The notes under the pieces: model-generated
Databases searched by the model: none
Told to the model about the DNA's origin: nothing
The model's input: the letters and a program-made list of their open reading frames with translations, nothing else
Position numbers and translations under genes: made by a program
Source of the DNA: an uncultured Candidatus Saccharibacteria bacterium
GTDB lineage: Bacteria > Patescibacteriota > Minisyncoccia > Phycocordibacterales > UBA2100
Direction of reading: 5' to 3'
Length of the DNA: 64,000 nucleotides
NCBI GenBank assembly: GCA_964648335.1
Contig: CAZYLZ010000007.1
Location: 1,034 to 65,033, forward strand
Part shown: positions 1 through 64,000 of the stretch, in pieces
How positions within the stretch are numbered: position 1 is the first letter of the stretch
How the letters are laid out: each line of letters begins with the position of its first letter

Positions 1-1
1 C

Positions 2-1501
2 GTCGCGGGCATCCTCGTCATTGCGGGAATCACGTTTTGGTTCGCAGCGGGCTCGACCCCTAAGGATTCGACGGTTGTCGCGACCGTGTCGGACGTAGTA
101 CAAAAAGTATCCATAACCGGAAAGACACGTTCGGCGCAGGCGGTGACGTTAGGCTTTCCGACCACCGGAAAGATTAATCATGTCTACGCACTTGCCGGCG
201 AGACGGTCCGTGCCGGGTCTCCGCTCGTTTCAATAGACGCCGACGAACTTAGGGCAAGTCTCGCACAAGCACGCGCATCGGCCGAGGCGGCGAGCGTTGG
301 CTTAAGCGAACTCAAACGTGGCGCGCGCCAAGAAGACCTGCAGGTCTCGACCGCCAAGGTGCAAAGCAGTGCGGCCGCACTTGCCGACGCCGAAGAGGCC
401 GTCACCGTCGAGATGTCTCGCGCATACGCCGTAAGTGCCGACGCGCTCTTTACCACGATCGATCAGCTCTTTTCTAATGCGCGCACCAATCCGCGGCTTG
501 CATTTGCGGTAAGCGATTCGTCTTTGACGAGTACCGTCGAGGATACACGACGCGCGCTCGGGCCCGAGTTCGCTGCATGGAATTCGAGCATCAAGGCGGC
601 CGCAAGCCCCGACAAAGAGCTCGAGCAGACCACCGCAGAGCATCTAGTGCGCATGCAAAGCTACCTCGATTCGATAACGCTTTCTCTCAATGCGGTCGTG
701 ACCGGCTCGGGCACGACACAATCGCAGGTCACTGCCTGGCAAGCATCGGTAACCGCCGCTAAGGCCAGTATCAATGCCGAGATTGCGGCGTTTCAGGCAG
801 CACGCGATGCACGCAACCGCGCACGCGAGGCGCTTGCGGTCGCCACATCAGAAGCAGGAAAGACCTCGGCCGGAAACTCGGTCGAGTCGATCATGGCGCA
901 AGAAGCGCGCGTAAAGCAGTACCAAGCGCAGGTGACCCAGATCGAAGCGGCGCTTTCAGAGACGACACTCATGTCTCCGGTCGACGGTGTCGTATCGCGC
1001 CAAGACGCAAAGATAGGGCAGATCGTCACACCCGCTGCGTCGGTCGTGTCGATGATCGGCGACTCGCCATTAGAGCTCGAGGCCTTTGTGCCCGAACTAT
1101 CCATCGGCAAGATAGCGCTGGGGAACGCGGTCGTCGCAACCTTCGATGCATATCCGGACATCACCGCAGAAGGAAGCATCACGTACATAGATCCGGCCGA
1201 GACCGTGATCGACGGCATATCGAACTACAAGATAAAGGTCGCGCTCAAAGCTGCCGAGCCGCGGCTGCGCAGTGGGCTCACCGCCAACATAACTGTCATA
1301 AGTAATGCAAAGAAAAATGTCGTGACCATCCCTAGTTATGCGATATCGATAACCAAAACAGGGAAGAGCGCACAGGTGTTGCGCGACGGCAAAGCTGTTG
1401 AAGTGCCTATCATCACCGGGCTCGTGGGCCAAGACGGAACGACCGAAGTGGTAAGCGGCATCGGTGCAGGCGATGCTGTCGTGGTTCCGTTCATTCAGTA
1501 G
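2..1501 (+). CDS. Efflux periplasmic adaptor / membrane fusion protein (HlyD family); 5' end lies upstream of the window
   Basis: The frame stays open back to position 2 and reads VAGILVIAGITFWFAAGS (membrane anchor). This is followed by a biotinyl-lipoyl-like hairpin, a long coiled coil and a beta-barrel C-terminus, as in MacA/EmrA/HlyD adaptors. The ORF track starts it at GTG 86. Confidence 0.7.
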   Translation, partial: VAGILVIAGITFWFAAGSTPKDSTVVATVSDVVQKVSITGKTRSAQAVTLGFPTTGKINHVYALAGETVRAGSPLVSIDADELRASLAQARASAEAASVGLSELKRGARQEDLQVSTAKVQSSAAALADAEEAVTVEMSRAYAVSADALFTTIDQLFSNARTNPRLAFAVSDSSLTSTVEDTRRALGPEFAAWNSSIKAAASPDKELEQTTAEHLVRMQSYLDSITLSLNAVVTGSGTTQSQVTAWQASVTAAKASINAEIAAFQAARDARNRAREALAVATSEAGKTSAGNSVESIMAQEARVKQYQAQVTQIEAALSETTLMSPVDGVVSRQDAKIGQIVTPAASVVSMIGDSPLELEAFVPELSIGKIALGNAVVATFDAYPDITAEGSITYIDPAETVIDGISNYKIKVALKAAEPRLRSGLTANITVISNAKKNVVTIPSYAISITKTGKSAQVLRDGKAVEVPIITGLVGQDGTTEVVSGIGAGDAVVVPFIQ

Positions 1502-1519
1502 TGTGTCTATACAAAGAAA

Positions 1520-1558
1520 CCCTCAGCGACATCGGATGATGTGCTGAGGGTGTTTGAT
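1520..1558 (+). terminator. Hairpin ccctcagc..gctgaggg followed by a T-rich tail, downstream of the HlyD-like gene
   Basis: 8-bp GC stem seen directly, followed by tgtttgatg. Confidence 0.45.
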
Positions 1559-1837
1559 GAAAGAACACAGGTGTCATTCGGCCGTCTGCGGCCGCGATCG
1601 TTTGATTATTTTTCTCTTGGGTCGCTCGGACGACGCTCGTACATGCGAGCCGTGTGCGGGCGTCGCCTCGTCGTCGAAGTCGTCGTGGTGCCGGTATGAG
1701 CGGACGGGGCCGCGCGGCACGGTCGGCGTGGCATGTTTGTACCTATCGTCGACTCCAGACATGTAGTCCTCCTTTGTTGATTCCTGCCAGGCAATACTGT
1801 ACTAATTTTTACATGCATGGTCAAACGGTCATGAAGC

Positions 1838-1869
1838 ACAAGTAAAGGCCGCCTCATCTCGAGGCGGCC
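1838..1869 (-). terminator. Hairpin ggccgcctc-atctc-gaggcggcc with a U-tract on the minus strand
   Basis: Perfect 9-bp stem followed (on the minus strand) by tttacttgt, just 3' of the minus-strand gene ending at 1878. Confidence 0.55.
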
Positions 1870-1877
1870 TGAATGAA

Positions 1878-2390
1878 CTATGTCGTAAATGCGTGGGCCA
1901 AGAGCCACTCCCGTTGCTCAGGATCGAGACACTCGAGGTCGTCGAGCGACAGCTCGGGAACTTTGGGCTCGGTGACCGGCATCGCCTTGATGGCCTGTGG
2001 GCGCACCGTTCGGTAGCGCCGGCACTGCCACTGTTTGCCGATGTTGGTACGATGCCGCACGGGACTTCTCCAATGGACGACTTCTTTCTTGCGCGGCACC
2101 GGGTCGTTGAAGGTGCCATGCGCCGGGAAGATGGTGTCCGGATCGCGCTGCATCTCGGCGATCTCTTCGTCCGAGTATTCGCGGTCGCTCCGGTAGTCAT
2201 CGCCGAAGCGCTCGATCAAGAGCGCTATATCGGGCTCTCGCTTTGGCTGCTTGGGGCGCGGCAATCGTTCGAGTGCGTACGATGCTGCCGACTCGTAGTC
2301 TCGAAAGACACGATCTTCGACGGTGATTCCTTGAACCCAGTCTTCTCCAGATGCGTAGGTCTCGACTTGTTGCTGCGAGCTTTCCTGCAT
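1878..2390 (-). CDS. Hypothetical acidic protein (170 aa)
   Basis: Intact ORF with GGAGG 7 nt upstream of the ATG and a flanking terminator. No family recognised. Confidence 0.5.
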   Translation of the reverse strand: MQESSQQQVETYASGEDWVQGITVEDRVFRDYESAASYALERLPRPKQPKREPDIALLIERFGDDYRSDREYSDEEIAEMQRDPDTIFPAHGTFNDPVPRKKEVVHWRSPVRHRTNIGKQWQCRRYRTVRPQAIKAMPVTEPKVPELSLDDLECLDPEQREWLLAHAFTT

Positions 2391-2436
2391 CTAACGTCCT
2401 CCGTGTTGCTTCTTTTTTACCAGCGGCGATTATACT

Positions 2437-2964
2437 ATGCATTACGTAAGTGTCAAACACGTTGCGGGCGCATCGGCGCACATGCAGGCGGTGCTGTGCC
2501 TTGGTATGCTATGCATCATGATACAAAACCTGTACTCGCAACACACAGCGCCGGGGCTCCATGCCGTCCCGCATTACCATGGGGATCACGTTCGGCAGAT
2601 CTTTCTCGCCTGTGCGCTCGTACTCATCCTCGCTATCCCGCTCATCGGCGCTGTCGTCCCGTACGGTCCTCTGGTACAGGTGGTGGTCGCCCTCGTCTAC
2701 GTGGCGCTCGCCGGGATCACGAACCCACATAGCACCGTCATCTTGTGGTGTGACGTAGCGGCTGCTGCCTTCGGCATCGTCGTGCTCGAGTTCACGGCAC
2801 TCTCGGCCTATGAGACCGATTCCACGACGCTCTTTGTGGTACGCGAGGTCATGGTGGTGGCGCTCTTCTTTGCGTTCTATTTCGGTATCAAGACTTTGCG
2901 TGCACGCGTTTTGGGACGCCTCGGCAAGCCCGACACCCGGGTCGACCTCGAAGAACAGTCGTAA
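2437..2964 (+). CDS. Hypothetical integral membrane protein (4-5 predicted TM helices)
   Basis: Strongly hydrophobic helices (LACALVLILAIPLIGAVV, VVVALVYVALAGI, VVALFFAFYFGI). The overlapping antisense ORF 2509..3051 is low-complexity and charged. The start codon is uncertain. Confidence 0.45.
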   Translation: MHYVSVKHVAGASAHMQAVLCLGMLCIMIQNLYSQHTAPGLHAVPHYHGDHVRQIFLACALVLILAIPLIGAVVPYGPLVQVVVALVYVALAGITNPHSTVILWCDVAAAAFGIVVLEFTALSAYETDSTTLFVVREVMVVALFFAFYFGIKTLRARVLGRLGKPDTRVDLEEQS

Positions 2965-2970
2965 GAAAAA

Positions 2971-2997
2971 CCCCCGTACCACATGTGGGTACGGGGG
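2971..2997 (-). terminator. Hairpin cccccgtacc-acatgtg-ggtacggggg between convergent genes; U-tract on the minus strand
   Basis: 10-bp perfect stem. The minus-strand transcript has a UUUUU tail, and the cupin gene ends at 3002. Confidence 0.6.
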
Positions 2998-3001
2998 AGG
3001 C

Positions 3002-3553
3002 TTAGCGCCAGTGCTGGACCAGGTAGCCAGTCTTTCCAAAGAGCGGATCATTCTCGGGCTTCGGCACGCCCTGCAGGTTCATGAGAGCCGTCTCGCGCAT
3101 TGCGGTAGCTACGCGCTGTCCGATGATCATGTCGTACCCAGTTCCATTGGGGTACATCCCGACGATTGCAAAGTCGGCAGATGCACCGAGGTTCTGGTGA
3201 CCGACTCCGGCCGGGATGACAACAAAGTCTCCTTCGCGGATCATGATCTCGGTTCCCAAGATGCTTCCGCCAAACTTGATCTTTCCAGATCCAGAGACGA
3301 CGGCGAGCGCCTCGTGCGCTGTCGAGTGATAGTGGACGCGACTGTAGATGGTCGACATCCACTTTACCTTCCAGCCGTTCTCGTGCACCATCTCTTGCAG
3401 TTCGTCGACAGGCCTTATGAGAGGATCGGAAAACGAGGGGAGCACTTGTCGGTACACGAGTACGGGCAAGCGCGAGTTGGGTATGATGCCATCGTCCTTA
3501 AAGACGAACTTTTCGACGACGGTAGGCTTGCGTACGTTGAGTGCGGTAGGCAT
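3002..3553 (-). CDS. Cupin-domain protein (YjlB-like)
   Basis: The N-terminus KFVFKDDGIIPNSRLPVLVY and the cupin-core motif VIPAGVGHQ match the YjlB cupin family. The start is taken at the internal Met (MPTALNV), which best matches the family N-terminus. Confidence 0.6.
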   Translation of the reverse strand: MPTALNVRKPTVVEKFVFKDDGIIPNSRLPVLVYRQVLPSFSDPLIRPVDELQEMVHENGWKVKWMSTIYSRVHYHSTAHEALAVVSGSGKIKFGGSILGTEIMIREGDFVVIPAGVGHQNLGASADFAIVGMYPNGTGYDMIIGQRVATAMRETALMNLQGVPKPENDPLFGKTGYLVQHWR

Positions 3554-3658
3554 GACTGACTCCGAATGACTGACGTCTCCGTCCGTTATACCGCAGAATC
3601 CGCCGAGCACAACCATCGATACGTGCACAATACACGAGGCCTGCGGTATACTCTCTGC

Positions 3659-4342
3659 ATGCAAAAAATAATCGCCACTCTCATAGTCTTACTCGTTGCT
3701 GTATCTGCGTTCTATTACTGGTCGCATCCGCAGGCACCACAAGCGGCGATCACGAACGACTTTTACAGCACCACGACGCCTGCGGTCGCCGACGTAGCTC
3801 CAGTTTCACCTGCCGCAGTGCCTGCAGCCGCACCGGCCGCACCAGTAGCAGCGCCCCAGGCCGTCTCGCACGCGACTATCAAGACAAATCTGGGCGACAT
3901 CACGCTCGAGCTCTTTGCAAAAGACGCGCCCAACACCGTGGCCAACTTTGCAAAACTCGCAACGAGCGGCTTTTATGCCCAGACCAAGTTCCATCGCGTC
4001 ATTGCCGGCTTTATGATCCAGGGTGGCGATCCATTCTCGAAAGACGACACCAGGCCCGAGCTCTGGGGTCGTGGCGGTCCGGGCTACAAGTTCGATGACG
4101 AGCTGTACCCTAACAACCACAACGTTGTCGGCACCATATCGATGGCGAACTCGGGGCCCAACACTAACGGCAGCCAGTTCTTTATCAATGTCAACAACAA
4201 CACCAACCTCGACGGCAAGCATACCGTCTTTGGCAAGGTCACGGCGGGTATGGATGTCGTAAAGAAGATCGAGTCCGTGCAGACAGCTGGCGAAAATCGA
4301 CCGGTAACGCCCATGGCGATCGAGAGCATCTCGGTCTACTAA
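3659..4342 (+). CDS. Cyclophilin-type peptidyl-prolyl cis-trans isomerase with an N-terminal membrane anchor or signal and an Ala/Pro-rich linker
   Basis: Motifs FHRVIAGFMIQGGD, GTISMANSGPNTNGSQFFI and KHTVFGKV are diagnostic of cyclophilin PPIases. The start is taken at MQKIIATLIVLLVAV (a TM segment). Confidence 0.85.
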   Translation: MQKIIATLIVLLVAVSAFYYWSHPQAPQAAITNDFYSTTTPAVADVAPVSPAAVPAAAPAAPVAAPQAVSHATIKTNLGDITLELFAKDAPNTVANFAKLATSGFYAQTKFHRVIAGFMIQGGDPFSKDDTRPELWGRGGPGYKFDDELYPNNHNVVGTISMANSGPNTNGSQFFINVNNNTNLDGKHTVFGKVTAGMDVVKKIESVQTAGENRPVTPMAIESISVY

Positions 4343-4345
4343 AAG

Positions 4346-4376
4346 AAAACCGCCGCCATACAGGTATGGCGGCGGG
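4346..4376 (-). terminator. Hairpin ccgccgccata-caggt-atggcggcgg; terminator of the first DjlA-like gene
   Basis: Perfect 11-bp stem. The minus-strand tail is UUUUCUUUU. Confidence 0.6.
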
Positions 4377-4378
4377 GG

Positions 4379-4918
4379 TTAGATCTTGCGGCTGCGCAGA
4401 TACATCGCGTATTCGTACGCCTGCTTGATCATGTCGAACTTCGTATTACTTCCGAGTCCGTCGGGAGCCGTATCGGGGTGATACTGGCGTGCCTTGCATC
4501 GGTAGGCCTCCTTGATTGTCTTCTGCGAATCGGCGGCCGTAATGCCGAGGATGGCGTGACAGTGCGTTTCTGCGTAGTTCTGCGGAGCACGCTTTTTGGG
4601 CTCGGGCCGCAGATGCCGTGTTCGCGCATCGACTTCGTCTTCGAACTGTTTGAAGTCGCGCATAACGGCCTCGGCTTCTTTTGCCTTGGCTGCCTCATCG
4701 GGGCTCACGTAACCCGGGCGAAACCGCGGCGACCCGCGCGTACCGCCAAGGTTCGGTGCTGTCCGTCTGCTATACCTAGGCTGATTTGCCTTAATAAAGC
4801 GCCAACACAGCGAGAAGAAGAGCCATGAGCAGAACATCGGCAAGACCACCCAGATATTGTTCTTGAACACGCTCATGAGGAGCATGAACACAATCATGTT
4901 TACGAGGAAGTATCCCAT
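4379..4918 (-). CDS. DjlA-like membrane protein with a C-terminal J domain (copy 1)
   Basis: N-terminal TM helices. The C-terminus reads ILGITAADSQKTIKEAYRCKARQYHPDTAPDG..FDMIKQAYEYAM, a J domain with the HPD motif. Confidence 0.7.
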   Translation of the reverse strand: MGYFLVNMIVFMLLMSVFKNNIWVVLPMFCSWLFFSLCWRFIKANQPRYSRRTAPNLGGTRGSPRFRPGYVSPDEAAKAKEAEAVMRDFKQFEDEVDARTRHLRPEPKKRAPQNYAETHCHAILGITAADSQKTIKEAYRCKARQYHPDTAPDGLGSNTKFDMIKQAYEYAMYLRSRKI

Positions 4919-5035
4919 GGGAACCTGCTTTCTGTAGGGCAGGGAACTGCCGCGGTTGATCGGGCTCGCGCGATTAAACCACGTTTTATACCAAATAGCA
5001 ATCTATTGGATACAGCGCCAACAGTGCGCAGTGGT

Positions 5036-5073
5036 GCAAAGAAAACCGCCGCCATACGCATGTGGCGGCGGGG
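5036..5073 (-). terminator. Near-identical copy of the 4346..4376 hairpin (ccgccgccatac-gca-tgtggcggcgg)
   Basis: Part of the tandem duplication. U-rich tail on the minus strand. Confidence 0.55.
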
Positions 5074-5075
5074 GA

Positions 5076-5591
5076 CTAGGGCTTTGCTTTATGGCGCATT
5101 TCGAGGTATTCGTACGCCCTGATCACCTCGGTAAACTTGGTGGCGTCGCCTTTGCCATCTTTGGCGACGTCGGGGTGGTACTGGCGCACATTTCTGCGAT
5201 ACGCCTTTTGGATCTCCTTCCACGACGCATCGCGCCGGACCTCTAGTGTGGCATACGGATCAAACTGGGGGCGTACCTGATCTGCAGGGCGCCACCCATT
5301 TTGCCCGTAATAATTCGCGTCTCTTCGGTGCCGCTGCAGCATTTCGCGGAACATCTCGATTCGCTCGGCCTCCCGCGCTGCCGCATCTTTGGTCTGCTGC
5401 GTCTTTGTGTCGGGCGTCTTATGAGCCATGCCCACCAAGACGACCACGACCAAGAACGCCGAGAATGAGCTGAACATCATCCAGAGCGCCATAGCCGAGA
5501 GAAAGCCGATGCCCAAGAAAGAAACGAGCATCCAGGCGATCAGAGCATTGCAGAGAAGTGCGATTGCGACAATTTTTTCGAACCAAAACAT
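5076..5591 (-). CDS. DjlA-like membrane protein with a C-terminal J domain (copy 2, paralog)
   Basis: The C-terminus IQKAYRRNVRQYHPDVAKDGKGDATKFTEVIRAYEYL is a J domain with HPD. The N-terminus has TM helices. Same architecture as 4379..4918. Confidence 0.7.
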   Translation of the reverse strand: MFWFEKIVAIALLCNALIAWMLVSFLGIGFLSAMALWMMFSSFSAFLVVVVLVGMAHKTPDTKTQQTKDAAAREAERIEMFREMLQRHRRDANYYGQNGWRPADQVRPQFDPYATLEVRRDASWKEIQKAYRRNVRQYHPDVAKDGKGDATKFTEVIRAYEYLEMRHKAKP

Positions 5592-5675
5592 TGCGAACCT
5601 GCTTTCGGGTTAGGCCAAGGGCCGGGTGGTTCTTGCTGCATCTATTAAAACACAAATATATAAATAATAGCAAAA

Positions 5676-5702
5676 CCCCCGTACCGGTGTGCGGTACGGG
5701 GG
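5676..5702 (-). terminator. Hairpin cccccgtacc-ggtgtgc-ggtacggggg; same stem sequence as 2971..2997
   Basis: 10-bp perfect stem, U-rich on the minus strand, 3' of the small gene ending at 5707. Confidence 0.55.
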
Positions 5703-5706
5703 TTTC

Positions 5707-5910
5707 TTAGCGCTTGGGGACTACGACGTCGCCTGCAGAGTAGCCGTCGGGGTTAAAGACGGTGTCGAGGCGCGAATGCGCGCACTGCGGGCAAAAGCAG
5801 TAGAGGATGCCTTTGCCCTCGGGCGTCTTTTCGACCATGGTTATCACGTAGCGGTGCATGCAGTCGCGTTGCCGCAGGTAGGTAACGACGGTACCGATCG
5901 TTTTGTGCAT
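5707..5910 (-). CDS. Small Cys-containing hypothetical protein (67 aa; zinc-ribbon-like CxxC plus HxxxC)
   Basis: Strong RBS GGAGGGAACC immediately upstream of the ATG. Sequence MHKTIGTVVTYL..CFCPQCAH. Confidence 0.5.
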   Translation of the reverse strand: MHKTIGTVVTYLRQRDCMHRYVITMVEKTPEGKGILYCFCPQCAHSRLDTVFNPDGYSAGDVVVPKR

Positions 5911-5968
5911 GGTTCCCTCCGATGTCTGTCGGTATTGTATACCGTTGTAATGCTGCGCGACAATACGT

Positions 5969-7013
5969 CTACAGCGCGACGATCTTTTCCCACGGAAACT
6001 CATCGCGGCCAAAGTGTCCGTACGCTGCCGTTGCCGCAAAGATAGGACGGCGCAACCCGAGCCGCTCGATTATTGCTTGCGGTCGAAAGTCAAACTTCTT
6101 CTCTACATCGGTTATCCGCTCGCCATGCTCGTTAACCGCCTCGACCATCACGGGCTCTGCGCGCCCAATGGCATACGCCACCGACACGAGCGCACGCTCT
6201 GCGTATCCGTTTGCCACCAAGTTCTTTGCCGCAAAGCGTGCCATGTATGCGGCCGATCTATCTACCTTGGTCGCATCTTTTCCGCTAAAGGCGCCACCAC
6301 CATGCGGAAACAGTCCGCCATAGGTATCGACCATGAGTTTGCGACCAGTAAGTCCGGCATCGGCTGCAAAGCCACCTTCGACAAACCGCCCCGTCGGGTT
6401 TACCAAGAGTTCTATCCGGCTAACATCGCCCAACACCGGCTCGAACAGGTGAGTAACGAGCGCACGATGTATCTCGTCTTGCGAGGTATCTTCTGCATGC
6501 TGGGTACTTACGAGTGCGGTCGCAACGACTCCGTCTTTGATGGTTACCTGCGTCTTGCCGTCGGGGCGCAACCACTCAAGTGTTTTAGCAGTGCGGAGCT
6601 CCTGGAGCTTTTTGGCAAGCGCATGTGCGAGCACCACACCCTGCGGCAGGTACTGCGGCGTCTCGTTGGTGGCATAGCCGTACATGATGCCCTGATCGCC
6701 CGCACCACCCGTATCTACTCCCATCGCAATGTCGCCCGATTGCGCTGCAATATGCTCGAGTATCGTAAGGGCATCGTCGTAGCCGATGCGTCTATATACA
6801 CCTTCCGCTATCGCCTTGTAATCGACCGTTGCGTTGGTTTTTACCTCGCCACCTAATACGAGTATGCCGTGGCTGCCAAAGGATTCGACCGCAACGCGAG
6901 TACGGGTCTTGGGTCAAGCAGGCGTCGAGAATTGCGTCCGAGATTTGGTCGCACACTTTGTCGGGGTGGCCTGCGGTTACCGATTCTGTCGAGTAGGTGC
7001 TAAATGTCTGCAT
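5969..7013 (-). pseudogene. metK: S-adenosylmethionine synthetase (MetK) interrupted by a frameshift near 6895-6905
   Basis: The N-terminal ORF (6792..7013) reads [39 protein letters not shown], then leaves frame. The neighbouring frame continues [42 protein letters not shown]... into the C-terminal ORF (5969..6724) with the motif GGGAFSGKD. Loss or gain of 1-2 nt at ..gacccgtactcgcgttgcggtc.. restores one 348-aa MetK. Confidence 0.8.
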
Positions 7014-7024
7014 ATAAAGGGTCC

Positions 7025-7185
7025 GCGCACGGATAATAAATAAACTCCTTCTCAGGAGCGTGCGCGTTTATCTTCCCCCGAGAGGGGTTTGGATGGGGCA
7101 CCTTCTAGAGACCGTAGTCGCTATGGGTTGCCGGCGGTTCGTAGAGCCAAAACTCTCCCCGCACTCTTGATACATATTTCCGACC
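7025..7185 (-). promoter_or_regulatory. SAM-I (S-box) riboswitch in the metK 5' leader
   Basis: The minus-strand RNA reads AUCAAGAGUGCGGGGAGAGUUUUGGCUCUACGAACCGCCGGCAACC...GGUGCC...CCCCUCUCGGGGGAAGAUAAAC. This matches the S-box consensus (AUCAAGAGAGG.GGAGGGA.UGGCCC.AUGAA.CCCGGCAACC ... GGUGCC ... AGAUGAG). A downstream helix CGCGCACG/CGUGCGCG encloses CUCCU..AGGAG, an SD-sequestering structure, just before the metK AUG. Confidence 0.6.
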
Positions 7186-7195
7186 TAATTCTAGA
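7186..7195. repeat. 10-bp direct repeat TAATTCTAGA (left copy) at the edge of the low-GC island
   Basis: An identical 10-mer recurs at 10567..10576, just past the other end of the low-GC block. Confidence 0.35.
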
Positions 7196-7310
7196 GTACA
7201 AGAAGTTCATGTAACAAACAAGATGCGCGTCAAAATAAAAGGCGATTGCTGATCTGGTGGTGATCTTCCGTGCATTTCCCAAAAACGAAGATGTATGGGA
7301 CTATTCATTC

Positions 7311-7658
7311 ATGAAAAGTCTTGAAGAACTAACGCGGGAAATAGTGGCGTTCAGAGACGCTCGTGATTGGAAGCAATTCCATAACCCGAAGGACCTGGCT
7401 ATTTCGTTGGTCTTGGAAGCAACAGAAGTGCTTGAACATTTCCAGTGGAAGAATACAGAAGAAATGTCTACCCATGTCCAGGCAAATAAAACAGATATTG
7501 GCGAAGAACTTGCAGATACCTTGTATTGGATAATCCTTATGTCGAACGATCTTGGTATAGATATTCTCGAGGCACTTGAGCGTAAGATGATTAAAAATAG
7601 CGTTAAGTATCCGGTAGAAAAAGCAAAAGGGAAGCATACCAAGTACAGCAATTTATAG
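7311..7658 (+). CDS. MazG-like nucleotide pyrophosphohydrolase (all-alpha NTP-PPase)
   Basis: LEELTREIVAFRDARDWKQFHNPKDLAISLVLEATEVLEHFQWK..EELADTLYWIILMS is the MazG/YpjD-type EExxE/D signature. GC is about 42%, versus about 60% for the surrounding genome. Confidence 0.7.
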   Translation: MKSLEELTREIVAFRDARDWKQFHNPKDLAISLVLEATEVLEHFQWKNTEEMSTHVQANKTDIGEELADTLYWIILMSNDLGIDILEALERKMIKNSVKYPVEKAKGKHTKYSNL

Positions 7659-7659
7659 C

Positions 7660-9675
7660 ATGAGCTCCATAAAGACTTTTTCCTTTGATACGAATGGCTT
7701 CGACGAAATAAAAAAGTATCACTTTGGGCGAAACTGGCCCGTTGTCTATGTCCTCGAGAATGCAAACGAGATGTATATCGGCGAGAGTACGAGTGCCTAC
7801 TATCGCTGCAAGCAGCACTTCGAAAATCCTGTTCGCAAGCGACTTAAACATGCACACGTAATAACCGACGATGAGTACAATAAGTCCGCGATTCTCGACA
7901 TTGAGTCGTGGTTAATTCAATACATGGCAGCAGAGGGCACTGTTGTGCTCCAGAATGGCAATAAGGGACTTAGAAATCATAATTATTATCAAAAGGAAAA
8001 GTACGAGGCAAAATTTGAGGTGATTTGGGAAGAGCTGATACGAATGTCGTTGGTTAAAAAAACTTTGCTCGAAATCAGGAACTCTGACTTGTTCAAGTTT
8101 TCGCCTTATAAGGCGCTAAACGATGAACAATTTCTCTTCGTCAAGAAATTGTTTAAAGACATAGCAGCAGGCACGGCATCAACGTACATAGTGCAGGGTT
8201 CTGCCGGAACCGGTAAAACGGTACTCGCGTCATTCTTGATTAAATATCTGCGTGATCAAAAAGAAACAGCGCACCTCAGAGTTGGGCTTGTAATTGGAAT
8301 GTCGTCACTGCGTCGGACCATGCAAAAGGTTTTTGCACAGACGCCTGGCCTTAAGGCAAATATGGTACTTGGACCAAATGATGTGGTCAAAGAGAAATAC
8401 GATATTTTGATAGTCGATGAGGCACATCGCCTAAAGCGTCGTAAAAATCTTGGGGCAGCATTTAAGGCATTTGATGATGTCAATCGAAAACTTGGATTTT
8501 CGAAGGAAAGTAATCAGCTCGATTGGATACTTAAATCCTCTAAGCAACAGATCTTTTTTTATGACCACGCACAACGGGTCATGCCAGCTGACATCGATCC
8601 TGAAGTATTTGCGGAATTGCCTGCACAACGATATGTGCTAGCTACGCAAATGCGAGTACAAGCCGGGGCCGAATATATCGAAGCGATACACAATATTTTA
8701 TCTAATGGTTCCGTAAAAGGAGTCTCAGTACAAGACTATGATTTTCGTATCATCAATGACTTTGAAACACTCCATACTCTAGTTAAAGAAAAAGATGCCG
8801 AATACGGTCTTGGCAGAATTGTGGCTGGTTATGCGTGGCCATGGGTTTCAAATCCGGATCGAAATAAAAATCCGGCAGCGTACGATATCGAGCTCGATAA
8901 CTACAGAATGAAGTGGAATTCTGTTGCGCAGGATTGGGTAAATTCTCCCAACGCAATTAACGAAGTAGGCTGCATTCATACAATTCAAGGCTATGGCTTA
9001 AATTATGTGGGCGTCGTCATTGGCCCCGAGGTAAAGTTCAATCCTGAAACAAAACAGCTCGAAATAGATTCCGATCATTACTACGATAAAAACGGCTACA
9101 CTGGTATAGACGAAAACGAACTGCGCTACTGCATTCTTAACATATATAAAACGCTCCTTACACGCGGAATTTCAGGAACCTATGTATATATCGTCGATGC
9201 GCATCTTAGGAATAGATTCAAAGATGTCTTTGGCGAGAATACTGTCGTTAAGAAGGGCGGTCCGATACTGTCGCCTCTCAAAGTTTCGACCGTAAGAGTA
9301 CCGTTTGTAGGATCAGCTCCGTGTGGCAACCCTCTTTTCGGTGAAGAAAATCGGGAAGGGTACATAGAAGTAGATAAAACTAAAATAAAGCCAGGGTTTA
9401 AGTACTTTGTATTACGTGCCGAAGGAGATTCCATGAACAAAGCTGGGATCTTAGACGGAGACCTGGTGCTTTGTAGGCAACAACTCAAGGCCGATACCGG
9501 TGATAAGGTAGTGGCACTTCTGGGTGATAACGTAACCATCAAAGAGTACGGTCCGCGTGAAAACGGCGTTCGTTTACTTTTGCCACGAAGTACCAACAAA
9601 ACACATCAAGCGATAACGCCGGAAGAAGGTGCCACGGTGCAGGGCATCGTTCAGGAAGTTCTGGTGAAAGAATAA
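7660..9675 (+). CDS. Three-domain fusion: N-terminal GIY-YIG nuclease, DUF2075-type P-loop/DEAH ATPase, C-terminal LexA/UmuD-like S24 autopeptidase
   Basis: GIY-YIG at aa ~25-60: VVYVLENANEMYIGESTSAYYRCKQHFEN. ATPase: Walker A GSAGTGKT (aa 180-187) and DEAH at ILIVDEAHRL (aa 249-258), plus the conserved DUF2075 segments GYAWPW and TLLTRG. C-terminus (aa ~545-645): VPFVGSAPCGNPLFGEEN..LRAEGDSMNKAGILDGDLVL..GDKVVALLGDNVTIKEYG..VRLLLP aligns motif-for-motif with LexA/UmuD. The Cys555-Gly556 scissile bond is at nt 9322..9327, the Ser591 codon at 9430..9432 and the Lys628 codon at 9541..9543. Low GC. Confidence 0.75.
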   Translation: MSSIKTFSFDTNGFDEIKKYHFGRNWPVVYVLENANEMYIGESTSAYYRCKQHFENPVRKRLKHAHVITDDEYNKSAILDIESWLIQYMAAEGTVVLQNGNKGLRNHNYYQKEKYEAKFEVIWEELIRMSLVKKTLLEIRNSDLFKFSPYKALNDEQFLFVKKLFKDIAAGTASTYIVQGSAGTGKTVLASFLIKYLRDQKETAHLRVGLVIGMSSLRRTMQKVFAQTPGLKANMVLGPNDVVKEKYDILIVDEAHRLKRRKNLGAAFKAFDDVNRKLGFSKESNQLDWILKSSKQQIFFYDHAQRVMPADIDPEVFAELPAQRYVLATQMRVQAGAEYIEAIHNILSNGSVKGVSVQDYDFRIINDFETLHTLVKEKDAEYGLGRIVAGYAWPWVSNPDRNKNPAAYDIELDNYRMKWNSVAQDWVNSPNAINEVGCIHTIQGYGLNYVGVVIGPEVKFNPETKQLEIDSDHYYDKNGYTGIDENELRYCILNIYKTLLTRGISGTYVYIVDAHLRNRFKDVFGENTVVKKGGPILSPLKVSTVRVPFVGSAPCGNPLFGEENREGYIEVDKTKIKPGFKYFVLRAEGDSMNKAGILDGDLVLCRQQLKADTGDKVVALLGDNVTIKEYGPRENGVRLLLPRSTNKTHQAITPEEGATVQGIVQEVLVKE

Positions 9676-9811
9676 GAGCCGCTCGAAATATCTGTGTACG
9701 TACTCCTTATCCAACGAAATTAGCTGAATGTGGATTGTGTCGAGGGATAGTAAACAGGCACCCATTGATTGATTAGCGAAATCACTGCAATAAGGGCAAA
9801 GCAAAACGACA

Positions 9812-10483
9812 TCAGGTACCGTTAAACATATAACCCTCGTTAGGGAAAAGTTCCTCGATCATTTTTTCGAGTTTTGCGCCATCGATCATTTCGATGCCGA
9901 CCCGCGTGCCGTCCACGATTGCCTCTTTGCTATACGATCCCGTGGTCACAAATATGCCGCGTTTGGTTCCATGCAAGACAAACGAGCCCAAGAATTCACG
10001 AATTTCGTTTGATCCCACCGATCCTGCATAGCGCTTTACCTGAACCGCAGTGATTTCGCCCTTCTTGGTAAGGAGAATATCGATTCCTTTGTCATTACTG
10101 CGTCGTGTTACTTCTACTTCGTATCCTTGGTGAGCAAAAAGCCTCGAGATATGGTGCTCGAACTTAAACGGGTCCATGTCGCGAAACACCGACACAACGC
10201 GTTGAATACCCAACTCTTGTGCCTCGGTGTGCCAGGCATTCGATTCGTCGATCTTTCCCTTAACAAATCGATACGTGATAACTCCGGCGTATCCAAGACA
10301 AGCCAAAGCTCCAAGGGTAAGAATAGTTTGCCAATAGCCCGCACCGACGTCGATCAGGGATCGTACAATCGGAGCACCAGCTGCGATCAAAAGTACTGCC
10401 CCGACCGCAAGCTCGATGCTGTTGTTCCGTCTTGTCCTGCGCCTGCGTCGTGCCATATATGAGTGTTCTACCGCGATTTCCAT
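9812..10483 (-). CDS. Membrane-anchored restriction endonuclease, Mrr-like catalytic domain
   Basis: N-terminal TM helices. The C-terminus FEHHISRLFAHQGYEVEVTRRSNDKGIDILLTKKGEITAVQVKRYAGSVGSNEIREFLG..GIFVTTGSYSKEA is the Mrr_cat (PD-(D/E)xK) pattern. Confidence 0.65.
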   Translation of the reverse strand: MEIAVEHSYMARRRRRTRRNNSIELAVGAVLLIAAGAPIVRSLIDVGAGYWQTILTLGALACLGYAGVITYRFVKGKIDESNAWHTEAQELGIQRVVSVFRDMDPFKFEHHISRLFAHQGYEVEVTRRSNDKGIDILLTKKGEITAVQVKRYAGSVGSNEIREFLGSFVLHGTKRGIFVTTGSYSKEAIVDGTRVGIEMIDGAKLEKMIEELFPNEGYMFNGT

Positions 10484-10566
10484 GCGGGAGCAACGTGCTC
10501 ATGACCACTAGTGTTCTAATTGTAGCGAATAAGAGGATAAGAAGCAGGAATAGTGACTGTCGCAAT

Positions 10567-10576
10567 TAATTCTAGA
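10567..10576. repeat. 10-bp direct repeat TAATTCTAGA (right copy)
   Basis: See 7186..7195. Confidence 0.35.
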
Positions 10577-10613
10577 TGCTGGCGGCAGGTGCGGGCGGTG
10601 GTACCATGGCGGC

Positions 10614-11126
10614 ATGAAAACCATACCTTTGTATGAGCACTCGATACCGGTATTTATCGGCGGTCTTAGCAATCTAGGCAAGGTGTTGGACATCGCCGAG
10701 ACATACGCCGAAAAGCAGAAGAAAAAGCCCGAGAGCGTGTTGCATGCGCGGCTTGCGCCCGACATGTTCGACCTCATCCAACAGGTCCAGTATGCATACT
10801 TCGTCGCGCTCGATGCCGCCGTTCAGCTTTCGGGACGTCCGATGCCTGCAGGCTTCGATTACGACGAGACAACGTTTGCTGCGTTGAGAAAAAGTCTTAA
10901 GAAAGCCATAATTTTCTTGCGGAGCATTACGCCGGCGCAGTGCGCAAAAGCCCATACCAAGAAGCTGCCTGTGTTTTACAATCCCGAGAAAAAGGTCCCT
11001 GCGCTTACCTTTGTGACCAAGCTTGCGGTACCAAACTTTTTCTTTCATTGCGCCACGGCATACGGCATTGTCCGCGCCTTTGGAGCGCCGCTCAAGAAAT
11101 CGGATTATCTCGGCCCAATCCGTTAA
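10614..11126 (+). CDS. DUF1993-family protein
   Basis: The N-terminus LYEHSIPVFIGGLSNLGKVLDIAE matches the DUF1993 signature (..SVPVFIRGL.NL..IL.KAE). Confidence 0.55.
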   Translation: MKTIPLYEHSIPVFIGGLSNLGKVLDIAETYAEKQKKKPESVLHARLAPDMFDLIQQVQYAYFVALDAAVQLSGRPMPAGFDYDETTFAALRKSLKKAIIFLRSITPAQCAKAHTKKLPVFYNPEKKVPALTFVTKLAVPNFFFHCATAYGIVRAFGAPLKKSDYLGPIR

Positions 11127-11178
11127 GCGCAGGTGGTGTCTGGATGACCAATGCGTGGCCCGACAACGAACAGACTTT

Positions 11179-12072
11179 TTATATACCGCAGACGCGGGAC
11201 AGCTCGGCTAAGTCTGCCGGTGCAGCTAGGGTCGAGGTTCCGGTATTGCTCGCGTACATGATGGCTCCTTTGGTTGGTATGTGGTCCATACCAAGCGAGT
11301 GTCCCATCTCGTGGGCCAAGACTCGTACCAACTGCGGGGTGTCGGTAAATTCGAAAATGGTGATACGACGCTCCGATCCGTACTGGGTATACAATCCCTG
11401 CTCGAACTCGCCGACTTTGGCGATGCGCTGGTTGTAGTCGGCGATCTTGGCGTTGAGGATGGCCGAAAGCGCAACCAGACTGTCGGCAAGTGCGTTTATT
11501 TTGGTTACCTGCGTGTTCTGTATATCTTGCTCGGCCTTGAGGGTGTCGAAGCGGGTAGCAAGTGCTGCCTCGCGCACGACGAGCTGGCGGTATTCGTCTT
11601 GCGAGGCACCACCTTTGGTATTGGTAGCAGCGACATCGGCGTTATAGCGCGCCTCGTCGGCCTTGTAGATGGCAAACTGAGCGCTGTTGGTTGCCTGCGC
11701 TTCTTTGGTAGAGCTTGCAAACGTCGCAAACTGCGTCTGTATAAGTTCGAGTGCGGTCTTAAACAGGTTGAGTCGAGCCAAGGTCGCGGCATTTTGTACC
11801 GACGTGGCTTGTCGCGAGTCGTAGACGAAATCGATGGGGAGTACTGCGCTCGTGGTTGCGTAGACAAAGAGGTTGCGACCAGTTGGCGTTTCCCAAATAG
11901 CTTCGGCGCGCGAAAGTGCATCGGTGATAGCGGGCGCGGCAACGCCAAAGCGCGCGTCGATAGCGCCGATCTTGTAGGTTACGGGCGTCGCACATACACT
12001 GCCTGCGCTTGCAATACCATGCGGCAGGAAACAAAAAGCCACTACGACGATTCCAAACAGGGTTCGCTTCAT
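11179..12072 (-). CDS. Secreted zinc metalloprotease, metzincin/matrixin-like
   Basis: Signal peptide MKRTLFGIVVVAFCFLPHGIASA. The C-terminus VLAHEMGHSLGMDHIPTKGAIMY is HExxHxxGxxH plus a Met-turn. Confidence 0.7.
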   Translation of the reverse strand: MKRTLFGIVVVAFCFLPHGIASAGSVCATPVTYKIGAIDARFGVAAPAITDALSRAEAIWETPTGRNLFVYATTSAVLPIDFVYDSRQATSVQNAATLARLNLFKTALELIQTQFATFASSTKEAQATNSAQFAIYKADEARYNADVAATNTKGGASQDEYRQLVVREAALATRFDTLKAEQDIQNTQVTKINALADSLVALSAILNAKIADYNQRIAKVGEFEQGLYTQYGSERRITIFEFTDTPQLVRVLAHEMGHSLGMDHIPTKGAIMYASNTGTSTLAAPADLAELSRVCGI

Positions 12073-12113
12073 AGCTCAAGTATAAATCCAAGACCTGACT
12101 ACACAAGTCTCGT

Positions 12114-12515
12114 ATGAAGCGTGGTATCGGGGGTTCCGTTACGGTAGAATCTCTCTATATGCTCGTCGATGTCAGGACACCGAGTGAATTTAAGGCGCGG
12201 CACGCCGAGGGTGCCACCAACATACCGCTCGAAGACCTCGAGGCAGGAAAGATTGGAGTGTTGGTAGTGCTCGAAAAAAATACACTCGTACAGATCTACT
12301 GCCGCCGCGGCGGACGCGCGAGCCGCGCACAAGAATTGCTGGCGGAGCGCGGGTTTACCAATGTTCAGAACCTGGGCGGACTTCACGACGTCCTTCGGTT
12401 GCAGAGCGGGCCCGACGAAGAATGGCCGAGTGCGGGAGATGCTGCATACGTCGTGCTCGTCATGGCGGTCGGTACTATCCTCATCGCGCTTGTCGCGTGG
12501 TATCTGCTTGCGTAA
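12114..12515 (+). CDS. Rhodanese-domain sulfurtransferase with a C-terminal TM helix
   Basis: LVDVRTPSEFKARHAEGATNIPL..IYCRRGGRASRAQELLAERGFTNVQNLGG: rhodanese fold with the active-site Cys in CRRGGRA. Confidence 0.7.
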   Translation: MKRGIGGSVTVESLYMLVDVRTPSEFKARHAEGATNIPLEDLEAGKIGVLVVLEKNTLVQIYCRRGGRASRAQELLAERGFTNVQNLGGLHDVLRLQSGPDEEWPSAGDAAYVVLVMAVGTILIALVAWYLLA

Positions 12516-12543
12516 CGTTAGCTACCGAATGCCATTCATAAAA

Positions 12544-12567
12544 AATCTCCCCGACCTGGTCGGGGAG
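12544..12567 (-). terminator. Hairpin tctccccgacc-tg-gtcggggaga with an A/T tract
   Basis: 11-bp stem. The minus-strand tail is UUUUUU. It lies 3' of the gene ending at 12576. Confidence 0.55.
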
Positions 12568-12575
12568 ACGCATGC

Positions 12576-12881
12576 TTACCTCGTCGGATTTTCGCGACGC
12601 CAATCTTCGATGCGCTGCAAACGCACCCGCTTTGACTGGCTATCCCAGCGTGCTGTCGCCGGATGGCTGACGAGCCGGTAAGGAACCTGGTTGCGCGCCC
12701 AGAGCATATTGATCGCGTTCAAGCTTGTTGGGCCGCCGCGGCACGATGCCATGCCGCACTCTTCGATGGCGCGAAGTACCGGTTCGTCCGTCTGCTTATA
12801 GCGGATAGCGAAGATTTTTTGCCACTCGCTCTCGGGCAGCGCTGCCACAAAGGTGCGGCTGCCAATAGTTTCGAGTTTCAT
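12576..12881 (-). CDS. Hypothetical protein (101 aa)
   Basis: RBS AAGGAG 6 nt upstream of the ATG (MKLETIG). The antisense ORF 12663..13001 is rejected. Confidence 0.5.
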   Translation of the reverse strand: MKLETIGSRTFVAALPESEWQKIFAIRYKQTDEPVLRAIEECGMASCRGGPTSLNAINMLWARNQVPYRLVSHPATARWDSQSKRVRLQRIEDWRRENPTR

Positions 12882-13222
12882 CACGTACTCCTTATGCAAG
12901 CCAGTGGGGAACTATACAAGATTATTTTGCCAGGTAAAGAGTGGATAACCAAAAAAATGCGGGCCATACGGGCCCGCAAGGGTTGTCAGTGGGGAATGTA
13001 GAACTTCCAAACGAGCAAGAATGCCGCGGCTGCTGCGAGCGTTAGAGCGAGCATGCAGACGGTGCAGCAGCTTGTCGGGGCGGAGTCTTTGGCGTTTGTA
13101 TCGCGTGGTGTCATCGCACTCTCCTTGTGTGTACCGCCTACGACCATACCACCCAACGATGCCTGCGCAAGGTGGTTAGGGTCGCGGCAGCCCCCTGTAT
13201 ACTTGGGGCATTACACTCATCA

Positions 13223-14305
13223 ATGTATATGCAAAACAGTCTCAACGCTCTCCTCGCCTGGTTTAATCTTCCGCCCATGCGTCTTTCCACCGCGCTGTGG
13301 TGGGCACTTGGTATCGTCGTGGTCGTATTTGGAGTGATTCCGTCTTTGTTTGGTGCGGGACGCGGCGTGTATCTACCGCAAGGCACCTATGGATTTACGA
13401 CGTCGGGGTTGCAGCCGATGATGCCTTCGGCTGCGTACGACTCGAGTAGTGTCGGCGGAGCGCCTGCAATGGGTATCGCTTCCTACGAGAAGGGAGAATC
13501 GCTTTCGGCACGCAACGTCGCTTCGATCATGCCGCCGCACGTAAACGGATCGACCGGCTCGTCCGCCGAAGCCTTCGAGGTGACAAGCTACAGCGCCTCG
13601 TACGAGACGGCGCATCTGGACGACACCTGCGCGTCTATCTCGACGCTTATGGCCGAGACCTTTGTAGTGTTCGAGAGTGCAAATGCCTACGAGCGCGGGT
13701 GCAGCTTTTCGTTCAAGGTAGAGAAGGCACATGTCGACGAGGTATTGGCCGAGCTCAAGGCACTCGATCCGAAGTCGCTCTCGCAGAACACTTACACTAT
13801 CGAGCAGCAGGTGAGCGACTACACCAGCCGTGAAGACAGCCTCAAGCGCAAGCTCGCATCTATCGACGAAACCATGAAGTCCGCCATGACCGCTTACGAC
13901 GAGATAACGCGGCTCGCGACCCAGGGCCGCGACGCCGGCAGTCTCGCCTCGATCATCTCGAGTAAGATTGAGCTCATACGAGAGCTTACCCGCGAGCGCA
14001 TCAGCGTTACCGACGAGCTCGAGCAGCTCGGGCGCGCGAAGGCGCGTCAGCTCGACGGCGTCTCGTACACGACCTTTAGCGTCCAGGTGACCGAGCGCCT
14101 TTATATAGACGGCACAAGCATCGCCGAATCGTGGCGCAACGCGATGCGATCGTTCGTCGATACCATGAACATCCTCGTGCAAGACCTCACAATCAATCTC
14201 GTCGCGGTGACGCTTAAGTTGGTCCTCTATATCGCGTACTTCTTCATCTTGCTAATCGGAGCCAAGTATGTGGTCAAGTTCGCCCAGGCAGTGTGGAAGT
14301 GGTAG
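13223..14305 (+). CDS. Membrane protein with an N-terminal TM, central coiled coil and C-terminal TM (DUF4349-like architecture)
   Basis: TM segment WWALGIVVVVFGVIPSLFGAG. A long coiled-coil region (SDYTSREDSLKRKLASIDETMKSAMTAYDEI...). Terminal TM LVAVTLKLVLYIAYFFILLIGA. Confidence 0.5.
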   Translation: MYMQNSLNALLAWFNLPPMRLSTALWWALGIVVVVFGVIPSLFGAGRGVYLPQGTYGFTTSGLQPMMPSAAYDSSSVGGAPAMGIASYEKGESLSARNVASIMPPHVNGSTGSSAEAFEVTSYSASYETAHLDDTCASISTLMAETFVVFESANAYERGCSFSFKVEKAHVDEVLAELKALDPKSLSQNTYTIEQQVSDYTSREDSLKRKLASIDETMKSAMTAYDEITRLATQGRDAGSLASIISSKIELIRELTRERISVTDELEQLGRAKARQLDGVSYTTFSVQVTERLYIDGTSIAESWRNAMRSFVDTMNILVQDLTINLVAVTLKLVLYIAYFFILLIGAKYVVKFAQAVWKW

Positions 14306-14384
14306 TTGGCTATCCGACTTGCGTACTTTTGGGGGCTTGCTAGTGTGAAGCTAGTACTGGTCTCACGGTACAGGAGGTGTGGCG

Positions 14385-14672
14385 ATGCAGACCCCAGGAA
14401 GGCAAGCAAAGGCGAAGCGCAAGAACAATGTTCGCAGACGCATGAGCGACCGCGATCTTGCTCGTCTCGGCGGCGGCAAGGTGGCCTACATCAAGGCACT
14501 CAGCGCCGAGACGGCCAAGAAACTCTACCCGGCAGTCAAAGGGCTGCCGCAGGGAATCGAACTCTTTGCACTCCATGCCGCCGACGGTACGCCCCTGGCG
14601 CTCACCGACAGCAAGCATGCTGCAATCGGGCATGCCATGAGCGATAAGCTCGAGGTGTACCAGGTGCACTAG
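14385..14672 (+). CDS. Small basic hypothetical protein (95 aa)
   Basis: AGGAGG 7 nt upstream of the ATG. Sequence LARLGGGKVAYIKALSAETAKKLYP. A terminator follows. Confidence 0.5.
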   Translation: MQTPGRQAKAKRKNNVRRRMSDRDLARLGGGKVAYIKALSAETAKKLYPAVKGLPQGIELFALHAADGTPLALTDSKHAAIGHAMSDKLEVYQVH

Positions 14673-14684
14673 CACGAAAAGCAA

Positions 14685-14712
14685 ACCCCTCCGTGGCACA
14701 GAGGGGTTTTTC
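14685..14712. terminator. Hairpin acccctc-cgtggcaca-gaggggt plus TTTTTC between convergent genes
   Basis: Seen directly. T-tract on the plus strand. Confidence 0.6.
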
Positions 14713-14724
14713 TATTGCATACGA

Positions 14725-15504
14725 TCACCGGCCGACGTGTGCCGGGGGCTTGCGCGAATCGAGCCCGAGTGAGCGCAAGAAAATTGAGAGCTCCTCGCCT
14801 TTAATGGCGCGAAAGCCGCCCTCGGGAAGCTTGTTAAGCGTGATGTTAAGTACGCGTACGCGCTTGAGGTCTACCACGGTGTTGTACAACGCCGAGACCA
14901 TACGTCGGATCTGACGGTTCTTACCTTCGGAGAGGGTTATGCGGAACGTTGCACCGCCCAAGAGATCTACCTTGCATGGCTTGGTAACGTAGTCGCCGAT
15001 GTTGACACCGTTCTGCATATTTTCTTTGAACGATGAGCGGAGTTTTTCTTGCGCCTTCACAATATATTCTTTTGTGTGCTCATTGTCGGGATTCAAGAGG
15101 CGATCAGTGACGCGACCGTCGTTGGTGAGGATGATGAGCCCGTGCGAGTCTTTGTCGAGGCGGCCGATAGGAAACATGCCGCGCATCTCGGGGATATCCT
15201 TGAGCACGTCCGAGATAGAGCGTTCGCCGCGCTGAGGCGAATGGGTGATAACCCCGGCGGGTTTGTTGTATGCCCAGTAAAAAAGTTTTGTCTTCTGTCC
15301 GCGGACACGCACCTCGACTTCGTCGGTCTCTTCGACCTTGTCGCCGAGGTTCGCAACCTTGCCGTTGATACGAACGACACCCTGCTTGACTAAGGCGTCA
15401 CCACCTAAGCGCGTCGAAAAACCTCGGCTGGCGAGGTATTTGTTGATACGCATCGGATAGCCGGTCTTTTCCGCTGGGGGTGTTTGTACGGCGCGCTTCT
15501 TCAT
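14725..15504 (-). CDS. RsuA/RluB-family rRNA pseudouridine synthase
   Basis: An S4 domain ([33 protein letters not shown]) followed by a catalytic domain with [17 protein letters not shown]. This is the RsuA/RluB family. Confidence 0.8.
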
Positions 15505-15604
15505 AGGTAGAGAGTATACACTAGAATGGCAAAAAGCCCAGTCGTCAAGTATCTGGCCAGGAGCGACGAGCGACAGCACCGGTCGAGCCGTGTACAATCG
15601 TTCC

Positions 15605-16147
15605 ATGAACCGTTACACCTGGCTTGTCGTCATCATCGGTCTTTTGGCTGCGGCCGCCATGGCGGGGTCGGGACTTATGGCACGCAAAGGTATGGCTGCT
15701 CCGGTGGCGAAGGGCGCGCCGAGCGTGGAAACAGCGTTGCGCTCCAAGCTCTCACCCCTCCAATACCACGTGACCCAAGAAGACGGCACCGAGTCACCGT
15801 ACGCAAACGAGTATTGGGACAATCACGAAGACGGCATTTATGTCGACGTCGTATCGGGCGAGCCGTTGTTCTCGTCGAAAGACAAATACGATTCGCACAC
15901 GGGATGGCCGTCGTTTACCAAACCGCTTGTGCCCGAGAACATTACCGAGAAAAAAGATTCGCTCCTCGGGTACGAACGTACCGAAGTGCGGTCCAAGCAG
16001 GCCAACTCGCACCTGGGACATGTATTTACCGACGGCCCGGCACCCTTGGGTTTGCGCTACTGCATGAACTCGGCAGCGATGCGCTTTATCGCAAAAAAAG
16101 ATCTCGTCACCGAAGGTTACGGCGACTATGCACGGCTCTTTCAATAA
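15605..16147 (+). CDS. msrB: Peptide methionine-(R)-sulfoxide reductase MsrB with an N-terminal membrane anchor or signal
   Basis: [58 protein letters not shown] is the SelR/MsrB signature. The N-terminus [18 protein letters not shown] is hydrophobic. Confidence 0.85.
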
Positions 16148-16150
16148 GTC

Positions 16151-17125
16151 ATGAACCCTACGCATCTTGCGGGACTCGCATTTCGCTTCGGGTTGGGTAC
16201 AGTTGTTTCGTGCAAGCGGATTGCAGAGGGCGTGCTTAACGATAATTACCTTCTCAAAACCACTGCTGCAAACTATTTCATCAAGCAGGTACGGGCGAAG
16301 CGGGTACCAGACGTACCATATATTGCCGCAGTCGAGTCGCTGATGGCGTCGCGCGAGATTCCGGCGATATGCATGCTGCGCGATCGCGACGGCAATCCTT
16401 CGGTCGCGTTCGAGGACAAGACGTACACACTCTATCCCTATGTCGCGAGCGACCGGTCGCATGCGTACATCGAGGCCGACTACGAACGTATGGGCGCGCT
16501 CTTGGCACGCATCCACGAAGTAGGAAGTCATGATATACCTCCGTTTTTACAAAGCCGCGCGTTTGCTCGCGCTGATGGCGATTTGGCACGATCAAGTCTC
16601 GAAGGGTATGCGCGAGAGCTGCGCGGACAGCCACAGAACAAGACTGATCGCGATTTCTTGGCATATATCGATCTCAAGCTGTCGCTCATGAATACGCCAA
16701 AGGCACCGGAGCTGCCAAACGTTACCTTGGGTCATGGCGATTATCATGCTGGCAACCTCCTTATCGACAAGAAGACCCGTGCGATAGTAGGCGTGTGCGA
16801 TTGGGAAAAAGCCGAGATGACGCCGAGGGCGTACGAGGTCGCCCGCTCGACTCTCTATACCTGTTTCGACGGTACTATCGCAGAAGAGAAGGCGGTACGC
16901 TTTTCGCGAGCATTCTTGCGGGGCTACCTGCGCGCAAACCCGCTCGACGAAAGCGAACTTCGTGCTGGCTTCGCCATGCGGTTCGAGCGTTCGGTACGTT
17001 CGAATTGGATTGAGGCGGCGTATTACGACCGCGGCGACTCTCGTTCGAACAAATTTATCGCGAGCGAGATGCGCACGCTCGAACGGTTCGTGCGTGGCGA
17101 CCTGCTCGAGAAGATCCTGTCTTGA
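16151..17125 (+). CDS. Phosphotransferase-family protein (APH / homoserine-kinase-II-like)
   Basis: The motifs LGHGDYHAGNLLID and GVCDWEKAE (Brenner's HGDxxxxN plus DxE) mark the kinase-like APH fold. Confidence 0.65.
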   Translation: MNPTHLAGLAFRFGLGTVVSCKRIAEGVLNDNYLLKTTAANYFIKQVRAKRVPDVPYIAAVESLMASREIPAICMLRDRDGNPSVAFEDKTYTLYPYVASDRSHAYIEADYERMGALLARIHEVGSHDIPPFLQSRAFARADGDLARSSLEGYARELRGQPQNKTDRDFLAYIDLKLSLMNTPKAPELPNVTLGHGDYHAGNLLIDKKTRAIVGVCDWEKAEMTPRAYEVARSTLYTCFDGTIAEEKAVRFSRAFLRGYLRANPLDESELRAGFAMRFERSVRSNWIEAAYYDRGDSRSNKFIASEMRTLERFVRGDLLEKILS

Positions 17126-17168
17126 TAACGCGCCTTGGCCCGACTGTGCCGCGGTATACTTATACCGA

Positions 17169-17906
17169 ATGAAGTCGTATCACGTGCGCATGTATCATCC
17201 GTTTCCCGCGATGCGCTCGTGGGAGCACCTGGTGGCGATCGCCGGCATCGTGGTGGTGCCGCTTCTCATGTTCGTGGGCTTCTCGCTCTTTACCGGAATT
17301 GCATTGCCGAGCGTGTTCGAGAATCTCGGCGTCTCGATCTACCGCATCGTCACTGCGCTCATCATCTCGATAGTGTTGGGTTGGACGGCTGCGGTTCTGT
17401 TTTATCATGGACCGCGCTCAAAGGTAGCGCTCCCAGCCTTCGATGTCTTGCAGAGCCTCCCAACATCGGCGACTTTGCCGATAGCGACATTGTACCTGGG
17501 TCCGAGCGACGCGACGGTCATCATCTTTCTGGTGTTTACGATCGTCTGGCCGATGTTCTTCACGGTGGTGAGTTCCCTCAAACAGGTACGAAAAGACTGG
17601 GTCGAGGCGGTGCAGATGTCACGGATATCGGGGTTCGATTATCTGCGCCTCTTCTTGGTGCCTGTCTCGGTTCCGGGACTCGTCACCGGAACCATCATTG
17701 GGCTCGGTGAAGGTTGGGAGACGCTCATCGCGACCGAGCTTATCGTGCATGCGCCGCGGGGCTTAGGATCGTTCTTCGATTCGTTCTCGACCGACATATG
17801 GTCTACCACCTTCGGTATCTTGGCACTTCTTGCGGTCATATTCGCAATCAACAAGCTCGTGTGGCTGCCACTGCTCGAATGGAGCCATACCCTCATAGAA
17901 GAATGA
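17169..17906 (+). CDS. ABC transporter permease (binding-protein-dependent inner-membrane component; NitT/TauT-like)
   Basis: Six hydrophobic helices. The EAA-like loop reads QMSRISGFDYLRLFLVPVSVPGLVTG. The stop overlaps the start of the ATPase gene. Confidence 0.7.
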   Translation: MKSYHVRMYHPFPAMRSWEHLVAIAGIVVVPLLMFVGFSLFTGIALPSVFENLGVSIYRIVTALIISIVLGWTAAVLFYHGPRSKVALPAFDVLQSLPTSATLPIATLYLGPSDATVIIFLVFTIVWPMFFTVVSSLKQVRKDWVEAVQMSRISGFDYLRLFLVPVSVPGLVTGTIIGLGEGWETLIATELIVHAPRGLGSFFDSFSTDIWSTTFGILALLAVIFAINKLVWLPLLEWSHTLIEE

Positions 17907-17907
17907 T

Positions 17908-18654
17908 ATGAAAAACGCCATCACCGTTTCAAATGTGCACAAGACCTATCTGCAGGGCGGCCACCGCGTCGAGGCGCTTAAGGATATCGATCTCACGATA
18001 GCCGAGGGCGAGTTCTTCGTGCTATTGGGCCCTTCGGGCTCGGGCAAATCGACGCTCTTGCGCATCATCGCGGGGCTCGACCATGCGACGTCGGGCACCG
18101 TCGCATTTGCGCCGGGGTTGTCTAACAACGACATTGCGTTTGTCTTTCAGCAGTTCGGTCTCTTGCCATGGCTGTCGGTCTCGGAAAATATCACCATGAA
18201 TCTTGTTGGTAGAAACGTGCCCGAAACCGATCAGCACGAAAAAACGAAGCGCGCCTTGGAAGAATTTGGTCTTGGCCGGTTCGCACATCATATGCCACGA
18301 GAGCTCTCCGGTGGGATGCGTCAGCGCGTGGGGCTTGCACGTGCGTTCGTAACCGAACCCAAAATCATATTTCTGGACGAGCCGTTCTCGGAACTCGATT
18401 TCTTTACCGCTGCGGAATTGCGTAAAGAACTGGTCACCTTGTGGCAGAAGACGGGCTGCACCATCGTGATGGTGAGTCACAACATTGCCGAGGCGATAGA
18501 GCTGGCGGACCGTATTGCCGTCTTTAGCGCCCGTCCGGGTACGGTACAGAGTCTCATACAAAACGATCTTAAGCGTCCGCGCTCGCCGCGCTCGAAGCCT
18601 TTTTTTGCCATGGAAGACGAGTTAACGGCGTTTCTTACCAAGGCAGCCGCATGA
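17908..18654 (+). CDS. ABC transporter ATP-binding protein
   Basis: Walker A GPSGSGKSTL, signature LSGGMRQRVGLARA, Walker B IIFLDEPFSELD. Confidence 0.9.
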   Translation: MKNAITVSNVHKTYLQGGHRVEALKDIDLTIAEGEFFVLLGPSGSGKSTLLRIIAGLDHATSGTVAFAPGLSNNDIAFVFQQFGLLPWLSVSENITMNLVGRNVPETDQHEKTKRALEEFGLGRFAHHMPRELSGGMRQRVGLARAFVTEPKIIFLDEPFSELDFFTAAELRKELVTLWQKTGCTIVMVSHNIAEAIELADRIAVFSARPGTVQSLIQNDLKRPRSPRSKPFFAMEDELTAFLTKAAA

Positions 18655-18920
18655 CCCGCACCACGAAGTACTTTGTCTATATATTGCTCTGTGACGATGA
18701 CAGTCTCTACACCGGAATCGCCAAGAATGTCGTGGCGCGGTACGAGCGTCACGTGGCCGGGACCGGAGCCCGCTATACGCGCTCTCACGCGCCGACCCGC
18801 ATCCTCTATACCGAGAAGCTGCCCTCACGCTCGGCCGCTCTCAAGCGCGAAGCCCAGATAAAACGGTACAAGCGAGAAAAGAAGCTCAAACTCTGTCTTG
18901 CCGAATCCACAGCGGCCTAA
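18651..18920 (+). CDS. Small GIY-YIG nuclease-domain protein (YhbQ/UPF0213-like)
   Basis: YFVYILLCDDDSLYTGIAKNVVARYERH...E..K.YK.EKKL. The ATGA overlaps the ABC ATPase stop. Confidence 0.7.
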   Translation: MTRTTKYFVYILLCDDDSLYTGIAKNVVARYERHVAGTGARYTRSHAPTRILYTEKLPSRSAALKREAQIKRYKREKKLKLCLAESTAA

Positions 18921-18974
18921 GAGGCGGTAGCGCATCCACTGATTTGGTATAGAATAATCCGATACTAATAATTT

Positions 18975-19406
18975 TTGCATACGCATATGGCGAAGTCAGC
19001 ACGAGCTAAATCAGGAAAGGCGAAGAAGGCAGTCAAGCCTGCAAAGAAAGCGGTCAAGAAGGCGGTAAAAAAAGCAGTAAAGAAAGTTGCTAAGAAAGTC
19101 GCCAAGAAGGGCGGCAGCAAGGTACGCTCGCAGGTGCGCTCTATCGTAAAGAAGAGCGTCGTCGGAGCACGCTCTGCAGCATCGAAGGCCGGCAAGGCAT
19201 CGAAGTCCGCGGCACAGAAGCTCAAGAAGAAGCTCCCGACCAAAGCACAGGTCCGCACCGCTACCAAAGCTGCGACCGTCGTTGCCGTCAGCACGGCAAA
19301 CCAGGCGCGTGGCATGCTCACCGACGCGCTCGAAGCTGCGTCTGACATGACAGAAGAGGCAATGAAGGGATTCGAAGAGGGTATCGACGACGCCAATCGC
19401 GCGTAG
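18975..19406 (+). CDS. Lysine/alanine-rich histone-H1-like (Hc1-like) nucleoid protein with tandem KKAVKK repeats
   Basis: AKSGKAKKAVKPAKKAVKKAVKKAVKKVAKKVAKKGGSK. The repeats are visible at nt ~19039-19110. The start may be 18987 instead. Confidence 0.6.
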   Translation: MHTHMAKSARAKSGKAKKAVKPAKKAVKKAVKKAVKKVAKKVAKKGGSKVRSQVRSIVKKSVVGARSAASKAGKASKSAAQKLKKKLPTKAQVRTATKAATVVAVSTANQARGMLTDALEAASDMTEEAMKGFEEGIDDANRA

Positions 19407-19417
19407 TCTGCAAGTTC

Positions 19418-19452
19418 AAAACCGCCCGTGCCACAGGGTACGGGCGGTTTTG
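19418..19452 (+). terminator. Hairpin accgcccgt-gccacagggt-acgggcggt followed by TTTTG
   Basis: 9-bp stem plus T-tract after the histone-like gene. Confidence 0.55.
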
Positions 19453-19508
19453 CATATGAAGCCGCGCCACATCCTGAAGGCTTACTCGAGCGATGGTATG
19501 ATATCTGC

Positions 19509-20711
19509 ATGAAAAAACTAGCGGCTTTTGCCACCGGCGTCATTGCCCTGTTACCAGCGACAATCGCGTTTGCAGACGCATCGGTCTCTATCGCAGGATT
19601 ATCGCCGGGCTCGACAGTCTCCGTGGGCGTGACTGTCTTCTTTAACGCAGCTCCGATCGAGTTTACCAATCCTACCTACGAGATTAGCGACTCGAACACA
19701 TCCTCGAGCCTGAGCCCAGGAGCCATCAACCAGTTCGGAGGTTTCGTCTGGACGCCAAAGGTCCAGGATGTCGGTTCTCATACGTTTACGCTCACCGCAC
19801 GCGACAGCCACGGGAATTCTGCATCGGTCACGCAGGCGATAACGGTCAACGCGCCGCCGTCGGCGAGTATTACTGGGTTATCGGCATCGAGCACAACTCC
19901 TGGAACACCGATAACATTTACGACGTCCGTCTCGGGGTACACCTCGCCCGTGTATTCGGTAACAGACTCGGTCCCGAGCAGTCTTTTGCCCACCGCCATC
20001 AGCTCTGCAGGATCGTTCTCGTGGACACCGAACCGCTATGACGTAGGGCTCCACACGATTTCTGTTTCGGTATCAGACTCTACCGGACTCCGTTCGGTTC
20101 TGCCACTCACGATCGAGGTCAAAAACGCGAGCATGAAGATTGGGCCGCTCTCGCCGGGGACTACGATCGCCGTAGGGAAGACGCTGGACTTCAGTGTCGA
20201 CGTCGTCGGGCTCTCCGAGCCGCGGTATCGCCTCGGCGATTCCTTCGCAGCGACCACTATGACGGACGCCAATGTCACGGCCTCGGGCACTGTCACTTGG
20301 ATTCCGACTGCGCGCGATATCGGATCACACAACATAACGGTCCGCGCCGAAGACAATACGGCAGCGGCTGCTTCGGCTAGTGTGCTCGTGTCGGTGGTGG
20401 GCGCGATTTCCAGCATGCCCCTTGTCGCACCGATGCCATCCTCGACTGCATCGAGTACCAAGCCAGTGACAAGATCCTCGTTCCTCTTTACAAAAAGGCT
20501 CGCACAGGGCTCGCGCGGAGTAGACGTCGTCGAATTACAGAAACTCCTCATTGCCAATGGCTATCTCAAGGGCGAAGCCACGGGCTACTTTGGCAGCATG
20601 ACGGTGGCTGCAGTCAAGAAGCTCCAAATCGTACTCAAGCTCGAACCTGTCGGTTCGGTGGGTCCGGGAACACGCGCCAAACTCAATGCGGGGATTCCTG
20701 CCTATATCTAG
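19509..20711 (+). CDS. Secreted protein with four Ig-like (~95 aa) repeats and a C-terminal peptidoglycan-binding domain
   Basis: Signal peptide MKKLAAFATGVIALLPATIAFA. The repeated units are SIAGLSPGSTVS.., SASITGLSASSTTPGTPITF.. and ASMKIGPLSPGTTIAVG... The C-terminus GSRGVDVVELQKLLIANGYLKGEATGYFGSMTVAAVKKLQ has the PG_binding_1 pattern. Confidence 0.65.
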   Translation: MKKLAAFATGVIALLPATIAFADASVSIAGLSPGSTVSVGVTVFFNAAPIEFTNPTYEISDSNTSSSLSPGAINQFGGFVWTPKVQDVGSHTFTLTARDSHGNSASVTQAITVNAPPSASITGLSASSTTPGTPITFTTSVSGYTSPVYSVTDSVPSSLLPTAISSAGSFSWTPNRYDVGLHTISVSVSDSTGLRSVLPLTIEVKNASMKIGPLSPGTTIAVGKTLDFSVDVVGLSEPRYRLGDSFAATTMTDANVTASGTVTWIPTARDIGSHNITVRAEDNTAAAASASVLVSVVGAISSMPLVAPMPSSTASSTKPVTRSSFLFTKRLAQGSRGVDVVELQKLLIANGYLKGEATGYFGSMTVAAVKKLQIVLKLEPVGSVGPGTRAKLNAGIPAYI

Positions 20712-20786
20712 GACACTATAATCGTGTAATGTCACCTATGATGGTGCGTCTTTACCTGTGATTACCAAGCAGTTAATTTCGCAACC

Positions 20787-22019
20787 ATGCATTCAAACAT
20801 TAGAACGATTCCCAATAGCCTCAAGGCTTCATTATTGGCACTTACAGTAGCGTCGGGTGTCGCTTTTGCGATGCCGGCATTTGCTGCTGTTGCACCCACT
20901 GTCACGGTGGGCGCTCACGATGGCTCGCATGCGACCACGACCACCGTACAGATAGGCCTTCCGGTTCACGCGGTGGGCTTTGTCGCGTCTACGTCAGGCG
21001 CGGTAGCGACCGGTACTGTCGACTTTGTCGTGTACACGGCATCAACCGCGTGCGTCGGCACCTCTACGACGCAGTCGGGCGTCGCGCTGATCAACGGCAC
21101 AACCGAATCAGCAGCGACCGTAATGCCGAATACCGGACTCTCGTTCCGCGTCCATTACAATGGTAATAACGACTACGTTCCTGCAGACAGTTCCTGTCTT
21201 GCGGTTAATCCTGCAAAACTCGTCCCAACCGTAACAAGCGATATCCGAAATGCATCAAACGCAAGCGTCTCAAGCGTGTCTCCAACCACGACGGTCCGCG
21301 ACTTCGCTACCGTAACCGGTTCTGGCGCACAGCCCACGGGCACCGTCGACTTTACCTTCTATAGCGATCTCGCCTGTACGCTCGCTCCGCTTGCATCAGG
21401 CTCGGGCGTGGCACTTCTCGGATCGAATGCTACTTCGAGCGATCAGACTCCTGTAGTCCCTGGCTCATACTCGTTCAAGGCGCACTATAACGGTGATGCA
21501 AACTACGCAGCAAAAGACGCCAACTGCATGCCACTCACGGTAACCGGCACGACCCCGACTCCAACACCGACCACCACTCCGTCGACCCCAGGATCCATAA
21601 CCGGCCGCGTCTTCAACGACCTCAACAAGAACCGCACCTTCGACACCGGCGACACGGGACTTGCAGGATGGACCGTCTCCTTGCACCAGGTCGCATCATC
21701 GACTCCATGGTGGAGGCGCGCGATGGGTCGTTTGTACAACTCGCCGATCATAGCTACGGCAGTCACTGATGCAAACGGCAACTACTCGTTCGCTAATCTT
21801 GCCGCAGGTACGTACTTTGTCGAAGAGATGCTCCAGAAGAACTGGCGCCAGACGACACCTGATACGAAAGTGGTCCTCTCAACTGCTACTGCCTCGGGCC
21901 GAGTCGACTTTGCCAACAACGATAAAATCAAGAAGGTAAAGCAGATCAAGCACGAGAAAGAAGACAAGAAAGAGAATCGTGGAAACTCTGGTCATGGCCG
22001 AAGCGGTCGCGACGACTAA
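20787..22019 (+). CDS. Secreted repeat protein with a C-terminal Cna-B/SdrD-B-like domain and a basic tail
   Basis: Signal peptide. Two ~110-aa repeats (..TGTVDFVVYTAS..HYNGNNDY.. and ..TGTVDFTFYSD..HYNGDANY..). A TPTPTPTTTPSTP linker. GRVFNDLNKNRTFDTGDTGLAGWTVSL...TDANGNYSFANLAAGTYFVEE is a Cna-B-type fold. Confidence 0.6.
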   Translation: MHSNIRTIPNSLKASLLALTVASGVAFAMPAFAAVAPTVTVGAHDGSHATTTTVQIGLPVHAVGFVASTSGAVATGTVDFVVYTASTACVGTSTTQSGVALINGTTESAATVMPNTGLSFRVHYNGNNDYVPADSSCLAVNPAKLVPTVTSDIRNASNASVSSVSPTTTVRDFATVTGSGAQPTGTVDFTFYSDLACTLAPLASGSGVALLGSNATSSDQTPVVPGSYSFKAHYNGDANYAAKDANCMPLTVTGTTPTPTPTTTPSTPGSITGRVFNDLNKNRTFDTGDTGLAGWTVSLHQVASSTPWWRRAMGRLYNSPIIATAVTDANGNYSFANLAAGTYFVEEMLQKNWRQTTPDTKVVLSTATASGRVDFANNDKIKKVKQIKHEKEDKKENRGNSGHGRSGRDD

Positions 22020-22037
22020 TCCAAACGATTACTCAGT

Positions 22038-22064
22038 AAAAGCGCCCTATGTGGGGCGCTTTTA
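22038..22064. terminator. Hairpin agcgccc-tatgtg-gggcgct plus TTTT between convergent genes
   Basis: Seen directly. Confidence 0.55.
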
Positions 22065-23087
22065 TCGTATCAGCATACCGTCTCCGAACGAGAAGAACTT
22101 GAATCCTCTGGTAAGGGCAAGTGCGTAGAGTGCCAAGAGCCTTTCGCGGCCGACCAACGCAGACACGAGCATAAGCAATGACGACCTGGGTACGTGAAAG
22201 TTCGTTACAAGGCCGGTCGCGACCTTGAAGCGATATCCCTCTTGGATAAAAAGCGAAGTGATGCCTTTGGCTGCTGGGATTTTCTTGGCATATACGCTCT
22301 CGAGCGTACGCAGCGCCGTGGTGCCTACCGGAATAATCGGGCGGCCGGCTTTGCGAGCACGTTCAATCTTGGCTAGCGATGCCTTAGTAACCTCGTAATA
22401 CTCCGTATGCAACCGCTTGGTGTCGAGATGCGTCTGCGTAAGCGGCGCGAAGGTGCCCATACCAACGTGCAGCGTTACGGTAGTACTGTCAAAGCCTGCC
22501 TTTTTGAGCTTTGCTATAAGGCCTTTCGTAAAGTGCAAGGACGCAGTGGGTGCGGCAACGGAGCCGGCAGACTTTGCAAATACTGTCTGGTACTTGGTGC
22601 GCAGTTCTTTTTCCGAAAGCTTCGTCTGCTTGAGGTAGGGTGGGATGGGCGTCGTCCCGTATTTTTGCAGCACCGCAGCGAACGGTTTGGTGCCGATATA
22701 CCTAAGATGGTAGACGCTCTCGTTCTTTGCGGTCACCGCCAGCGACCCATTCGAATCGATGGAGAGCACGGTACCTATTGCGAGGGTGCGCGGCGAAAGG
22801 GCAGTGATCTCGCTGGCATTAAAAGAAAGACACAAGAGCTCGACCTTGCCGCCGGTCGGTAGGAAGCTAGGGAGGCGTGCAGGGATTACCTTGGTATCGT
22901 TAAAAACGAGGAGAGTATTCTTGGGCAGATACTGAGCCAGATTTCGAAACGTATCAAACGAGACTTCTTTGGTGGTGCGGTCGTACACCAACAGCTTTGC
23001 CACATCGCGTGGCATCGTCGGCTCGAATGCAATCGAGGCCTCAGTTATTGGGTAGTCGTATTGGGAGAGTTCCTGCTCGAGGTCCAT
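22062..23087 (-). CDS. queA: S-adenosylmethionine:tRNA ribosyltransferase-isomerase
   Basis: Sequence LSQYDYPITEASIAFEPTMPRD..KLLVYDR..NDTKVIPARL...LHVGMGTFAP.. across its full 341 aa is characteristic of QueA. Confidence 0.9.
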   Translation of the reverse strand: MDLEQELSQYDYPITEASIAFEPTMPRDVAKLLVYDRTTKEVSFDTFRNLAQYLPKNTLLVFNDTKVIPARLPSFLPTGGKVELLCLSFNASEITALSPRTLAIGTVLSIDSNGSLAVTAKNESVYHLRYIGTKPFAAVLQKYGTTPIPPYLKQTKLSEKELRTKYQTVFAKSAGSVAAPTASLHFTKGLIAKLKKAGFDSTTVTLHVGMGTFAPLTQTHLDTKRLHTEYYEVTKASLAKIERARKAGRPIIPVGTTALRTLESVYAKKIPAAKGITSLFIQEGYRFKVATGLVTNFHVPRSSLLMLVSALVGRERLLALYALALTRGFKFFSFGDGMLIR

Positions 23088-23133
23088 AGGCTTGCACTGT
23101 ACCGGTAAATGATAAAAAGAAAAGCAAGCAAAA

Positions 23134-23154
23134 TCCCCGGCTGTGTAAGCCGGG
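23134..23154 (-). terminator. Hairpin ccccggc-tgtgtaa-gccgggg with a U-tract on the minus strand
   Basis: It lies 3' of the 75-aa gene. Confidence 0.5.
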
Positions 23155-23163
23155 GACGGAAAT

Positions 23164-23391
23164 TCAAGCTGCGAGAACGGTCGAGATCACAATGCCGAGA
23201 TCATCCAGGCGCAGGTGGATCTCTCCGGAATGGTGGACCGTCATCACGGCGCTTCTTTCGCCGGGGTCTTCGACGGCTTTCCTGATCGCCTCAAGATACG
23301 ACTCGAGAAGGAGTCGCTTGTTCTCGTCTAAGATGATTACTATTGGTGCCGGCACCGAAGTCGCTACGGCGGTCTCTTCGAGAGATGTCAT
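23164..23391 (-). CDS. Hypothetical small protein (75 aa) between tgt and queA
   Basis: Intact ORF in the queuosine operon context. No family recognised. Confidence 0.4.
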   Translation of the reverse strand: MTSLEETAVATSVPAPIVIILDENKRLLLESYLEAIRKAVEDPGERSAVMTVHHSGEIHLRLDDLGIVISTVLAA

Positions 23392-23451
23392 GGATGCCTC
23401 GTAGGGTTGATGCTGGACGAACTATACGATGAATTATTTTTTGCAAGAAAA

Positions 23452-24600
23452 TCAGATCTCGTCGTTCTTTATCTTCTCGCGCAGGTCTGCCGCGAGCTTG
23501 TTGAGGTAAAAGACGTTGTGGATGGTCGCGAGCTTCATGCCGGTAAGCTCTTTTGCGCGAATGAGGTGGCCTACAAAACTGCGTGAATAGTTTTGACACG
23601 TAGGGCATGCGCAATTGGGGTCTATGGCAGTCATGTCGTCGAGAATGGTCGCCTTCTTGAGGTCGATGCGGCCCACGCTCGTAAACGCAGTGCCATGGCG
23701 TGCGTAGTGGGTAGGCGCGATGCAATCGAAGGTGTCCGCACCGGACTCCATGATGTACGGAAAGTCTTCGGGGTGCCCGACTCCCAAGAGGTGACGCGGC
23801 TTTTCTTTGGGCAATGCGTCAGTCACGTGCGAAACGTTAAGAGCCAGGCTTTCTTTGTCGTAACCGAACTCGCCACCGATTCCATAGCCGTCAAAGTCCA
23901 TCGCACCTAATATCTGGGCACTTTCGATGCGCATGTCTTTAAAGCTGCCGCCCTGCACGATGCCGTAGAGGGCCTGCGTTTTGGAAGTGCGTGCGTCCAA
24001 ACACAACTGCGCCCAGCGATGCGTCTTGTCGATAGACTTCCTCATGTACTCGGCATTGGCGAGTGGGGAAGGGCATTCGTCGAAGGCAAACATGATGTCG
24101 GCACCGATGTCCTGCTGTATCTCGATCGAAATCTTAGGGCTTAGGTATACCTTGTGTCCGTCGATAGGCGAGGGGAACTCGACGCCGTCTTCGGTGATCT
24201 TGATGTTCTTGGGTTTTGAGTGCTGCTCGAGCGTCTTTTCTCCCGGATCTTTTAGTATCTTGCCGACGCCATGATCGCGGCCGAAGCCAAAGCTAAACAC
24301 CTGGAATCCGCCCGAGTCGGTCATGATGGGCCGCTTCCAATTCATGTACTTGTGCAATCCGCCCGCCTTCTTGATTATCTTTTCGCCAGGAGTGAGGTGT
24401 AGGTGAAAGGTGTTGGCGATGAGCATCTGCGAACCTAAGACTGCGGTCTCTTCGTTGTCGAGCGTGCGCAAGGCGCCGCGAGTGGCGACGGGCACGAATG
24501 ATGGTGTCTCGACCTCGCCGTGCGGCGTCTTTAATATGCCAAGTCGTGCGCGGCTCTTCTTAGATTCTTTCAGTATGGAAAACTCGAATCCTTGTGACAT
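23452..24600 (-). CDS. tgt: Queuine tRNA-ribosyltransferase
   Basis: FEFSILKESKKSRARLGILKTPHGEVETPSFVPVATRGALR...GGFQVFS... and the zinc site CxCxxC..H (CACPTCQNYSRSFVGH). The start is taken at MSQGFEF. Confidence 0.9.
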   Translation of the reverse strand: MSQGFEFSILKESKKSRARLGILKTPHGEVETPSFVPVATRGALRTLDNEETAVLGSQMLIANTFHLHLTPGEKIIKKAGGLHKYMNWKRPIMTDSGGFQVFSFGFGRDHGVGKILKDPGEKTLEQHSKPKNIKITEDGVEFPSPIDGHKVYLSPKISIEIQQDIGADIMFAFDECPSPLANAEYMRKSIDKTHRWAQLCLDARTSKTQALYGIVQGGSFKDMRIESAQILGAMDFDGYGIGGEFGYDKESLALNVSHVTDALPKEKPRHLLGVGHPEDFPYIMESGADTFDCIAPTHYARHGTAFTSVGRIDLKKATILDDMTAIDPNCACPTCQNYSRSFVGHLIRAKELTGMKLATIHNVFYLNKLAADLREKIKNDEI

Positions 24601-24671
24601 GGTAGCTAGGATACTGTGATTATACGAATGTGCAAAGAAAAACGACCCCGCAAGCGGGGCCGTCGATGTAG

Positions 24672-25082
24672 TTACTTCTTGCCTGGCCACCAGGCTTTCC
24701 AATCGACGCCCGGCAATGACGGCGTGTATTCGCGCGCCTGCTTGAGCGTTTTGGTAAAACGGTCGCCAACGATCGCATTGAAGTCAGCAATCGATTTCGC
24801 CAGTACCTCGGCACCGCTTTTGGAATGCATCTTGACGATATACCAATAGAGCATACCGAGGTTCTGCATCTCTTGGGTGCTGCGCCAACCAGTCTCGGCG
24901 CGCGGCTGTAAGAACAGCACCATTTCAGGGATACGCCGGTCTTCATCGGTTGGCGGTACTGATGCCTCCGCCAGCGCTTTCGCGTGCGCGAGGATGGCGA
25001 TTCGCGAACGCTTTCCGTCTTCGCTTGGATCGATGGCGAGCCAGGCGAGGTAGGCGGTCACCATGACAGGAACACGAATCAT
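24672..25082 (-). CDS. Hypothetical protein (136 aa)
   Basis: RBS AAGGAGA upstream. No family recognised. Confidence 0.45.
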   Translation of the reverse strand: MIRVPVMVTAYLAWLAIDPSEDGKRSRIAILAHAKALAEASVPPTDEDRRIPEMVLFLQPRAETGWRSTQEMQNLGMLYWYIVKMHSKSGAEVLAKSIADFNAIVGDRFTKTLKQAREYTPSLPGVDWKAWWPGKK

Positions 25083-25167
25083 CGAGGTTCTCCTTGTAAT
25101 CGTGGTCAGTCATTGCAGATGCAATGCCATGCATCTTGTAACACAATTATTGCTACAAGTATAAACG

Positions 25168-25196
25168 GCCCAGGACGAATTTGTCATGGGCCGCTT
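25168..25196 (-). terminator. Hairpin cggccca-(14 nt loop)-tgggccg
   Basis: It lies 3' of the gene ending at 25200. This is a weak terminator. Confidence 0.35.
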
Positions 25197-25199
25197 TCG

Positions 25200-25652
25200 C
25201 TATCGATGCTTACCGTCGAAGTCATCGTCGGTCGGCGGCTTCTTCGAACCCAGGATGGCATCGATGAGCGTGTTATACGCAGTCGACGTCATTGTCCCTA
25301 TGGCGCCGGTCGCACTTTTTGCATGTTGTGTAGTGGTAAAGCGAACGAGATCGACGAAGGTTTTTTGTGCCTCGATCGACTTCCACCCTTCGTCTGCTGT
25401 GTGACGCAGAATCCCTATTTGACGCGATCGGCGCCAAAATACCTCGAGGTCATGCTCGGGAGTCTTTGTAAATTCGCGTAACACTTCTTCGGCGTGATCG
25501 AGATACTCGTGGCGTTTGCGGCGACCTAAAGGCGCATACACGAACCAACCGGCATACCCGGCGCTAAACGCGATGAGCTTTACGCCGATGATCGCTTTTC
25601 CGAGAGCCATAAATGGCTTCCAGGAGAGGGTGGGAGGCATGACAGGGGTCAT
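25200..25652 (-). CDS. Hypothetical membrane protein (150 aa)
   Basis: GGAG 6 nt upstream of the ATG (MTPVMPP). TM segment LGKAIIGVKLIAFSAGYAGWFVYAPL. Confidence 0.45.
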   Translation of the reverse strand: MTPVMPPTLSWKPFMALGKAIIGVKLIAFSAGYAGWFVYAPLGRRKRHEYLDHAEEVLREFTKTPEHDLEVFWRRSRQIGILRHTADEGWKSIEAQKTFVDLVRFTTTQHAKSATGAIGTMTSTAYNTLIDAILGSKKPPTDDDFDGKHR

Positions 25653-25965
25653 GACAGTCTCCGTTGAGTTGTGCCGGAAGCTACCCCGGCTGCTAGCTGA
25701 TGGAAGCATACACCACGGACTCATCTTGTCGCCAAAGAAGCTATTTTATGTAGGATTTGAGCCATTTTTACATCACGGCTCGACATGCTGGCAACTGAGT
25801 GATGTATTCTAGGACGACATTGACTTATGGTCAAAATTTTGGTATACACATTGACGGCACAAGGGGTCGGTTAACGCCGGCCCTTTCTAGTCCTTTGACA
25901 ACCGCATAGGTTCAAGACTGGTTAGTCAAAGAAACTCACTAATTCCAACAGAAGGGAGTTTGACC

Positions 25966-27336
25966 ATGGCTACAAATAGCAAGACGACAGCGCAGTCTCG
26001 TCCTAAGACCATGACGGTCGAAGCGGTCGAGGCGGCACATCGTCGTAATGCGGCGCAACTGCAGGAGCGTAATCGCACCGCGCAGGAAACTGCGGCGCGC
26101 GTTAAGGAGACGGTCGATAAGTTCCAAGCTGCTTTGCAGCGTGGCGACATCGACCAGACCCAGATCCTCGCCGCCGACTTCAAGAGCGCAAACGAAGCGG
26201 GACTAAAGCAGACCCGCGACATTGCACAGGTACTGATGGCGCTGCAGGAATCGTCGAAAGACACCGGCATCGTCCTCAAGAATGTCGGCGAACGCAATGA
26301 TCAAGAGCAGGCCGTGATCGACGCAGCCGTCGCGGTGCAAGCCGCGAAGGAGGCAGAACTGAGAGCCGCTAACGACGAGCTCGCAAAGGCGAAAAATGCA
26401 TGGTTCAAGGATCGTGCCGAGGCTGCCGCGAAAGACGCGATCGCCAAGGCCGAAACCGGACTCGCAATCGCGAAGGAAGCGGTTACGACCGCGACCCAGA
26501 TGGCGGAGAAGATGAAGCGCGACAGACTCGTCAACATGAGTCTCGACAAGTCGATCGCGCAGCTCAGCGAGATCACGCAGCAGGTTGTTGCGCTCGCACG
26601 TGACCGTATCGCCGACATCGAGGGTAACCTCGGGGCGGTGAAGGCTGGTCGCGAAGAGATCGCCGAAAACTTGAAGCAGTACGCACTCGATGCCGAGGCC
26701 CGAAAGGCCGAGGTGCTCGAGAAAACGGCTGCGATCAAGAACCTCGAAGATCAGCATGCCGAACAACAAGAGAATTCATCCGAATGGATGGATCTCAAGG
26801 CGAAGATCGAAGCCGAACGCAGCGAGCTCACGAGGCTCGAGGCGGCGCACAACAAGTCGTTCACCCTTCTCAATGACGGGCAACGCTTCCTGCAGATGTA
26901 CCATGTGCAGGAGACGGCCCAACGCGAAGCGCTCGGCTTCCATGAGATCTGGATCGCGACTTTGGAGAGCGGCGAGCGGGAACGCTCGATACTTTACACG
27001 TCGCATCTCGGCATCGTGAAGGCGGCCGGCGATCAGCAGATGCTGTCGGATGTCGATGCTGTGGCAACGCAGAACGACGAAGACATCACACTGCTTTCGT
27101 CGCGGCATCTGGCCGCGATGCGCAATAGCACACTCAAGCGTGGTCAGGCCCTCCCGGGTCAGATTAAGCGTTTGACGCAGATCAGCGAAGCGGATTCTAT
27201 GAGCAAGGCGTCGTTCAACGACGGCATGGAGAAGCTTGCCAGACAGTTCCAGGAACTGTACGGCGAGACCGCGGGCACAACGAATCCTGCCAACTACATG
27301 CCCGAAGATTCCGGCACTGTGACGCCGGCTTCGTGA
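25966..27336 (+). CDS. Large coiled-coil protein (TelA/PspA-like in composition only); first gene of a six-gene operon
   Basis: RBS AAGGGAG 7 nt upstream of the ATG. About 450 aa, almost entirely heptad-like Ala/Glu/Lys/Gln-rich helices. Confidence 0.55.
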   Translation: MATNSKTTAQSRPKTMTVEAVEAAHRRNAAQLQERNRTAQETAARVKETVDKFQAALQRGDIDQTQILAADFKSANEAGLKQTRDIAQVLMALQESSKDTGIVLKNVGERNDQEQAVIDAAVAVQAAKEAELRAANDELAKAKNAWFKDRAEAAAKDAIAKAETGLAIAKEAVTTATQMAEKMKRDRLVNMSLDKSIAQLSEITQQVVALARDRIADIEGNLGAVKAGREEIAENLKQYALDAEARKAEVLEKTAAIKNLEDQHAEQQENSSEWMDLKAKIEAERSELTRLEAAHNKSFTLLNDGQRFLQMYHVQETAQREALGFHEIWIATLESGERERSILYTSHLGIVKAAGDQQMLSDVDAVATQNDEDITLLSSRHLAAMRNSTLKRGQALPGQIKRLTQISEADSMSKASFNDGMEKLARQFQELYGETAGTTNPANYMPEDSGTVTPAS

Positions 27337-27415
27337 AGAAACAAAGGCCTTTGGCCGCAACTACAAAGGGGCCCGTTGGGCCCCTTTTCTCTAACCCGCA
27401 GCAAAGGAGAAGCTC

Positions 27416-28609
27416 ATGCACGACGTGCATAGCCGCGTCGAAGTAGATCCGGTGAGATACAAAGATTATCTTGGCCTGTTGGTCGAGGTACTCGAGAGTC
27501 TCAGTCGGTACTATGGCGACAGCGAGCGAGAAGGGCGCACCCGCGAAGAAGAATCGATGGCTCTGTACGCGAACAAGTTTTTCGAGACCGTGAAGGCGCT
27601 TCGGCTTAAATTCCTTCACAGCCCCGTCTACCTTTCGCGACCAGGCGTCGATCTTACCGACTCGGGTTTCCCGAACTTCTACGACATCATGCAGCTCGAT
27701 GCCGATCTCTCCACCAGGGGAGAGCGGCTTCCAAAGCTCCCGCCGATCGACGTCTTGAAGGAATTGCTCCTCGAACATGTGATGATCGTTCCGTCACTGG
27801 AACAAGAAGATGATCACGTGGCGAAGATGCATCACTATCTCTGGCAGATCTCTGAGCGCGCGTATCTGGAATCACTCGACCTTCGGGTCCAGTTCTTTCA
27901 GTTCACGCCAGGGAAGCTCGAGCAGGTACCTCAAGACGAGTTCCGCGAAGAAGGACGACGTTCGTACACCTTCTCGTGGGGCTGCTACGATCCACAAACG
28001 AACAGGCCGTCCGTGTACTTCATGCTGTTCACACAGGATGAGACCGAGCGGCCGCTCGACGAGGTCAACAATCCCGAATACGCGAAGTTTCTCGACACCG
28101 TGCGGCATGTCGCCGCACGCGCGCCGAAGCAGCTGAAGGTAATCGGGCTCGGCCTCGACGAGCTCTTCAAGAACCTCTACCCGAAAGCTATCAAGCGGTT
28201 CAATATCGGACCCTTGGTGTCGCCGATGCTCTACAAGGGGTTGGGCGAAGGAATCGGACACGATACGTTTGCTCTGAGGCTCTTGCCTCTGTTCGAACGG
28301 TCCGAGCTGAACGACGACGATTTCGTCCTGTTGTTCAACACGGAATTCGTGTACTCCGAGCGCGAAGAAGTGCCAGAGAAATTCCTGCCGTTCGGAAAAC
28401 AGAAAGTCAGGCAGATGTTCTATGTGCCCAAGAACGACCGCGAGCTCTTGCGGCGCGGCGCGGGGGCATTTTTGCCCTACGCGCTCATGCCACACAGGCT
28501 CCGGCAGCACATCACTCCTGCCATGCTCGAAACCATCCCCGAATTCAACAACGGCACGTCCTTGTTGGTGTACGGGGAAAACAACGGAGAAGTGATAAAT
28601 GTCGGCTAA
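27416..28609 (+). CDS. Hypothetical protein (397 aa); operon gene 2
   Basis: RBS AAAGGAGAAG upstream. Its stop overlaps the next gene by 11 nt. Confidence 0.5.
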   Translation: MHDVHSRVEVDPVRYKDYLGLLVEVLESLSRYYGDSEREGRTREEESMALYANKFFETVKALRLKFLHSPVYLSRPGVDLTDSGFPNFYDIMQLDADLSTRGERLPKLPPIDVLKELLLEHVMIVPSLEQEDDHVAKMHHYLWQISERAYLESLDLRVQFFQFTPGKLEQVPQDEFREEGRRSYTFSWGCYDPQTNRPSVYFMLFTQDETERPLDEVNNPEYAKFLDTVRHVAARAPKQLKVIGLGLDELFKNLYPKAIKRFNIGPLVSPMLYKGLGEGIGHDTFALRLLPLFERSELNDDDFVLLFNTEFVYSEREEVPEKFLPFGKQKVRQMFYVPKNDRELLRRGAGAFLPYALMPHRLRQHITPAMLETIPEFNNGTSLLVYGENNGEVINVG

Positions 28610-30590
28610 GACTGGCTCGGAGATCCCAATCACTCAGGGCGATATCGCGAAATTCTTCAAGAGCGCGAGTATGCTTCTCGTAAGCGTGTCTCATGCACCC
28701 AAGAAGGATCTCGCTGCCTTGCGCAGTGATTCGGCTCCGCAAATGAAAGCGCCAGGACTCATGTTCGGCTCTGGCCAAGCGAGTCCTGAATCGCGGCAGA
28801 GCATGGCGATCCTCAAGGTCGCCAAAGAGCTCAACCAAGGCGACGATCTCTTCGATGAGAACGTGAACGTCGCTTTGAACGCGGTGCGGACCGGTCTTCA
28901 GATCGGATTCCACATCGCCTACTTGTACGGCAAGACCTCGGGACTCGAGGCTCTGCAGGCAAGGAGAAAGCGCAACGAGCTCAAGCTCGATGCAGAAATC
29001 GCTGAGTGGACAAAGAAGATGGAAGCGCAAGCGGCCATCACACTGTTCGTCGCCGCGAGCTACGTCACCTGGAAGCTCTCAGGCCTCAAAGCCGAAGAAC
29101 TCTCTGGCGTGAACGTGTCGTTCCTTGGATTGCCCGAGCTCGTCTTGGGCGGCCAGGCACAGGCGACAGCTGGAATGCTGTACCACTTCGGCGCATATGC
29201 GAGCACTGTGCAAAGCGGGCTCGAGTTCCTCAAGCTCACCGACATGTACTTTCGCGCCGTCCTCGACGACGTGAAGATGCAATCCAAGAGCTTCGTGGAA
29301 TCGACCGCGGACTTTACCGACAAGAACTATCGCCTCGAGGGCTCTGCCTTCACGGTGAGCGGATTCGAAGCGGCAGCGTCCGGTGGTCGCAGGCTGGTGG
29401 AGTTCAAGCCTGTCTACGCGAAAGAGATCGTGGGTAACGTCGAGGCGAAGCGTTTTACGCTCCGTGTCGCACGGTTCCTCATGGCCTACGACGTGAAGAG
29501 AAAAATGAACCCGATGATGGAATTCGGTGCGTTCCCGTGGATGTACCTGTATAGCGGGGAACCGGGCACTGGCAAGACGATGCTCATCAAGCTCGCAATG
29601 AGCATGGTGCGCGATCACTGCCAGGTGCTCGATATTCCGTTCAGAGTCCACGAACTGCCGGGCGACCTCATCAGTACCTACCAAGGCGGCTCGGCCGAGC
29701 GGTTCGAGCAATGGTGGTCGGTACTCCGGAATCCCGGAGAGATCATCGTGGCTCCGATCGACGACGCAGAGAACATCTTTACCGAGCGATCGGGCGAGAA
29801 CGTCTCGGCAGGCAGCAAAGAAGTCGTGGCGTCGTTACTGCGATGCACCGAAGGCGCGACCGCGATCAATCGCGGCAACGTCATTGTGCCCTGGGCGACG
29901 AACATCCCCGACATGGTGGATGCGGCAGCGATGTCGCGCATCATGGCGAAGATCCCGGTGCCTGGGGCGGTGACACGCAACGACTTCAACGACCAGATGC
30001 GCATGTGGGGCGACGGCCTTCAGAAGCTTTCCCCCGGTATCGTCGACCTCGCATGGCCGAACGATTACCGGTATCTGGCCGATCAAGACATCTCGATGGT
30101 CCCGGATGCGCAAAAGCGCAGTCGGGATGCGCTCGTCGAGTTCAAAGACGAACGCTTGGTGCGCCTGTACGACGAAGTGCGGGCGCAGGGGATTTCTTTG
30201 CAGTCGTACGATCTGCACGGAACGCTCTTCGCCAGCATCAAAAAACATATGAACCGCTTCACCTCGCGTGAGGTCCGCAACATCACGACGGTGGTGATGT
30301 CGAGGTTGTTCGACTTCGACTTTCCGCCCGAATGGCTTTCCGATCGTGCCGCTTTCGTCGAGAAGGACTATGACACCAAGCGTGCCATGATTCTCGAGCT
30401 CGCGAAGGTGAACATGAAAGGACAGAAGCTCTCTGAGATACTTTTCGAGGAGATGGTGCGGTCGGTAAACGCGATGGTAGAGATCATAGACGGCGGACGT
30501 ACCCGCCGTGTCAGAAAAATGGCAGAAGACCTCCTGGAACGTTCCGAGGCTCAAGAGCTCGCGGTGCGTATGAAAGGAGGTTCGAAATAG
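28599..30590 (+). CDS. AAA+ ATPase (classic clade: Vps4/katanin/FtsH-like module) with a ~290-aa N-terminal domain of unknown function
   Basis: EIVGNVEAKRFTLRVARFL (box II-like). Walker A YSGEPGTGKTMLIKLA. Walker B region GEIIVAPIDDAENIF, with DD rather than DE. Second region of homology ATNIPDMVDAAAMSRI. The similarity to Vps4/FtsH spans the whole module. Confidence 0.75.
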   Translation: MSAKTGSEIPITQGDIAKFFKSASMLLVSVSHAPKKDLAALRSDSAPQMKAPGLMFGSGQASPESRQSMAILKVAKELNQGDDLFDENVNVALNAVRTGLQIGFHIAYLYGKTSGLEALQARRKRNELKLDAEIAEWTKKMEAQAAITLFVAASYVTWKLSGLKAEELSGVNVSFLGLPELVLGGQAQATAGMLYHFGAYASTVQSGLEFLKLTDMYFRAVLDDVKMQSKSFVESTADFTDKNYRLEGSAFTVSGFEAAASGGRRLVEFKPVYAKEIVGNVEAKRFTLRVARFLMAYDVKRKMNPMMEFGAFPWMYLYSGEPGTGKTMLIKLAMSMVRDHCQVLDIPFRVHELPGDLISTYQGGSAERFEQWWSVLRNPGEIIVAPIDDAENIFTERSGENVSAGSKEVVASLLRCTEGATAINRGNVIVPWATNIPDMVDAAAMSRIMAKIPVPGAVTRNDFNDQMRMWGDGLQKLSPGIVDLAWPNDYRYLADQDISMVPDAQKRSRDALVEFKDERLVRLYDEVRAQGISLQSYDLHGTLFASIKKHMNRFTSREVRNITTVVMSRLFDFDFPPEWLSDRAAFVEKDYDTKRAMILELAKVNMKGQKLSEILFEEMVRSVNAMVEIIDGGRTRRVRKMAEDLLERSEAQELAVRMKGGSK

Positions 30591-30609
30591 ACATCAAGAC
30601 CTGCGGCGA

Positions 30610-30631
30610 TTGTGCCGCAGGTCCAAACGCG
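30610..30631 (+). promoter_or_regulatory. Intra-operon hairpin cctgcggc-gattgt-gccgcagg between the AAA gene and gene 4
   Basis: Perfect 8-bp GC stem with no T-tract. It may be an RNA-processing or attenuation site. Confidence 0.3.
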
Positions 30632-30644
30632 AAGGGAGCGATAC

Positions 30645-31916
30645 GTGAAAATCCATTCGGTGAAGCCTCTATTGAAGAGAGGTCTCTTCAATGCAGGACT
30701 CGTGGAACTCAGTCCCACGATGCTCGCACGATATAACGATGCGCTTGTGTCCTTGGGCCTCGAGCCCACGCGACGCAAGCGAGTGCTCGTCGACGGCGTT
30801 GGCTGGAGCCCGCAGATCGCACGTGAACGGAGAAATCCGTACTACATGTGCTCGGGCGGCCTGGTAAACCCGGTCGCGATTATTGTCTCGCCAGACCAGT
30901 ACAAGAAGCCGGTCTATTGGCCGATCTTCTCTTGGATGCGCGGCGCAATGCGCCTTGTATTCGAAAAGTACCACCGCGAGATCATCGACATAACGGGGAC
31001 GCATGTCATCTCGCTCGATTGTGAGAACGGCCTGTCGACCCTGGAAGGTCCCAAAGACCTGCTCCTGTTGTCCGAGGTCACCCTGAAGCCCAACACAGGC
31101 CTATTGGTGGAAGCGGCGCTCGAACAGGCAGCGCTCGTGAGTCGATTCATGGACGGGTTGCACTGTCTCGAATCCGAGACACGCAACACGCTCATAGCTC
31201 ATCGACGTGCGCATTCGGATCTCCGTAAACGCCGTGTCACTATGCAGCCGGTTACGTTCGACTTCTTCAACGACTTCTATACCGTCGCATTTGGCGGGGT
31301 GGCGGTGTTGCGAGACGTCGACGGTTCCGACATGCTCGTCATGGAGAGCCAGAGCGATTACGAGGCGATCAAAGGAAGCGACACGAACGCGGTCATCTGT
31401 TATCTGTACGACAAGGACGCGGAAACGACGGGATACTTGGCTAATGCTGGGTTCCTTAGGATCCCGTACGAAGAATACCGGTCAGATCCCGCACACCTCG
31501 AGAGAAAGAAAGATCTCCTTCTCGCACTCGCCTTGTGCGACTGCGAAGAGGGGCTCGACTGGAGTGCGACGAGCCCAGCCAAGCGCAAAATGCTCATCAA
31601 GAAGCATGGGGCGAAAGTGCCTCATCTCTATGCAGAGCTTGAGCGCTTCGCAGCGGCGGTACGGCGTGGATCCAAAAGCGTCGAGCTCTCTCGAGAGCTC
31701 TGGCACTACCTCGCCATACCGTCCGATAACGTCACTCCAACAACTAAAGAAGTGCTATGGATCTTGCTTACCCGGCTGGAACCGCGACGCGTACTCAACC
31801 TCTATCGGTACGACAAGAATAAGTTTTTCGAAGTCTACTCGGGGTGGAGTGTCGCAAAACAGGAATGGGTAGCAGACTACATCAAGATGCGGTACGAACC
31901 GCGCATGAACAGCTAG
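30645..31916 (+). CDS. Hypothetical protein (~423 aa); operon gene 4
   Basis: GTG start with AAGGGAG 7 nt upstream. The ORF track opens at 30612. Confidence 0.5.
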   Translation: MKIHSVKPLLKRGLFNAGLVELSPTMLARYNDALVSLGLEPTRRKRVLVDGVGWSPQIARERRNPYYMCSGGLVNPVAIIVSPDQYKKPVYWPIFSWMRGAMRLVFEKYHREIIDITGTHVISLDCENGLSTLEGPKDLLLLSEVTLKPNTGLLVEAALEQAALVSRFMDGLHCLESETRNTLIAHRRAHSDLRKRRVTMQPVTFDFFNDFYTVAFGGVAVLRDVDGSDMLVMESQSDYEAIKGSDTNAVICYLYDKDAETTGYLANAGFLRIPYEEYRSDPAHLERKKDLLLALALCDCEEGLDWSATSPAKRKMLIKKHGAKVPHLYAELERFAAAVRRGSKSVELSRELWHYLAIPSDNVTPTTKEVLWILLTRLEPRRVLNLYRYDKNKFFEVYSGWSVAKQEWVADYIKMRYEPRMNS

Positions 31917-31932
31917 CAAGAAGGAGAATCGC

Positions 31933-32556
31933 ATGTCCATCCTTGGACTATCGTTTGGCAGCTACCTGATGACGTGCATATGGCTTTCTATCGTCATCGG
32001 CATGATCGGGTACTCGATCGAACGCTTCATCGGTATTCGCATCTATCGCGTGGTCTACGATATCTGTCATCGCAATCCGATGCCGGCGTCGGAGACGCGC
32101 GGACTCTTGTACGGGCAATCGACGAACCGGAAGATCTCGGTGGTCACGGCGCTGTCTATCGTACAGAGTCTCTACATGGTGTGGAGCCAGCACGTCAATC
32201 CTGCGGCGGAGATCGTCGCAGCATTCGTGGAGGTTCCGGCATTTTTGGTAGGATTCGCACTCATGGGTTTCGTGCATCCGTACATCCTCCGTCGAAGCAC
32301 GTACTTCGACACGATGGATAAGTTCGGAGATAGCGTGGGACACATGAGTGCCGGAGATGTGAAGCAACGTCTCTGGGGCTACGGCGGATCACTCGTGGAA
32401 AAGGCATACGCACTCCGCTTACGGCTCATGTCGAGCCCGAAGCGCGAGACGCCGAAGCCGGTCGTCGAGGCACAAGCGGAACCAAAAACGGTACCGCTCG
32501 AAGAAGCCAAGGAAGACCCACAAGACGTCATCAATCGCTATACGCGGAGGCAGTGA
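31933..32556 (+). CDS. Hypothetical membrane protein (207 aa, ~4 TM); operon gene 5
   Basis: RBS AAGGAGAATCGC-ATG. Hydrophobic helices. Confidence 0.55.
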   Translation: MSILGLSFGSYLMTCIWLSIVIGMIGYSIERFIGIRIYRVVYDICHRNPMPASETRGLLYGQSTNRKISVVTALSIVQSLYMVWSQHVNPAAEIVAAFVEVPAFLVGFALMGFVHPYILRRSTYFDTMDKFGDSVGHMSAGDVKQRLWGYGGSLVEKAYALRLRLMSSPKRETPKPVVEAQAEPKTVPLEEAKEDPQDVINRYTRRQ

Positions 32557-34184
32557 TGCAAGATTCGGTCACTCGCGACAAGAGTGTCGCACCCGATTCG
32601 TGGCACGAGGAACCCTGGTCGTTTTTCCAGGTGCCCTCGGCCAGGTTTCGCGATTACGTACGGCACAAGTACGATGAGTATCCTAAGGCGACAATCTCGG
32701 TCATCGCACTGGTGCTCCTCGCGCTCATCGTCGAACGGCCGCTCTATCACCACGTGCTCATCGCGGCACGCATTTACAGTGCCGCGGCGGTACTCACGGT
32801 GCTCGCGTGTCTCGGCACCTGGTGGCTTCTCGTTCGCGCGCCCATCCGTATCAAAGCGGTAGGGAGCGTAATCGGAGTCATGGTGGTGGCAGCCATCCTC
32901 TTGTTCGGAAAAAGCTCGCATCAGTATGTATCGCAATACCTGCGCTACAAAACACTCGAGCACACCGTGGTCGATCTTACTCAGCGGCCGCTGACGGACA
33001 ACGAACGGCTTCTTGCACTCAACGGCGTCCACACGGCCGCTCGCGAGCGCATGAACGAGACCGAAGCGCCGACCCTGCCGGACCTCGTCCGAGACGGGTC
33101 ATCGTATGTCTGGACGATGGCGATCGAGCCGGGCAAATCACTCGGACGCTTTCTCGATGATATCGAGGAGCTCCTCGTGATCCCGGCAAACGAACCATCG
33201 CCTGACATATCTCGTCGTAATCGAACACGGGTACACTTCGATGTTGGCGAGAGCCTCGCGTTCTCGCGCAACATCAACACCTGTGTCACGCGCGCGCTTT
33301 CGCCCTGGCGTCTGTTCTCGTACGAGCCCGGCAACGTGACTCGTATCAAGGACGACTCCGGAAAATGGGTGCAGGCAGTGACCCTGATAAAGTGGTCGGG
33401 CTGGCTCTTTCCGTGGCCCGAGTTCGGCGGCGTGCAGATCGTCGAACAGGGGAGTACGAATATCATCGGCCGCAACCTTTGGGGATGCGGCAGATGGATC
33501 CCACCCGAAAAGATTGCCGAGCATAAGTACTTGCTCGGTCAGAACCTACAACCGTACGAGGTGACCCGTTTCATGGCCGCGAGCCTCCGCTTCCAAGCGG
33601 GGTTCACCGGTCCCATGTGGTTCTCGCGCAAGGGCGATCTGCGTATTGCGGATATGCCCGAGGACGTGAACCAGCAGCCGTTCACCTTGTACTTCAACAT
33701 GCCGAACGGGAGCGCGAAGCTCTATCAGTACTTCGCGCTCGAGCCGCAAGATGCCGACAAGCAAGGACTCGCGACGAGTTTCTATGTTCCGGCTGACGGC
33801 GTCGGCGCGAAGTTCGAGTACCGGCACTTCCACCTTAAAGAGGCGCCTATCGGCGTCACGACGGTGGCAGACCAGGTACGAGCGTCACGAAAGAATTACG
33901 ACTGGGTGCGTAACGCTCCGGTCGAAGTGCGTCCCTACACTCACATGATTGCCGATAGCAAGGGCAACCTCGCGCCTCGCTTCACGTGGATGGTGACGGT
34001 CGTGACGATCAAAGAGAGGAAGCCGGGCGTTCCTCTCGAATTCACTTCGGGCTCTGATCCGGAAATCGCTCTGGTCGATGCATACCGCGCTCGCGTGGTA
34101 TGGGTCGATTCTCAGCATCCCGACAGGTGGCCCGAACAGCTGCGTGCTTCGCTTGGAGAACTCTGGGCGGCGGGCACTCAGTAA
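32556..34184 (+). CDS. Hypothetical membrane protein (3 N-terminal TM helices plus a ~400-aa soluble domain); operon gene 6
   Basis: GGAGG 5 nt upstream. TGATG overlap with gene 5. Confidence 0.55.
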   Translation: MQDSVTRDKSVAPDSWHEEPWSFFQVPSARFRDYVRHKYDEYPKATISVIALVLLALIVERPLYHHVLIAARIYSAAAVLTVLACLGTWWLLVRAPIRIKAVGSVIGVMVVAAILLFGKSSHQYVSQYLRYKTLEHTVVDLTQRPLTDNERLLALNGVHTAARERMNETEAPTLPDLVRDGSSYVWTMAIEPGKSLGRFLDDIEELLVIPANEPSPDISRRNRTRVHFDVGESLAFSRNINTCVTRALSPWRLFSYEPGNVTRIKDDSGKWVQAVTLIKWSGWLFPWPEFGGVQIVEQGSTNIIGRNLWGCGRWIPPEKIAEHKYLLGQNLQPYEVTRFMAASLRFQAGFTGPMWFSRKGDLRIADMPEDVNQQPFTLYFNMPNGSAKLYQYFALEPQDADKQGLATSFYVPADGVGAKFEYRHFHLKEAPIGVTTVADQVRASRKNYDWVRNAPVEVRPYTHMIADSKGNLAPRFTWMVTVVTIKERKPGVPLEFTSGSDPEIALVDAYRARVVWVDSQHPDRWPEQLRASLGELWAAGTQ

Positions 34185-34211
34185 AAGCTCTTTCTGTTCT
34201 TTCGCTAACGC

Positions 34212-34246
34212 AAACGGGCGACTCGCATGAGTCGCCCGTTTTTTAT
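34212..34246. terminator. Hairpin aaacgggcgactc-gcat-gagtcgcccgtttttt; bidirectional
   Basis: Perfect 13-bp stem with flanking A/T tracts. It sits between the operon end and the convergent Nudix gene. Confidence 0.75.
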
Positions 34247-34932
34247 ATGACCTCGATGGGTACTACCGTGCTGGACTTGAACTTGTATAAGGCTGCGGGG
34301 CGCGAGCGTCCGCCGGTACGCTTCTTTCCAAGATCGGTGAGTATGCCGAGTTTTAGGATCTTCTTGCGGAAGTTTCGCTTGTCCAAATCGGTCTTGATAA
34401 TGCTCTCGAACGACTGCTCGAGTTCGGTGAGGGTGAATTCTTTTGGCATGAACTTGCTTAAGAGTGTTGTGTACGTGACACGCGACTGCAGGCGCTCGAC
34501 GGCGAGCTTGAGGATCTCGTCGTGATCGTATGCGAGCTTCTTCGCTGCCGCCAGAGGCGCCCACCATGCGCTCTCGGTATCCGCTTTTTCTTCAGTAGAA
34601 AGGGTGTCCCATGACGCGAGTCCGAGATAGGCGACAGACACGACGCGGCCACGTGGGTCACGGTCGATATCGCTAAACGTATAGAGCTGCTCGATATGAG
34701 GTGTCTTTGCGTCGATGTGTCCTTTTTGGGTGAGTATGCGGAGGGCTGCCATACGCGCAGTCTCGTCGGGATGGATGAGTCCGCCAGGCATGGCCTTCGA
34801 GTCGGGGTAGTGGGGGATGCGGTGTACTGGTGCAAGCCTGACCAAGAGTTGTCCGTCTTTGATGGTAAACAAGACGACGTCGACAGCGAGGACCGCAAAG
34901 CGCAGATGCTCGGGAGCGAGAGGTTTTTCCAT
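34243..34932 (-). CDS. Nudix hydrolase-like domain fused to a C-terminal winged-helix domain (NrtR-like regulator)
   Basis: Degenerate Nudix box PGGLIHPDETARMAALRILTQKG. The C-terminus FTLTELEQSFESIIKTDLDKRNFRKKILKLGILTDLGKKRTGGRSRPAALYKF matches the NrtR wHTH family. The start codon is uncertain (ATG at MEKPL, or an upstream TTG). Confidence 0.6.
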   Translation of the reverse strand: MEKPLAPEHLRFAVLAVDVVLFTIKDGQLLVRLAPVHRIPHYPDSKAMPGGLIHPDETARMAALRILTQKGHIDAKTPHIEQLYTFSDIDRDPRGRVVSVAYLGLASWDTLSTEEKADTESAWWAPLAAAKKLAYDHDEILKLAVERLQSRVTYTTLLSKFMPKEFTLTELEQSFESIIKTDLDKRNFRKKILKLGILTDLGKKRTGGRSRPAALYKFKSSTVVPIEVI

Positions 34933-35136
34933 AGTGCCCGTATCATACTCCAACCTTTGATATTGTCAATAGTACACTTATGCACAGCCTACATAGTGTA
35001 TGCTTGACACGTTTACAAGCTGGGTGTAGTCTCGAAGTAGGAGATAGTGTACAAAGTACATTTAGTACCGCGTACTCAGTACCTCGACATCGGGACCGAC
35101 CTCTGACACAGGAATGTCCCTCTATAGGAGGAATAC

Positions 35137-36279
35137 ATGAGCTCAACCGATTCGTTTACCGAAGTCGCGCGCGCCATCCGAAGTGCGCGAACCTTCGCCA
35201 ACGTCTTCGGGTCACTTGGCCCAGGAGACGCCATCACCAGACGCTCCGGCCTGCGAAAGCAGTTCGGCTACCTGGCAAAGATGGTGCATCCTGACCTTGT
35301 CGCCACGAAGCATCGTACCGACGCGGCAGAGGTGTTCAAGCTCTTGAACACCTTGCGGCATGCGGCCGAAGAAGCCATTCAGCAAAATACCTACGATGCG
35401 CCCTTCGGATCGACAATCTCGTTCGCCGAGTCGGAAGACGGCGGCGAACTAGTATCGCCCGCAGGCACGTACCGGCTCAAGGTTGAGCCGCTGTGCCAGG
35501 GCGACTTCTCGGTCTTGTATCGCGGCACCAAGCAGGGCGCAAAGCCCGAGCTGGTGCTCGCCAAGGTCGCGAGCGATCCAACGTCCAATGCATGGCTCGA
35601 GAAGGAGGCGGCGCTCTTGCGTACCATCGCAGGAGCAAAGCCAGATTCTGCCATCGCGGGCATCCGTCGATTCTTGCCGCAGATCAAGGACACATTCCTG
35701 TTCGTCGGCGAGAAGAACACACGCTACCGAACGACGATTTCCGTCTGGGTTCCCGACATGGTCTCGATAACCGACATCATGAAGGCGTATCCTGCGGGGC
35801 TCGACCCGTCCGAGGCGTGGCCGCTGCGACGCATCATTGCGCAGACGCTCGCAGCTTCGATGCTCGGCGTCGTACACGGCGCTATCGTTCCCGACCACGT
35901 GCTCGTCGATCCCTTCAAGCACGAACCCCTCCATATCGGTTGGGCACATGCGGTAAAGAAGGGCGAGAAGATCACGCAGATTATCGATCGCTGGCGCGAC
36001 TGCTATCCGCCCGAGGTCTTTGCTAAGAAGGCTGTCGATCATCGCACCGACATCTACATGGCGGGCGCGACGATTGTAAAGCTTCTGGGCGGCTCCGTGG
36101 AGCGCAAGTCGCTTCCGGCAGCTGTGCCAAAAGAACTGGCAACGCTCGTGTTGCGTTGTCTCGAAGATTCCCCGAAGAGTCGTCCGCAAGACGGCTTGGA
36201 ACTCCTGAACGAATTCACTCGCGTCATCAGGAAGATATGGGGGAGGAACTATCGGGTACTTACCATACCCAATAGTTGA
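35137..36279 (+). CDS. J-domain protein fused to a protein-kinase-like (predicted pseudokinase) domain
   Basis: N-terminal J domain LRKQFGYLAKMVHPDLV...EVFKLLNTLRHAAEEAI, with HPD. Kinase fold: Gly-loop region QGDFSVLYRG, LVLAKV (beta3 Lys), HGAIVPDHVLVD in place of HRDLKPxN, IGW in place of DFG, YPPEVF (APE-like) and DIYMAGATIVKLLGG. Confidence 0.65.
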   Translation: MSSTDSFTEVARAIRSARTFANVFGSLGPGDAITRRSGLRKQFGYLAKMVHPDLVATKHRTDAAEVFKLLNTLRHAAEEAIQQNTYDAPFGSTISFAESEDGGELVSPAGTYRLKVEPLCQGDFSVLYRGTKQGAKPELVLAKVASDPTSNAWLEKEAALLRTIAGAKPDSAIAGIRRFLPQIKDTFLFVGEKNTRYRTTISVWVPDMVSITDIMKAYPAGLDPSEAWPLRRIIAQTLAASMLGVVHGAIVPDHVLVDPFKHEPLHIGWAHAVKKGEKITQIIDRWRDCYPPEVFAKKAVDHRTDIYMAGATIVKLLGGSVERKSLPAAVPKELATLVLRCLEDSPKSRPQDGLELLNEFTRVIRKIWGRNYRVLTIPNS

Positions 36280-36317
36280 TATCAGCGAGAAATCGAAACC
36301 TAGAAAAGGAGAACACC

Positions 36318-37328
36318 ATGGGTGGTGGATCTTGGGATACCAAATCGTATGTTTCGTCTGCATCGTCGCGTCGCTCGGCCGGCATTGCCGACTTCGATTA
36401 CGACGCGAAGGTGAAGTCAGGTGCCGCAAGCGGAGTGCACGCGAGTCTCGATCCTAAGAAGGTCGCAGGTTCGACCAGTCCACTTGCCGGCAAGAACGTG
36501 CGCGAAAGCCGCGACGGTCCGGATCATCCGGAATCGCTGCCAATCGCGTTCTTCTTCGACGTCACCGGATCTATGGGCGAGATTCCCATCATGCTCCAGA
36601 AGAAGGTTGCTACCTTGATGGACGTGATTCTCGCCAAGGCCGGGGTCAAGGACCCGCAGATCCTGGTGGGTGCCATCGGCGACTCTACCTGCGATCGATA
36701 TCCGTTCCAGGTGGGCCAATTCGAGTCGGACAACCGATTCGAGGAAGCTCTCCGTTCGATCATCATCGAACGCGGCGGCGGCGGACAGAACATGGAGTCG
36801 TATGCGCTCGCATATCGCTTCATGGCCTATCACACAGCTACCGACGCCTGGGAGAAGCGAGGTAAGAAGGGCTATCTCTTCACCATGGGTGACGAGATGC
36901 CATGGCCGACCGTGACGTCTCGCGACGTGTACAAGCTCTTCGGAGTGGAAGCCGCGAAAGATGAGACGGTCGAAGAGCTGCTTGCCAAAGTTCGTGAAAA
37001 GTGGGAGGTATTCCACCTGTTCTCGAAGGATGGCAGCTACGCCAACGACACAAAGGTCCACGATCGGTGGCGCACACTTCTCGGCGAGCGCTTCGTGATG
37101 GTCGAGGACTCGTCCCTGGTCTGCGAGATCATTGCCGGCCTCGTCCACATGCTCGAGACTGCAGCCGACGTCGACACTGTCGTCGCCGACATCGGGGTCA
37201 AGGGTGCCGCCGGAGCGGCCGTGAAAAACGCGCTCGTGCCGGTGGCGCGCTCGGTAGTGCCGTCGCATGTCGCCAAAGGCACGCTCGCTCACAAGAAGGG
37301 AAAGACTCCGGGCGTAAGCAGGATCTGA
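36318..37328 (+). CDS. von Willebrand factor A (vWA) domain protein, TerY-like
   Basis: RBS AAAAGGAG upstream. MIDAS-like IAFFFDVTGSMGEIP at the start of the domain. Confidence 0.65.
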   Translation: MGGGSWDTKSYVSSASSRRSAGIADFDYDAKVKSGAASGVHASLDPKKVAGSTSPLAGKNVRESRDGPDHPESLPIAFFFDVTGSMGEIPIMLQKKVATLMDVILAKAGVKDPQILVGAIGDSTCDRYPFQVGQFESDNRFEEALRSIIIERGGGGQNMESYALAYRFMAYHTATDAWEKRGKKGYLFTMGDEMPWPTVTSRDVYKLFGVEAAKDETVEELLAKVREKWEVFHLFSKDGSYANDTKVHDRWRTLLGERFVMVEDSSLVCEIIAGLVHMLETAADVDTVVADIGVKGAAGAAVKNALVPVARSVVPSHVAKGTLAHKKGKTPGVSRI

Positions 37329-37420
37329 TGATCATGCACGCGTAACCGGATCACAACAGACCGAGCGAGCGCGATGCTCGCTCGGTTTTCTTTTTGCTCA
37401 AATGACAATGGAGAGAACAA

Positions 37421-38761
37421 ATGGAACTCGAAAAGAAGGCGACTATCGTCGCCGATCTAGGATTCGGCGACGCTGGCAAGGGTACAATCGTTGACTATCT
37501 CGCTCGCACAAGCGCGGTCGCAGCAGTCGTTCGCTTTAACGGAGGGGGTCAGGCGGCGCACAACGTGGTGTTGCCCGATGGGCGTCATCACACCTTCTCG
37601 CAGTTTGGTGCCGGCTCGTTTGTGAGCGGCGTCAAGACGCACCTGTCGCGGTACGTGCTCGTCGATCTACCTGCCCTCATGACCGAGGCGCGGCATCTGG
37701 CTGGGCTCGGCGTTACTGATGCCTTGGCACGTCTCACTATTGACGGCGATGCTGTCTTGGTGACGCCGATGCACAAGGCGGCAAACCGGATTCGCGAAAC
37801 GCTTCGCGGTTCTGGCAAGCACGGAAGCTGTGGCATGGGCATCGGGGAGACCATGGCAGACACTATCGCGTTCCCACATCGCACGATACGGATGCGCGAT
37901 GTCCGTACGCCCGAAGTGCTCGTCGAAAAACTGCGTTTCTTCCAGAAGCTCAAGCTCGACGAGTTCGGCCCGATGCTGAGTGCGGGCGCTCTTGATGCAT
38001 CGCTTGCCGAGGAGATAAAGCTCCTGACGGCACACGATACTCCCAATGCGTGCGCGCTTACGTTTTGGCAGATTGGCATGCGATTGCGCATAGTCGACAC
38101 GCCATACCTCGCACGACTCGCGAGAGAAGGTTCACTCGTGTTCGAAGGTGCGCAGGGCGTACTTTTGGACGAGTGGCACGGCCTCCATCCGTTTACGACT
38201 TGGAGCACTACCACGCCCGCTAATGCGCGGATACTCCTCGCAGAGATCGGGTATCGCGACCAAGTAGAGACTATCGGCGTGGTGCGAACGTACCAAACTC
38301 GCCACGGTGCAGGGCCTCTGCCCACTGAAGAGAAGGGTATGAGTTCGCTCATGCCCGATCTGCATAACGGCACCGGTCGCTGGCAAGACGACTTCCGTGT
38401 CGGTTGGCTCGATGCAGTGCTCACACGCTACGCGATCGAGGTGAGCGATGGTGTCGATAGTATCGCACTCACGCATCTCGATCGGATTCCTGCAAAGCCG
38501 CAGATCGCGTGCACGTACGCAGATGCGGACGGGTCGCCGATCATGCTGCGCAAAAAGGCGATGCTCACAGACCTGCGTGAACAAGAGGCGCTCACGCGGC
38601 TTGTCGCTCGCGCACATCCGCAGTACCGCTCGGTACCGACGAACGACCGTGGGTTTATCGCGGCTGTCGAGCGAGAGCTCGGCGTTCACGTATCGATCGC
38701 GTCATACGGCCATACATGGCTTGCCAAGCGGAAGCTTAGTCGGCTTGCGCGATGTGCCTAA
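37421..38761 (+). CDS. Adenylosuccinate synthetase-family protein (divergent PurA homolog)
   Basis: GDAGKGTIVDYL (vs canonical GDEGKGKIVD), VVRFNGGGQAAHNVV (vs GGHNAGH), GMGIG, FEGAQGVLLDEWHG, QTRHGAGPLPTE, GTGRWQDDFRVGWLD. The order and spacing follow PurA. Confidence 0.75.
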   Translation: MELEKKATIVADLGFGDAGKGTIVDYLARTSAVAAVVRFNGGGQAAHNVVLPDGRHHTFSQFGAGSFVSGVKTHLSRYVLVDLPALMTEARHLAGLGVTDALARLTIDGDAVLVTPMHKAANRIRETLRGSGKHGSCGMGIGETMADTIAFPHRTIRMRDVRTPEVLVEKLRFFQKLKLDEFGPMLSAGALDASLAEEIKLLTAHDTPNACALTFWQIGMRLRIVDTPYLARLAREGSLVFEGAQGVLLDEWHGLHPFTTWSTTTPANARILLAEIGYRDQVETIGVVRTYQTRHGAGPLPTEEKGMSSLMPDLHNGTGRWQDDFRVGWLDAVLTRYAIEVSDGVDSIALTHLDRIPAKPQIACTYADADGSPIMLRKKAMLTDLREQEALTRLVARAHPQYRSVPTNDRGFIAAVERELGVHVSIASYGHTWLAKRKLSRLARCA

Positions 38762-38872
38762 CCAACTTCGGACCCCGTATTGCCTGATGGCTGTGCGGGG
38801 TCTTTTTTATACCGCTTTTCGTCCTTCATCTGCCTGTTGTGGTGCCGACAGGCTGTTTGCTATACTCATATC

Positions 38873-39388
38873 ATGAATAAAAATCTCATTCCGGTAATTG
38901 TCGGTGGGCTCCTGCTCGCATTCGTCGCATTTGGCGTATGGTACTCGGTAGGCCGCTTGGCTGTAACGAACATCGGAGAGAACACACAGACTGTATTGAG
39001 CGTGGTGACTACCTTTGGACAGCAGATGGAAAAAGTACCGCTGTTGGCGAGTAAGGAAGAACTGACCTCTGCGATGCAGGAGGCATACGGGCCGTACGTT
39101 GACGTCGCACTTATCTCTAAATGGCTCGATGTGCCCGCGAGTGCACCGGGACGTAAGACTTCAAGTCCGTGGCCGGCACGCATAGACGTATCCGATGTCG
39201 TCCCGAACGATGACGGCTCATATACTGTAAAAGGCAATGTCGTCGAAGTCACGAGCGCAGAAGCCACCAACCAGGATGCAACGATGTATCCGGTATCGCT
39301 TACGCTTATACAGCGAAACGACAAGTGGATCATAACGACGTTCGACATGGTTGAGCCAGCGCCGGCAACGTCGACACAGACACGATAA
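38873..39388 (+). CDS. Membrane-anchored hypothetical protein (171 aa)
   Basis: The N-terminal TM is LIPVIVGGLLLAFVAFGVWYS. Confidence 0.45.
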   Translation: MNKNLIPVIVGGLLLAFVAFGVWYSVGRLAVTNIGENTQTVLSVVTTFGQQMEKVPLLASKEELTSAMQEAYGPYVDVALISKWLDVPASAPGRKTSSPWPARIDVSDVVPNDDGSYTVKGNVVEVTSAEATNQDATMYPVSLTLIQRNDKWIITTFDMVEPAPATSTQTR

Positions 39389-39437
39389 TCGGGGGGATAT
39401 CGAGGAGAGCGTATGTGCGGGGAACGTTCGACACGTC

Positions 39438-40592
39438 ATGAACAAACAAAACCTATACCTCGTCATCGCGCTCGTCTTCATAGTGGGTGGTATCTCTCTC
39501 ATTAATGCACAAAAAGTAGAACGGGGAAGCGCTGTCGCCCAGGATATTCTTATAGATGATAGGGTGCGCACTACCGCGGAAAACGACGTTTCCACAACCG
39601 ATTCAGATACGGCGAACAATCCGCTGATACAAGGTCGTAGCGCACGTGTCCAACAGAAAGAGAAGACCTACGAACGAGCGAAGGAGATCACCACCCCCGA
39701 CGGATTCGTGAACACAAAGCCGTTCGCCTTGAAGGACATCATAGGGGACAAGGTGGTGCTCATCGATTTCTGGACATACTCGTGCATCAACTGTCAGCGC
39801 ACCTTCCCCTATCTGCGGGCCTGGTATGCGAAGTATAAGGACGACGGACTCGTCATCGTCGGGATCCACACTCCCGAGTTCGCCTTTGAACGCGAACTTT
39901 CTAATGTGAAGAGTGCGTCGGCCAAGTTCGGTCTCGAGTACCCGATTGTGCTCGATAACGACTACTCCACCTGGGGCGCCTACAAGAACCAGTATTGGCC
40001 GCGCGAATACCTTATCGACGCCGACGGCTTCATCGTGCACGACCACATCGGCGAGGGCGGATATGCCGAGACAGAAAAGGCGATTGTGGCGGCGCTAAAC
40101 GAGCGCAAGCGTCTGCGCAAAGAGAAAGAACTTGCATACGTGCCGACGGCGCCTGTGGACGCCATCGCACCATCTAACGGCGTCTCGCCCGAGACCTACT
40201 TTGGATTTGGCCGAAGAGACGACACACAGATTGCGAATAAAGGTGCTCCGACATGCGACGGTAGTACCTGTGACTTCGTCGCCAAGGATTCGCTCGAAAA
40301 GAATCAGTACGCACTTGGAGGTTCGTGGCAGACCGATCAGGACTCGATAGAGTCAAAATCGGCAAGCACCATAACTTTCAAGGCGCATACCAAGATGATG
40401 TATCTCGTGGCACAGGCGAAATCGGGGACACTACCGGTGCGTGTATATGTCGACGGCACCTTGACCAAGACGCTCTCCGTGAAGGATTCTACGCTCTACG
40501 ACATCGCGGCATTCTCCGGCGTGGAAGACCATTTGATAGAGCTTAAGGCCGATAAGCCGGGCCTTATCGTATTCACGTTTACGTTCGGCTAA
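39438..40592 (+). CDS. TlpA/ResA-like thiol-disulfide oxidoreductase (thioredoxin fold, CxxC) with a C-terminal extension
   Basis: Membrane anchor followed by KVVLIDFWTYSCINCQRTFPYL. It lies adjacent to ccdA. Confidence 0.75.
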   Translation: MNKQNLYLVIALVFIVGGISLINAQKVERGSAVAQDILIDDRVRTTAENDVSTTDSDTANNPLIQGRSARVQQKEKTYERAKEITTPDGFVNTKPFALKDIIGDKVVLIDFWTYSCINCQRTFPYLRAWYAKYKDDGLVIVGIHTPEFAFERELSNVKSASAKFGLEYPIVLDNDYSTWGAYKNQYWPREYLIDADGFIVHDHIGEGGYAETEKAIVAALNERKRLRKEKELAYVPTAPVDAIAPSNGVSPETYFGFGRRDDTQIANKGAPTCDGSTCDFVAKDSLEKNQYALGGSWQTDQDSIESKSASTITFKAHTKMMYLVAQAKSGTLPVRVYVDGTLTKTLSVKDSTLYDIAAFSGVEDHLIELKADKPGLIVFTFTFG

Positions 40593-40601
40593 CACCTCGT
40601 T

Positions 40602-41306
40602 ATGGACTCATCACTCACTCTTTGGTTCACTTTTGTCGCTGGCATCGTCTCGTTTCTTTCGCCGTGCGTGCTGCCGCTCATTCCCGGGTTCTTGTCGTAT
40701 CTCGCTGGGACGAGCGGAGGACAGCCGTCGCGCGGGCGCATCTTCGTTAACACAGTCTTCTTCGTAATCGGCTTTGCGGTCGTCTTCTCGCTCATCGGCG
40801 TGCTTCTCAATTCGCTGTTGGCGCCGTTTGCCGAGAGTGCGAAAATCTGGCTCGGGTATGTGGGCGGCGCCATCATAATCTTCTTCGGCCTCGTGTTGTC
40901 GGGTCTCTTGCATGTGAAGTTTCTCGAGAAGGAGCACAAGCTCTCGGTCCAGAAGACCCGCTCCGAATTCCTGACATCGTTTCTCTTCGGCGCAGCATTC
41001 GCTGCCGGGTGGTCGCCGTGCGTGGGCGCAGTCCTAGGCGCAGTACTCACGCTTGCCGCATCGAATCCGGGACAGTCATTCATACTCTTGCTCTCGTACA
41101 CCATGGGACTTGGCGTGCCATTTCTTGTCGTCGGGCTCTTTACCGACCGCGCCGACAGGCTCATACAGCGGTACGCAGGGGCTCTTGTCTGGATCAATCG
41201 TATCTTCGGGGTGTTTCTCATCCTCATCGGCATGCTCATATTTACGGGGCAGCTATCGCTTTTGGCGAACCTTTCGATACTCAACAGTATCCTGCTCGCG
41301 CGGTAG
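40602..41306 (+). CDS. ccdA: Cytochrome c-type biogenesis protein CcdA (DsbD-like transmembrane thiol-disulfide reductase)
   Basis: FVAGIVSFLSPCVLPLIPGF and a second Cys in GWSPCVG. Six TM helices. Confidence 0.8.
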   Translation: MDSSLTLWFTFVAGIVSFLSPCVLPLIPGFLSYLAGTSGGQPSRGRIFVNTVFFVIGFAVVFSLIGVLLNSLLAPFAESAKIWLGYVGGAIIIFFGLVLSGLLHVKFLEKEHKLSVQKTRSEFLTSFLFGAAFAAGWSPCVGAVLGAVLTLAASNPGQSFILLLSYTMGLGVPFLVVGLFTDRADRLIQRYAGALVWINRIFGVFLILIGMLIFTGQLSLLANLSILNSILLAR

Positions 41307-41338
41307 TTCACCCAGTGTGGCAGTGGTACAATGGCTGC

Positions 41339-41665
41339 ATGACCTTCATGCATTGGATAGCTTCGACGCTCGCGATACTCATCGCGGCGTACATAATTCC
41401 GGGTGTCGACGTGACCTTGGTCGGTGCGGTCGTGTTGGCCGTCGTTCTCGGCATCATTAACCTCTTCATAAAGCCGATACTCACGATACTTACACTGCCG
41501 CTTACCATCGTGACCTTGGGTCTCTTCTCGCTCGTGCTTAATGCTGGCCTCATCATGCTGGCGGCTTACGTGGTCCCGGGGTTCATCGTCACCGGTTTCT
41601 TGCCGGCCTTGCTGTTCTCGATTGTCCTATCTCTCATAAATGCGCTTTTCACCCGGCTTGTGTAG
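41339..41665 (+). CDS. Small membrane protein, phage-holin-4-like (DUF360)
   Basis: 108 aa with three TM helices (IPGVDVTLVGAVVLAVVLGIINLFIKPIL...). Confidence 0.45.
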   Translation: MTFMHWIASTLAILIAAYIIPGVDVTLVGAVVLAVVLGIINLFIKPILTILTLPLTIVTLGLFSLVLNAGLIMLAAYVVPGFIVTGFLPALLFSIVLSLINALFTRLV

Positions 41666-41676
41666 TCGGATTTGTT

Positions 41677-42300
41677 ATGCCGAGCGACACGTCAGGGATG
41701 GTGGTGGTGGACATGCTCTCGAATCTTTCGTACGTCGGCGTGTTCTTCGCCGTTATGACGGCTGGCTACATCATTCCGATCCCAGAGGAGATATTCTTGC
41801 TTTCGGTCGGTTACCTCGGTGCAATCGGCGTAATCAATCCGTTCGTGGGGCTCATGGTATCCATCGCGGCGCTTCTTGTGGGCGACAGCATAGTCTTTGC
41901 ACTCGCTCGGCACGGCTTTCCGTACGCGGCGCGCATGTACACACGCCTCCTCAAGACACACCTGGGCCGCAAGTTCAAGATGCGCTCGGAAGACCATCTT
42001 TCGCAGTCGGTATTCATGCTGCGGTTCATCCCGGGACTACGCTTCTTGTCGCCGCTTATGGCGGCCATGCACAAGGTCTCATTCGTGCGCTTCTTTTTCA
42101 TCGATCTTCTGGCCATTACCGCATACAGTGCCATCTACATCCTCGTAGGCTATCATCTGAGCGATTCGTTCTTGCGCATCATGGTGCGCGTCGAAGAGAT
42201 GCGTCACGTTATATTCTCGGGTATCCTGTTCATCGTCGCGATCATAATCATCTCGTGGGCGTACAAGGTAGCCATGCATCTTGAAGAAGAGGCGTCCTGA
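41677..42300 (+). CDS. DedA/SNARE-associated family membrane protein
   Basis: YVGVFFAVMTAGYIIPIPEEIFLLSVGYLG...LLVGDSIVFALARHG. Confidence 0.7.
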   Translation: MPSDTSGMVVVDMLSNLSYVGVFFAVMTAGYIIPIPEEIFLLSVGYLGAIGVINPFVGLMVSIAALLVGDSIVFALARHGFPYAARMYTRLLKTHLGRKFKMRSEDHLSQSVFMLRFIPGLRFLSPLMAAMHKVSFVRFFFIDLLAITAYSAIYILVGYHLSDSFLRIMVRVEEMRHVIFSGILFIVAIIIISWAYKVAMHLEEEAS

Positions 42301-42339
42301 GTAACTTGTATCTTGCGGTATTTACCGTAAGGTAGCTCC

Positions 42340-42762
42340 ATGACGAACGAAGCATTCGAGCTCCTCGTAGAAGAAGAATTTCCCAAGGCAATCCCACCTG
42401 CGTATCGCGAGCGCATCAAGAATGTCGCTTTTCTAATAGACGACGAGCCTTCGGCAGAGGTTAGAAAGCGCGAGGCATTGGGCCCTGACGAGACATTGCT
42501 GGGCTACTACCAAGGCATTCCTGCTACCGAGCGCGGAGACATGTACGGCGTCGGGATGGTGCTGCCAGACACGATTACGCTCTACCGCCTTCCTATTCTT
42601 GACGCCGCAGAAGACGATGGAGGAGGCGAGGAGGCTCTACGCAAAGTGATCCGCGAGACGATCTGGCACGAGGTCGGCCACTACTTTGGGCTCGACGAGC
42701 ACGAGGTGCAGCATCGCGAGCGCATCCGTGACTCGCGCAGCGCTGGACCGTCGAATGACTGA
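42340..42762 (+). CDS. Zincin-like metallopeptidase-family protein (DUF1025-type, HExxH)
   Basis: TIWHEVGHYFGLDEHEV. Confidence 0.55.
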   Translation: MTNEAFELLVEEEFPKAIPPAYRERIKNVAFLIDDEPSAEVRKREALGPDETLLGYYQGIPATERGDMYGVGMVLPDTITLYRLPILDAAEDDGGGEEALRKVIRETIWHEVGHYFGLDEHEVQHRERIRDSRSAGPSND

Positions 42763-42774
42763 TATCATACGCCT

Positions 42775-43431
42775 ATGATCAAAGCGGCACTCTTCGATTT
42801 TGACGGAACGATCGTCGATTCGCTCGGGAACCTGCACGGTGTCTGGAAGAAGACGCTCACCAAGCATGGACTCGATCTTTCTGACGAAGAGATTGTAAAC
42901 AACGTGTATTACGCAAGCCGCGAAGAGCGTGCAGAACGCTACGGCGTAGACGCCGACGCCCTCGCCGCTTCGTACTACGAAATCATGGCAACGAGCTACC
43001 GCGAGTACCAGGCGCACGAACACGTACGCAAAACATTTGAAGACTTGCAGGGAAGGGGCGTACGGTTGGCTGTTGTCACCTCGGCACGTGCAGCGATTGT
43101 CAAAGAAGTGCTCGAAAAGCTAGAGCTCATAGGGCATTTCGAGATTGTCTTGGGAGCCGACGACGTTACGCACAAAAAACCCGACCCCGAGATAGTTCAT
43201 CTGGCAATGAAGCGCCTCGGTGTCATGCCCGACGAGACCGTCATCATCGGCGATTCCGAGGCAGACGTGCTTGCAGGAAAGCGAGCCGGTATCGCGACAG
43301 TTCTCTTTGAGCCGGTGCACAACAGAACGTACGCAAACATAGAGCGCGCAGCGGCGCATGGTCCCGATATCCGCATTGCGCACTTCTCGGAGCTTGTTCC
43401 TGCGTTGATCGCATGCGCCCTTCTCGGGTAA
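42775..43431 (+). CDS. HAD-superfamily hydrolase (subfamily IA, phosphatase)
   Basis: Motif I ALFDFDGTIVDS, then VVTSARAA and the K..GDSEADVLAGKRAG motifs. Confidence 0.8.
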   Translation: MIKAALFDFDGTIVDSLGNLHGVWKKTLTKHGLDLSDEEIVNNVYYASREERAERYGVDADALAASYYEIMATSYREYQAHEHVRKTFEDLQGRGVRLAVVTSARAAIVKEVLEKLELIGHFEIVLGADDVTHKKPDPEIVHLAMKRLGVMPDETVIIGDSEADVLAGKRAGIATVLFEPVHNRTYANIERAAAHGPDIRIAHFSELVPALIACALLG

Positions 43432-43476
43432 CTTGCGCCGATGCACAGCCCCGACAGTAGGGTGTAGAATAGGTGC

Positions 43477-44199
43477 ATGATGAACGACAAACAGCTGGTA
43501 TGGGCGGCAGGAGTATTAGGAGTAGCGGTTTTTTTGAGTGCGCTCGTGGTCACGAGCACTTTGTACAAGATTCGATCGCTCGACAACACGTTTAGTGTCA
43601 CTGGCTCTGCCAAGCAAAGCGTAAAAGCAGATCACGCAAAGCTTACTGTCCAGGTAACCCGCTCTGCCTTCGAGGGCAGCGTGCCCGAGATGTATGCGAA
43701 AGTCGAGGCAGATGCCAAGATCGTCGCTGCATACTTCGAGAAAGCCGGCATCGAGAAAGAGCGCATCATCCGCGGTACCGTGTTTGTTGATCAGGAGTAT
43801 TCGAACGACGCCAACGCGCCGCGCCGCTATACGCTCCGCGAAGGAATCACGATTGATTCGGGCGACGTGCAAAAGATCGACGCAGTCGCGCACTCTATGG
43901 GGTCGCTTGTGAACCAGGGCATTACGCTCAATCCGAGTCAGCCTGAATACTTTATCTCAAACCTGCCAGAGTTGCGCGTGTCGCTCTTAGGAGAGGCGCT
44001 CAAGGATGCGCGAGCGCGTGCAACCGAGATAGCCAAGAGCGCCAATACTAAAGTAGGTGCGCTCAAATCCGCCGCCAGCGGCGTGGTGCAAGTATCGGCG
44101 CCTAACTCGATCGACGTTTCCGATTACGGCAACTACGACACCTCATCGATGGACAAAGATGTGATGGTGACCGTCCGTGCGACCTTCTTGGTGCAGTGA
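43477..44199 (+). CDS. SIMPL-domain (DUF541) protein with an N-terminal membrane anchor
   Basis: FSVTGSAKQSVKADHAKLTVQVTRSA ... C-terminal VMVTVRATFLVQ. This is the SIMPL/Omp28-type pattern. Confidence 0.6.
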   Translation: MMNDKQLVWAAGVLGVAVFLSALVVTSTLYKIRSLDNTFSVTGSAKQSVKADHAKLTVQVTRSAFEGSVPEMYAKVEADAKIVAAYFEKAGIEKERIIRGTVFVDQEYSNDANAPRRYTLREGITIDSGDVQKIDAVAHSMGSLVNQGITLNPSQPEYFISNLPELRVSLLGEALKDARARATEIAKSANTKVGALKSAASGVVQVSAPNSIDVSDYGNYDTSSMDKDVMVTVRATFLVQ

Positions 44200-44213
44200 T
44201 GTACACTTTATTA

Positions 44214-44244
44214 AAATCCCGCGATCATCACGATCGCGGGATTG
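44214..44244. terminator. Hairpin aatcccgcgatc-atca-cgatcgcgggatt; bidirectional
   Basis: Perfect 13-bp stem between convergent genes. Confidence 0.65.
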
Positions 44245-44247
44245 GTA

Positions 44248-44718
44248 TCAGCCGAGCTGAAAGAGCTTGCGAATGACAATCGCGGGCTGCTTCACTCTGG
44301 CGATATTCTCTGCCAGGTACGCTCGCGCCGGACGTGCTTTGCTGCCGGGTGCGAATATGCGCTCGCCCTGCGTGGTCACATGCGGGTTGTAGCCCGCTCC
44401 GACATAATCGGGCTCGGTGTAGACGGCGCCAAAGTACTTGAGAGCGGCCAAGATGTCAAAGTGTAACCTCCGGAGGGCGCGATTGGGTACGATGGTATGA
44501 ACTGGAATCGTGCAATCGCGTCCAAAGAGTGCTGGCGCTTTTGATACAAGTTCGATCGGGGGAGATTCGCCGAATAGCGGAGTAGTCCGCAGGATGATGC
44601 GCTCGGGCTCGATAGAAGAATAGAACCAGTGCACGAGCGTGCAATGAAGCGGCAGATGGACGTACAATCCGTTGGCTTCGAGCGGATCAATTTCGAGGCC
44701 GAATACATACGAATGCAT
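44248..44718 (-). CDS. 2H-phosphoesterase superfamily protein (LigT / 2'-5' RNA ligase-like)
   Basis: Two HxT/S motifs: LHCTLV and HVTTQG. Confidence 0.6.
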   Translation of the reverse strand: MHSYVFGLEIDPLEANGLYVHLPLHCTLVHWFYSSIEPERIILRTTPLFGESPPIELVSKAPALFGRDCTIPVHTIVPNRALRRLHFDILAALKYFGAVYTEPDYVGAGYNPHVTTQGERIFAPGSKARPARAYLAENIARVKQPAIVIRKLFQLG

Positions 44719-44832
44719 GGGTAGGCTCCTTGTTGCTTCCTGTTTTCGAACATACCGCATGTGTCGACGCGGCGCAAACCGAAGCAGTGCTCAAAAAATC
44801 CCGCAGGCGATGAGCCTGCGGGATCTGTCGCG

Positions 44833-45249
44833 TCAGGCCGCAATAGCGGCGCGGGTACGTTCGTGCTCTCGCTCTTGCTCATGTCCTTGCAGGATCTTGA
44901 GCACGGCGGTCCGACCGCGACTGTCGTTGATCCACGATAGCTCGAGGCCGGTCTTGCGTACGGCGTATTCGTTGGCGCGGTCGTACGCGCGCACGGCGAC
45001 TGCCTTCACGGAAGCAGTGTCGGCCTGTACGATCGCCGCGGCAGCCATGATGAACGTGCCTTTGACACAGGCGCGGATCGCGCGCGGATCGAGCGGATCG
45101 CAGGCGTTCGAGAACGGCGAAGTCCGTGCGAGCGCGAAACGCGTGTGAGCGCGACTGTCGTGCAAGCGAAAGATCACCTGCGCCAGGATCCGGTCAGAGA
45201 CAGCCTCCGGGGTGATTTGGCGATTTTGTGCATTCGACATGGTATCCAT
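44833..45249 (-). CDS. Hypothetical protein (~138 aa)
   Basis: GGAGG 5 nt upstream of the ATG (MDTMS). Confidence 0.4.
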   Translation of the reverse strand: MDTMSNAQNRQITPEAVSDRILAQVIFRLHDSRAHTRFALARTSPFSNACDPLDPRAIRACVKGTFIMAAAAIVQADTASVKAVAVRAYDRANEYAVRKTGLELSWINDSRGRTAVLKILQGHEQEREHERTRAAIAA

Positions 45250-45384
45250 CCTTTCCTCCATACAGGGACCCGAAACGGGGTAGGTACGGGCCGAGAAGGA
45301 CTATAGTCTACGGTGGTCGTCAAGACAAGGGCTCATTCCGGTCAGCGGCTTTTGGGGCGCGCGCCATCATGCTACAGTCTTTCC

Positions 45385-46647
45385 ATGGAACCTCTTTCAG
45401 AAATTCTTAAGTCACGCGGACTCGCGTACCAGCACTCGAGCGCCACCTTAGAAGAGCTCACCGACGGAGCAAAGCGGACGGTCTATCTGGGTATCGACCC
45501 GTCCGCCGATTCTCTCCACATCGGCAATCTACAGGCAATGCTCGTATTGCGCCGCTTCCTCGAGGCCGGGCACAAGGTGATCCTTCTCATCGGTGGTGGC
45601 ACCGGCATGATCGGCGACCCCTCGGGTAAAAGCGAGGAGCGCAACCTTTTGGATACCGAGACTCTAGCTCGTAATACCGCAGCGCTCGGCGAGCAGGCGA
45701 AGAAGCTCTTTGGTGGTCTCGACTTCAAGCTCGTCAATAACGCCGACTGGCTCGGGCAGCTCGACATGATCTCGTTTCTGCGCGACGTCGGTAAACATTT
45801 TTCCGTAAATGCGATGCTCGCTCGTGACTCGGTAAAAAACCGCCTCGACAACGAGGAGCAAGGGATCTCGTACACCGAGTTCTCGTACATGCTCTTGCAG
45901 TCGTACGACTTTTATCACTTGTTCACGGAATTCGGATGCGACGTCCAAATCGGATCCTCGGACCAGTGGGGAAACATCGTGAGCGGTGTCGACTTCATTA
46001 GGCGCAAGACCGGCAAGACTGCATATGCCTTCACCTCGCCGTTGCTTATAAACAAAGCAACAGGCAAGAAGTTTGGCAAGAGCGAAGGAGGTGCGGTATG
46101 GCTCGATGCGGCAAAGACTTCGCCATATGCGTTCTACCAGTTCTGGCTCAATACCGACGACGCCGACGTCAACGAATTTATGCAAAAAATGACCATGATG
46201 CCGCTCGCTAAGATCGCCGAGGCGATGGAGGAGCACACAAAGAACCCCGGCAAGCGCATAGCCCAGAAGCTCTTGGCACGCGAGGTGACTGCTCTCGTGC
46301 ATGGCGTCGACCAGACAGACCTCGCCGAGTCGGTTTCTGCGATCATATTCGGCGAGACAGAGCTTTCCGACATCTCGGATGCAGAGAAACAGATGCTCGT
46401 ATCGGAAGCACCGCACACTGATGTTGCCGCGGATGAGACCTTGGTGGATGTTCTTATAAAAGCAGGGCTCGCAACCTCGAAGCGCGAGGCGCGCGAGTTC
46501 ATAGAGAACAAAGCAGTATCGGTATCGGGCGTCGTCATCACCGACGTCGCATACACGTTTGGCGAACGAGATTTCATAAACGGCTTGGCACTCTTAAAAC
46601 GCGGGAAACGAAACGTATCAGTACTCGTATATAAAGAATCAATCTAG
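45385..46647 (+). CDS. tyrS: Tyrosine--tRNA ligase
   Basis: GIDPSADSLHIGNL (HIGH), KFGKSEG (KMSKS), and a C-terminal S4 domain. Confidence 0.9.
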   Translation: MEPLSEILKSRGLAYQHSSATLEELTDGAKRTVYLGIDPSADSLHIGNLQAMLVLRRFLEAGHKVILLIGGGTGMIGDPSGKSEERNLLDTETLARNTAALGEQAKKLFGGLDFKLVNNADWLGQLDMISFLRDVGKHFSVNAMLARDSVKNRLDNEEQGISYTEFSYMLLQSYDFYHLFTEFGCDVQIGSSDQWGNIVSGVDFIRRKTGKTAYAFTSPLLINKATGKKFGKSEGGAVWLDAAKTSPYAFYQFWLNTDDADVNEFMQKMTMMPLAKIAEAMEEHTKNPGKRIAQKLLAREVTALVHGVDQTDLAESVSAIIFGETELSDISDAEKQMLVSEAPHTDVAADETLVDVLIKAGLATSKREAREFIENKAVSVSGVVITDVAYTFGERDFINGLALLKRGKRNVSVLVYKESI

Positions 46648-46734
46648 CAGACTTTGTAACGGTGTAATATAATTGCTTTATTAAATATATCGTGTTATAT
46701 TATAACAAGCTGAACCAATCGTCAGGAGAGCCAG

Positions 46735-47265
46735 ATGGGCAACCAACCTATTAGTAATCTCACGTCCAAGATTGCGTACGCGGTGCTTGAAGCTAACCGC
46801 AAAGCGCTCGAAGTGCAGCGTGAGCTGGCTGAAGCGAATCTTCGAGCCGTAACGGTGCTTACAGGTTCGGTCGGCGACACAAGGGAGAATTTCGAACAAC
46901 ACAGCAGGTATGAAATCCAACTTCGAGCCATGCTGGACCATGTCGCACCCGCACTGGACAAGGAAATTGAGACCGCTTTTGCAGCCTGGATTAAAGACGG
47001 AAAGCCAGACTTTCCGCGGGGGTACGTGATCACGTACCACGACGGACAGGGCAAAGAATCGAAAATTCACGGTCCACTGAGGGCAATCATCCAGCCACTT
47101 GCTGAGGATCCTCACTTTTACTTCCGATCTAATGCCCCATTTTTTGCGATTCTCAATCGATGGCTCTCTGATAGATATCACGGTACCATCGTGGTCGAAG
47201 ACCATGACGATAATCGTCGTGCTCTTTACGGCTTGGTAATCCGCTGGATCTGGCTTCCAGCATAA
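46735..47265 (+). CDS. Hypothetical protein (176 aa) in a lower-GC segment
   Basis: RBS CAGGAGAG upstream. AT-rich leader. Confidence 0.45.
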   Translation: MGNQPISNLTSKIAYAVLEANRKALEVQRELAEANLRAVTVLTGSVGDTRENFEQHSRYEIQLRAMLDHVAPALDKEIETAFAAWIKDGKPDFPRGYVITYHDGQGKESKIHGPLRAIIQPLAEDPHFYFRSNAPFFAILNRWLSDRYHGTIVVEDHDDNRRALYGLVIRWIWLPA

Positions 47266-47273
47266 TTTCTCTT

Positions 47274-47310
47274 CCACCACCTCACGTGCGGGGTGGTGGT
47301 TTCTTTTTAC
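47274..47310 (+). terminator. Hairpin ccaccacc-tcacgtgc-ggggtggtgg plus TTTCTTTTT
   Basis: Seen directly. Confidence 0.6.
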
Positions 47311-47365
47311 ATGTACGAACCTGCGGTATCATGTTTGGACTATCCGATAATATTTACGTGTTCGT

Positions 47366-47920
47366 ATGGATTCATCATCAACTAACGAAAAGATCGGTGT
47401 CGCCGCTGGTGTGCTCATCGTTGTAGCACTCGTAGGAGGCTCGTGGTACGCAGGCTTCTTCCCGTCGCAGTCAGTAAGCACCGCCACCGATGGTGTGGTA
47501 GCCGAGCAGGGCGCAGCCATGCAGGCGACCGTGCCAACAGATACTTCTACTAATCAACCTGCTGCTACAGCGCCAACACCAACTATGCAAAATGTCACCG
47601 AGCTTCAAGTTTCTGATGTAAAGGTAGGATCAGGAGCAGAAGTAAAGCAGGGAAGTAAAGCGTCGGTCCTCTATAAGGGCATGCTTACCGACGGAACGGT
47701 CTTCGACGCATCATCGCTCCATGGCAACACACCATTCGAGTTCGTCGTTGGTGCCGGTATGGTGATCAAGGGCTGGGACCAGGGTCTTGTGGGTATGAAG
47801 GTAGGCGGCCAGCGCCGACTCGTCATACCATCGACATTAGGATATGGGGAGCAGGGCATGGGACCGATCCCAGGAGGCGCGACACTCGTCTTCGAGGTCG
47901 AGCTCTTGGATGTTAAGTAA
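47366..47920 (+). CDS. FKBP-type peptidyl-prolyl cis-trans isomerase with an N-terminal membrane anchor
   Basis: VKVGSGAEVKQGSKASVLYKGMLTDGTVFDASS...FEFVVGAGMVIKGWDQGLVGMKVGGQRRLVIPSTLGYGEQG. Confidence 0.85.
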   Translation: MDSSSTNEKIGVAAGVLIVVALVGGSWYAGFFPSQSVSTATDGVVAEQGAAMQATVPTDTSTNQPAATAPTPTMQNVTELQVSDVKVGSGAEVKQGSKASVLYKGMLTDGTVFDASSLHGNTPFEFVVGAGMVIKGWDQGLVGMKVGGQRRLVIPSTLGYGEQGMGPIPGGATLVFEVELLDVK

Positions 47921-47942
47921 CATCAGGCTATCAAAAAGGAGC

Positions 47943-47968
47943 GGCCCGAAGCAGTGCTTCGGGCCGTT
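47943..47968 (+). terminator. Hairpin ggcccgaagc-agtg-cttcgggcc followed by a long T-rich tract
   Basis: 10-bp stem. A T-rich stretch runs from 47995 to 48040. Confidence 0.6.
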
Positions 47969-47991
47969 TCTGTATGGGGCGAGCGATCGCC

Positions 47992-48120
47992 TCATTTCTT
48001 TTTCTTCTTCTTTTTGTCCTTCTTCTTTTCTTTTTTTCGGCGCTTGCGTTCGACTGAGAGAGCACCGGTGCCGGTAGGATAGCACTGCGACCACAAGGGG
48101 AGGAACGACAGTTGGTGCAT
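47992..48120 (-). CDS. Candidate 42-aa micro-ORF with a poly-Lys tail (MHQLSFLPLWSQCYPTGTGALSVERKRRKKEKKKDKKKKKKK)
   Basis: AGGAGG 5 nt upstream of the ATG on the minus strand. The Lys tail is the reverse reading of the terminator T-tract. Confidence 0.2.
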   Translation of the reverse strand: MHQLSFLPLWSQCYPTGTGALSVERKRRKKEKKKDKKKKKKK

Positions 48121-48262
48121 GGGAACCTCCTGTTTCTGAACTGGCAGAAGTATACAAACATTGACAAATAATGCAAGTGTGATGGTGTATAAGTCGGATT
48201 TGCTTGCAAATGAGCCAAAAATGCTACACTTTGCCTATGGAAAGCCAGGCGAACACTTTCAA

Positions 48263-48295
48263 GCTAAGCAAACATTTCACTCCGGCCGGAGACCC
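48263..48295 (+). repeat. Imperfect direct repeat of the uvrB 5' coding segment (copy 1, upstream, out of frame)
   Basis: ctttcaagctaagcaaacatttcactccggccggaga compared with cttttaaacttagcaaacatttcactccggccggaga at 48359..48394. The core is 26 of 26 identical. Confidence 0.6.
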
Positions 48296-48343
48296 GTTCG
48301 TCGCGCATGGCGCTCCTCAGGACAAGTATCCGCAAGTTCATAT

Positions 48344-50392
48344 ATGAGTAACCCTTTTAAACTTAGCAAACATTTCACTCCGGCCGGAGATCAGCCCAAG
48401 GCGATAGCTGCTTTGTATAAAGGGCTGCAAGAGGGAAAGCGTCACCAGACGCTGTTAGGAGTTACTGGTTCTGGAAAGACATTTACCGGAGCCAACCTTA
48501 TCGCCATGACCGGCAAGCCGACATTGGTCATCGCACACAACAAAACACTCGCAGCGCAGTTGGCTGCAGAGTACCGCGAATTCTTTCCCGAGAACGCTGT
48601 TATGTACTTTGTCTCGTACTACGACTACTATCAGCCCGAGGCGTACATGCCAGTGTCGGACACCTATATCGAGAAGGAGGCGATGATCAACGAAGACATC
48701 GAGCGCTTGCGCCACTCGGCGACACAATCGCTCCTTACGCGCAAAGATGTAATCGTCGTTGCATCGGTTTCGTGCATCTATGGCCTCGGAAGCCCGACCG
48801 AATACGCCAAAGTAAATCTCAAGTTGTCAGTCGGTGACGCTGTGACACGCGCCGAGCTCGTGCGTTCCCTCATCGGCATTCAGTTTGCGCGCACTGCAGG
48901 CGAACTCACACCGGGCGAGTTTCGTGCGCATGGAAATGCTATCGAGGTGATGCCTGCCAACGAGCAAGCGGTGTACCAGGTAAAGTTTGGCCCTGCCGGC
49001 ATAGACAGCATCCACGAGCTCGATCCGATTACGCGCGGACTCGTCGGAAAGCACACGGACGTGTTCTTATTTCCAGCAAAGCACTATGTGACGCCGGTCG
49101 AGGTGCGCGACGCCGCAATCGCCGACATCGAAGCCGAGCTCGAGGTACAGCTCGCATACTTTGCGAGCCGTCCCGACAGGCTGCTCGAGGCCGAGCGGCT
49201 CAAGCGTCGCACGCGCCAAGACATCGCAATGATAAAAGAGTTCGGGTATGCCAACGGTATCGAGAACTACTCGCGTCACTTCGACCGTCGCGCGCCGGGT
49301 GAGCCGCCCTATACGCTCCTCAGCTATTTTCCACACAAAGCAGACGGTACCCCCGACTTCCTCACGATTATCGACGAGTCGCACGTGACCATCCCACAGA
49401 TCGGCGGCATGTATGCAGGGGACAAGGCGCGTAAAGAGACGCTTATCGAGCATGGCTTCCGCCTTCCGTCGGCATTAGATAATCGCCCGCTCAAGTTTGC
49501 CGAGTTCGAAAAGAATGTCGGGCAGACTATCTATACGTCGGCGACACCGGGTACTTACGAGCTCGAGAGAAGCGGCACACCTATTGAGCAGGTCATCCGG
49601 CCGACCGGGCTCATTGATCCCTCTATCGAGGTGCGTCGCGTCACAGGTGATGGCACGTATCGCGGACAAGTGCCCGACTTCATCGACGAGGCAGTCGCGA
49701 CGACTGCACGCGGCGCACGCACCCTCGTCACCGTACTCACCAAGAAGATGGCCGAAGACCTTGCAGAATTCTTGAAGGAAAAAAAGATCAATGCCCGGTA
49801 CCTTCACAGCGACATCAAGACCATCGAGCGCATCGAGATACTTACTGCGTTTCGACACGGCGAGTTCGATGTCCTTGTGGGCGTCAACCTCTTGCGCGAA
49901 GGACTCGACCTGCCCGAGGTGGAGCTCGTCGCTATACTCGATGCCGACAAAGAGGGCTTCTTGCGTTCCGAGACGTCGCTCATCCAGACGATGGGACGCG
50001 CTGCGCGCAACGTCGAAGGTCGCGTAATCCTGTATGCCGACCACATGACGGGCTCCTTGAATCGTGCGATGTCCGAGACCGATCGCCGTCGAGCAATGCA
50101 GATGGCATACAACACCGAACACGGCATCACTCCACAGAGCATCAAGAAGAAGATAAACGACATCGTGGGCGAGATCCAAAAGGCACGACAGAAGGCAGTC
50201 AAAGATCTGGTCGAACTCGATCTTTCGGCATTCGGCGGCGACAAGAAGAAGCTCATCAAGGAGAAGCGCCGGCAAATGCACGAGGCGGCCGACAATCTCG
50301 ACTTCGAGACGGCGACATTGTTGCGCGACGAGATAGTCCAGCTCGAGAAGGGGGTCAAGAAACGAGCGAGCGCGGCGAAGAAACGGAAGTAA
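48344..50392 (+). CDS. uvrB: Excinuclease ABC subunit B
   Basis: FKLSKHFTPAGDQPKAI, GVTGSGKTFT, the beta-hairpin and helicase motifs, a C-terminal UVR coiled coil and a basic tail. Confidence 0.92.
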   Translation: MSNPFKLSKHFTPAGDQPKAIAALYKGLQEGKRHQTLLGVTGSGKTFTGANLIAMTGKPTLVIAHNKTLAAQLAAEYREFFPENAVMYFVSYYDYYQPEAYMPVSDTYIEKEAMINEDIERLRHSATQSLLTRKDVIVVASVSCIYGLGSPTEYAKVNLKLSVGDAVTRAELVRSLIGIQFARTAGELTPGEFRAHGNAIEVMPANEQAVYQVKFGPAGIDSIHELDPITRGLVGKHTDVFLFPAKHYVTPVEVRDAAIADIEAELEVQLAYFASRPDRLLEAERLKRRTRQDIAMIKEFGYANGIENYSRHFDRRAPGEPPYTLLSYFPHKADGTPDFLTIIDESHVTIPQIGGMYAGDKARKETLIEHGFRLPSALDNRPLKFAEFEKNVGQTIYTSATPGTYELERSGTPIEQVIRPTGLIDPSIEVRRVTGDGTYRGQVPDFIDEAVATTARGARTLVTVLTKKMAEDLAEFLKEKKINARYLHSDIKTIERIEILTAFRHGEFDVLVGVNLLREGLDLPEVELVAILDADKEGFLRSETSLIQTMGRAARNVEGRVILYADHMTGSLNRAMSETDRRRAMQMAYNTEHGITPQSIKKKINDIVGEIQKARQKAVKDLVELDLSAFGGDKKKLIKEKRRQMHEAADNLDFETATLLRDEIVQLEKGVKKRASAAKKRK

Positions 50393-50478
50393 GGCCGAGA
50401 CTTGTATAGGATGAGAAACCGTCCCCAGGCACTGTCGGACGGTTTTCTTTTGCGCGAAGTTCGAGTACCCTTGGATGA

Positions 50479-51399
50479 ATGGAATTTCGCGAAAACGTCC
50501 CGTTGGCACCCATGACGACGTTCGAGATAGGAGGACCTGCTCGCTGGTACGCCGAGGTGTGCGATCTGGTACAGCTTAAAGAGGCGCTTTCCTTTGCACA
50601 GAAGAATAAACTCGAGATCTTTGTCATGGGAGGGGGGAGCAATGTGCTGGTGTCCGACGACGGCTTTCCGGGTCTCGTGATAAAGGTGGCAGGTACTGCA
50701 TCTGAAATCGACGGAACGCGCCTCGTTTCCGAGGGAGGAGCAAATCTCGAGACACTCATACGACAGACGGCGGCGCAAGGGCTCCAGGGTTGGGAAGAGC
50801 TTGCAGGTATTCCCGGTACCGTGGGCGGTGCAGTACGCGGGAACGCAGGAGCGTTCGGTGTCGAGATGAAGGACGTGATCGAATCGGTGACCGCATTCAA
50901 TCTTTCGACGCACAGCTCGGAAATCTTCGGAAACAAGGAATGCCAGTTCGCCTACCGGCATAGCTATTTCAAAGACAAGCCCGAACTTGTCATCATGAAG
51001 GTGACCCTACAGCTCAAACCCGGCGATGTTTCCGAGAGCAACTACCGCATAGATAACACCATCGAGGAGCGAAATCGCCGTCATCTGCAGAATGTACGCG
51101 CGGCGGGTTCGTTTTTCATGAATCCCGTCGCGCCTCGTTCGATCCAAGAGCAGTTCGAAGAAGAGAAAAAGATGGCGAGTAAGCAGGGCCGAGTCCCTGC
51201 AGGCTGGCTCATCGAAAAAGTGGGTCTGAAAGGCTTTATCTTTGGCGGCGCCCAGGCGAGCATCCAGCACCCTAACTATCTGGTAAACCTGCACGAGGCC
51301 ACGGCACGGGACGTTCTTATGCTCGCGGGCAAGGTGCGTGCGGCAGTACGCGACCGCTTTGGTATCACTCTGGAAGAAGAAGTGACTATTTTGGCATAG
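50479..51399 (+). CDS. murB: UDP-N-acetylenolpyruvoylglucosamine reductase
   Basis: The FAD-binding N-terminus PLAPMTTFEIGGPARWYAEV..FVMGGGSNVLVSDDGF and the C-terminal MurB domain (..PAGWLIEKVGLKGFIFGGAQAS..HPNYLVN). Confidence 0.88.
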   Translation: MEFRENVPLAPMTTFEIGGPARWYAEVCDLVQLKEALSFAQKNKLEIFVMGGGSNVLVSDDGFPGLVIKVAGTASEIDGTRLVSEGGANLETLIRQTAAQGLQGWEELAGIPGTVGGAVRGNAGAFGVEMKDVIESVTAFNLSTHSSEIFGNKECQFAYRHSYFKDKPELVIMKVTLQLKPGDVSESNYRIDNTIEERNRRHLQNVRAAGSFFMNPVAPRSIQEQFEEEKKMASKQGRVPAGWLIEKVGLKGFIFGGAQASIQHPNYLVNLHEATARDVLMLAGKVRAAVRDRFGITLEEEVTILA

Positions 51400-51405
51400 A
51401 TATCT

Positions 51406-51433
51406 TGCAAGTATAGAAATATAAGGTATAGTT
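51406..51433 (+). promoter_or_regulatory. Candidate sigma-70-type promoter TTGCAA-N16-TATAGT upstream of the uvrA leader
   Basis: Hexamers read directly from the sequence. No experimental support. Confidence 0.3.
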
Positions 51434-51783
51434 TATCTATCTTCGGTCAGTCGGAACACCTCGGGCAGGGCTCTGGCCTCGGTCAGATTCCCACCAGTAT
51501 CGTGCGTGCGTGATCACGAGCCGCTATCGGAGATGCCTACCAAAGTCGGAGATGGGCCCGCAGGGACGGTACAAAGCCCTCGGCAGATGTCTTCGCATCA
51601 CATGACTACGCACGCAAGCGTCTTTGCGATGTCATGTGTCAGTGGCGCGTCCACACCCAGTGCGGGGTGGGCGCGTCTTTCTTTTTATGGGCATTTGGCT
51701 CGCGTTCTAACATCCGGGACCCTGCTATGCTACACTGGCGCCATACAACCCCTAGCGGAAAGCTTGGGGCACACAGAGTTGTC

Positions 51784-54420
51784 ATGAAAGACGAAACCAA
51801 ACATATAGACGGAGATAAGATAGTCGTCAAGGGTGCGCGTACCCACAATCTTAAGGATGTAACAGTCGAGATGCCGCGAAACAAGATGGTGGTGTTTACC
51901 GGGCTGTCTGGCTCGGGCAAATCGTCGCTCGCGTTCGATACGATATTCGCCGAGGGGCAGCGCCGCTATGTAGAATCCTTGTCTTCGTACGCACGTCAAT
52001 TCTTGCGCCAGATGCAGAAGCCCGACGTCGATGAGATCCAGGGACTGAGCCCCGCTATTTCGATAGACCAGAAGAGCCGCTCTAACAATCCGCGATCGAC
52101 GGTCGCGACCATTACCGAGATCTACGACTACCTGCGCGTCCTCTACGCACGCGTAGGACACGCACACTGTGTCATCTGCGGACGCGAAGTACGCAAGCTG
52201 AGCAACGAAGAGATCATGTCGACAATCCTCGACATTGTCGACGCCGCCCGCAAGACCAGCAAGAAAGAGGTGATGGGCGTGCCGTATTCGTCTGCGGCAA
52301 TCAAGATATTGGCACCGGTGGTGGTAGGTCGCAAAGGCGAGTACTACCAGCTTTTGTACGACATGCTTGCAAAAGGATACGAGCGCGCATACATCGACGG
52401 CGCCGATATGTCCTTGCGCGAGCGCATAGAGCTATCACGCAACAAGAAGCACGACATCGACGCGGTGGTAGATACCATCTTCGTAAGCGAATTCGACACC
52501 GACCCGAAGGGAAGTCGCGAGCGACTGGCCGAGTCCATTGAGCGTGCGCTCCACGAGTCTGATGGTCTCGTGCGCATCCTCGCTCCTGACGGTACATCGC
52601 GCGTCGTGTCGGCAAAGTTTATGTGCGCCTACGACGGTTTCTCGTTTCCGGAAGTAGAGCCGCGCCTCTTCTCGTTCAACTCACCGTACGGCGCGTGCCC
52701 CACCTGTAACGGCTTGGGTACCAAGCACCTCTTTGGTGACGAGCCTTGCGACGACTGCAACGGCGCGCGCCTGCGCAAAGAAGCGCTCAATGTCTTCTTG
52801 GGCAGCAAGTTCGACGCCGACATGAAGCGAGTCGCGGGTACGGGCAAGAACATTGTCGAACTCACGTCGCTCTCCATAGAAGAGGCATGGACCTTTTTCG
52901 AGACTCTCAAGCTCTCTGCCAAAGAGAAAGAGATCTCGAAAGTAGTCAACAAAGAGATCACGAGCCGCCTCACCTTCATGCGCGACGTCGGCATCGGCTA
53001 TCTTACGCTCGATCGCCGCGCCAACACCCTTTCGGGTGGCGAGGCACAGCGCATACGGCTCGCCTCCCAGCTGGGCTCTGGTCTCGTGGGGGCTCTCTAC
53101 GTACTCGACGAGCCGACGATCGGCTTGCATCAAAAAGACAACGACCGTCTCATAAAAACACTTACGAACCTGCGCGACCTCGGCAATACCATTATCGTCG
53201 TCGAACACGACGAAGACACCATCTATGCGTCGGACTACATCATCGATATCGGCCCTGGTGCTGGAGTGCACGGTGGAAACATAGTTGCCGCTGGATGGCT
53301 CGACAAGCTTCTTACCGCCAAGACAAACCCTTCGAAGTCGCTAACGCTCTCGTACCTGCGCGACGAGACACGCATAGAGTTGCCCGAAAAGCGCCGCAAT
53401 GCCGACAAAGGCAAGATCAAGATCCGCGGCGGGAACATGTTTAACATCAAGGACCTCAATGTCGACGTGCCGCTCGGACGTCTCGTCACCGTGACCGGAC
53501 TTTCGGGTTCGGGTAAGTCGACCTTCTTGTACGACATGCTCCATCGCAATCTTCAGGCACGTTTCGACAAGCGGTACCGCACGGCAAAGGTATACAACGT
53601 CGGATCGTTCGAGGGTACCGAGTACCTCGGACGCTCGATACTCATCGATCAATCACCGATAGGGCGAACGCCGCGCTCGAACCCGGCAACGTACACCGGA
53701 TCCTTCAACCATATCCGCGACATGTTCGCGCTTACCGAGGAAGCACGCGCTCGCGGGTGGAAGGCAGGACGATTCTCATTTAACGTAAAAGGCGGACGAT
53801 GCGAGGCGTGTCAGGGCAACGGGCTTGTTGCCGTCGAGATGCACTTCTTGCCAACGGTGTACGTGACCTGTGATGTCTGCGGGGGCAAGCGGTTTATGAA
53901 AGAGACGCTCGAAGTAAAGTACAAGAAAAAGAATATCTACGAGGTCCTCAACATGACCGTCGAAGAAGCGCATGCATTTTTTAATGACATCCCCGCGATT
54001 GCCGATCGGCTCGAGTCGCTCCTCGAGGTGGGCCTGGGGTACCTCAAGCTCGGGCAGAGCGCGACGACGCTTTCTGGCGGAGAAGCACAGCGCGTCAAGA
54101 TCGCATCCGAGCTGTATCGCCCGCATATCACCAAAAGCATCTATCTTCTCGACGAGCCGACCGTCGGCTTGCATTACGAAGATGTGCGCAAGCTCATCGA
54201 GATCTTGCAGCGTCTCGTCGATCGGGGTAATACCGTGGTGGTCATAGAACACAATCTCGACCTCATAAAATGCGCCGACTATCTCATCGATATGGGTCCC
54301 GAAGGGGGAGTGAAGGGAGGCAAGGTGGTCGCCAAGGGTACGCCCGAAGAAGTGTCGCGTACCAAGGGTTCGTACACAGGAGAGTATCTGGCCCGTATGC
54401 TCAAAAAACACAGGAAATAA
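51784..54420 (+). CDS. uvrA: Excinuclease ABC subunit A
   Basis: Two ABC modules ([14 protein letters not shown] and [13 protein letters not shown]), signatures [12 protein letters not shown] and [12 protein letters not shown], and zinc-finger Cys clusters (CVICGRE, CPTCNG...CDDCNG, CEACQG..CDVCGG). Confidence 0.92.
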
Positions 54421-54528
54421 GGCACCGAATTGGCATCTCGGGGAAGGGTAAATAATTGACGAATCGCAAAAAAGATGTATAATTCCGCGGGTTTATTTGT
54501 ACGTTAACTCAAGCAGAAGGAGCTCGTA

Positions 54529-55167
54529 ATGAGCGTCTACAGCCTCAAGCCGCGATTCCAATCGCTTCTGCGTCCGCTCTCGGACGGTCTTGCATCGGCC
54601 GGCGTATCGGCCAATATGGTGACTATCGCAGCGCTCGTCCTCTCGATTCTCGAGGGAATAGCGCTCGCCAACGACCCGGGCGCTTCTGTGCCTTTGTTGG
54701 CACTGCCAGTCGTTCTCTTGGTCCGGATGGCGCTCAACGCCATCGACGGCATGATCGCCCGCGAACATGCGCAACAAAGCGACACTGGTGCGTATTTGAA
54801 CGAGATTGGGGACATTGTTTCTGATCTCGCACTGTACACGCCGGTCGTCCTTGCTATCTATACGCCCCTGTCGGTGTCTATCGTCGTTCTCTACGTGGTG
54901 TACCTCATTGGTATCCCCGTGTCAGAGACAGTCGGCATCATGGCTGAGCGTATCGGTGGCATCCGTCGCTACGACGGGCCGATGGGCAAGAGTGACCGTG
55001 CGCTGTGCATGGGAGTCTTTGCCGTGTTGTTGGCTCCGTTGAATTTAGACGACGTCGGCTCAGTTACGACGGTCTTTGTAATCGTTCTGGTGCTCGCGAT
55101 CGGTGTCTGGCGTACTGCCTACAAGCGGTATGCGAGAAGCCTCGTCGACAAGCAGAAGAAAGGGTGA
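54529..55167 (+). CDS. CDP-alcohol phosphatidyltransferase-family protein (PgsA-like)
   Basis: NAIDGMIAREHAQQSDTGAYLNEIGDIVSD is the D-G-x2-A-R...G-x3-D-x3-D motif. Confidence 0.8.
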   Translation: MSVYSLKPRFQSLLRPLSDGLASAGVSANMVTIAALVLSILEGIALANDPGASVPLLALPVVLLVRMALNAIDGMIAREHAQQSDTGAYLNEIGDIVSDLALYTPVVLAIYTPLSVSIVVLYVVYLIGIPVSETVGIMAERIGGIRRYDGPMGKSDRALCMGVFAVLLAPLNLDDVGSVTTVFVIVLVLAIGVWRTAYKRYARSLVDKQKKG

Positions 55168-55170
55168 GAC

Positions 55171-56193
55171 ATGGATATGCAGGCACTATGGAATGGTGGG
55201 AGTCAGTGGTTCTTAGCACTTCCCAAGACACTCTGGGTACTCGCATTCGTGCTCTCCGTCCTGATCGTCGCGACCGCGTATGTGGGCACCGTTCACCTCG
55301 TGCGTCCCAAGAAAGATATCGACGAACTCGAAGCGCGCGTCGACACGTGGTGGGTAATCGTGGCTTTGGTCACGGTCGCATTCTGGGGCGGTCAGTACTG
55401 GTACGCGGCACCGTTCGTGCTCTTTGGTTTCATAAGCTTCATCGCGTTGAAGGAGTTCTTCACGATGGTGCCGCTGCGACACGAAGACCGCACGCCGATG
55501 TTCATTGCGTACCTGTTTATTCCGCTCCAGTACTACTTCGCAGCGGTGCTCGATCACCATGGACTGTTCATGATGTCGATAATCGTCTACGGAGTAGCCA
55601 TGGTGGCGATCGTGATGGTGCTCAAGCAGAAAGTCGACGGATTCATGGTCGCATTCGCGACCTTGCTCACCGGGATGATGATCACCACCTACAGTATCAG
55701 TCACCTCGCGCACTTCTTTGCCCTTCCGTCGTCGCCGAAGGTTCCGCAAGGAGCCATCGGTCTCGTGCTCTTCTATATCGTCCTTACCCAAGGCAACGAT
55801 GTGGCGCAGTACCTTTCGGGTAAGCTTTTCGGCCGCCACAAAATTGTGCCGGTCGTGAGCCCCAACAAAACATGGGAAGGATTCGTCGGGGGCGCCATCA
55901 TTACGACGGCACTCGGCGTCTTCTTGGCGCCGATACTCACGCCGTTCTCGTGGTACACAGCGTTCGGCGTAAGCTCACTCATTGCGACCTTGGGCTTCTT
56001 TGGCGATGTGTTCATATCGGCCTTGAAACGCGATATGGGGATCAAAGACACGAGCAAGTTCCTGCCAGGGCATGGCGGCATGCTCGACCGGGTCGACAGC
56101 TTCACGCTTTCGGCTCCTATCTACTTCCACGTAGTGAACTATTTCGTCTACATGAAGGGAGGTCTCGTATGCTCAGCAGTCTCGTGCGGGTAG
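55171..56193 (+). CDS. cdsA: Phosphatidate cytidylyltransferase
   Basis: The C-terminal signature FLPGHGGMLDRVDS, on a multi-TM protein. Confidence 0.85.
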   Translation: MDMQALWNGGSQWFLALPKTLWVLAFVLSVLIVATAYVGTVHLVRPKKDIDELEARVDTWWVIVALVTVAFWGGQYWYAAPFVLFGFISFIALKEFFTMVPLRHEDRTPMFIAYLFIPLQYYFAAVLDHHGLFMMSIIVYGVAMVAIVMVLKQKVDGFMVAFATLLTGMMITTYSISHLAHFFALPSSPKVPQGAIGLVLFYIVLTQGNDVAQYLSGKLFGRHKIVPVVSPNKTWEGFVGGAIITTALGVFLAPILTPFSWYTAFGVSSLIATLGFFGDVFISALKRDMGIKDTSKFLPGHGGMLDRVDSFTLSAPIYFHVVNYFVYMKGGLVCSAVSCG

Positions 56194-56801
56194 TCTTCAA
56201 TGCGGCGATTCTCCCGTTCACAATGTGGGTGTGGGTCGGGATGAACGTGTGGGGCAAGAGTAATGTGCCGCGAAAGGGTCCGGCGATTGTCGTGGCCAAT
56301 CACAACAGTCACTTCGACACGCTCGCGATCATGGCATTGTTTCCGCGTCGGATGCGCAGCCGCATCCGACCGGTCGCAGCCGAGGACTACTTTGCAAACG
56401 GCGGTCTCATGACCTGGTTCTCGCTTTCGGTACTTCGCGGCATCACCATCCGTCGTGCAAGCGGCGGCGGGCTCGAAGATCCATTCGCGAAGTGCCACGA
56501 GGCCTTGGCCAAGGGCGATATCCTGATCGTCTATCCCGAAGGGACGCGCGGCAAGCCCGAAGTCCTTTCGGACTTTAAGAAAGGAATTGCCTATCTGGCG
56601 GCTCGGCACTCTACGGTACCTGTGATCCCGATCAATCTCGAAGGTCTCGGGACCGTTATGGGTAAGGGGCACTCGATGCCAATGCCGTTCTTCTGCGACG
56701 TCGTCGTCGGTGGACCCTTCGTATCAACGGGTATGCCGGCGCAGTACGTCACGGAACTCAAGCATACGATTATCGCGCTTCAAAACGAGAGGGCGAACTA
56801 G
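56169..56801 (+). CDS. plsC: 1-acyl-sn-glycerol-3-phosphate acyltransferase (LPLAT family)
   Basis: VANHNSHFDT (HX4D) and IVYPEGTRG. RBS AAGGGAGG. It overlaps the cdsA 3' end. Confidence 0.8.
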   Translation: MLSSLVRVVFNAAILPFTMWVWVGMNVWGKSNVPRKGPAIVVANHNSHFDTLAIMALFPRRMRSRIRPVAAEDYFANGGLMTWFSLSVLRGITIRRASGGGLEDPFAKCHEALAKGDILIVYPEGTRGKPEVLSDFKKGIAYLAARHSTVPVIPINLEGLGTVMGKGHSMPMPFFCDVVVGGPFVSTGMPAQYVTELKHTIIALQNERAN

Positions 56802-56811
56802 TCGTCATACG

Positions 56812-56846
56812 ACAGGCCGATGCGCAAAGCATCGGCCTGTTTTTCT
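56812..56846 (+). terminator. Hairpin caggccgatgc-gcaaa-gcatcggcctg plus TTTTTC
   Basis: Perfect 11-bp stem plus T-tract after plsC. Confidence 0.7.
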
Positions 56847-56916
56847 TTGTCTTCATGAAAAAAACCGGTAGCCGTGGTACGCTCGGGCGAGCCTAGGAAC
56901 AAAGGGAGTATGGACT

Positions 56917-57291
56917 GTGCAACAGATTATCCAGCAGGTCTTTTCGGGCCTGGAGCAAGCGTTTCATTGGTGTTGGAGTCTCATTACGCTCATTCTCGCG
57001 TGGTACTGGTCGCAGATAGGGAAGCTCGCCGCGATCATCGGTTCTAACCAGGCAGTGTGGAAGCAAGTGCTTGCGGCGATTTTTCTGGTCTACCTCGGGT
57101 ACCTGCTTTATGGTGTCGTCATCTCGTTTGTCGAATCGCTTCGCGGCGTCTTTGCCGCGATAGGCTCGTTCGTCGGCACTGTCATTGCAGCGTCGCCAGA
57201 TCTTCTCAAGGCCGGTATCATAGCGGCAGTCGGGCTCTTTCTCATCAATACCGTCAATCTGGGAAATATCGCCTGGAAGTGGCCTCTCTAA
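56917..57291 (+). CDS. Hypothetical membrane protein (124 aa)
   Basis: GTG start with AAGGGAG upstream. Hydrophobic helices. Confidence 0.45.
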   Translation: MQQIIQQVFSGLEQAFHWCWSLITLILAWYWSQIGKLAAIIGSNQAVWKQVLAAIFLVYLGYLLYGVVISFVESLRGVFAAIGSFVGTVIAASPDLLKAGIIAAVGLFLINTVNLGNIAWKWPL

Positions 57292-57296
57292 AATAA

Positions 57297-57326
57297 AACA
57301 CCCCCGACGTTCTGTCGGGGGTGTCG
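57297..57326. terminator. Hairpin acacccccgac-gttc-tgtcgggggtgt; bidirectional
   Basis: 12-bp stem between convergent genes. Confidence 0.6.
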
Positions 57327-57328
57327 TA

Positions 57329-57817
57329 CTAGGTGCGAACGTTCTCGTAGGTGGCGCGCATGAACTGCCAGATTAGCGCGGCAAGTCCTGAGAGCAGTAT
57401 CGTATCGCCCGCGTGTGCCGTTATGGTTTTGGCGAGGCCGTCGAACATGATGATGCGGCTTGTAAGCTCGACGCACCATGCGGTGAACATGAGTACGACA
57501 GCTGTCACAAACCCAAACACGAGGTGTGGCGTTATGCGTTCGAGCCGATACTTGAGCGACATCCGCATCGACGCGTCAAACGGCTGGGTCTCGATATCGC
57601 CGAGTGCCCGCAGGGTGCGCGCGATGACTGCGAGGGCGGCAGCGCAGGTGCACCACGCCATGATTGCCATGCAGAGATTGATCTCGTATTCCGACGGGGT
57701 ATGTCCGTTGAACCAGAGAATCTGGTAAGTGAAAACCGAAGCGCAGCCAACATATACCGCAGTCGCTACGACCGCACACGCCAGATGTAGGAGCGGTCGT
57801 TTTAGAGTCGCAAACAT
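57329..57817 (-). CDS. Hypothetical integral membrane protein (162 aa)
   Basis: Four hydrophobic helices. The ORF is intact. Confidence 0.45.
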   Translation of the reverse strand: MFATLKRPLLHLACAVVATAVYVGCASVFTYQILWFNGHTPSEYEINLCMAIMAWCTCAAALAVIARTLRALGDIETQPFDASMRMSLKYRLERITPHLVFGFVTAVVLMFTAWCVELTSRIIMFDGLAKTITAHAGDTILLSGLAALIWQFMRATYENVRT

Positions 57818-57880
57818 GGGTACCTCCTATTGCATCTGATACGCATATTGTAATATAATGCGCACCTCGTCAATAGCGCC

Positions 57881-59197
57881 ATGAACCGCGATATATTCGA
57901 TACGCTTGGTTTCCCCGACACCCCTGGTGTGTATTTTTGGCGCGCTGCAAACGGGGACATATTGTATGTAGGAAAGGCGACGTCATTACGCGATCGCGTG
58001 CGCAGCTACTTTGCTTCTGACATCCACGTCACGCGCGGAGACCGCATCCGACAGATGGTCGACGAAGCCGCGACCATCACCTTCGAAGAGACCGACTCGG
58101 TCCTCGAAGCGCTCATCCTCGAGGCGAACCTCATCAAGTGCCACCAGCCGCCGTATAATGTCGCCGAACGCGATAACAAGAGTTTTAACTATCTCGTGAT
58201 CACGAACGAAGCGTTCCCACGCGTTCTGGTAGTACGCGGCCGCGAGCTGTTTCAAGAATGGAACGACAAAGATATCAAGTCGCTCTACGGACCCTTTCCC
58301 AACGGCGGCGCGCTGAAAGACGCGATGAAGCTCGTGCGCAAGATCTTCCCGTTTCGCGACAAGTGCGTGCCCTTCGAAGCTTCAGCGAAGAAGAGCATGC
58401 CCTTCGAAGCTATAGCGAAGAAGAGCGTGTCCTTCGTAGCTTCCGCGAAGAAGGAGAAACCCTGCTTCAACAAGCAGCTGGGCCTTTGTCCTGGCGTCTG
58501 CGACGGTTCGTTTACGAAAGCAGAGTATGCACGGACAATCCGCAACATATCGCTCCTCTTTAGCGGCAAGAAGGTAACGCTGTTGAAGACACTCGAGCGC
58601 GAGATGAAAGCGGCCGCCAAGAAAGAAGCCTTCGAGTCAGCACGCGAACTCAAGCGGCAGGTGATGGCCCTTACACACATTCGCGACATCTCGCTCGTGT
58701 CCGACGAGATGCGCATGTCGACCGGCGGCGGCGGGGTGCGAATCGAATGCTACGACATCGCACATACATCAGGAACCGAGACGGTCGGAGTTATGGTAGC
58801 GGTCGTAGACGGAGTTCCTGCAAAATCCCAGTACCGCAAGTTTAAAATCCGCGGGGTGGGGAACAACGATACGGCGGCACTAGCCCAGATGCTCTCTCGG
58901 CGGCTCGCACATAGCGAGTGGCCGCTCCCGCGTGTGTTTGTCGTCGATGGTGGTAAGGGGCAGCTCAACGCCATGCAAAAGGTGCTTTCTGATGCCGGGG
59001 TCGCGATCCCGCTTGTAGGTGTGGTAAAGGACGATAGGCACCGCCCGGTCGGAATCATCGGCGACCCGCAAGCCGCAAAAATCTACGAAAAAGAGGCTCT
59101 TTTGGCCGATGCCGAGGCACATCGCTTTGCCATAAGCTGGCACCGTAAGCGGCGCCAAGAGGCGGGGGGTTTGACAAAAACAAAGAAAGGAGTATAA
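57881..59197 (+). CDS. uvrC: Excinuclease ABC subunit C, short form (GIY-YIG plus Cys-rich UvrB-binding region plus RNase-H-like endonuclease domain; no C-terminal HhH)
   Basis: GVYFWRAANGDILYVGKATSLRDRVRSYF (GIY-YIG), EALILEANLIKCHQPPYNV, the Cys cluster CFNKQLGLCPGVCDG, and IECYDIAHTSGTETVGVMVAVVDGVPAKSQYRKFKI (endonuclease V-like fold). The protein is 438 aa. Confidence 0.85.
   Translation: MNRDIFDTLGFPDTPGVYFWRAANGDILYVGKATSLRDRVRSYFASDIHVTRGDRIRQMVDEAATITFEETDSVLEALILEANLIKCHQPPYNVAERDNKSFNYLVITNEAFPRVLVVRGRELFQEWNDKDIKSLYGPFPNGGALKDAMKLVRKIFPFRDKCVPFEASAKKSMPFEAIAKKSVSFVASAKKEKPCFNKQLGLCPGVCDGSFTKAEYARTIRNISLLFSGKKVTLLKTLEREMKAAAKKEAFESARELKRQVMALTHIRDISLVSDEMRMSTGGGGVRIECYDIAHTSGTETVGVMVAVVDGVPAKSQYRKFKIRGVGNNDTAALAQMLSRRLAHSEWPLPRVFVVDGGKGQLNAMQKVLSDAGVAIPLVGVVKDDRHRPVGIIGDPQAAKIYEKEALLADAEAHRFAISWHRKRRQEAGGLTKTKKGV
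58370..58459 (+). repeat. 3 x 30-bp in-frame tandem repeat inside uvrC (PFEASAKKSM / PFEAIAKKSV / SFVASAKKEK)
   Basis: cccttcgaagcttcagcgaagaagagcatg / cccttcgaagctatagcgaagaagagcgtg / tccttcgtagcttccgcgaagaaggagaaa. Confidence 0.8.
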
Positions 59198-59571
59198 TGC
59201 TGTTTAGTACGCAGAAAGATCCCGTAGCAACATCAGGAGATAAGACCATGGATCTCGTTGCACAACAGATTCAGTCGCTCGAATTCAAGATCGCTGCCGG
59301 CGAACAGCAGCTCGCTGCTATCGCGACGGTAGAGCCTGAGCTCGCGCAGAATCTCTTCGGTCATTCCCAACAGGCGGCGCATCTGAGGCATGGGTTGAAC
59401 GGCCTCGACATGATCGCGTTCAATCGCATCACGGCGGGCAAGGTCAAAGCCGACACCGTCGCTCACCGCGCGGAAATCGCTCGGCTCGAATCACTCGCTG
59501 GCCTTGCGCGCGCCGCCGAGAACGAGAAGATCAACAATCAACGAGCCGACGACTACTTCCGCAACAGGTAA
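59197..59571 (+). CDS. Hypothetical protein (124 aa; alternative start at 59248)
   Basis: The ATG overlaps the uvrC stop (AAGGAG upstream). A second good RBS (CAGGAGA) precedes the ATG at 59248. Confidence 0.45.
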   Translation: MLFSTQKDPVATSGDKTMDLVAQQIQSLEFKIAAGEQQLAAIATVEPELAQNLFGHSQQAAHLRHGLNGLDMIAFNRITAGKVKADTVAHRAEIARLESLAGLARAAENEKINNQRADDYFRNR

Positions 59572-59585
59572 TCGCAACCTCCTCG

Positions 59586-59627
59586 ACCCCCGACCGATTC
59601 ATTTCGGTCGGGGGTCATTTTTTATGT
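59586..59627 (+). terminator. Hairpin gacccccgaccg-attcattt-cggtcgggggtc plus ATTTTTT
   Basis: 12-bp stem plus T-tract. Confidence 0.7.
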
Positions 59628-59656
59628 ACGTTCTTGCGAGGTGATATACTTTTGCC

Positions 59657-60640
59657 ATGTCTCGCACCACCGTCGGTGTGCTTCGCGGAGGAAACTCGAG
59701 CGAATACGATCTCTCGTTAAAGACGGGAGCTTCTGTCATACGCGCGCTACCGCCACAACTCTACGATGTTCGCGATATTTTAGTAGATAAAAAGGGAGGG
59801 TGGCATGTCCGTGGTTTGCCGTCAGACCCTGTCAACGCCCTGCGGCAGCTCGACGTTGCTATCAACGCCATGCACGGCGGCATCGGCGAAGATGGAACCA
59901 TCGGGCGCCTTTTCGAAACGGTGCACGTGCCGTATACCGGATCGCGACCACATGCGTCGGCTGCTGCGCTCAACAAGCCGATGACGCGTGCACTCCTAAC
60001 GCAGGCGAAGGTCCGTATGCCGCAGGCAAGCATCTTTAAGGTAGATGAAGATCGCGATACGGCCGACATGTCGCGCCAGGTACTCTCACAATTTGCGCCG
60101 CCCTATGTGGTAAAACCGGCAGCCGAGGGATCGTCGTTCGGTGTCCGCATCGCACCGACGGTCTACCAGCTGCCCGATCTTATCGCAGACGTGTTGGACG
60201 ATTATGGCACTGCGATAGTCGAGCAGTACATACGCGGCACCGAAGCGACCGTCGGCGTCATCGAAGGCTTTCGTGGCGAGCGGCTCTATGCGCTGCCGCC
60301 CTCCGAAGTCCGCTTTGCGACAGTTCCCAATACGACGCGCACAATTGCGGGATGGCATCATATCGACACATCACACCATGCGCCAATCGAGCATTTTTCG
60401 CAATCGCAGAAAGACTCGCTCATGCGTACTGCCAAAATCGCGCACGACGTCCTGGGCCTCTCACACTACTCGCGTGCCGATTTTATCGTTACACCCAATG
60501 GACTGTATCTGCTCGAGGTAAATGCGCTCCCGGCACTGCACGAGGCGGCGCCGTTTGTTATAGCGCTCGACTCGGTCGGAGCATCGTTGCTGCATTTCTT
60601 AGAACACGCGATAGAACTGGCACTGCACCGAGGGCGATGA
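59657..60640 (+). CDS. ddl: D-alanine--D-alanine ligase
   Basis: VGVLRGGNSSEYDLSLKTGASV, HGGIGEDGTIGRLFETVHVPYTGS, VVKPAAEGSSFGV and LLEVNALP are ATP-grasp Ddl signatures. Confidence 0.88.
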   Translation: MSRTTVGVLRGGNSSEYDLSLKTGASVIRALPPQLYDVRDILVDKKGGWHVRGLPSDPVNALRQLDVAINAMHGGIGEDGTIGRLFETVHVPYTGSRPHASAAALNKPMTRALLTQAKVRMPQASIFKVDEDRDTADMSRQVLSQFAPPYVVKPAAEGSSFGVRIAPTVYQLPDLIADVLDDYGTAIVEQYIRGTEATVGVIEGFRGERLYALPPSEVRFATVPNTTRTIAGWHHIDTSHHAPIEHFSQSQKDSLMRTAKIAHDVLGLSHYSRADFIVTPNGLYLLEVNALPALHEAAPFVIALDSVGASLLHFLEHAIELALHRGR

Positions 60641-60963
60641 ACGATCTTGCAAGCACACACTGCGTACCGTGCGAAGGCGGCGCGATGCCGATGCAGATAT
60701 CCGAGGCCGAGGCGTATGTAGCCAAGGTTCCGGGTTGGACGCTCTCGCGCGATGCGCGGCTCATCAGTCGCGAATACATTTTCAAGAACTTCAAAGACGC
60801 GCTTGCGTTCGTAAACAAAGTGGGTGCCCTGGCCGAGTCCGAAGGTCATCATCCCGACATCTATCTGGGCTGGGGAAAGGTGGATATCGAGATCTGGACT
60901 CACAAGATAGCCGGACTCTCAAAAAGCGACTTCGTGCTCGCCGCAAAGATAGATTTATTATAA
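60637..60963 (+). CDS. Pterin-4a-carbinolamine dehydratase (PCD/DCoH)
   Basis: REYIFKNFKDALAFVNKVGALAESEGHHPDI..W..V.I...TH. The ATGA overlaps the ddl stop. Confidence 0.8.
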   Translation: MNDLASTHCVPCEGGAMPMQISEAEAYVAKVPGWTLSRDARLISREYIFKNFKDALAFVNKVGALAESEGHHPDIYLGWGKVDIEIWTHKIAGLSKSDFVLAAKIDLL

Positions 60964-60968
60964 AAACC

Positions 60969-61008
60969 CCGCGCATAAGTGCTGCTGACAGCCTTATGCG
61001 CGGGGTAG
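60969..61008. terminator. Hairpin ccccgcgcataag-(14 nt loop)-cttatgcgcgggg between convergent genes
   Basis: 13-bp stem. Confidence 0.55.
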
Positions 61009-61011
61009 AGT

Positions 61012-62355
61012 TTAGTGGGCGACCGATCGGATGGACTTTTCGATGCTCTCGGCAATCGCGCCGTTTTGCCGTGCGCAATCGCTTTCGACCATGATCCGAA
61101 CCATCGACTCGGTCCCCGAGTTGCGTACCAAGACGCGGCCACGCTTGGCGAGTGTTTTCTCGGCCACCCTGATCGAATCCTTCACCTTCTTGTCGTCGAT
61201 CGCGGTCTTGGGGATGCCGCGGACATTGACTAGAAGCTGTGGGACCGGGGTGAACTTGTGGCAGACCTCGCTTGCTTTGCGTCCGTCCTTCTTGATGACG
61301 GCCAAAAGCTGCAATGCCGCGACAAGTCCGTCTCCGGTCGTCGAATAATCGGAGCAGATGATGTGCCCTGATTGTTCGCCTCCTAAGTTGTATCCGAGCT
61401 CTCGCATTTTTTCGATGACGTAGCGATCGCCGACCTGCGAGCGGACCATGGGTACCTTGAGCGTGTTCGTAAGATACCGCTCAAGACCCAGGTTCGACAT
61501 CACGGTCGTCACGACGCCGCCGGTAAGACGTCCTCTCTCACAGAGAGAGGACGCGATCAAGGCGATGATTTGATCGCCATCGACGACCTGACCCTTCTCG
61601 TCGAGGATGATAACGCGGTCTGCGTCGCCATCGAGAGCGATACCGAGGTCTGCTTTTTCCATGAGAACGCGTGCAGCAGCGGTCTGCCAATGCATCGAAC
61701 CCACGCCATCGTTGATGTTACGACCGTCAGGATTGACTCCAATCAAGCTCAGCGAAAAGCCAAGCTCCTTCAAGATGTCCGGAGCTACCTTGTAGGCGGC
61801 ACCGTTGGCGCAATCGAGCACGACCTTGAGTCCTTCGAACGAGACATCGCGCGGCAGCGTGTACTTGACCGATTCGATGTAGCGTCCCTGGACGTCTTTG
61901 ATCCGCTCGACACGACCCATACGCGCGGTACCTTGTACCGGATTGTCGGATAAGACGAGGTGCTCGATCTGCGCTTCGACGGCATCAGAAAGCTTATAGC
62001 CGTCGGGGCCGAAGAGCTTGATGCCGTTGTCGCGCCATCCGTTATGCGATGCCGATATCATGACGCCGACATCGCACCGCATCGATTTGGTGATAGCAGC
62101 GATCGCAGGCGTCGGAAGAGGGCCCGTCAGAAGGACATCCATTCCCTGGGCAACGAGCCCTGCGGTGATCCCCGTCTCGAGGGTATACCCCGATTCCCGT
62201 GGATCTTTGCCGATCAGCGCCATGTGACGATGGCCCGTGTTTTGGCTGGTAAACACCTGTCCTACTGCGCGGCCTACTTTGACGGCGAGTTCGGGAGTGA
62301 GTGTGGTACCGGCTTCGCCACGGATACCGTCCGTACCAAAGAGTTTTGCAGTCAT
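61012..62355 (-). CDS. glmM: Phosphoglucosamine mutase
   Basis: LFGTDGIRGEAG, the active-site SASHNGWRDNGIKLF, the metal loop DGDADR and GEQSGH. The start is taken at MTAKLFG, with AGGAG upstream. Confidence 0.88.
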   Translation of the reverse strand: MTAKLFGTDGIRGEAGTTLTPELAVKVGRAVGQVFTSQNTGHRHMALIGKDPRESGYTLETGITAGLVAQGMDVLLTGPLPTPAIAAITKSMRCDVGVMISASHNGWRDNGIKLFGPDGYKLSDAVEAQIEHLVLSDNPVQGTARMGRVERIKDVQGRYIESVKYTLPRDVSFEGLKVVLDCANGAAYKVAPDILKELGFSLSLIGVNPDGRNINDGVGSMHWQTAAARVLMEKADLGIALDGDADRVIILDEKGQVVDGDQIIALIASSLCERGRLTGGVVTTVMSNLGLERYLTNTLKVPMVRSQVGDRYVIEKMRELGYNLGGEQSGHIICSDYSTTGDGLVAALQLLAVIKKDGRKASEVCHKFTPVPQLLVNVRGIPKTAIDDKKVKDSIRVAEKTLAKRGRVLVRNSGTESMVRIMVESDCARQNGAIAESIEKSIRSVAH

Positions 62356-62453
62356 ATGAGTCTCCTCTAGTGGTTGTGTACCGACTGTCGGCAACAGTAC
62401 CCGATTGACCGCAGATGTCAACGGTTTTATGTGTTTGTCAAAAAAGGCTGGCA

Positions 62454-62810
62454 CTAGCGTGCCAGCCTTACCTCGAATGTTTCTATCTGTGGGTTGGTCA
62501 AGAACTCGGCAGCAAGTATGACACACTTGCTGCGTGCGATATCTTCACTCTCGCCATCGATTAGTATTGTAAATAGGCGTGCTATCGCAAATGCTCCTAT
62601 GTCATTTCTTCGACTCACCATATTCTTGAGTATGGCTTCGCTCTCGGGGTCAAAGGCTCCCACCTTACGTCGCACCGTAATGGTAAGCAGGTAGCCTTGT
62701 TGCACGGACGTCCTCCATGGTCGGCCTGAGTAGAGTCTACCAACAAATCGTTGACGGACAAATTTAAATAATGACGTACTCCCTGGGCTATCGGTTGAGG
62801 TGTGCGTCAT
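62454..62810 (-). CDS. Hypothetical protein (118 aa)
   Basis: ORF from MTHTSTDSPG. No family recognised. The upstream region contains TTTGTG/CACAAA palindromes. Confidence 0.4.
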   Translation of the reverse strand: MTHTSTDSPGSTSLFKFVRQRFVGRLYSGRPWRTSVQQGYLLTITVRRKVGAFDPESEAILKNMVSRRNDIGAFAIARLFTILIDGESEDIARSKCVILAAEFLTNPQIETFEVRLAR

Positions 62811-62968
62811 AATTTTTGTGGACACAAATAACAGCGCGCCGTCGCGATATAGATACCACTTTGTGGTCACGAATATTCTCCACCTCGTCAGGTGAAGAAT
62901 TTCTCGACCCCGACTCGCGGTTTGGCTTGCTAGCCAAACATCGCTGTGCCTTCCACAAACACACAAAA

Positions 62969-62990
62969 TCCCGCTCAAGCGGGATGTTTG
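62969..62990 (-). terminator. Hairpin atcccgct-caa-gcgggat with a U-rich tail (UUUUGUGUGUUUGUGG) downstream of the tRNA
   Basis: Seen directly on the minus strand. Confidence 0.5.
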
Positions 62991-62999
62991 TGACGTTTG

Positions 63000-63072
63000 T
63001 GGACCCTGGGAGATTCGAACTCCCGACATCCACATTGCAAATGTGGCGCTCTACCAGCTGAGCTAAGGGCCC
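63000..63072 (-). tRNA. tRNA-Cys (anticodon GCA)
   Basis: The minus-strand read GGGCCCUUAGCUCAGCUGGUAGAGCGCCACAUUUGCAAUGUGGAUGUCGGGAGUUCGAAUCUCCCAGGGUCCA folds into a canonical cloverleaf: 7-bp acceptor stem, D loop AGCUCAGCUGGUAGAGC, anticodon loop UUGCAAU, T loop GGUUCGAAUCC-like. Confidence 0.85.
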
Positions 63073-63220
63073 GTACGGCTCGGATTATAGACCACTAATA
63101 GACATTGGGCAATACGGCACAAGGGTCACGGGGCGTATGAAAGCCCATTGTAATACGCTTAAAAAAGTGTTATAATCACGTCGGCTAAGAACTTTGAAAC
63201 TCAACAAGAAGGAAAGCAGA

Positions 63221-63877
63221 ATGAAGCGAATAGTCCAACAGATCGCCACCTGGGCAAGTACGCCATCGCGTACCGTCGAGTGCACGACGCTCCTCATGGA
63301 GCTTGCCGACATCGGTAATCGCTGTGCAGGCGATCTCAGGAATACACATGGTACGGACCTGGGCAAGATCATCGCCCACGAACATGCCGGCGACGATATC
63401 GAGAAGCGGGTCCGCGAAATCCTGCTGAACACGACGTTCATGCGCTTCAAGCGCAACGACATCAAGGACCTCGCGATGCGACTCGATGACTGTATCGACC
63501 GCATGCGCAAGGTGGCCGAGCACGTCCATGTGTACAAAATGTGCTTCCAGTCTGTTCGTGCCGAGGCGATTGCGCTGTTCGACCTAGTCGTTCTTATGTC
63601 TGTCGCGGTGAAGGAACTTGTCTCTGCGCTTCAACACAAGCCTCTCGACGGCATCGCTATCGGCAAGCTAGTAGAGCGTCTCGACAAGTACGAAACGAGG
63701 GCAGATGAGATACGGCGCGAACAGAAGCAGTTACTCGTGACTCAAGAATTCGCAGCGAAGATAAGCTCGATCGAATTCCGGGCATGGGCTGAGCTTTACG
63801 ACAATCTGGAACGTGCGACCGACAGCATGAATCACGTCGGCGCTGCGATCCATTCACTCGCGCTATGGGAGGCCTGA
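63221..63877 (+). CDS. DUF47-family protein (PhoU-like phosphate-transport accessory regulator)
   Basis: Helical, about 210 aa, placed immediately upstream of a PiT-family transporter, which is the typical DUF47-Pit pair. Confidence 0.65.
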   Translation: MKRIVQQIATWASTPSRTVECTTLLMELADIGNRCAGDLRNTHGTDLGKIIAHEHAGDDIEKRVREILLNTTFMRFKRNDIKDLAMRLDDCIDRMRKVAEHVHVYKMCFQSVRAEAIALFDLVVLMSVAVKELVSALQHKPLDGIAIGKLVERLDKYETRADEIRREQKQLLVTQEFAAKISSIEFRAWAELYDNLERATDSMNHVGAAIHSLALWEA

Positions 63878-63881
63878 GCGC

Positions 63882-64000
63882 ATGGAGCTCCTTGCACTCG
63901 TCGGAATCGTCTCGGTACTTCTTTTAGTGTACTGGGCCGAGTCCATCAACGGCCGGACCGATGCGCCTAACGGAGTCGCGATGGTCGTGTCGACCCACGT
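63882..64000 (+). CDS. Inorganic phosphate transporter, PiT family (5' fragment; continues beyond the window)
   Basis: MELLALVGIVSVLLLVYWAESINGRTDAPNGVAMVVSTH resembles the PiT N-terminus (..GANDVANAFGTSV). Its start overlaps the DUF47 stop. Confidence 0.55.
   Translation, partial: MELLALVGIVSVLLLVYWAESINGRTDAPNGVAMVVSTH

Follow-up and report, generated by a model that had tools for sequence, protein, structure and literature searches.

The metK locus and its leader

The window, by which is meant the whole 64-kb stretch of DNA analysed here, carries on its minus strand a gene for SAM synthetase, metK, which ORF translation placed at 5969-7013 in two frames. Codons 1-39 (MQTF...GHPDK...LTQDPYS; 6897..7013) follow the frame of the ATG at 7013 and make up part of a PF00438 match, and codons 40-348 with the stop codon (RVAVE...GAGDQG...GGGAFSGKD...FPWEKIVAL; 5969..6898) lie in the +1 frame. 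Codon 39 is TCG (6899-6897), codon 40 is CGC in the +1 frame (6898-6896), and the two frames overlap at 6897-6898. The initial annotation had described metK as split in adjacent frames into residues 1-39 and about 40-348, and both the translation and a tblastn search bear this out, with the joined MetK matching the window as two abutting HSPs in frames -3 and -1. The join, which had been put at about 6895-6905, was located at 6895-6899. The single uninterrupted frame of ~350 codons is absent from the metK of the window, in which the frame changes after codon 39. Each of the 120 nearest homologs is read in one frame without interruption.

The predicted product from the normal metK start is 73 aa long, of which only the first 39 residues are MetK. 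It ends in an out-of-frame tail of 34 junk codons on the minus strand (6792..6896, by translation), closed by a stop at 6792-6794, and this N-terminal ORF has been called as a gene nowhere. The downstream frame comprises 309 codons (RVAVESFG...EKIVAL), with its stop at 5969-5971. Its first ATG, GTG or TTG lies at 6724 (Met98) and opens a 251-aa ORF; because there is no in-frame start before that position, a 251-aa metK fragment is what gene callers report. When the two frames were joined, the reconstructed MetK of 348 aa matched PF00438, PF02772 and PF02773 in order, with Pfam E-values, for the reconstruction only, of 4e-29, 1e-33 and 6e-53. The match of the N-terminal domain spans the join (residues 7-84 to profile positions 4-81), and the alignment to the solved MetK structures 1fug, 7ll3 and 3iml is gapless there (E ~1e-100). 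The catalytic motifs GHPDK, E44, GAGDQG and GGGAFSGKD are all present in the reconstructed protein.

The leader of metK contains a SAM-I (S-box) riboswitch aptamer on the minus strand at 7065..7176 (RF00162, model positions 1-108), which ends 52 nt upstream of the ATG. Its score of 48.2 bits against a gathering score of 44.4 agrees with the earlier description of the riboswitch as intact. Two further minus-strand elements come from a consensus scan only: a terminator-like hairpin GCTCCTGAGAAGGAGT followed by the T-tract TTATTTATTA (7034..7059), which is likely the riboswitch expression platform, and a promoter-like site (TTGTTA, an 18-nt spacer and TAGAAT; 7188..7217) immediately upstream of the aptamer. 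The same riboswitch, with similar scores, lies upstream of the intact metK of three other contigs (L001, L002 and L009). In L003, a Kaiserbacteria relative, a glmS ribozyme (RF00234, 52.6 bits) was observed at 6186-6379, directly downstream of an intact metK.

Other genes in the window

Directly upstream of the metK leader lies a block of low GC content (7257-10483; ~44% GC in 8001-10000 as compared to ~56% for the window). Its genes specify a MazG-like NTP pyrophosphatase, a restriction endonuclease of the Mrr family and a 671-aa protein in which a helicase of the SLFN-group-3 type is joined to an S24 (LexA-like) peptidase. The block has the look of a defence island gained by horizontal transfer. 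An uncharacterised cluster at 25960-34184 consists of large ORFs on the same strand, mostly without a Pfam match (458, 397, 207 and 543 aa), around a 663-aa AAA ATPase and a 434-aa DUF6638 protein; two adjacent ORFs of 380 and 350 aa at 35137-37328 also lack a Pfam match. UvrC, at 57881-59197, is 438 aa long and has GIY-YIG, UVR and RNase-H-like endonuclease domains, and its C-terminal HhH region was not detected. Typical UvrC proteins are longer, at ~600 aa.

Two nucleotides are missing at the join

The CGCG run at 6895..6898 on the minus strand, where the frame shifts, was compared with the intact gene of L004 and with the 120 nearest MetK homologs. The segment at the join reads D-x-x-[S/A]-R-V-A-[V/I]-E without a gap in 120/120 of these homologs, and R40 and E44 are invariant in the alignment. 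Since both residues are invariant and the segment is gapless, the metK of the window must be 2 nt short rather than 1 nt too long. Intact relatives such as L004 (JBEEJY010000006.1) and L001 (JAGWYL010000005.1) encode a MetK of ~350 aa with 72-76% identity to that of the window. In L004, at 73% amino acid identity, DPYSRVAVE is encoded by GAT CCG TAC TCG CGC GTT GCC GTC GAG, and the window reads GAC CCG TAC TCG CGT TGC GGT CGA A. DPYSRVAVE is thus shared by both, but in the window it is out of frame and minus one CG, the ancestral CGCGCG, or (CG)3, having been reduced to the remnant CGCG. The stretch had been called GC-rich, a description that does not fit its composition, as positions 6001-8000 have ~50% GC as compared to ~56% for the window.

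Recurrence of the join across assemblies

Exact-protein look-ups with the 251-aa MetK fragment and the flanking MazG-like and DnaJ-domain proteins as queries recovered contigs of the same lineage from three Logan assemblies (L081, SRR12487046; L082, SRR35242010; L086, SRR23702522), one ENA assembly made with SPAdes (L085, ERZ4216102) and one JGI assembly (L089, 3300045330). Two additional contigs, L091 (JGI 3300045331) and L090 (JGI 3300045377), stop short of the join and were left out of the join count. At its two ends L090 (Ga0490019_120210) carries 49 nt and 29 nt of unrelated sequence (1-49 and 944-972); it gives its metK fragment a spurious MERVLA- N-terminus and is probably a chimeric low-coverage assembly. 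An exact look-up with UvrA returned no match, probably due to a different called start, and a literature search with the sample accessions found nothing.

The exact join sequence of the window is present in all five of the other assemblies that reach it. These come from five other samples and different pipelines and are 99.3-100% identical to the window: the three Logan contigs show 99.97-100% identity, and L089, at 99.3-99.5%, can be told apart as a strain by its SNP patches and a ~660-bp indel. Three non-synonymous differences near the contig end of L085 were set aside as probable errors, the coverage of that contig being 1.7x. An intact allele of the lineage was not found in a collection of 5.8 billion proteins, where the best full-length match is 76-77% identical, and the 90% cluster of the 251-aa fragment has members from the window lineage only. 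When JGI metagenome contigs were scanned with a gapped DNA pattern for either allele, there were 0 matches; this collection evidently does not include the JGI contigs of the lineage.

Of the ~64 ORFs predicted in the window, approximately 50 were compared with family libraries. All of those with a family match were full length, among them UvrA/B/C, TyrRS, PurA, MurB, Ddl, PGM, Tgt, QueA, CdsA and PlsC, indicating that the assembly is not generally prone to indels. Overlapping ORFs on the same strand at 16151/16962, 55171/55872, 59657/60352 and 40602/41009/41677 were considered as further frameshifts and rejected, as Pfam identified them as separate complete genes.

Strain variation around metK

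Except for the deletion, metK, its promoter, its SAM-I riboswitch and its terminator look undecayed, and so do ~60 neighbouring genes. The structural matches, the Pfam domains and the alignment of 120 homologs all support the earlier view that the rest of the gene is conserved, and with it a very recent event. Because strain divergence is almost zero, the otherwise undamaged gene does not discriminate between a pseudogene and recoding; a pristine remainder would be equally expected of a functional, recoded gene.

Within metK, L089 differs from the window by nine SNPs, six synonymous and three conservative, all of them in 6002-6185. Eight more lie in the adjoining spacer, forming a patch of 17 SNPs in 255 bp (5931-6185), and the rest of metK (6186-7013, ~830 bp) contains none. 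The ratio of six synonymous to three conservative changes was discounted as a sign of purifying selection, since the SNPs are confined to a recombination-like patch that reaches into the spacer. This 3' patch probably reflects a donor lineage and looks to have been imported by recombination. Three substitutions in columns that are at least 98% conserved (E138Q, L301I and R340F) were considered as signs of decay and rejected, given that the lineage of the window branches deeply, that R340F produces a GR..FPWEK form like that of E. coli, and that L301I is a conservative change. These substitutions are either specific to the lineage or a return to the general MetK consensus. SNP patches between the strains also occur at 2426-2595, 4267-4362 and 5058-5062 on an otherwise identical background, and this clustering suggests recombination with an unsampled relative of ~93% identity. 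L089 additionally lacks 4379-5037 (~660 bp). Of two neighbouring genes for DnaJ-domain membrane proteins, this segment contains one (179 aa), and its absence is a structural polymorphism within the lineage.

SAM demand and supply

An intact gene for the SAM-consuming tRNA-modification enzyme QueA is located on the minus strand at 22062..23087. The protein matches PF02547 over the full profile (4.5e-103), scores 360 bits against the cutoff of 324 of the QueA NCBIfam equivalog, and is identical in the strain from JGI 3300045330. An intact enzyme that uses SAM implies that SAM is still needed. The gene belongs to a queuosine-insertion cluster (22062-24702) of queA, a 75-aa ORF and tgt, in which both enzymes are full length.

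The initial annotation had pointed to a second metK or a SAM transporter as possible substitutes, and neither was found within the 64-kb window. Family scans and tblastn revealed no second SAM synthetase there, and no protein of the window matched PF00892, the family of EamA-type SAM transporters. The carrier sought would have two EamA domains and ~10 TMS, and no protein in the 64-kb window has more than six predicted TM segments. A NitT/TauT-like ABC transporter at ~17300-18654 was also considered. Its substrate is not assignable, and it was not taken as evidence for SAM uptake. The region around it (15590-18654) places MsrB, a kinase resembling APH and homoserine kinases, and the NitT/TauT-family ABC permease and ATPase side by side.

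Alternative explanations

The initial annotation had offered three options for the split gene, recent pseudogenisation, programmed frameshifting and a sequencing indel, of which the first is supported, the second is unsupported and the third is very unlikely. If the join were a sequencing or assembly artefact, the true genome would read CGCGCG and encode an intact 348-aa MetK. The remainder of metK is indeed perfect, and assembly errors classically show up as one short indel, but the identical join in separate assemblies makes an artefact very unlikely: all six assemblies that cover it agree (the window, three Logan, one ENA SPAdes and one JGI), a loss of 2 nt outside a homopolymer is not a miscount of the usual kind and would be atypical as a platform error, the ~50 window ORFs scanned revealed no further frameshift, and the protein database holds no intact allele. 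A different way to account for the lesion is redundancy, with a second methionine adenosyltransferase, either bacterial or of an archaeal type acquired horizontally, encoded elsewhere in the genome and the frameshift being the loss of a duplicate. This would explain how an essential function could be lost with QueA kept, and the genome is visible here through 64 kb only. Against it, the 64-kb window holds no second copy, and it is the orthologous copy under riboswitch control, as found in relatives, that is broken. Patescibacteria genomes are also very small and rarely keep duplicates, and redundancy is on balance unlikely.

Programmed frameshifting would instead leave metK functional, with full-length MetK arising when the ribosome shifts by -2 or +1 near UAC UCG CGU U or when RNA polymerase slips. 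The essential nature of metK, its intact regulatory leader and its 309 undamaged downstream codons speak for this, as does the sequence UCG CGU U, which we take to be superficially like the yeast Ty3 +1 site GCG AGU U. As at the programmed +1 sites of prfB (CUU UGA C) and of Ty3, the +1 frame encodes the conserved remainder of the protein. Unlike those sites, the window has neither a slippery codon in the P site nor a stop or rare codon in the A site. An SD-like stimulator is likewise missing, the frameshift is not conserved in relatives, and the family-invariant spacing of MetK would be restored by a -2 shift and not by +1. Read as CCG UAC UCG CGU UGC, the site permits no tRNA re-pairing in the shifted frame, and the slippery motif that was to be looked for at the join is not there. 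No Ser codon is commoner than UCG, and CGU accounts for 19% of Arg codons, so neither is a rare or hungry codon. Frame 0 has no stop for 34 codons past the join, no SD-like element is visible upstream of it on direct reading of the sequence, and there is no homopolymer at the join for transcriptional slippage. Local RNA folding, over 116 nt that take in the join and the sequence downstream of it, was no better than that of shuffled sequences (z = -0.49). A +1 hop would moreover leave MetK lacking one residue within a segment that is gapless in 120/120 homologs and in which R40 is invariant. The frameshift is confined to one near-clonal lineage (at least 99.3% identity) and is conserved in no diverged one; the next relatives, at most 77% identical, are intact, and thousands of other Patescibacteria MetK matches are overwhelmingly full length at ~350 aa, with a few partials at contig ends. 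Recoding is accordingly very improbable. A reversible switch, in which the (CG)n tract would act as a contingency locus and a subpopulation would carry the in-frame (CG)3, draws on the fact that the lesion is exactly one dinucleotide repeat unit and in principle reversible by slippage. It is barely plausible, as a contingency locus would combine a long tract with length polymorphism between isolates, but the tract here is merely 2-3 units (two in the window), 6/6 assemblies share the same length and databases returned no in-frame allele. Known phase-variable tracts are far longer than 2-3 units. Taken as a single claim, that active MetK is still made by a -2 (or +1) shift at UCG CGU U or by such a slippage switch is extremely unlikely; if true, it would be an unreported mode of expression for an essential housekeeping enzyme in Patescibacteria. 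The chance that the gene now encodes a split enzyme, with the 39-residue N-terminal piece and a separately initiated C-terminal piece forming active MetK, is close to negligible. In the E. coli MetK structure the break would presumably map to a loop that links the first helix to the second strand, a position that would favour such an arrangement, but the downstream frame starts only at Met98 and lacks residues 40-97 including the invariant E44, the N-terminal piece is burdened with 34 junk residues, and no split MetK occurs among thousands of homologs.

Discussion

What is directly established is that the deletion is present, that it is reproducible, that it is restricted to one lineage and that no recoding signals accompany it. 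Considered jointly, it is probable that the shortfall is a genuine 2-bp deletion in genomic DNA and that metK of this Parcubacteria-type bacterium is a recent, fixed pseudogene that arose from it. Replication slippage would be the simplest origin for the loss of one CG unit from the CGCGCG run across the Ser39-Arg40-Val41 codons. The deletion would throw metK out of frame past codon 39, giving the 73-aa product, and the 309 downstream codons, with no usable start before Met98, would yield no active SAM synthetase. The lesion appears to be young and fixed in a repeatedly sampled, near-clonal Parcubacteria-type (Patescibacteria) lineage.

Because metK would be pseudogenised, an external or alternative source of SAM is implied. 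The lineage would obtain SAM by uptake from its host or community, or from a gene outside the window. Dependence on exogenous SAM appears to be the most likely state by analogy with Rickettsia and Chlamydia, with an unseen second synthetase as the main alternative. Against reading metK as a pseudogene stands the fact that the gene is normally essential, yet no substitute synthetase or transporter was detected within 64 kb. If the pseudogene reading is true, a Parcubacteria lineage has just lost SAM synthesis with its SAM-dependent enzymes kept, and SAM, which is charged and needs a transporter, would be taken from the host or from neighbours. Such a lineage would offer a concrete, datable case of metabolic erosion still under way in the Candidate Phyla Radiation (CPR), and a starting point from which to identify a SAM uptake route, as yet unknown, in these episymbionts. 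No paper describing metK loss in the CPR was found in the literature searched.

Loss of SAM synthesis is known from other host-dependent bacteria with reduced genomes, and the case described here is a new example of that phenomenon, comprising a single lineage and a single gene. In Rickettsia, metK is degraded in several lineages while the SAM transporter is conserved (PMC1779305); split or frameshifted metK genes occur in R. prowazekii, R. africae and other lineages, and the transporter is RP076, of the EamA/DMT family (PMC1779305, PMC3104491). Chlamydia has no metK and imports SAM via the SAM/SAH antiporter CTL843, a demonstrated transporter (PMC3104491). The absence or inactivation of metK that accompanies SAM scavenging of the Rickettsia and Chlamydia type was found in the window lineage as well. 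As in Rickettsia, a recognisable bacterial-type metK carries a small lesion in a bacterium with a reduced genome that depends on a host, probably so in the window lineage, and still needs SAM, and the loss is recent and lineage-specific. The two differ in that the window belongs to Patescibacteria/Parcubacteria, a presumed extracellular episymbiont rather than an intracellular alphaproteobacterium, and in that its 64 kb contain no EamA-type transporter, its SAM-I riboswitch is intact and its metK has one lesion only. The proposed loss of SAM synthesis with supply from a host is shared with Chlamydia, where the gene is wholly gone, whereas the metK of the window lineage is freshly broken.

Follow-up and report, generated by a model that had tools for sequence, protein, structure and literature searches.

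Two described anti-phage proteins combine a nuclease with a DUF2075 domain, namely Nhi of Staphylococcus epidermidis (SERP2475; Bari et al., bioRxiv 10.1101/776245) and Nhi-like (Millman et al. 2022, bioRxiv 10.1101/2022.05.11.491447). The fusion protein described here resembles both in its architecture, in which a DUF2075 (PF09848) SF1B-type helicase core follows an N-terminal nuclease, protection against phage being known for Nhi and Nhi-like only. It differs in the type of nuclease, which is GIY-YIG here, but PD-(D/E)XK in Nhi and NERD in Nhi-like. Furthermore, Nhi and Nhi-like are single-gene systems, whereas the family described here has an almost obligatory MazG-like partner, and a C-terminal S24 domain is a feature of the present subfamily, unlike Nhi and Nhi-like. 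The PADLOC models gave only partial matches to the fusion protein: that for Nhi lies over the P-loop region (E 2e-12) and covers only positions 176-330 of its 470, and PDC-S14 lies over the N-terminus. The MazG-like partner had no PADLOC match, and none of the genes considered here was placed by the PADLOC models in an experimentally validated defence system.

The genes lie in an AT-rich block upstream of metK, within a 64-kb stretch of DNA (hereafter, the window, meaning the whole stretch that was analysed; Table 1). An earlier note on this DNA had described the block as a horizontally acquired island of three defence-type genes with flanks of ~60% GC, bracketed by a 10-bp direct repeat.

Table 1. 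Features of the metK-DUF1993 region (coordinates are positions in the window)
Feature	Coordinates	Strand	Basis or remark
metK, native left neighbour	5969..7013	-	frameshift caused by loss of 2 bp between 6894 and 6895
SAM-I riboswitch aptamer of metK, native left flank	7065..7176	-	Rfam RF00162, 48.2 bits (gathering score 44.4)
Left copy of TAATTCTAGA	7186..7195	+	minus-strand reading TCTAGAATTA, contains the predicted -10 hexamer for metK
Predicted sigma-70-type promoter of the metK leader, TTGTTA-18-TAGAAT	7188..7217	-	consensus scan only
MazG-like all-alpha NTP pyrophosphohydrolase, DCTPP1/RS21-C6 type	7257..7658	+	Pfam PF12643; first gene of the pair
671-aa fusion: GIY-YIG nuclease, DUF2075/Schlafen-group-3 SF1B helicase, LexA/UmuD-type S24	7660..9675	+	Pfam; second gene of the pair
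GIY-YIG nuclease domain	7729..7974	+	about aa 24-105
SF1B helicase/P-loop NTPase core (DUF2075)	8116..9198	+	about aa 153-513; Pfam aa 175-513
Predicted S24 (LexA/UmuD-like) self-cleaving domain	9292..9663	+	alignment to E. coli LexA
Predicted scissile bond Cys555-Gly556	9322-9327	+	S24 domain; coordinates checked by translation
Predicted catalytic Ser591	9430-9432	+	S24 domain; coordinates checked by translation
Predicted catalytic Lys628	9541-9543	+	S24 domain; coordinates checked by translation
Membrane-anchored Mrr-family (type IV-like) PD-(D/E)XK nuclease	9812..10483	-	Pfam Mrr_cat E 6.2e-30, aa 101-209
Right copy of TAATTCTAGA	10567..10576	+	between the divergent Mrr and DUF1993 genes, 38 nt upstream of the DUF1993 ATG
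DUF1993 gene, right neighbour	10614..11126	+	Pfam E 6.4e-42; host-like GC3 0.63

Composition and host context of the AT-rich block

Windows of 400 nt have a GC content of only 0.405-0.48 from about 7000 to 10200, compared with 0.53-0.60 in the flanks. Across the 64 kb, 1-kb windows have a mean GC of 0.553 (sd 0.032), and values below 0.49 are confined to 7001-10500 and a single window at 46501. The segment 7001-10000 is also the strongest, and the only strong, tetranucleotide outlier of the 64 kb (distance from the rest of the window, z = 4.9). GC at third codon positions (GC3) is 0.45 in the MazG-like gene, 0.44 in the fusion gene and 0.53 in the Mrr-type gene, compared with 0.63-0.74 in most neighbouring genes. 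These measurements bear out the low-GC island, and all three of its genes, as well as metK and DUF1993 on either side, are as originally described. The flanks are indeed richer in GC than the block, but nearer 55-58% than ~60%. Objective segmentation delimits the AT-rich block at 7162-10336, with a right edge that falls within the Mrr-type gene, about 230 nt before the right copy of the repeat.

The host is a Patescibacterium, with a metK that is 72-77% identical to sequences from Paceibacterota, Kaiserbacteria, and Parcubacteria. Two relatives (L024 and L025) share synteny with it at metK, a peptidyl-prolyl isomerase gene, and msrB. The metK-msrB interval is 8.5 kb here, versus one or two genes plus LexA in these relatives, both of which are without the island genes at the metK-proximal position. 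Among same-species contigs that cover an edge of the island, all eight have it at the same place, including one from a strain that is 0.7% diverged over 2.9 kb. Comparison with homologous and related contigs yielded neither an empty site nor a donor.

Horizontal acquisition is supported by the strongly atypical GC3 and tetranucleotide usage, by the distance of the fusion protein from its nearest homologue (61% identity), and by the AT-richness of the MazG-helicase module across very different contexts: in 49 of 56 loci, its GC content is below that of its flanks, with a median difference of 5.5 points. Could the low GC instead be a native trait, imposed by amino-acid composition or expression constraints in the absence of any transfer? 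A constraint on the sequence might explain why almost all hosts have the module in AT-rich form, and the island is at the same place in all of the strain-level contigs. However, the deficit is greatest at synonymous third positions (0.44 vs 0.63-0.74), tetranucleotide usage is aberrant, the genes are missing at this position in the relatives with syntenic metK and msrB, and the genomic context of the module is different in every locus. We therefore regard a native origin as very improbable. In our judgement, the block is rather likely to be a small defence islet that was acquired horizontally, lies in a variable part of a Patescibacteria (CPR) chromosome upstream of metK, and is made up of two independent parts, the conserved pair and the Mrr-type nuclease.

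The flanking 10-mer

As the earlier note reported, TAATTCTAGA occurs at both ends of the three-gene block. These are its only two copies in the 64-kb window, where its frequency could be checked, both are on the + strand, and the expectation for the whole window is 0.05. When sequences were dinucleotide-shuffled, the two intergenic regions shared an exact match of at least 10 nt in 2.3% of cases, and boundary zones of +/-200 nt did so in 11%. The 4-kb region contains repeat families of at least 10 nt, 30 of them direct and 36 inverted, several being exact at 11-12 nt, and the surroundings of the two copies have no similarity beyond the 10 nt. The repeat is thus weak evidence for insertion, only marginally beyond chance.

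It had been proposed that the repeat is a target-site duplication or an att core, in which case the metK leader and DUF1993 would have been separated by the entry of a discrete mobile element, either with duplication of a 10-bp target (TAATTCTAGA) or by recombination at a 10-bp att core. Two like-oriented copies that bracket the block are what such an element would leave, and the chance of the match between the intergenic regions is about 2%; the core hexamer, TCTAGA, is otherwise almost absent from the window (three occurrences, all near the island), and two contigs diverge from the window close to the proposed ends, L003 at about 10577-10591, beside the right copy, and L010 at 7226/7227. However, these short JGI contigs have further breaks within metK (6343) and within a peptidase gene (11541), so that the junctions look like chimeras, and the predicted empty site was not seen in L003. 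No recombinase (integrase or transposase) and no terminal inverted repeat was found, and there is no nearby tRNA, the sole tRNA of the window being at 63 kb. The left copy forms the -10 box of the predicted metK promoter, the -35 of which would fall within the insert; the composition of the Mrr-type gene is unlike that of the MazG-helicase pair, which suggests more than one acquisition; and consistent flanking repeats were not seen at 16 other loci with homologous modules. These observations do not support the proposal, and we consider a discrete element of this kind improbable.

In another option, the two 10-mers are functional cis elements, that is, related -10 or operator sequences through which a common factor would act on the metK leader and the divergent Mrr/DUF1993 promoters. 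The predicted metK -10 (TAGAAT) is 11 nt upstream of the 5' end of the riboswitch at 7176, the aptamer of which is followed by a terminator-like hairpin at 7059-7044, and extended -10-like elements (TGCTACACT and TGCTATAGT) are found at the equivalent spot in L024 and L025. Both 10-mers are in promoter-bearing intergenic DNA upstream of minus-strand genes, their reverse complement contains TAGAAT, and their TCTAGA core is palindromic, with a third occurrence, TTCTAGAG, at 7103 within the metK leader. Yet only the left copy has a matching -35, the consensus scan predicted no complete promoter at the right copy, and a better -10 candidate (TACAAT, read from the sequence) is nearer the start of the Mrr-type gene. 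Moreover, there is no regulator gene nearby and the motif is missing from the metK promoters of the relatives, all of which makes a shared regulatory role quite unlikely. Instead of an insertion scar, the 10-mers are probably promoter DNA, or a chance match between two AT-rich promoter regions, although at a chance value of 2% a genuine connection between the copies is conceivable.

Domains of the fusion protein and its MazG-like partner

The Pfam matches of the fusion protein are SLFN-g3_helicase (E 1.3e-64), Peptidase_S24 (E 4.2e-19), and a weak GIY-YIG (17.3 bits), the last of which reaches 27.7 and 25.0 bits in homologues, above the 22.6-bit cut-off. In a 25-sequence alignment, Y30, Y39, G41, R49, H53, E82, N99, and N101 of the GIY-YIG domain are invariant, with the spacing of the catalytic set of I-TevI (Y6, Y17, R27, H31, E75, N90). 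The same alignment has an invariant Walker A (G180, G183, T184, G185, K186) and Walker B (D253 and E254, with H256). The predicted fold resembles RecD2, SLFN11, Upf1, and RecD, and Foldseek matched the helicase core to RecD2 (5.7e-11) and human SLFN11 (4.7e-10). The Schlafen group 3 proteins (SLFN11, SLFN5, SLFN14) belong to the same Pfam family, and the fold matches include human SLFN14 as well as SLFN11, but sequence identity is about 11% and their N-terminal nuclease is of another kind; a shared response to ssDNA or replication stress is conjecture.

The C-terminal part is matched to LexA C-terminal domains by its S24 profile (E about 1e-15) and resembles LexA, UmuD, and lambda CI in its (Ala/Cys)-Gly bond, Ser-Lys dyad, and surrounding motifs, which align residue by residue. 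With respect to E. coli LexA, C555-G556 corresponds to A84-G85, GDSM to GMSM (Ser119), and TIK to TVK (Lys156). The Cys-Gly site is like that of UmuD. Invariant in the alignment are P548, G551, P554, C555, G556, P558, G589-D590-S591-M592, and T626-I627-K628. The NCBIfam lexA model matches this part of the protein (E 7.7e-22), but at 77.9 bits versus an equivalog cut-off of 110.95. Unlike LexA, UmuD, and CI, the fusion protein has no N-terminal DNA-binding domain, and it carries an enzymatic portion of about 545 aa (nuclease plus helicase) in place of a repressor domain or a 24-aa tail. In the structure model, the S24 part has low confidence (pLDDT 40-60). The 120 matches listed, which cover the query in full, are 55-61% identical, self-match aside, and all have the S24 domain; all named organisms among them are Patescibacteria. 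More generally, S24 is present in long forms, even at 40% identity, and missing from forms of about 520 aa.

The MazG-like protein scores 64.3 bits against PF12643 (cut-off 27), and its real start is probably the ATG at 7311, which gives 115 aa, as in homologues. Among solved structures, it is nearest to the pyrophosphatase 4qgp (E 1e-19) and to dCTP pyrophosphatase 1 (E 6e-17). The predicted metal ligands, E36, E39, E42, E66, and D69 (numbered from the M at 7311), are kept in at least 95% of 65 MazG homologues. The protein is like DCTPP1/RS21-C6 in its nearest structures and metal-binding acidic residues, but differs in that its gene is always paired with the nuclease-helicase; the pyrophosphatase function is a predicted one.

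Conservation of the pair across genomes

Of 80 homologous loci with enough upstream DNA, mostly from Patescibacteria, 78 have a MazG-like gene immediately before the helicase gene, and such a gene is also upstream in both Bacillus cereus-group megaplasmids inspected and on one fecal scaffold. At the present locus, the gap between the MazG-like stop codon and the ATG of the fusion gene is 1 nt. The two genes are one conserved, translationally coupled unit, which is widely conserved yet uncharacterised. The family comprises at least 589 loci in JGI metagenomes, and 408 clusters at 50% identity have E <= 1e-30. At several loci, the low-GC segment consists of the pair alone, about 2.5 kb.

The genes downstream of the module are heterogeneous and rich in restriction-modification (RM), toxin, and defence genes, including five C5 methylases, HpaII, Mrr, MTES_1575, DUF559, zeta toxin, Fic, reverse transcriptase, and EVE. 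The Bacillus megaplasmid pairs adjoin HNH nucleases and zeta toxin. The module is also often found beside housekeeping genes (TruB, glutamate dehydrogenase, CTP synthase, sigma-70).

Defence versus DNA repair

The pair is best read as a horizontally acquired Nhi-like defence module, and we infer that the fusion protein is gated by SOS-type self-cleavage. The catalytic sets (GIY-YIG, Walker A/B, S24 site and dyad, MazG metal ligands) are invariant or nearly so. The nuclease-helicase would be made as a pro-enzyme, restrained or dimerised by the S24 domain, until RecA-ssDNA filaments, formed when phages replicate or DNA is damaged, stimulate it to cleave itself at Cys555-Gly556. This would free a nuclease-helicase of about 555 aa, which could then attack foreign DNA or DNA under replication much as Nhi is proposed to act, and the MazG partner would shift the (d)NTP pool, perhaps by depleting dCTP or by hydrolysing a modified form of it. 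Defence against phages by alteration of the dNTP pool is well established, nucleotide-depletion defences including dCTP deaminase and dGTPase. The dependence on RecA is assumed from LexA, UmuD, and CI. There is no recA in the 64-kb window; L024 and L025 encode canonical LexA and an SOS-type system therefore exists in the lineage.

The combination of a UvrC-like nuclease fold and a LexA-like domain with an enzyme that sanitises dNTPs would also suit a response to DNA damage in Patescibacteria, in which MazG sanitises dNTPs, the GIY-YIG helicase processes damaged or stalled forks, and S24 provides the link to the SOS signal. Such a role would agree with an S24 domain that is nearest LexA and UmuD, with site and dyad intact, with a MazG protein nearest the house-cleaning enzyme DCTPP1, with the great abundance of the family in Patescibacteria, and with the loci that are among housekeeping genes. 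In addition, SLFN11, a eukaryotic DUF2075 relative, acts at stressed replication forks (cited in PMC6765204). However, the pair is clearly foreign in this genome, is AT-richer than its surroundings across hosts and in unrelated contexts, has neighbours enriched in RM, toxin, and reverse-transcriptase genes, and is carried by Bacillus megaplasmids in similar company. Foreign composition, shifting contexts, RM and toxin neighbours, and plasmid carriage are hallmarks of accessory conflict systems, not of core repair, and we think a repair role unlikely, if conceivable.

The Mrr-type neighbour

Of the "three defence-type genes", the MazG-like and fusion genes stand as a conserved unit found in defence-rich contexts, and the third is unrelated to them. 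The Mrr-type gene is an independent neighbour outside the conserved pair, since no more than 3 of 84 loci have an Mrr-like gene near the MazG-helicase module, and the present gene is intermediate in composition. A word-indexed search returned only 13 homologues, the closest at 75%. PADLOC matched the protein to PDC-S02 (3e-18) and mREase_IV (3e-12), and its likeness to Mrr and type IV enzymes is in the Mrr_cat catalytic domain (104 bits). It differs from Mrr at the N-terminus, which is arginine-rich with two hydrophobic helices (hydrophobic stretches in aa 23-71 of the translation) in place of the winged-helix DNA-binding domain.

A foreign block of defence-type genes

The AT-rich block between metK and the DUF1993 gene is the sole extended stretch below 0.49 GC in the 64 kb (mean 0.553, sd 0.032, in 1-kb windows). 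Measured in 400-nt windows, GC is 0.405-0.48 across ~7000-10200, as against 0.53-0.60 in the flanks, and positions 7001-10000 form the strongest tetranucleotide outlier of the window (z = 4.9). The anomaly is greatest at synonymous positions, where GC3 falls to 0.45 in the MazG-like gene, 0.44 in the fusion gene and 0.53 in the Mrr-like gene, compared to 0.63-0.74 for most other genes and 0.63 for DUF1993. The low-GC island described in the earlier note was therefore borne out by the GC, GC3 and tetranucleotide profiles, although its flanks are nearer to 55-58% GC than to the ~60% originally given, and horizontal acquisition is supported by a composition that is atypical of the host. The note had also bounded the block by two copies of a 10-mer, TAATTCTAGA. 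Both copies are where they were said to be, but when the sequence is segmented objectively by composition, the AT-rich block stops at 10336, which is within the Mrr gene and short of the right copy. The island is foreign, defence-type DNA without a convincing insertion scar; as a genomic island it is an ordinary feature, and its cargo is the interesting part. The second-lowest GC stretch of the window is at 46501-47500 (0.486 in 1 kb) and is overlapped by an ORF (46681-47280) with a GC3 of 0.58.

The gene content (metK, its riboswitch, the MazG-like, fusion and Mrr-like genes, and DUF1993) matches the initial description (see table). Three ORFs take up 7257-10483, leaving just two non-coding gaps, of 136 nt and 130 nt. 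The MazG-like gene stops 1 nt before the start of the fusion gene, and we refer to these two genes as the pair, or module.

Features of the island and its neighbours, and the related gene pairs on two Bacillus megaplasmids
Feature	Position	Strand	Remarks
metK	5969-7013	-	left neighbour, with SAM-I riboswitch leader
Terminator-like hairpin	7059-7044	-	between riboswitch and metK start (7013)
SAM-I riboswitch	7065-7176	-	5' end at 7176
MazG-like gene	7257-7658	+	assigned with Pfam
Fusion gene, 671 aa	7660-9675	+	SLFN-g3 helicase, S24 and GIY-YIG, assigned with Pfam
Mrr_cat gene	9812-10483	-	assigned with Pfam
DUF1993 gene	10614-11126	+	right neighbour
L107, Bacillus mycoides megaplasmid pair	NZ_CP036030.1 113779-115774		without S24
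L108, B. thuringiensis megaplasmid pair	NC_020394.1 104617-106776		without S24

The third gene encodes a protein with an Mrr_cat PD-(D/E)XK domain (PF04471, 104.1 bits against a cut-off of 21). Pfam detected no domain N-terminal of aa 101, where the sequence is arginine-rich with two hydrophobic stretches, so that the N-terminal modification-sensing or DNA-binding domain of Mrr and other type IV restriction endonucleases was not detected. All three defence-type genes are present in one block, but the Mrr-like gene was ruled out as a third component of the module, since only 3 of 84 homologous loci have a Mrr-like gene near the module. Given this rarity, its intermediate GC3 and its few homologues (the closest match is 75% identical), the Mrr-like gene is a neighbour in its own right and may have been acquired separately.

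A nuclease, a helicase and a LexA-type domain in one polypeptide

The fusion protein joins an N-terminal GIY-YIG nuclease, a DUF2075 helicase and a C-terminal S24 domain. Its helicase matches PF09848 with an E-value of 1.3e-64, and its GIY-YIG domain, which scores too low for the Pfam cut-off here, exceeds it in homologues. An alignment of 25 homologues was used to judge invariance. By this measure, the GIY-YIG catalytic set (Y30, Y39-x-G41, R49, H53, E82 and N99), Walker A (G183-T-G-K186) and Walker B (D253-E254) are all invariant, as are the S24 loop VGSAPC555-G556NP, Ser591 in GDSM and Lys628 in TIK. The predicted structure (mean pLDDT 74; good for the nuclease and helicase, poor for S24) matches the SF1B helicases RecD2, human SLFN11, SLFN14, Upf1, RecD and Dda.

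Aligned residue by residue to E. coli LexA, C555-G556 falls on the Ala84-Gly85 scissile bond (VGSAPC/GNP on VGRVAA/GEP), and S591 and K628 fall on Ser119 and Lys156; these coordinates were confirmed by translation. Since the alignment includes the cleavage loop, we ruled out a signal-peptidase-like S24 domain. The fusion protein shares with LexA and UmuD the cleavage site and the Ser-Lys dyad, which are all of the sequence features of self-cleavage. It differs from LexA in that the N-terminal winged-helix DNA-binding domain is missing (no LexA_DNA_bind match in Pfam), and it scores 77.9 with the lexA equivalog model, for which the cut-off is 110.95.

The family is large, with at least 589 loci in JGI metagenomes and 408 clusters at 50% identity with E <= 1e-30. 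The 120 fusion-protein matches listed are full-length to the query, 55-61% identical apart from the self-match, and all carry S24; those S24-bearing members among them that are named all belong to the Patescibacteria. S24 is missing from relatives of ~520 aa and present in every long form, including those at 40% identity.

The MazG-like partner and the distribution of the pair

Homologous loci numbered 84, of which 80 had enough upstream DNA to be tested, and in 78 of these a MazG-like gene lies directly upstream of the helicase gene. The protein encoded in the window (PF12643, 64.3 bits against a cut-off of 27) is closest to dCTP pyrophosphatase 1/RS21-C6 (solved DCTPP1, E 6e-17) and to the pyrophosphatase 4qgp. 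At least 95% of 65 MazG-like homologues retain its acidic metal ligands E36, E39, E42, E66 and D69. As these homologues are ~115 aa long, translation probably starts at the ATG at 7311. Judged from sequence, the catalytic residues are intact in all four enzymatic units, and the two genes are tightly coupled as an operon. The near-constant DCTPP1-like partner suggests that control of the nucleotide pool is linked to degradation of nucleic acid.

The pair was also found on both Bacillus cereus-group megaplasmids inspected, where it is annotated as "nucleotide pyrophosphohydrolase" and "DUF2075 domain-containing protein". These proteins are 48-52% (MazG) and 31-34% (helicase) identical to those of the window, and the genes adjoin HNH endonucleases, a zeta toxin and a DEAD-box helicase. 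A further pair, whose helicase is 41% identical and without S24, came from human faeces (L109, MT836409.1 6628-8710); this unannotated scaffold was deposited as "UNVERIFIED: Bacteriophage sp.", and the viral label is the depositor's and unverified. A family alignment scan of IMG/VR viral contigs retrieved no relative of the fusion protein.

Where there was enough flanking DNA, the pair was AT-richer than its surroundings in 49 of 56 loci, with a median difference of 5.5 GC points and a largest of 16.6, and several high-GC hosts have a low-GC segment that consists of the pair alone (~2.5 kb). Downstream of the pair, the 109 neighbouring genes are a mixed set rich in conflict genes, which is an argument from guilt by association. 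Among them are five C5 cytosine methylases, HpaII, two Mrr_cat, two MTES_1575 and two DUF559 proteins, as well as two zeta toxins, two Fic proteins, two reverse transcriptases, an EVE domain and another DUF2075 protein. At one Patescibacteria locus (L021:8073-10094 and L022:6938-8959), the module is followed directly by a gene for a 673-aa reverse transcriptase (RVT_1). At another locus (L020), a Y1 transposase gene follows the module and a toxin-antitoxin-like DUF4258/DUF2283 pair precedes it.

The distribution of the pair is thus patchy, AT-rich and independent of context. This bears on the main rival to a defensive role, namely that the pair serves in the DNA-damage response or in repair: the parts of the module fit such a role equally well, but its distribution speaks against it.

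Relationship to known systems and proposed function

The anti-phage proteins Nhi and Nhi-like each couple a nuclease to a DUF2075 helicase (bioRxiv 10.1101/776245; 10.1101/2022.05.11.491447). As in the fusion protein, the nuclease is N-terminal and both activities reside in one polypeptide; however, the nuclease class of both prototypes differs from GIY-YIG, and the S24 domain is an addition of the window protein. Whereas Nhi and Nhi-like are stand-alone single genes, the helicase gene described here is coupled to a MazG-like gene. The PADLOC Nhi model matches the fusion protein partially (aa 145-333 on model positions 176-330 of 470, E 2.1e-12), and homologues behave alike. By analogy, we infer that the pair forms a defence module that degrades nucleic acid as Nhi does. 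It would resemble Nhi and Nhi-like in its manner of action, but it is not a member of their family.

Neither in PADLOC nor in NCBIfam is there a model for the MazG partner or for the fusion protein over its whole length. Fusion of GIY-YIG to DUF2075 is mentioned only in passing in the literature, and in full-text searches neither the pair nor a helicase-nuclease fused to S24 was found described. The pair is abundant in Patescibacteria, in which very few defence systems have been identified so far (PMC12366544), and is also carried by Bacillus megaplasmids.

The presence of an intact LexA-type domain on a Schlafen/Nhi-type nuclease-helicase raises the testable hypothesis that a RecA/ssDNA signal controls an immune or suicide effector. 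Self-cleavage of the S24 domains of LexA, UmuD and CI is stimulated by RecA-ssDNA filaments. If the fusion protein behaves analogously, such filaments would stimulate cleavage at Cys555-Gly556, parting a nuclease-helicase of ~555 aa from a dimerising C-terminal domain of ~116 aa. Single-stranded DNA arising from phage replication or DNA damage would thereby switch the enzyme on or off. The MazG partner, for its part, would reduce the dCTP pool or break down modified dCTP. Host relatives L024 and L025 (Patescibacteria) encode a canonical LexA, and the lineage therefore has an SOS-type signal. The window itself has no canonical lexA, its only S24 domain being that of the helicase fusion, and no recA was found in its 64 kb, which is uninformative.

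We offer as a tentative, and in its entirety rather doubtful, proposal that the MazG-like protein and the GIY-YIG Schlafen-type helicase make up an undescribed, widespread two-gene immune system, whose form in Patescibacteria is switched by S24, such that RecA-ssDNA-triggered self-cleavage between Cys and Gly unleashes the nuclease-helicase. If true, this would be a bacterial counterpart of the replication-stress response of SLFN11, and the first SOS self-cleavage module known to control an effector enzyme, in place of a repressor or polymerase subunit.

The 10-mer at the edges of the island

TAATTCTAGA occurs exactly twice in the 64 kb, at 7186-7195 and 10567-10576 (both on the + strand), so it is present at both ends as the earlier note reported and is not frequent within the window. 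The whole-window expectation of 0.05 is a post-hoc statistic. A fair test asks how often any exact direct match of at least 10 nt arises between the boundary zones in dinucleotide-preserving shuffles, and the answer was 2.3% when the two intergenic regions were compared, 1.8% with 200-nt zones and 11% with +/-200-nt zones. The likeness between the two copies stops at 10 nt, and the 4-kb region holds 30 direct and 36 inverted repeat families of at least 10 nt, including exact matches of 11-12 nt. Across 16 homologous loci there were no consistent flanking direct repeats, the longest boundary repeats having shuffle probabilities of 0.03 to 1.0.

The hexamer TCTAGA, by contrast, speaks for the 10-mer being non-random. 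It is found only three times in the 64 kb (7104, 7190 and 10571), each time as TTCTAGA in non-coding DNA around the island, where a rough estimate from base composition would be ~12, and is strongly avoided in this genome. The occurrence at 7104 lies inside the metK riboswitch leader.

The left copy, which reads TCTAGAATTA on the minus strand, overlaps a promoter predicted by consensus scan (TTGTTA-18 nt-TAGAAT, 7217..7188, minus strand). The predicted -10 hexamer lies within the 10-mer and ends 11 nt upstream of the riboswitch 5' end. Extended -10-like elements, TGCTACACT and TGCTATAGT, also precede the riboswitch of L024 and L025 at the corresponding position. Reading the 10-mer as a target-site duplication would make the -35 element part of the insert; in the empty site reconstructed on that assumption, CCGACC-TAATTCTAGA-TGCTGGCGG (joining 7185 to 10577), no -35-like stretch can be seen by eye. 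For the right copy, situated between the divergent Mrr and DUF1993 genes, the consensus scan gave no matching -35, and the Mrr gene has a better -10 candidate, TACAAT, closer to it. With a shuffle probability of 2-11%, a left copy that doubles as a predicted promoter -10, and 16 loci lacking consistent repeats, the reading of the 10-mer as a target-site duplication or att core is not supported and is best regarded as unlikely.

Mobile-element genes and the empty site

Pfam found no integrase or recombinase, or remnant of one, and no transposase domain in the three island ORFs. A repeat search of 4 kb gave no terminal inverted repeats pairing the island ends, and there is no tRNA or tmRNA att site at the island, the sole tRNA of the window being tRNA-Ala at 62999-63072. 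The proposed search for integrase, transposase or att remnants at the island thus returned no recombinase, no transposase and no inverted repeats pairing the ends, and a prophage or IS remnant was ruled out because the block holds no such genes.

The same locus, 99.3-100% identical, was recovered from three Logan assemblies and six JGI metagenomes, and the island is at the same place in all eight same-species contigs that cover an edge. Exact-protein look-ups with DUF1993, the fusion protein and a metK variant returned only same-species contigs, all with the island. A DUF1993 query of GTDB species-representative genomes found no close relative, only Proteobacteria matches at 34-39% identity. 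Outside the species metK is at most 77% identical to anything; the named matches are Paceibacterota, Kaiserbacteria and Parcubacteria, which makes the host a Patescibacterium.

L024 and L025 are syntenic with the window in metK, the downstream peptidyl-prolyl isomerase and the upstream MsrB. In both, metK is closely preceded by a canonical lexA and by msrB, and the metK-msrB interval (L024:6405-8000, L025:5855-8000) holds one or two variable genes and LexA, versus 8.5 kb of other, accessory genes in the window (7014-15590; msrB, 15590-16147). Because this interval differs between the window and its relatives, the island, judged by gene order, is in a variable region for which the comparison offers no informative empty site. 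Distant relatives do lack the island genes at this position, but the whole interval differs there too; the same genes recur at the same place in same-species contigs only and not in L024 or L025.

Four short JGI contigs depart from the window, at ~10577-10591 (L003), 11541 (L007), 6343 (L009) and 7226/7227 (L010), the departing parts being L003:1-148, L007:971-1018, L009:1-561 and L010:1-50. That of L003 is an RnfC/SLBB-like coding fragment. Two of the four breakpoints are near the island edges, and the other two interrupt metK (6343) and a peptidase gene (11541). As half of them break inside native genes, these junctions are probably assembly chimeras, or else strain rearrangements, and were set aside as alternative contexts of the island.

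Relative to L009, metK is frameshifted ~40 codons in by a 2-bp deletion in a CG repeat (6894/6895), with its riboswitch and predicted promoter intact. The frameshift is also in the 251-aa NCBI gene call and in the independent assemblies L001, L008 and L110, and, since these assemblies share it, metK may be a real pseudogene or a strain polymorphism. Beyond metK, tandem paralogous membrane proteins with a C-terminal DnaJ domain are encoded at 4379-4918 and 5076-5591 (minus strand). L110, a same-species strain with 21 differing positions, is without the second DnaJ gene, lacking the segment 4379-5037 that holds one of the two paralogues.
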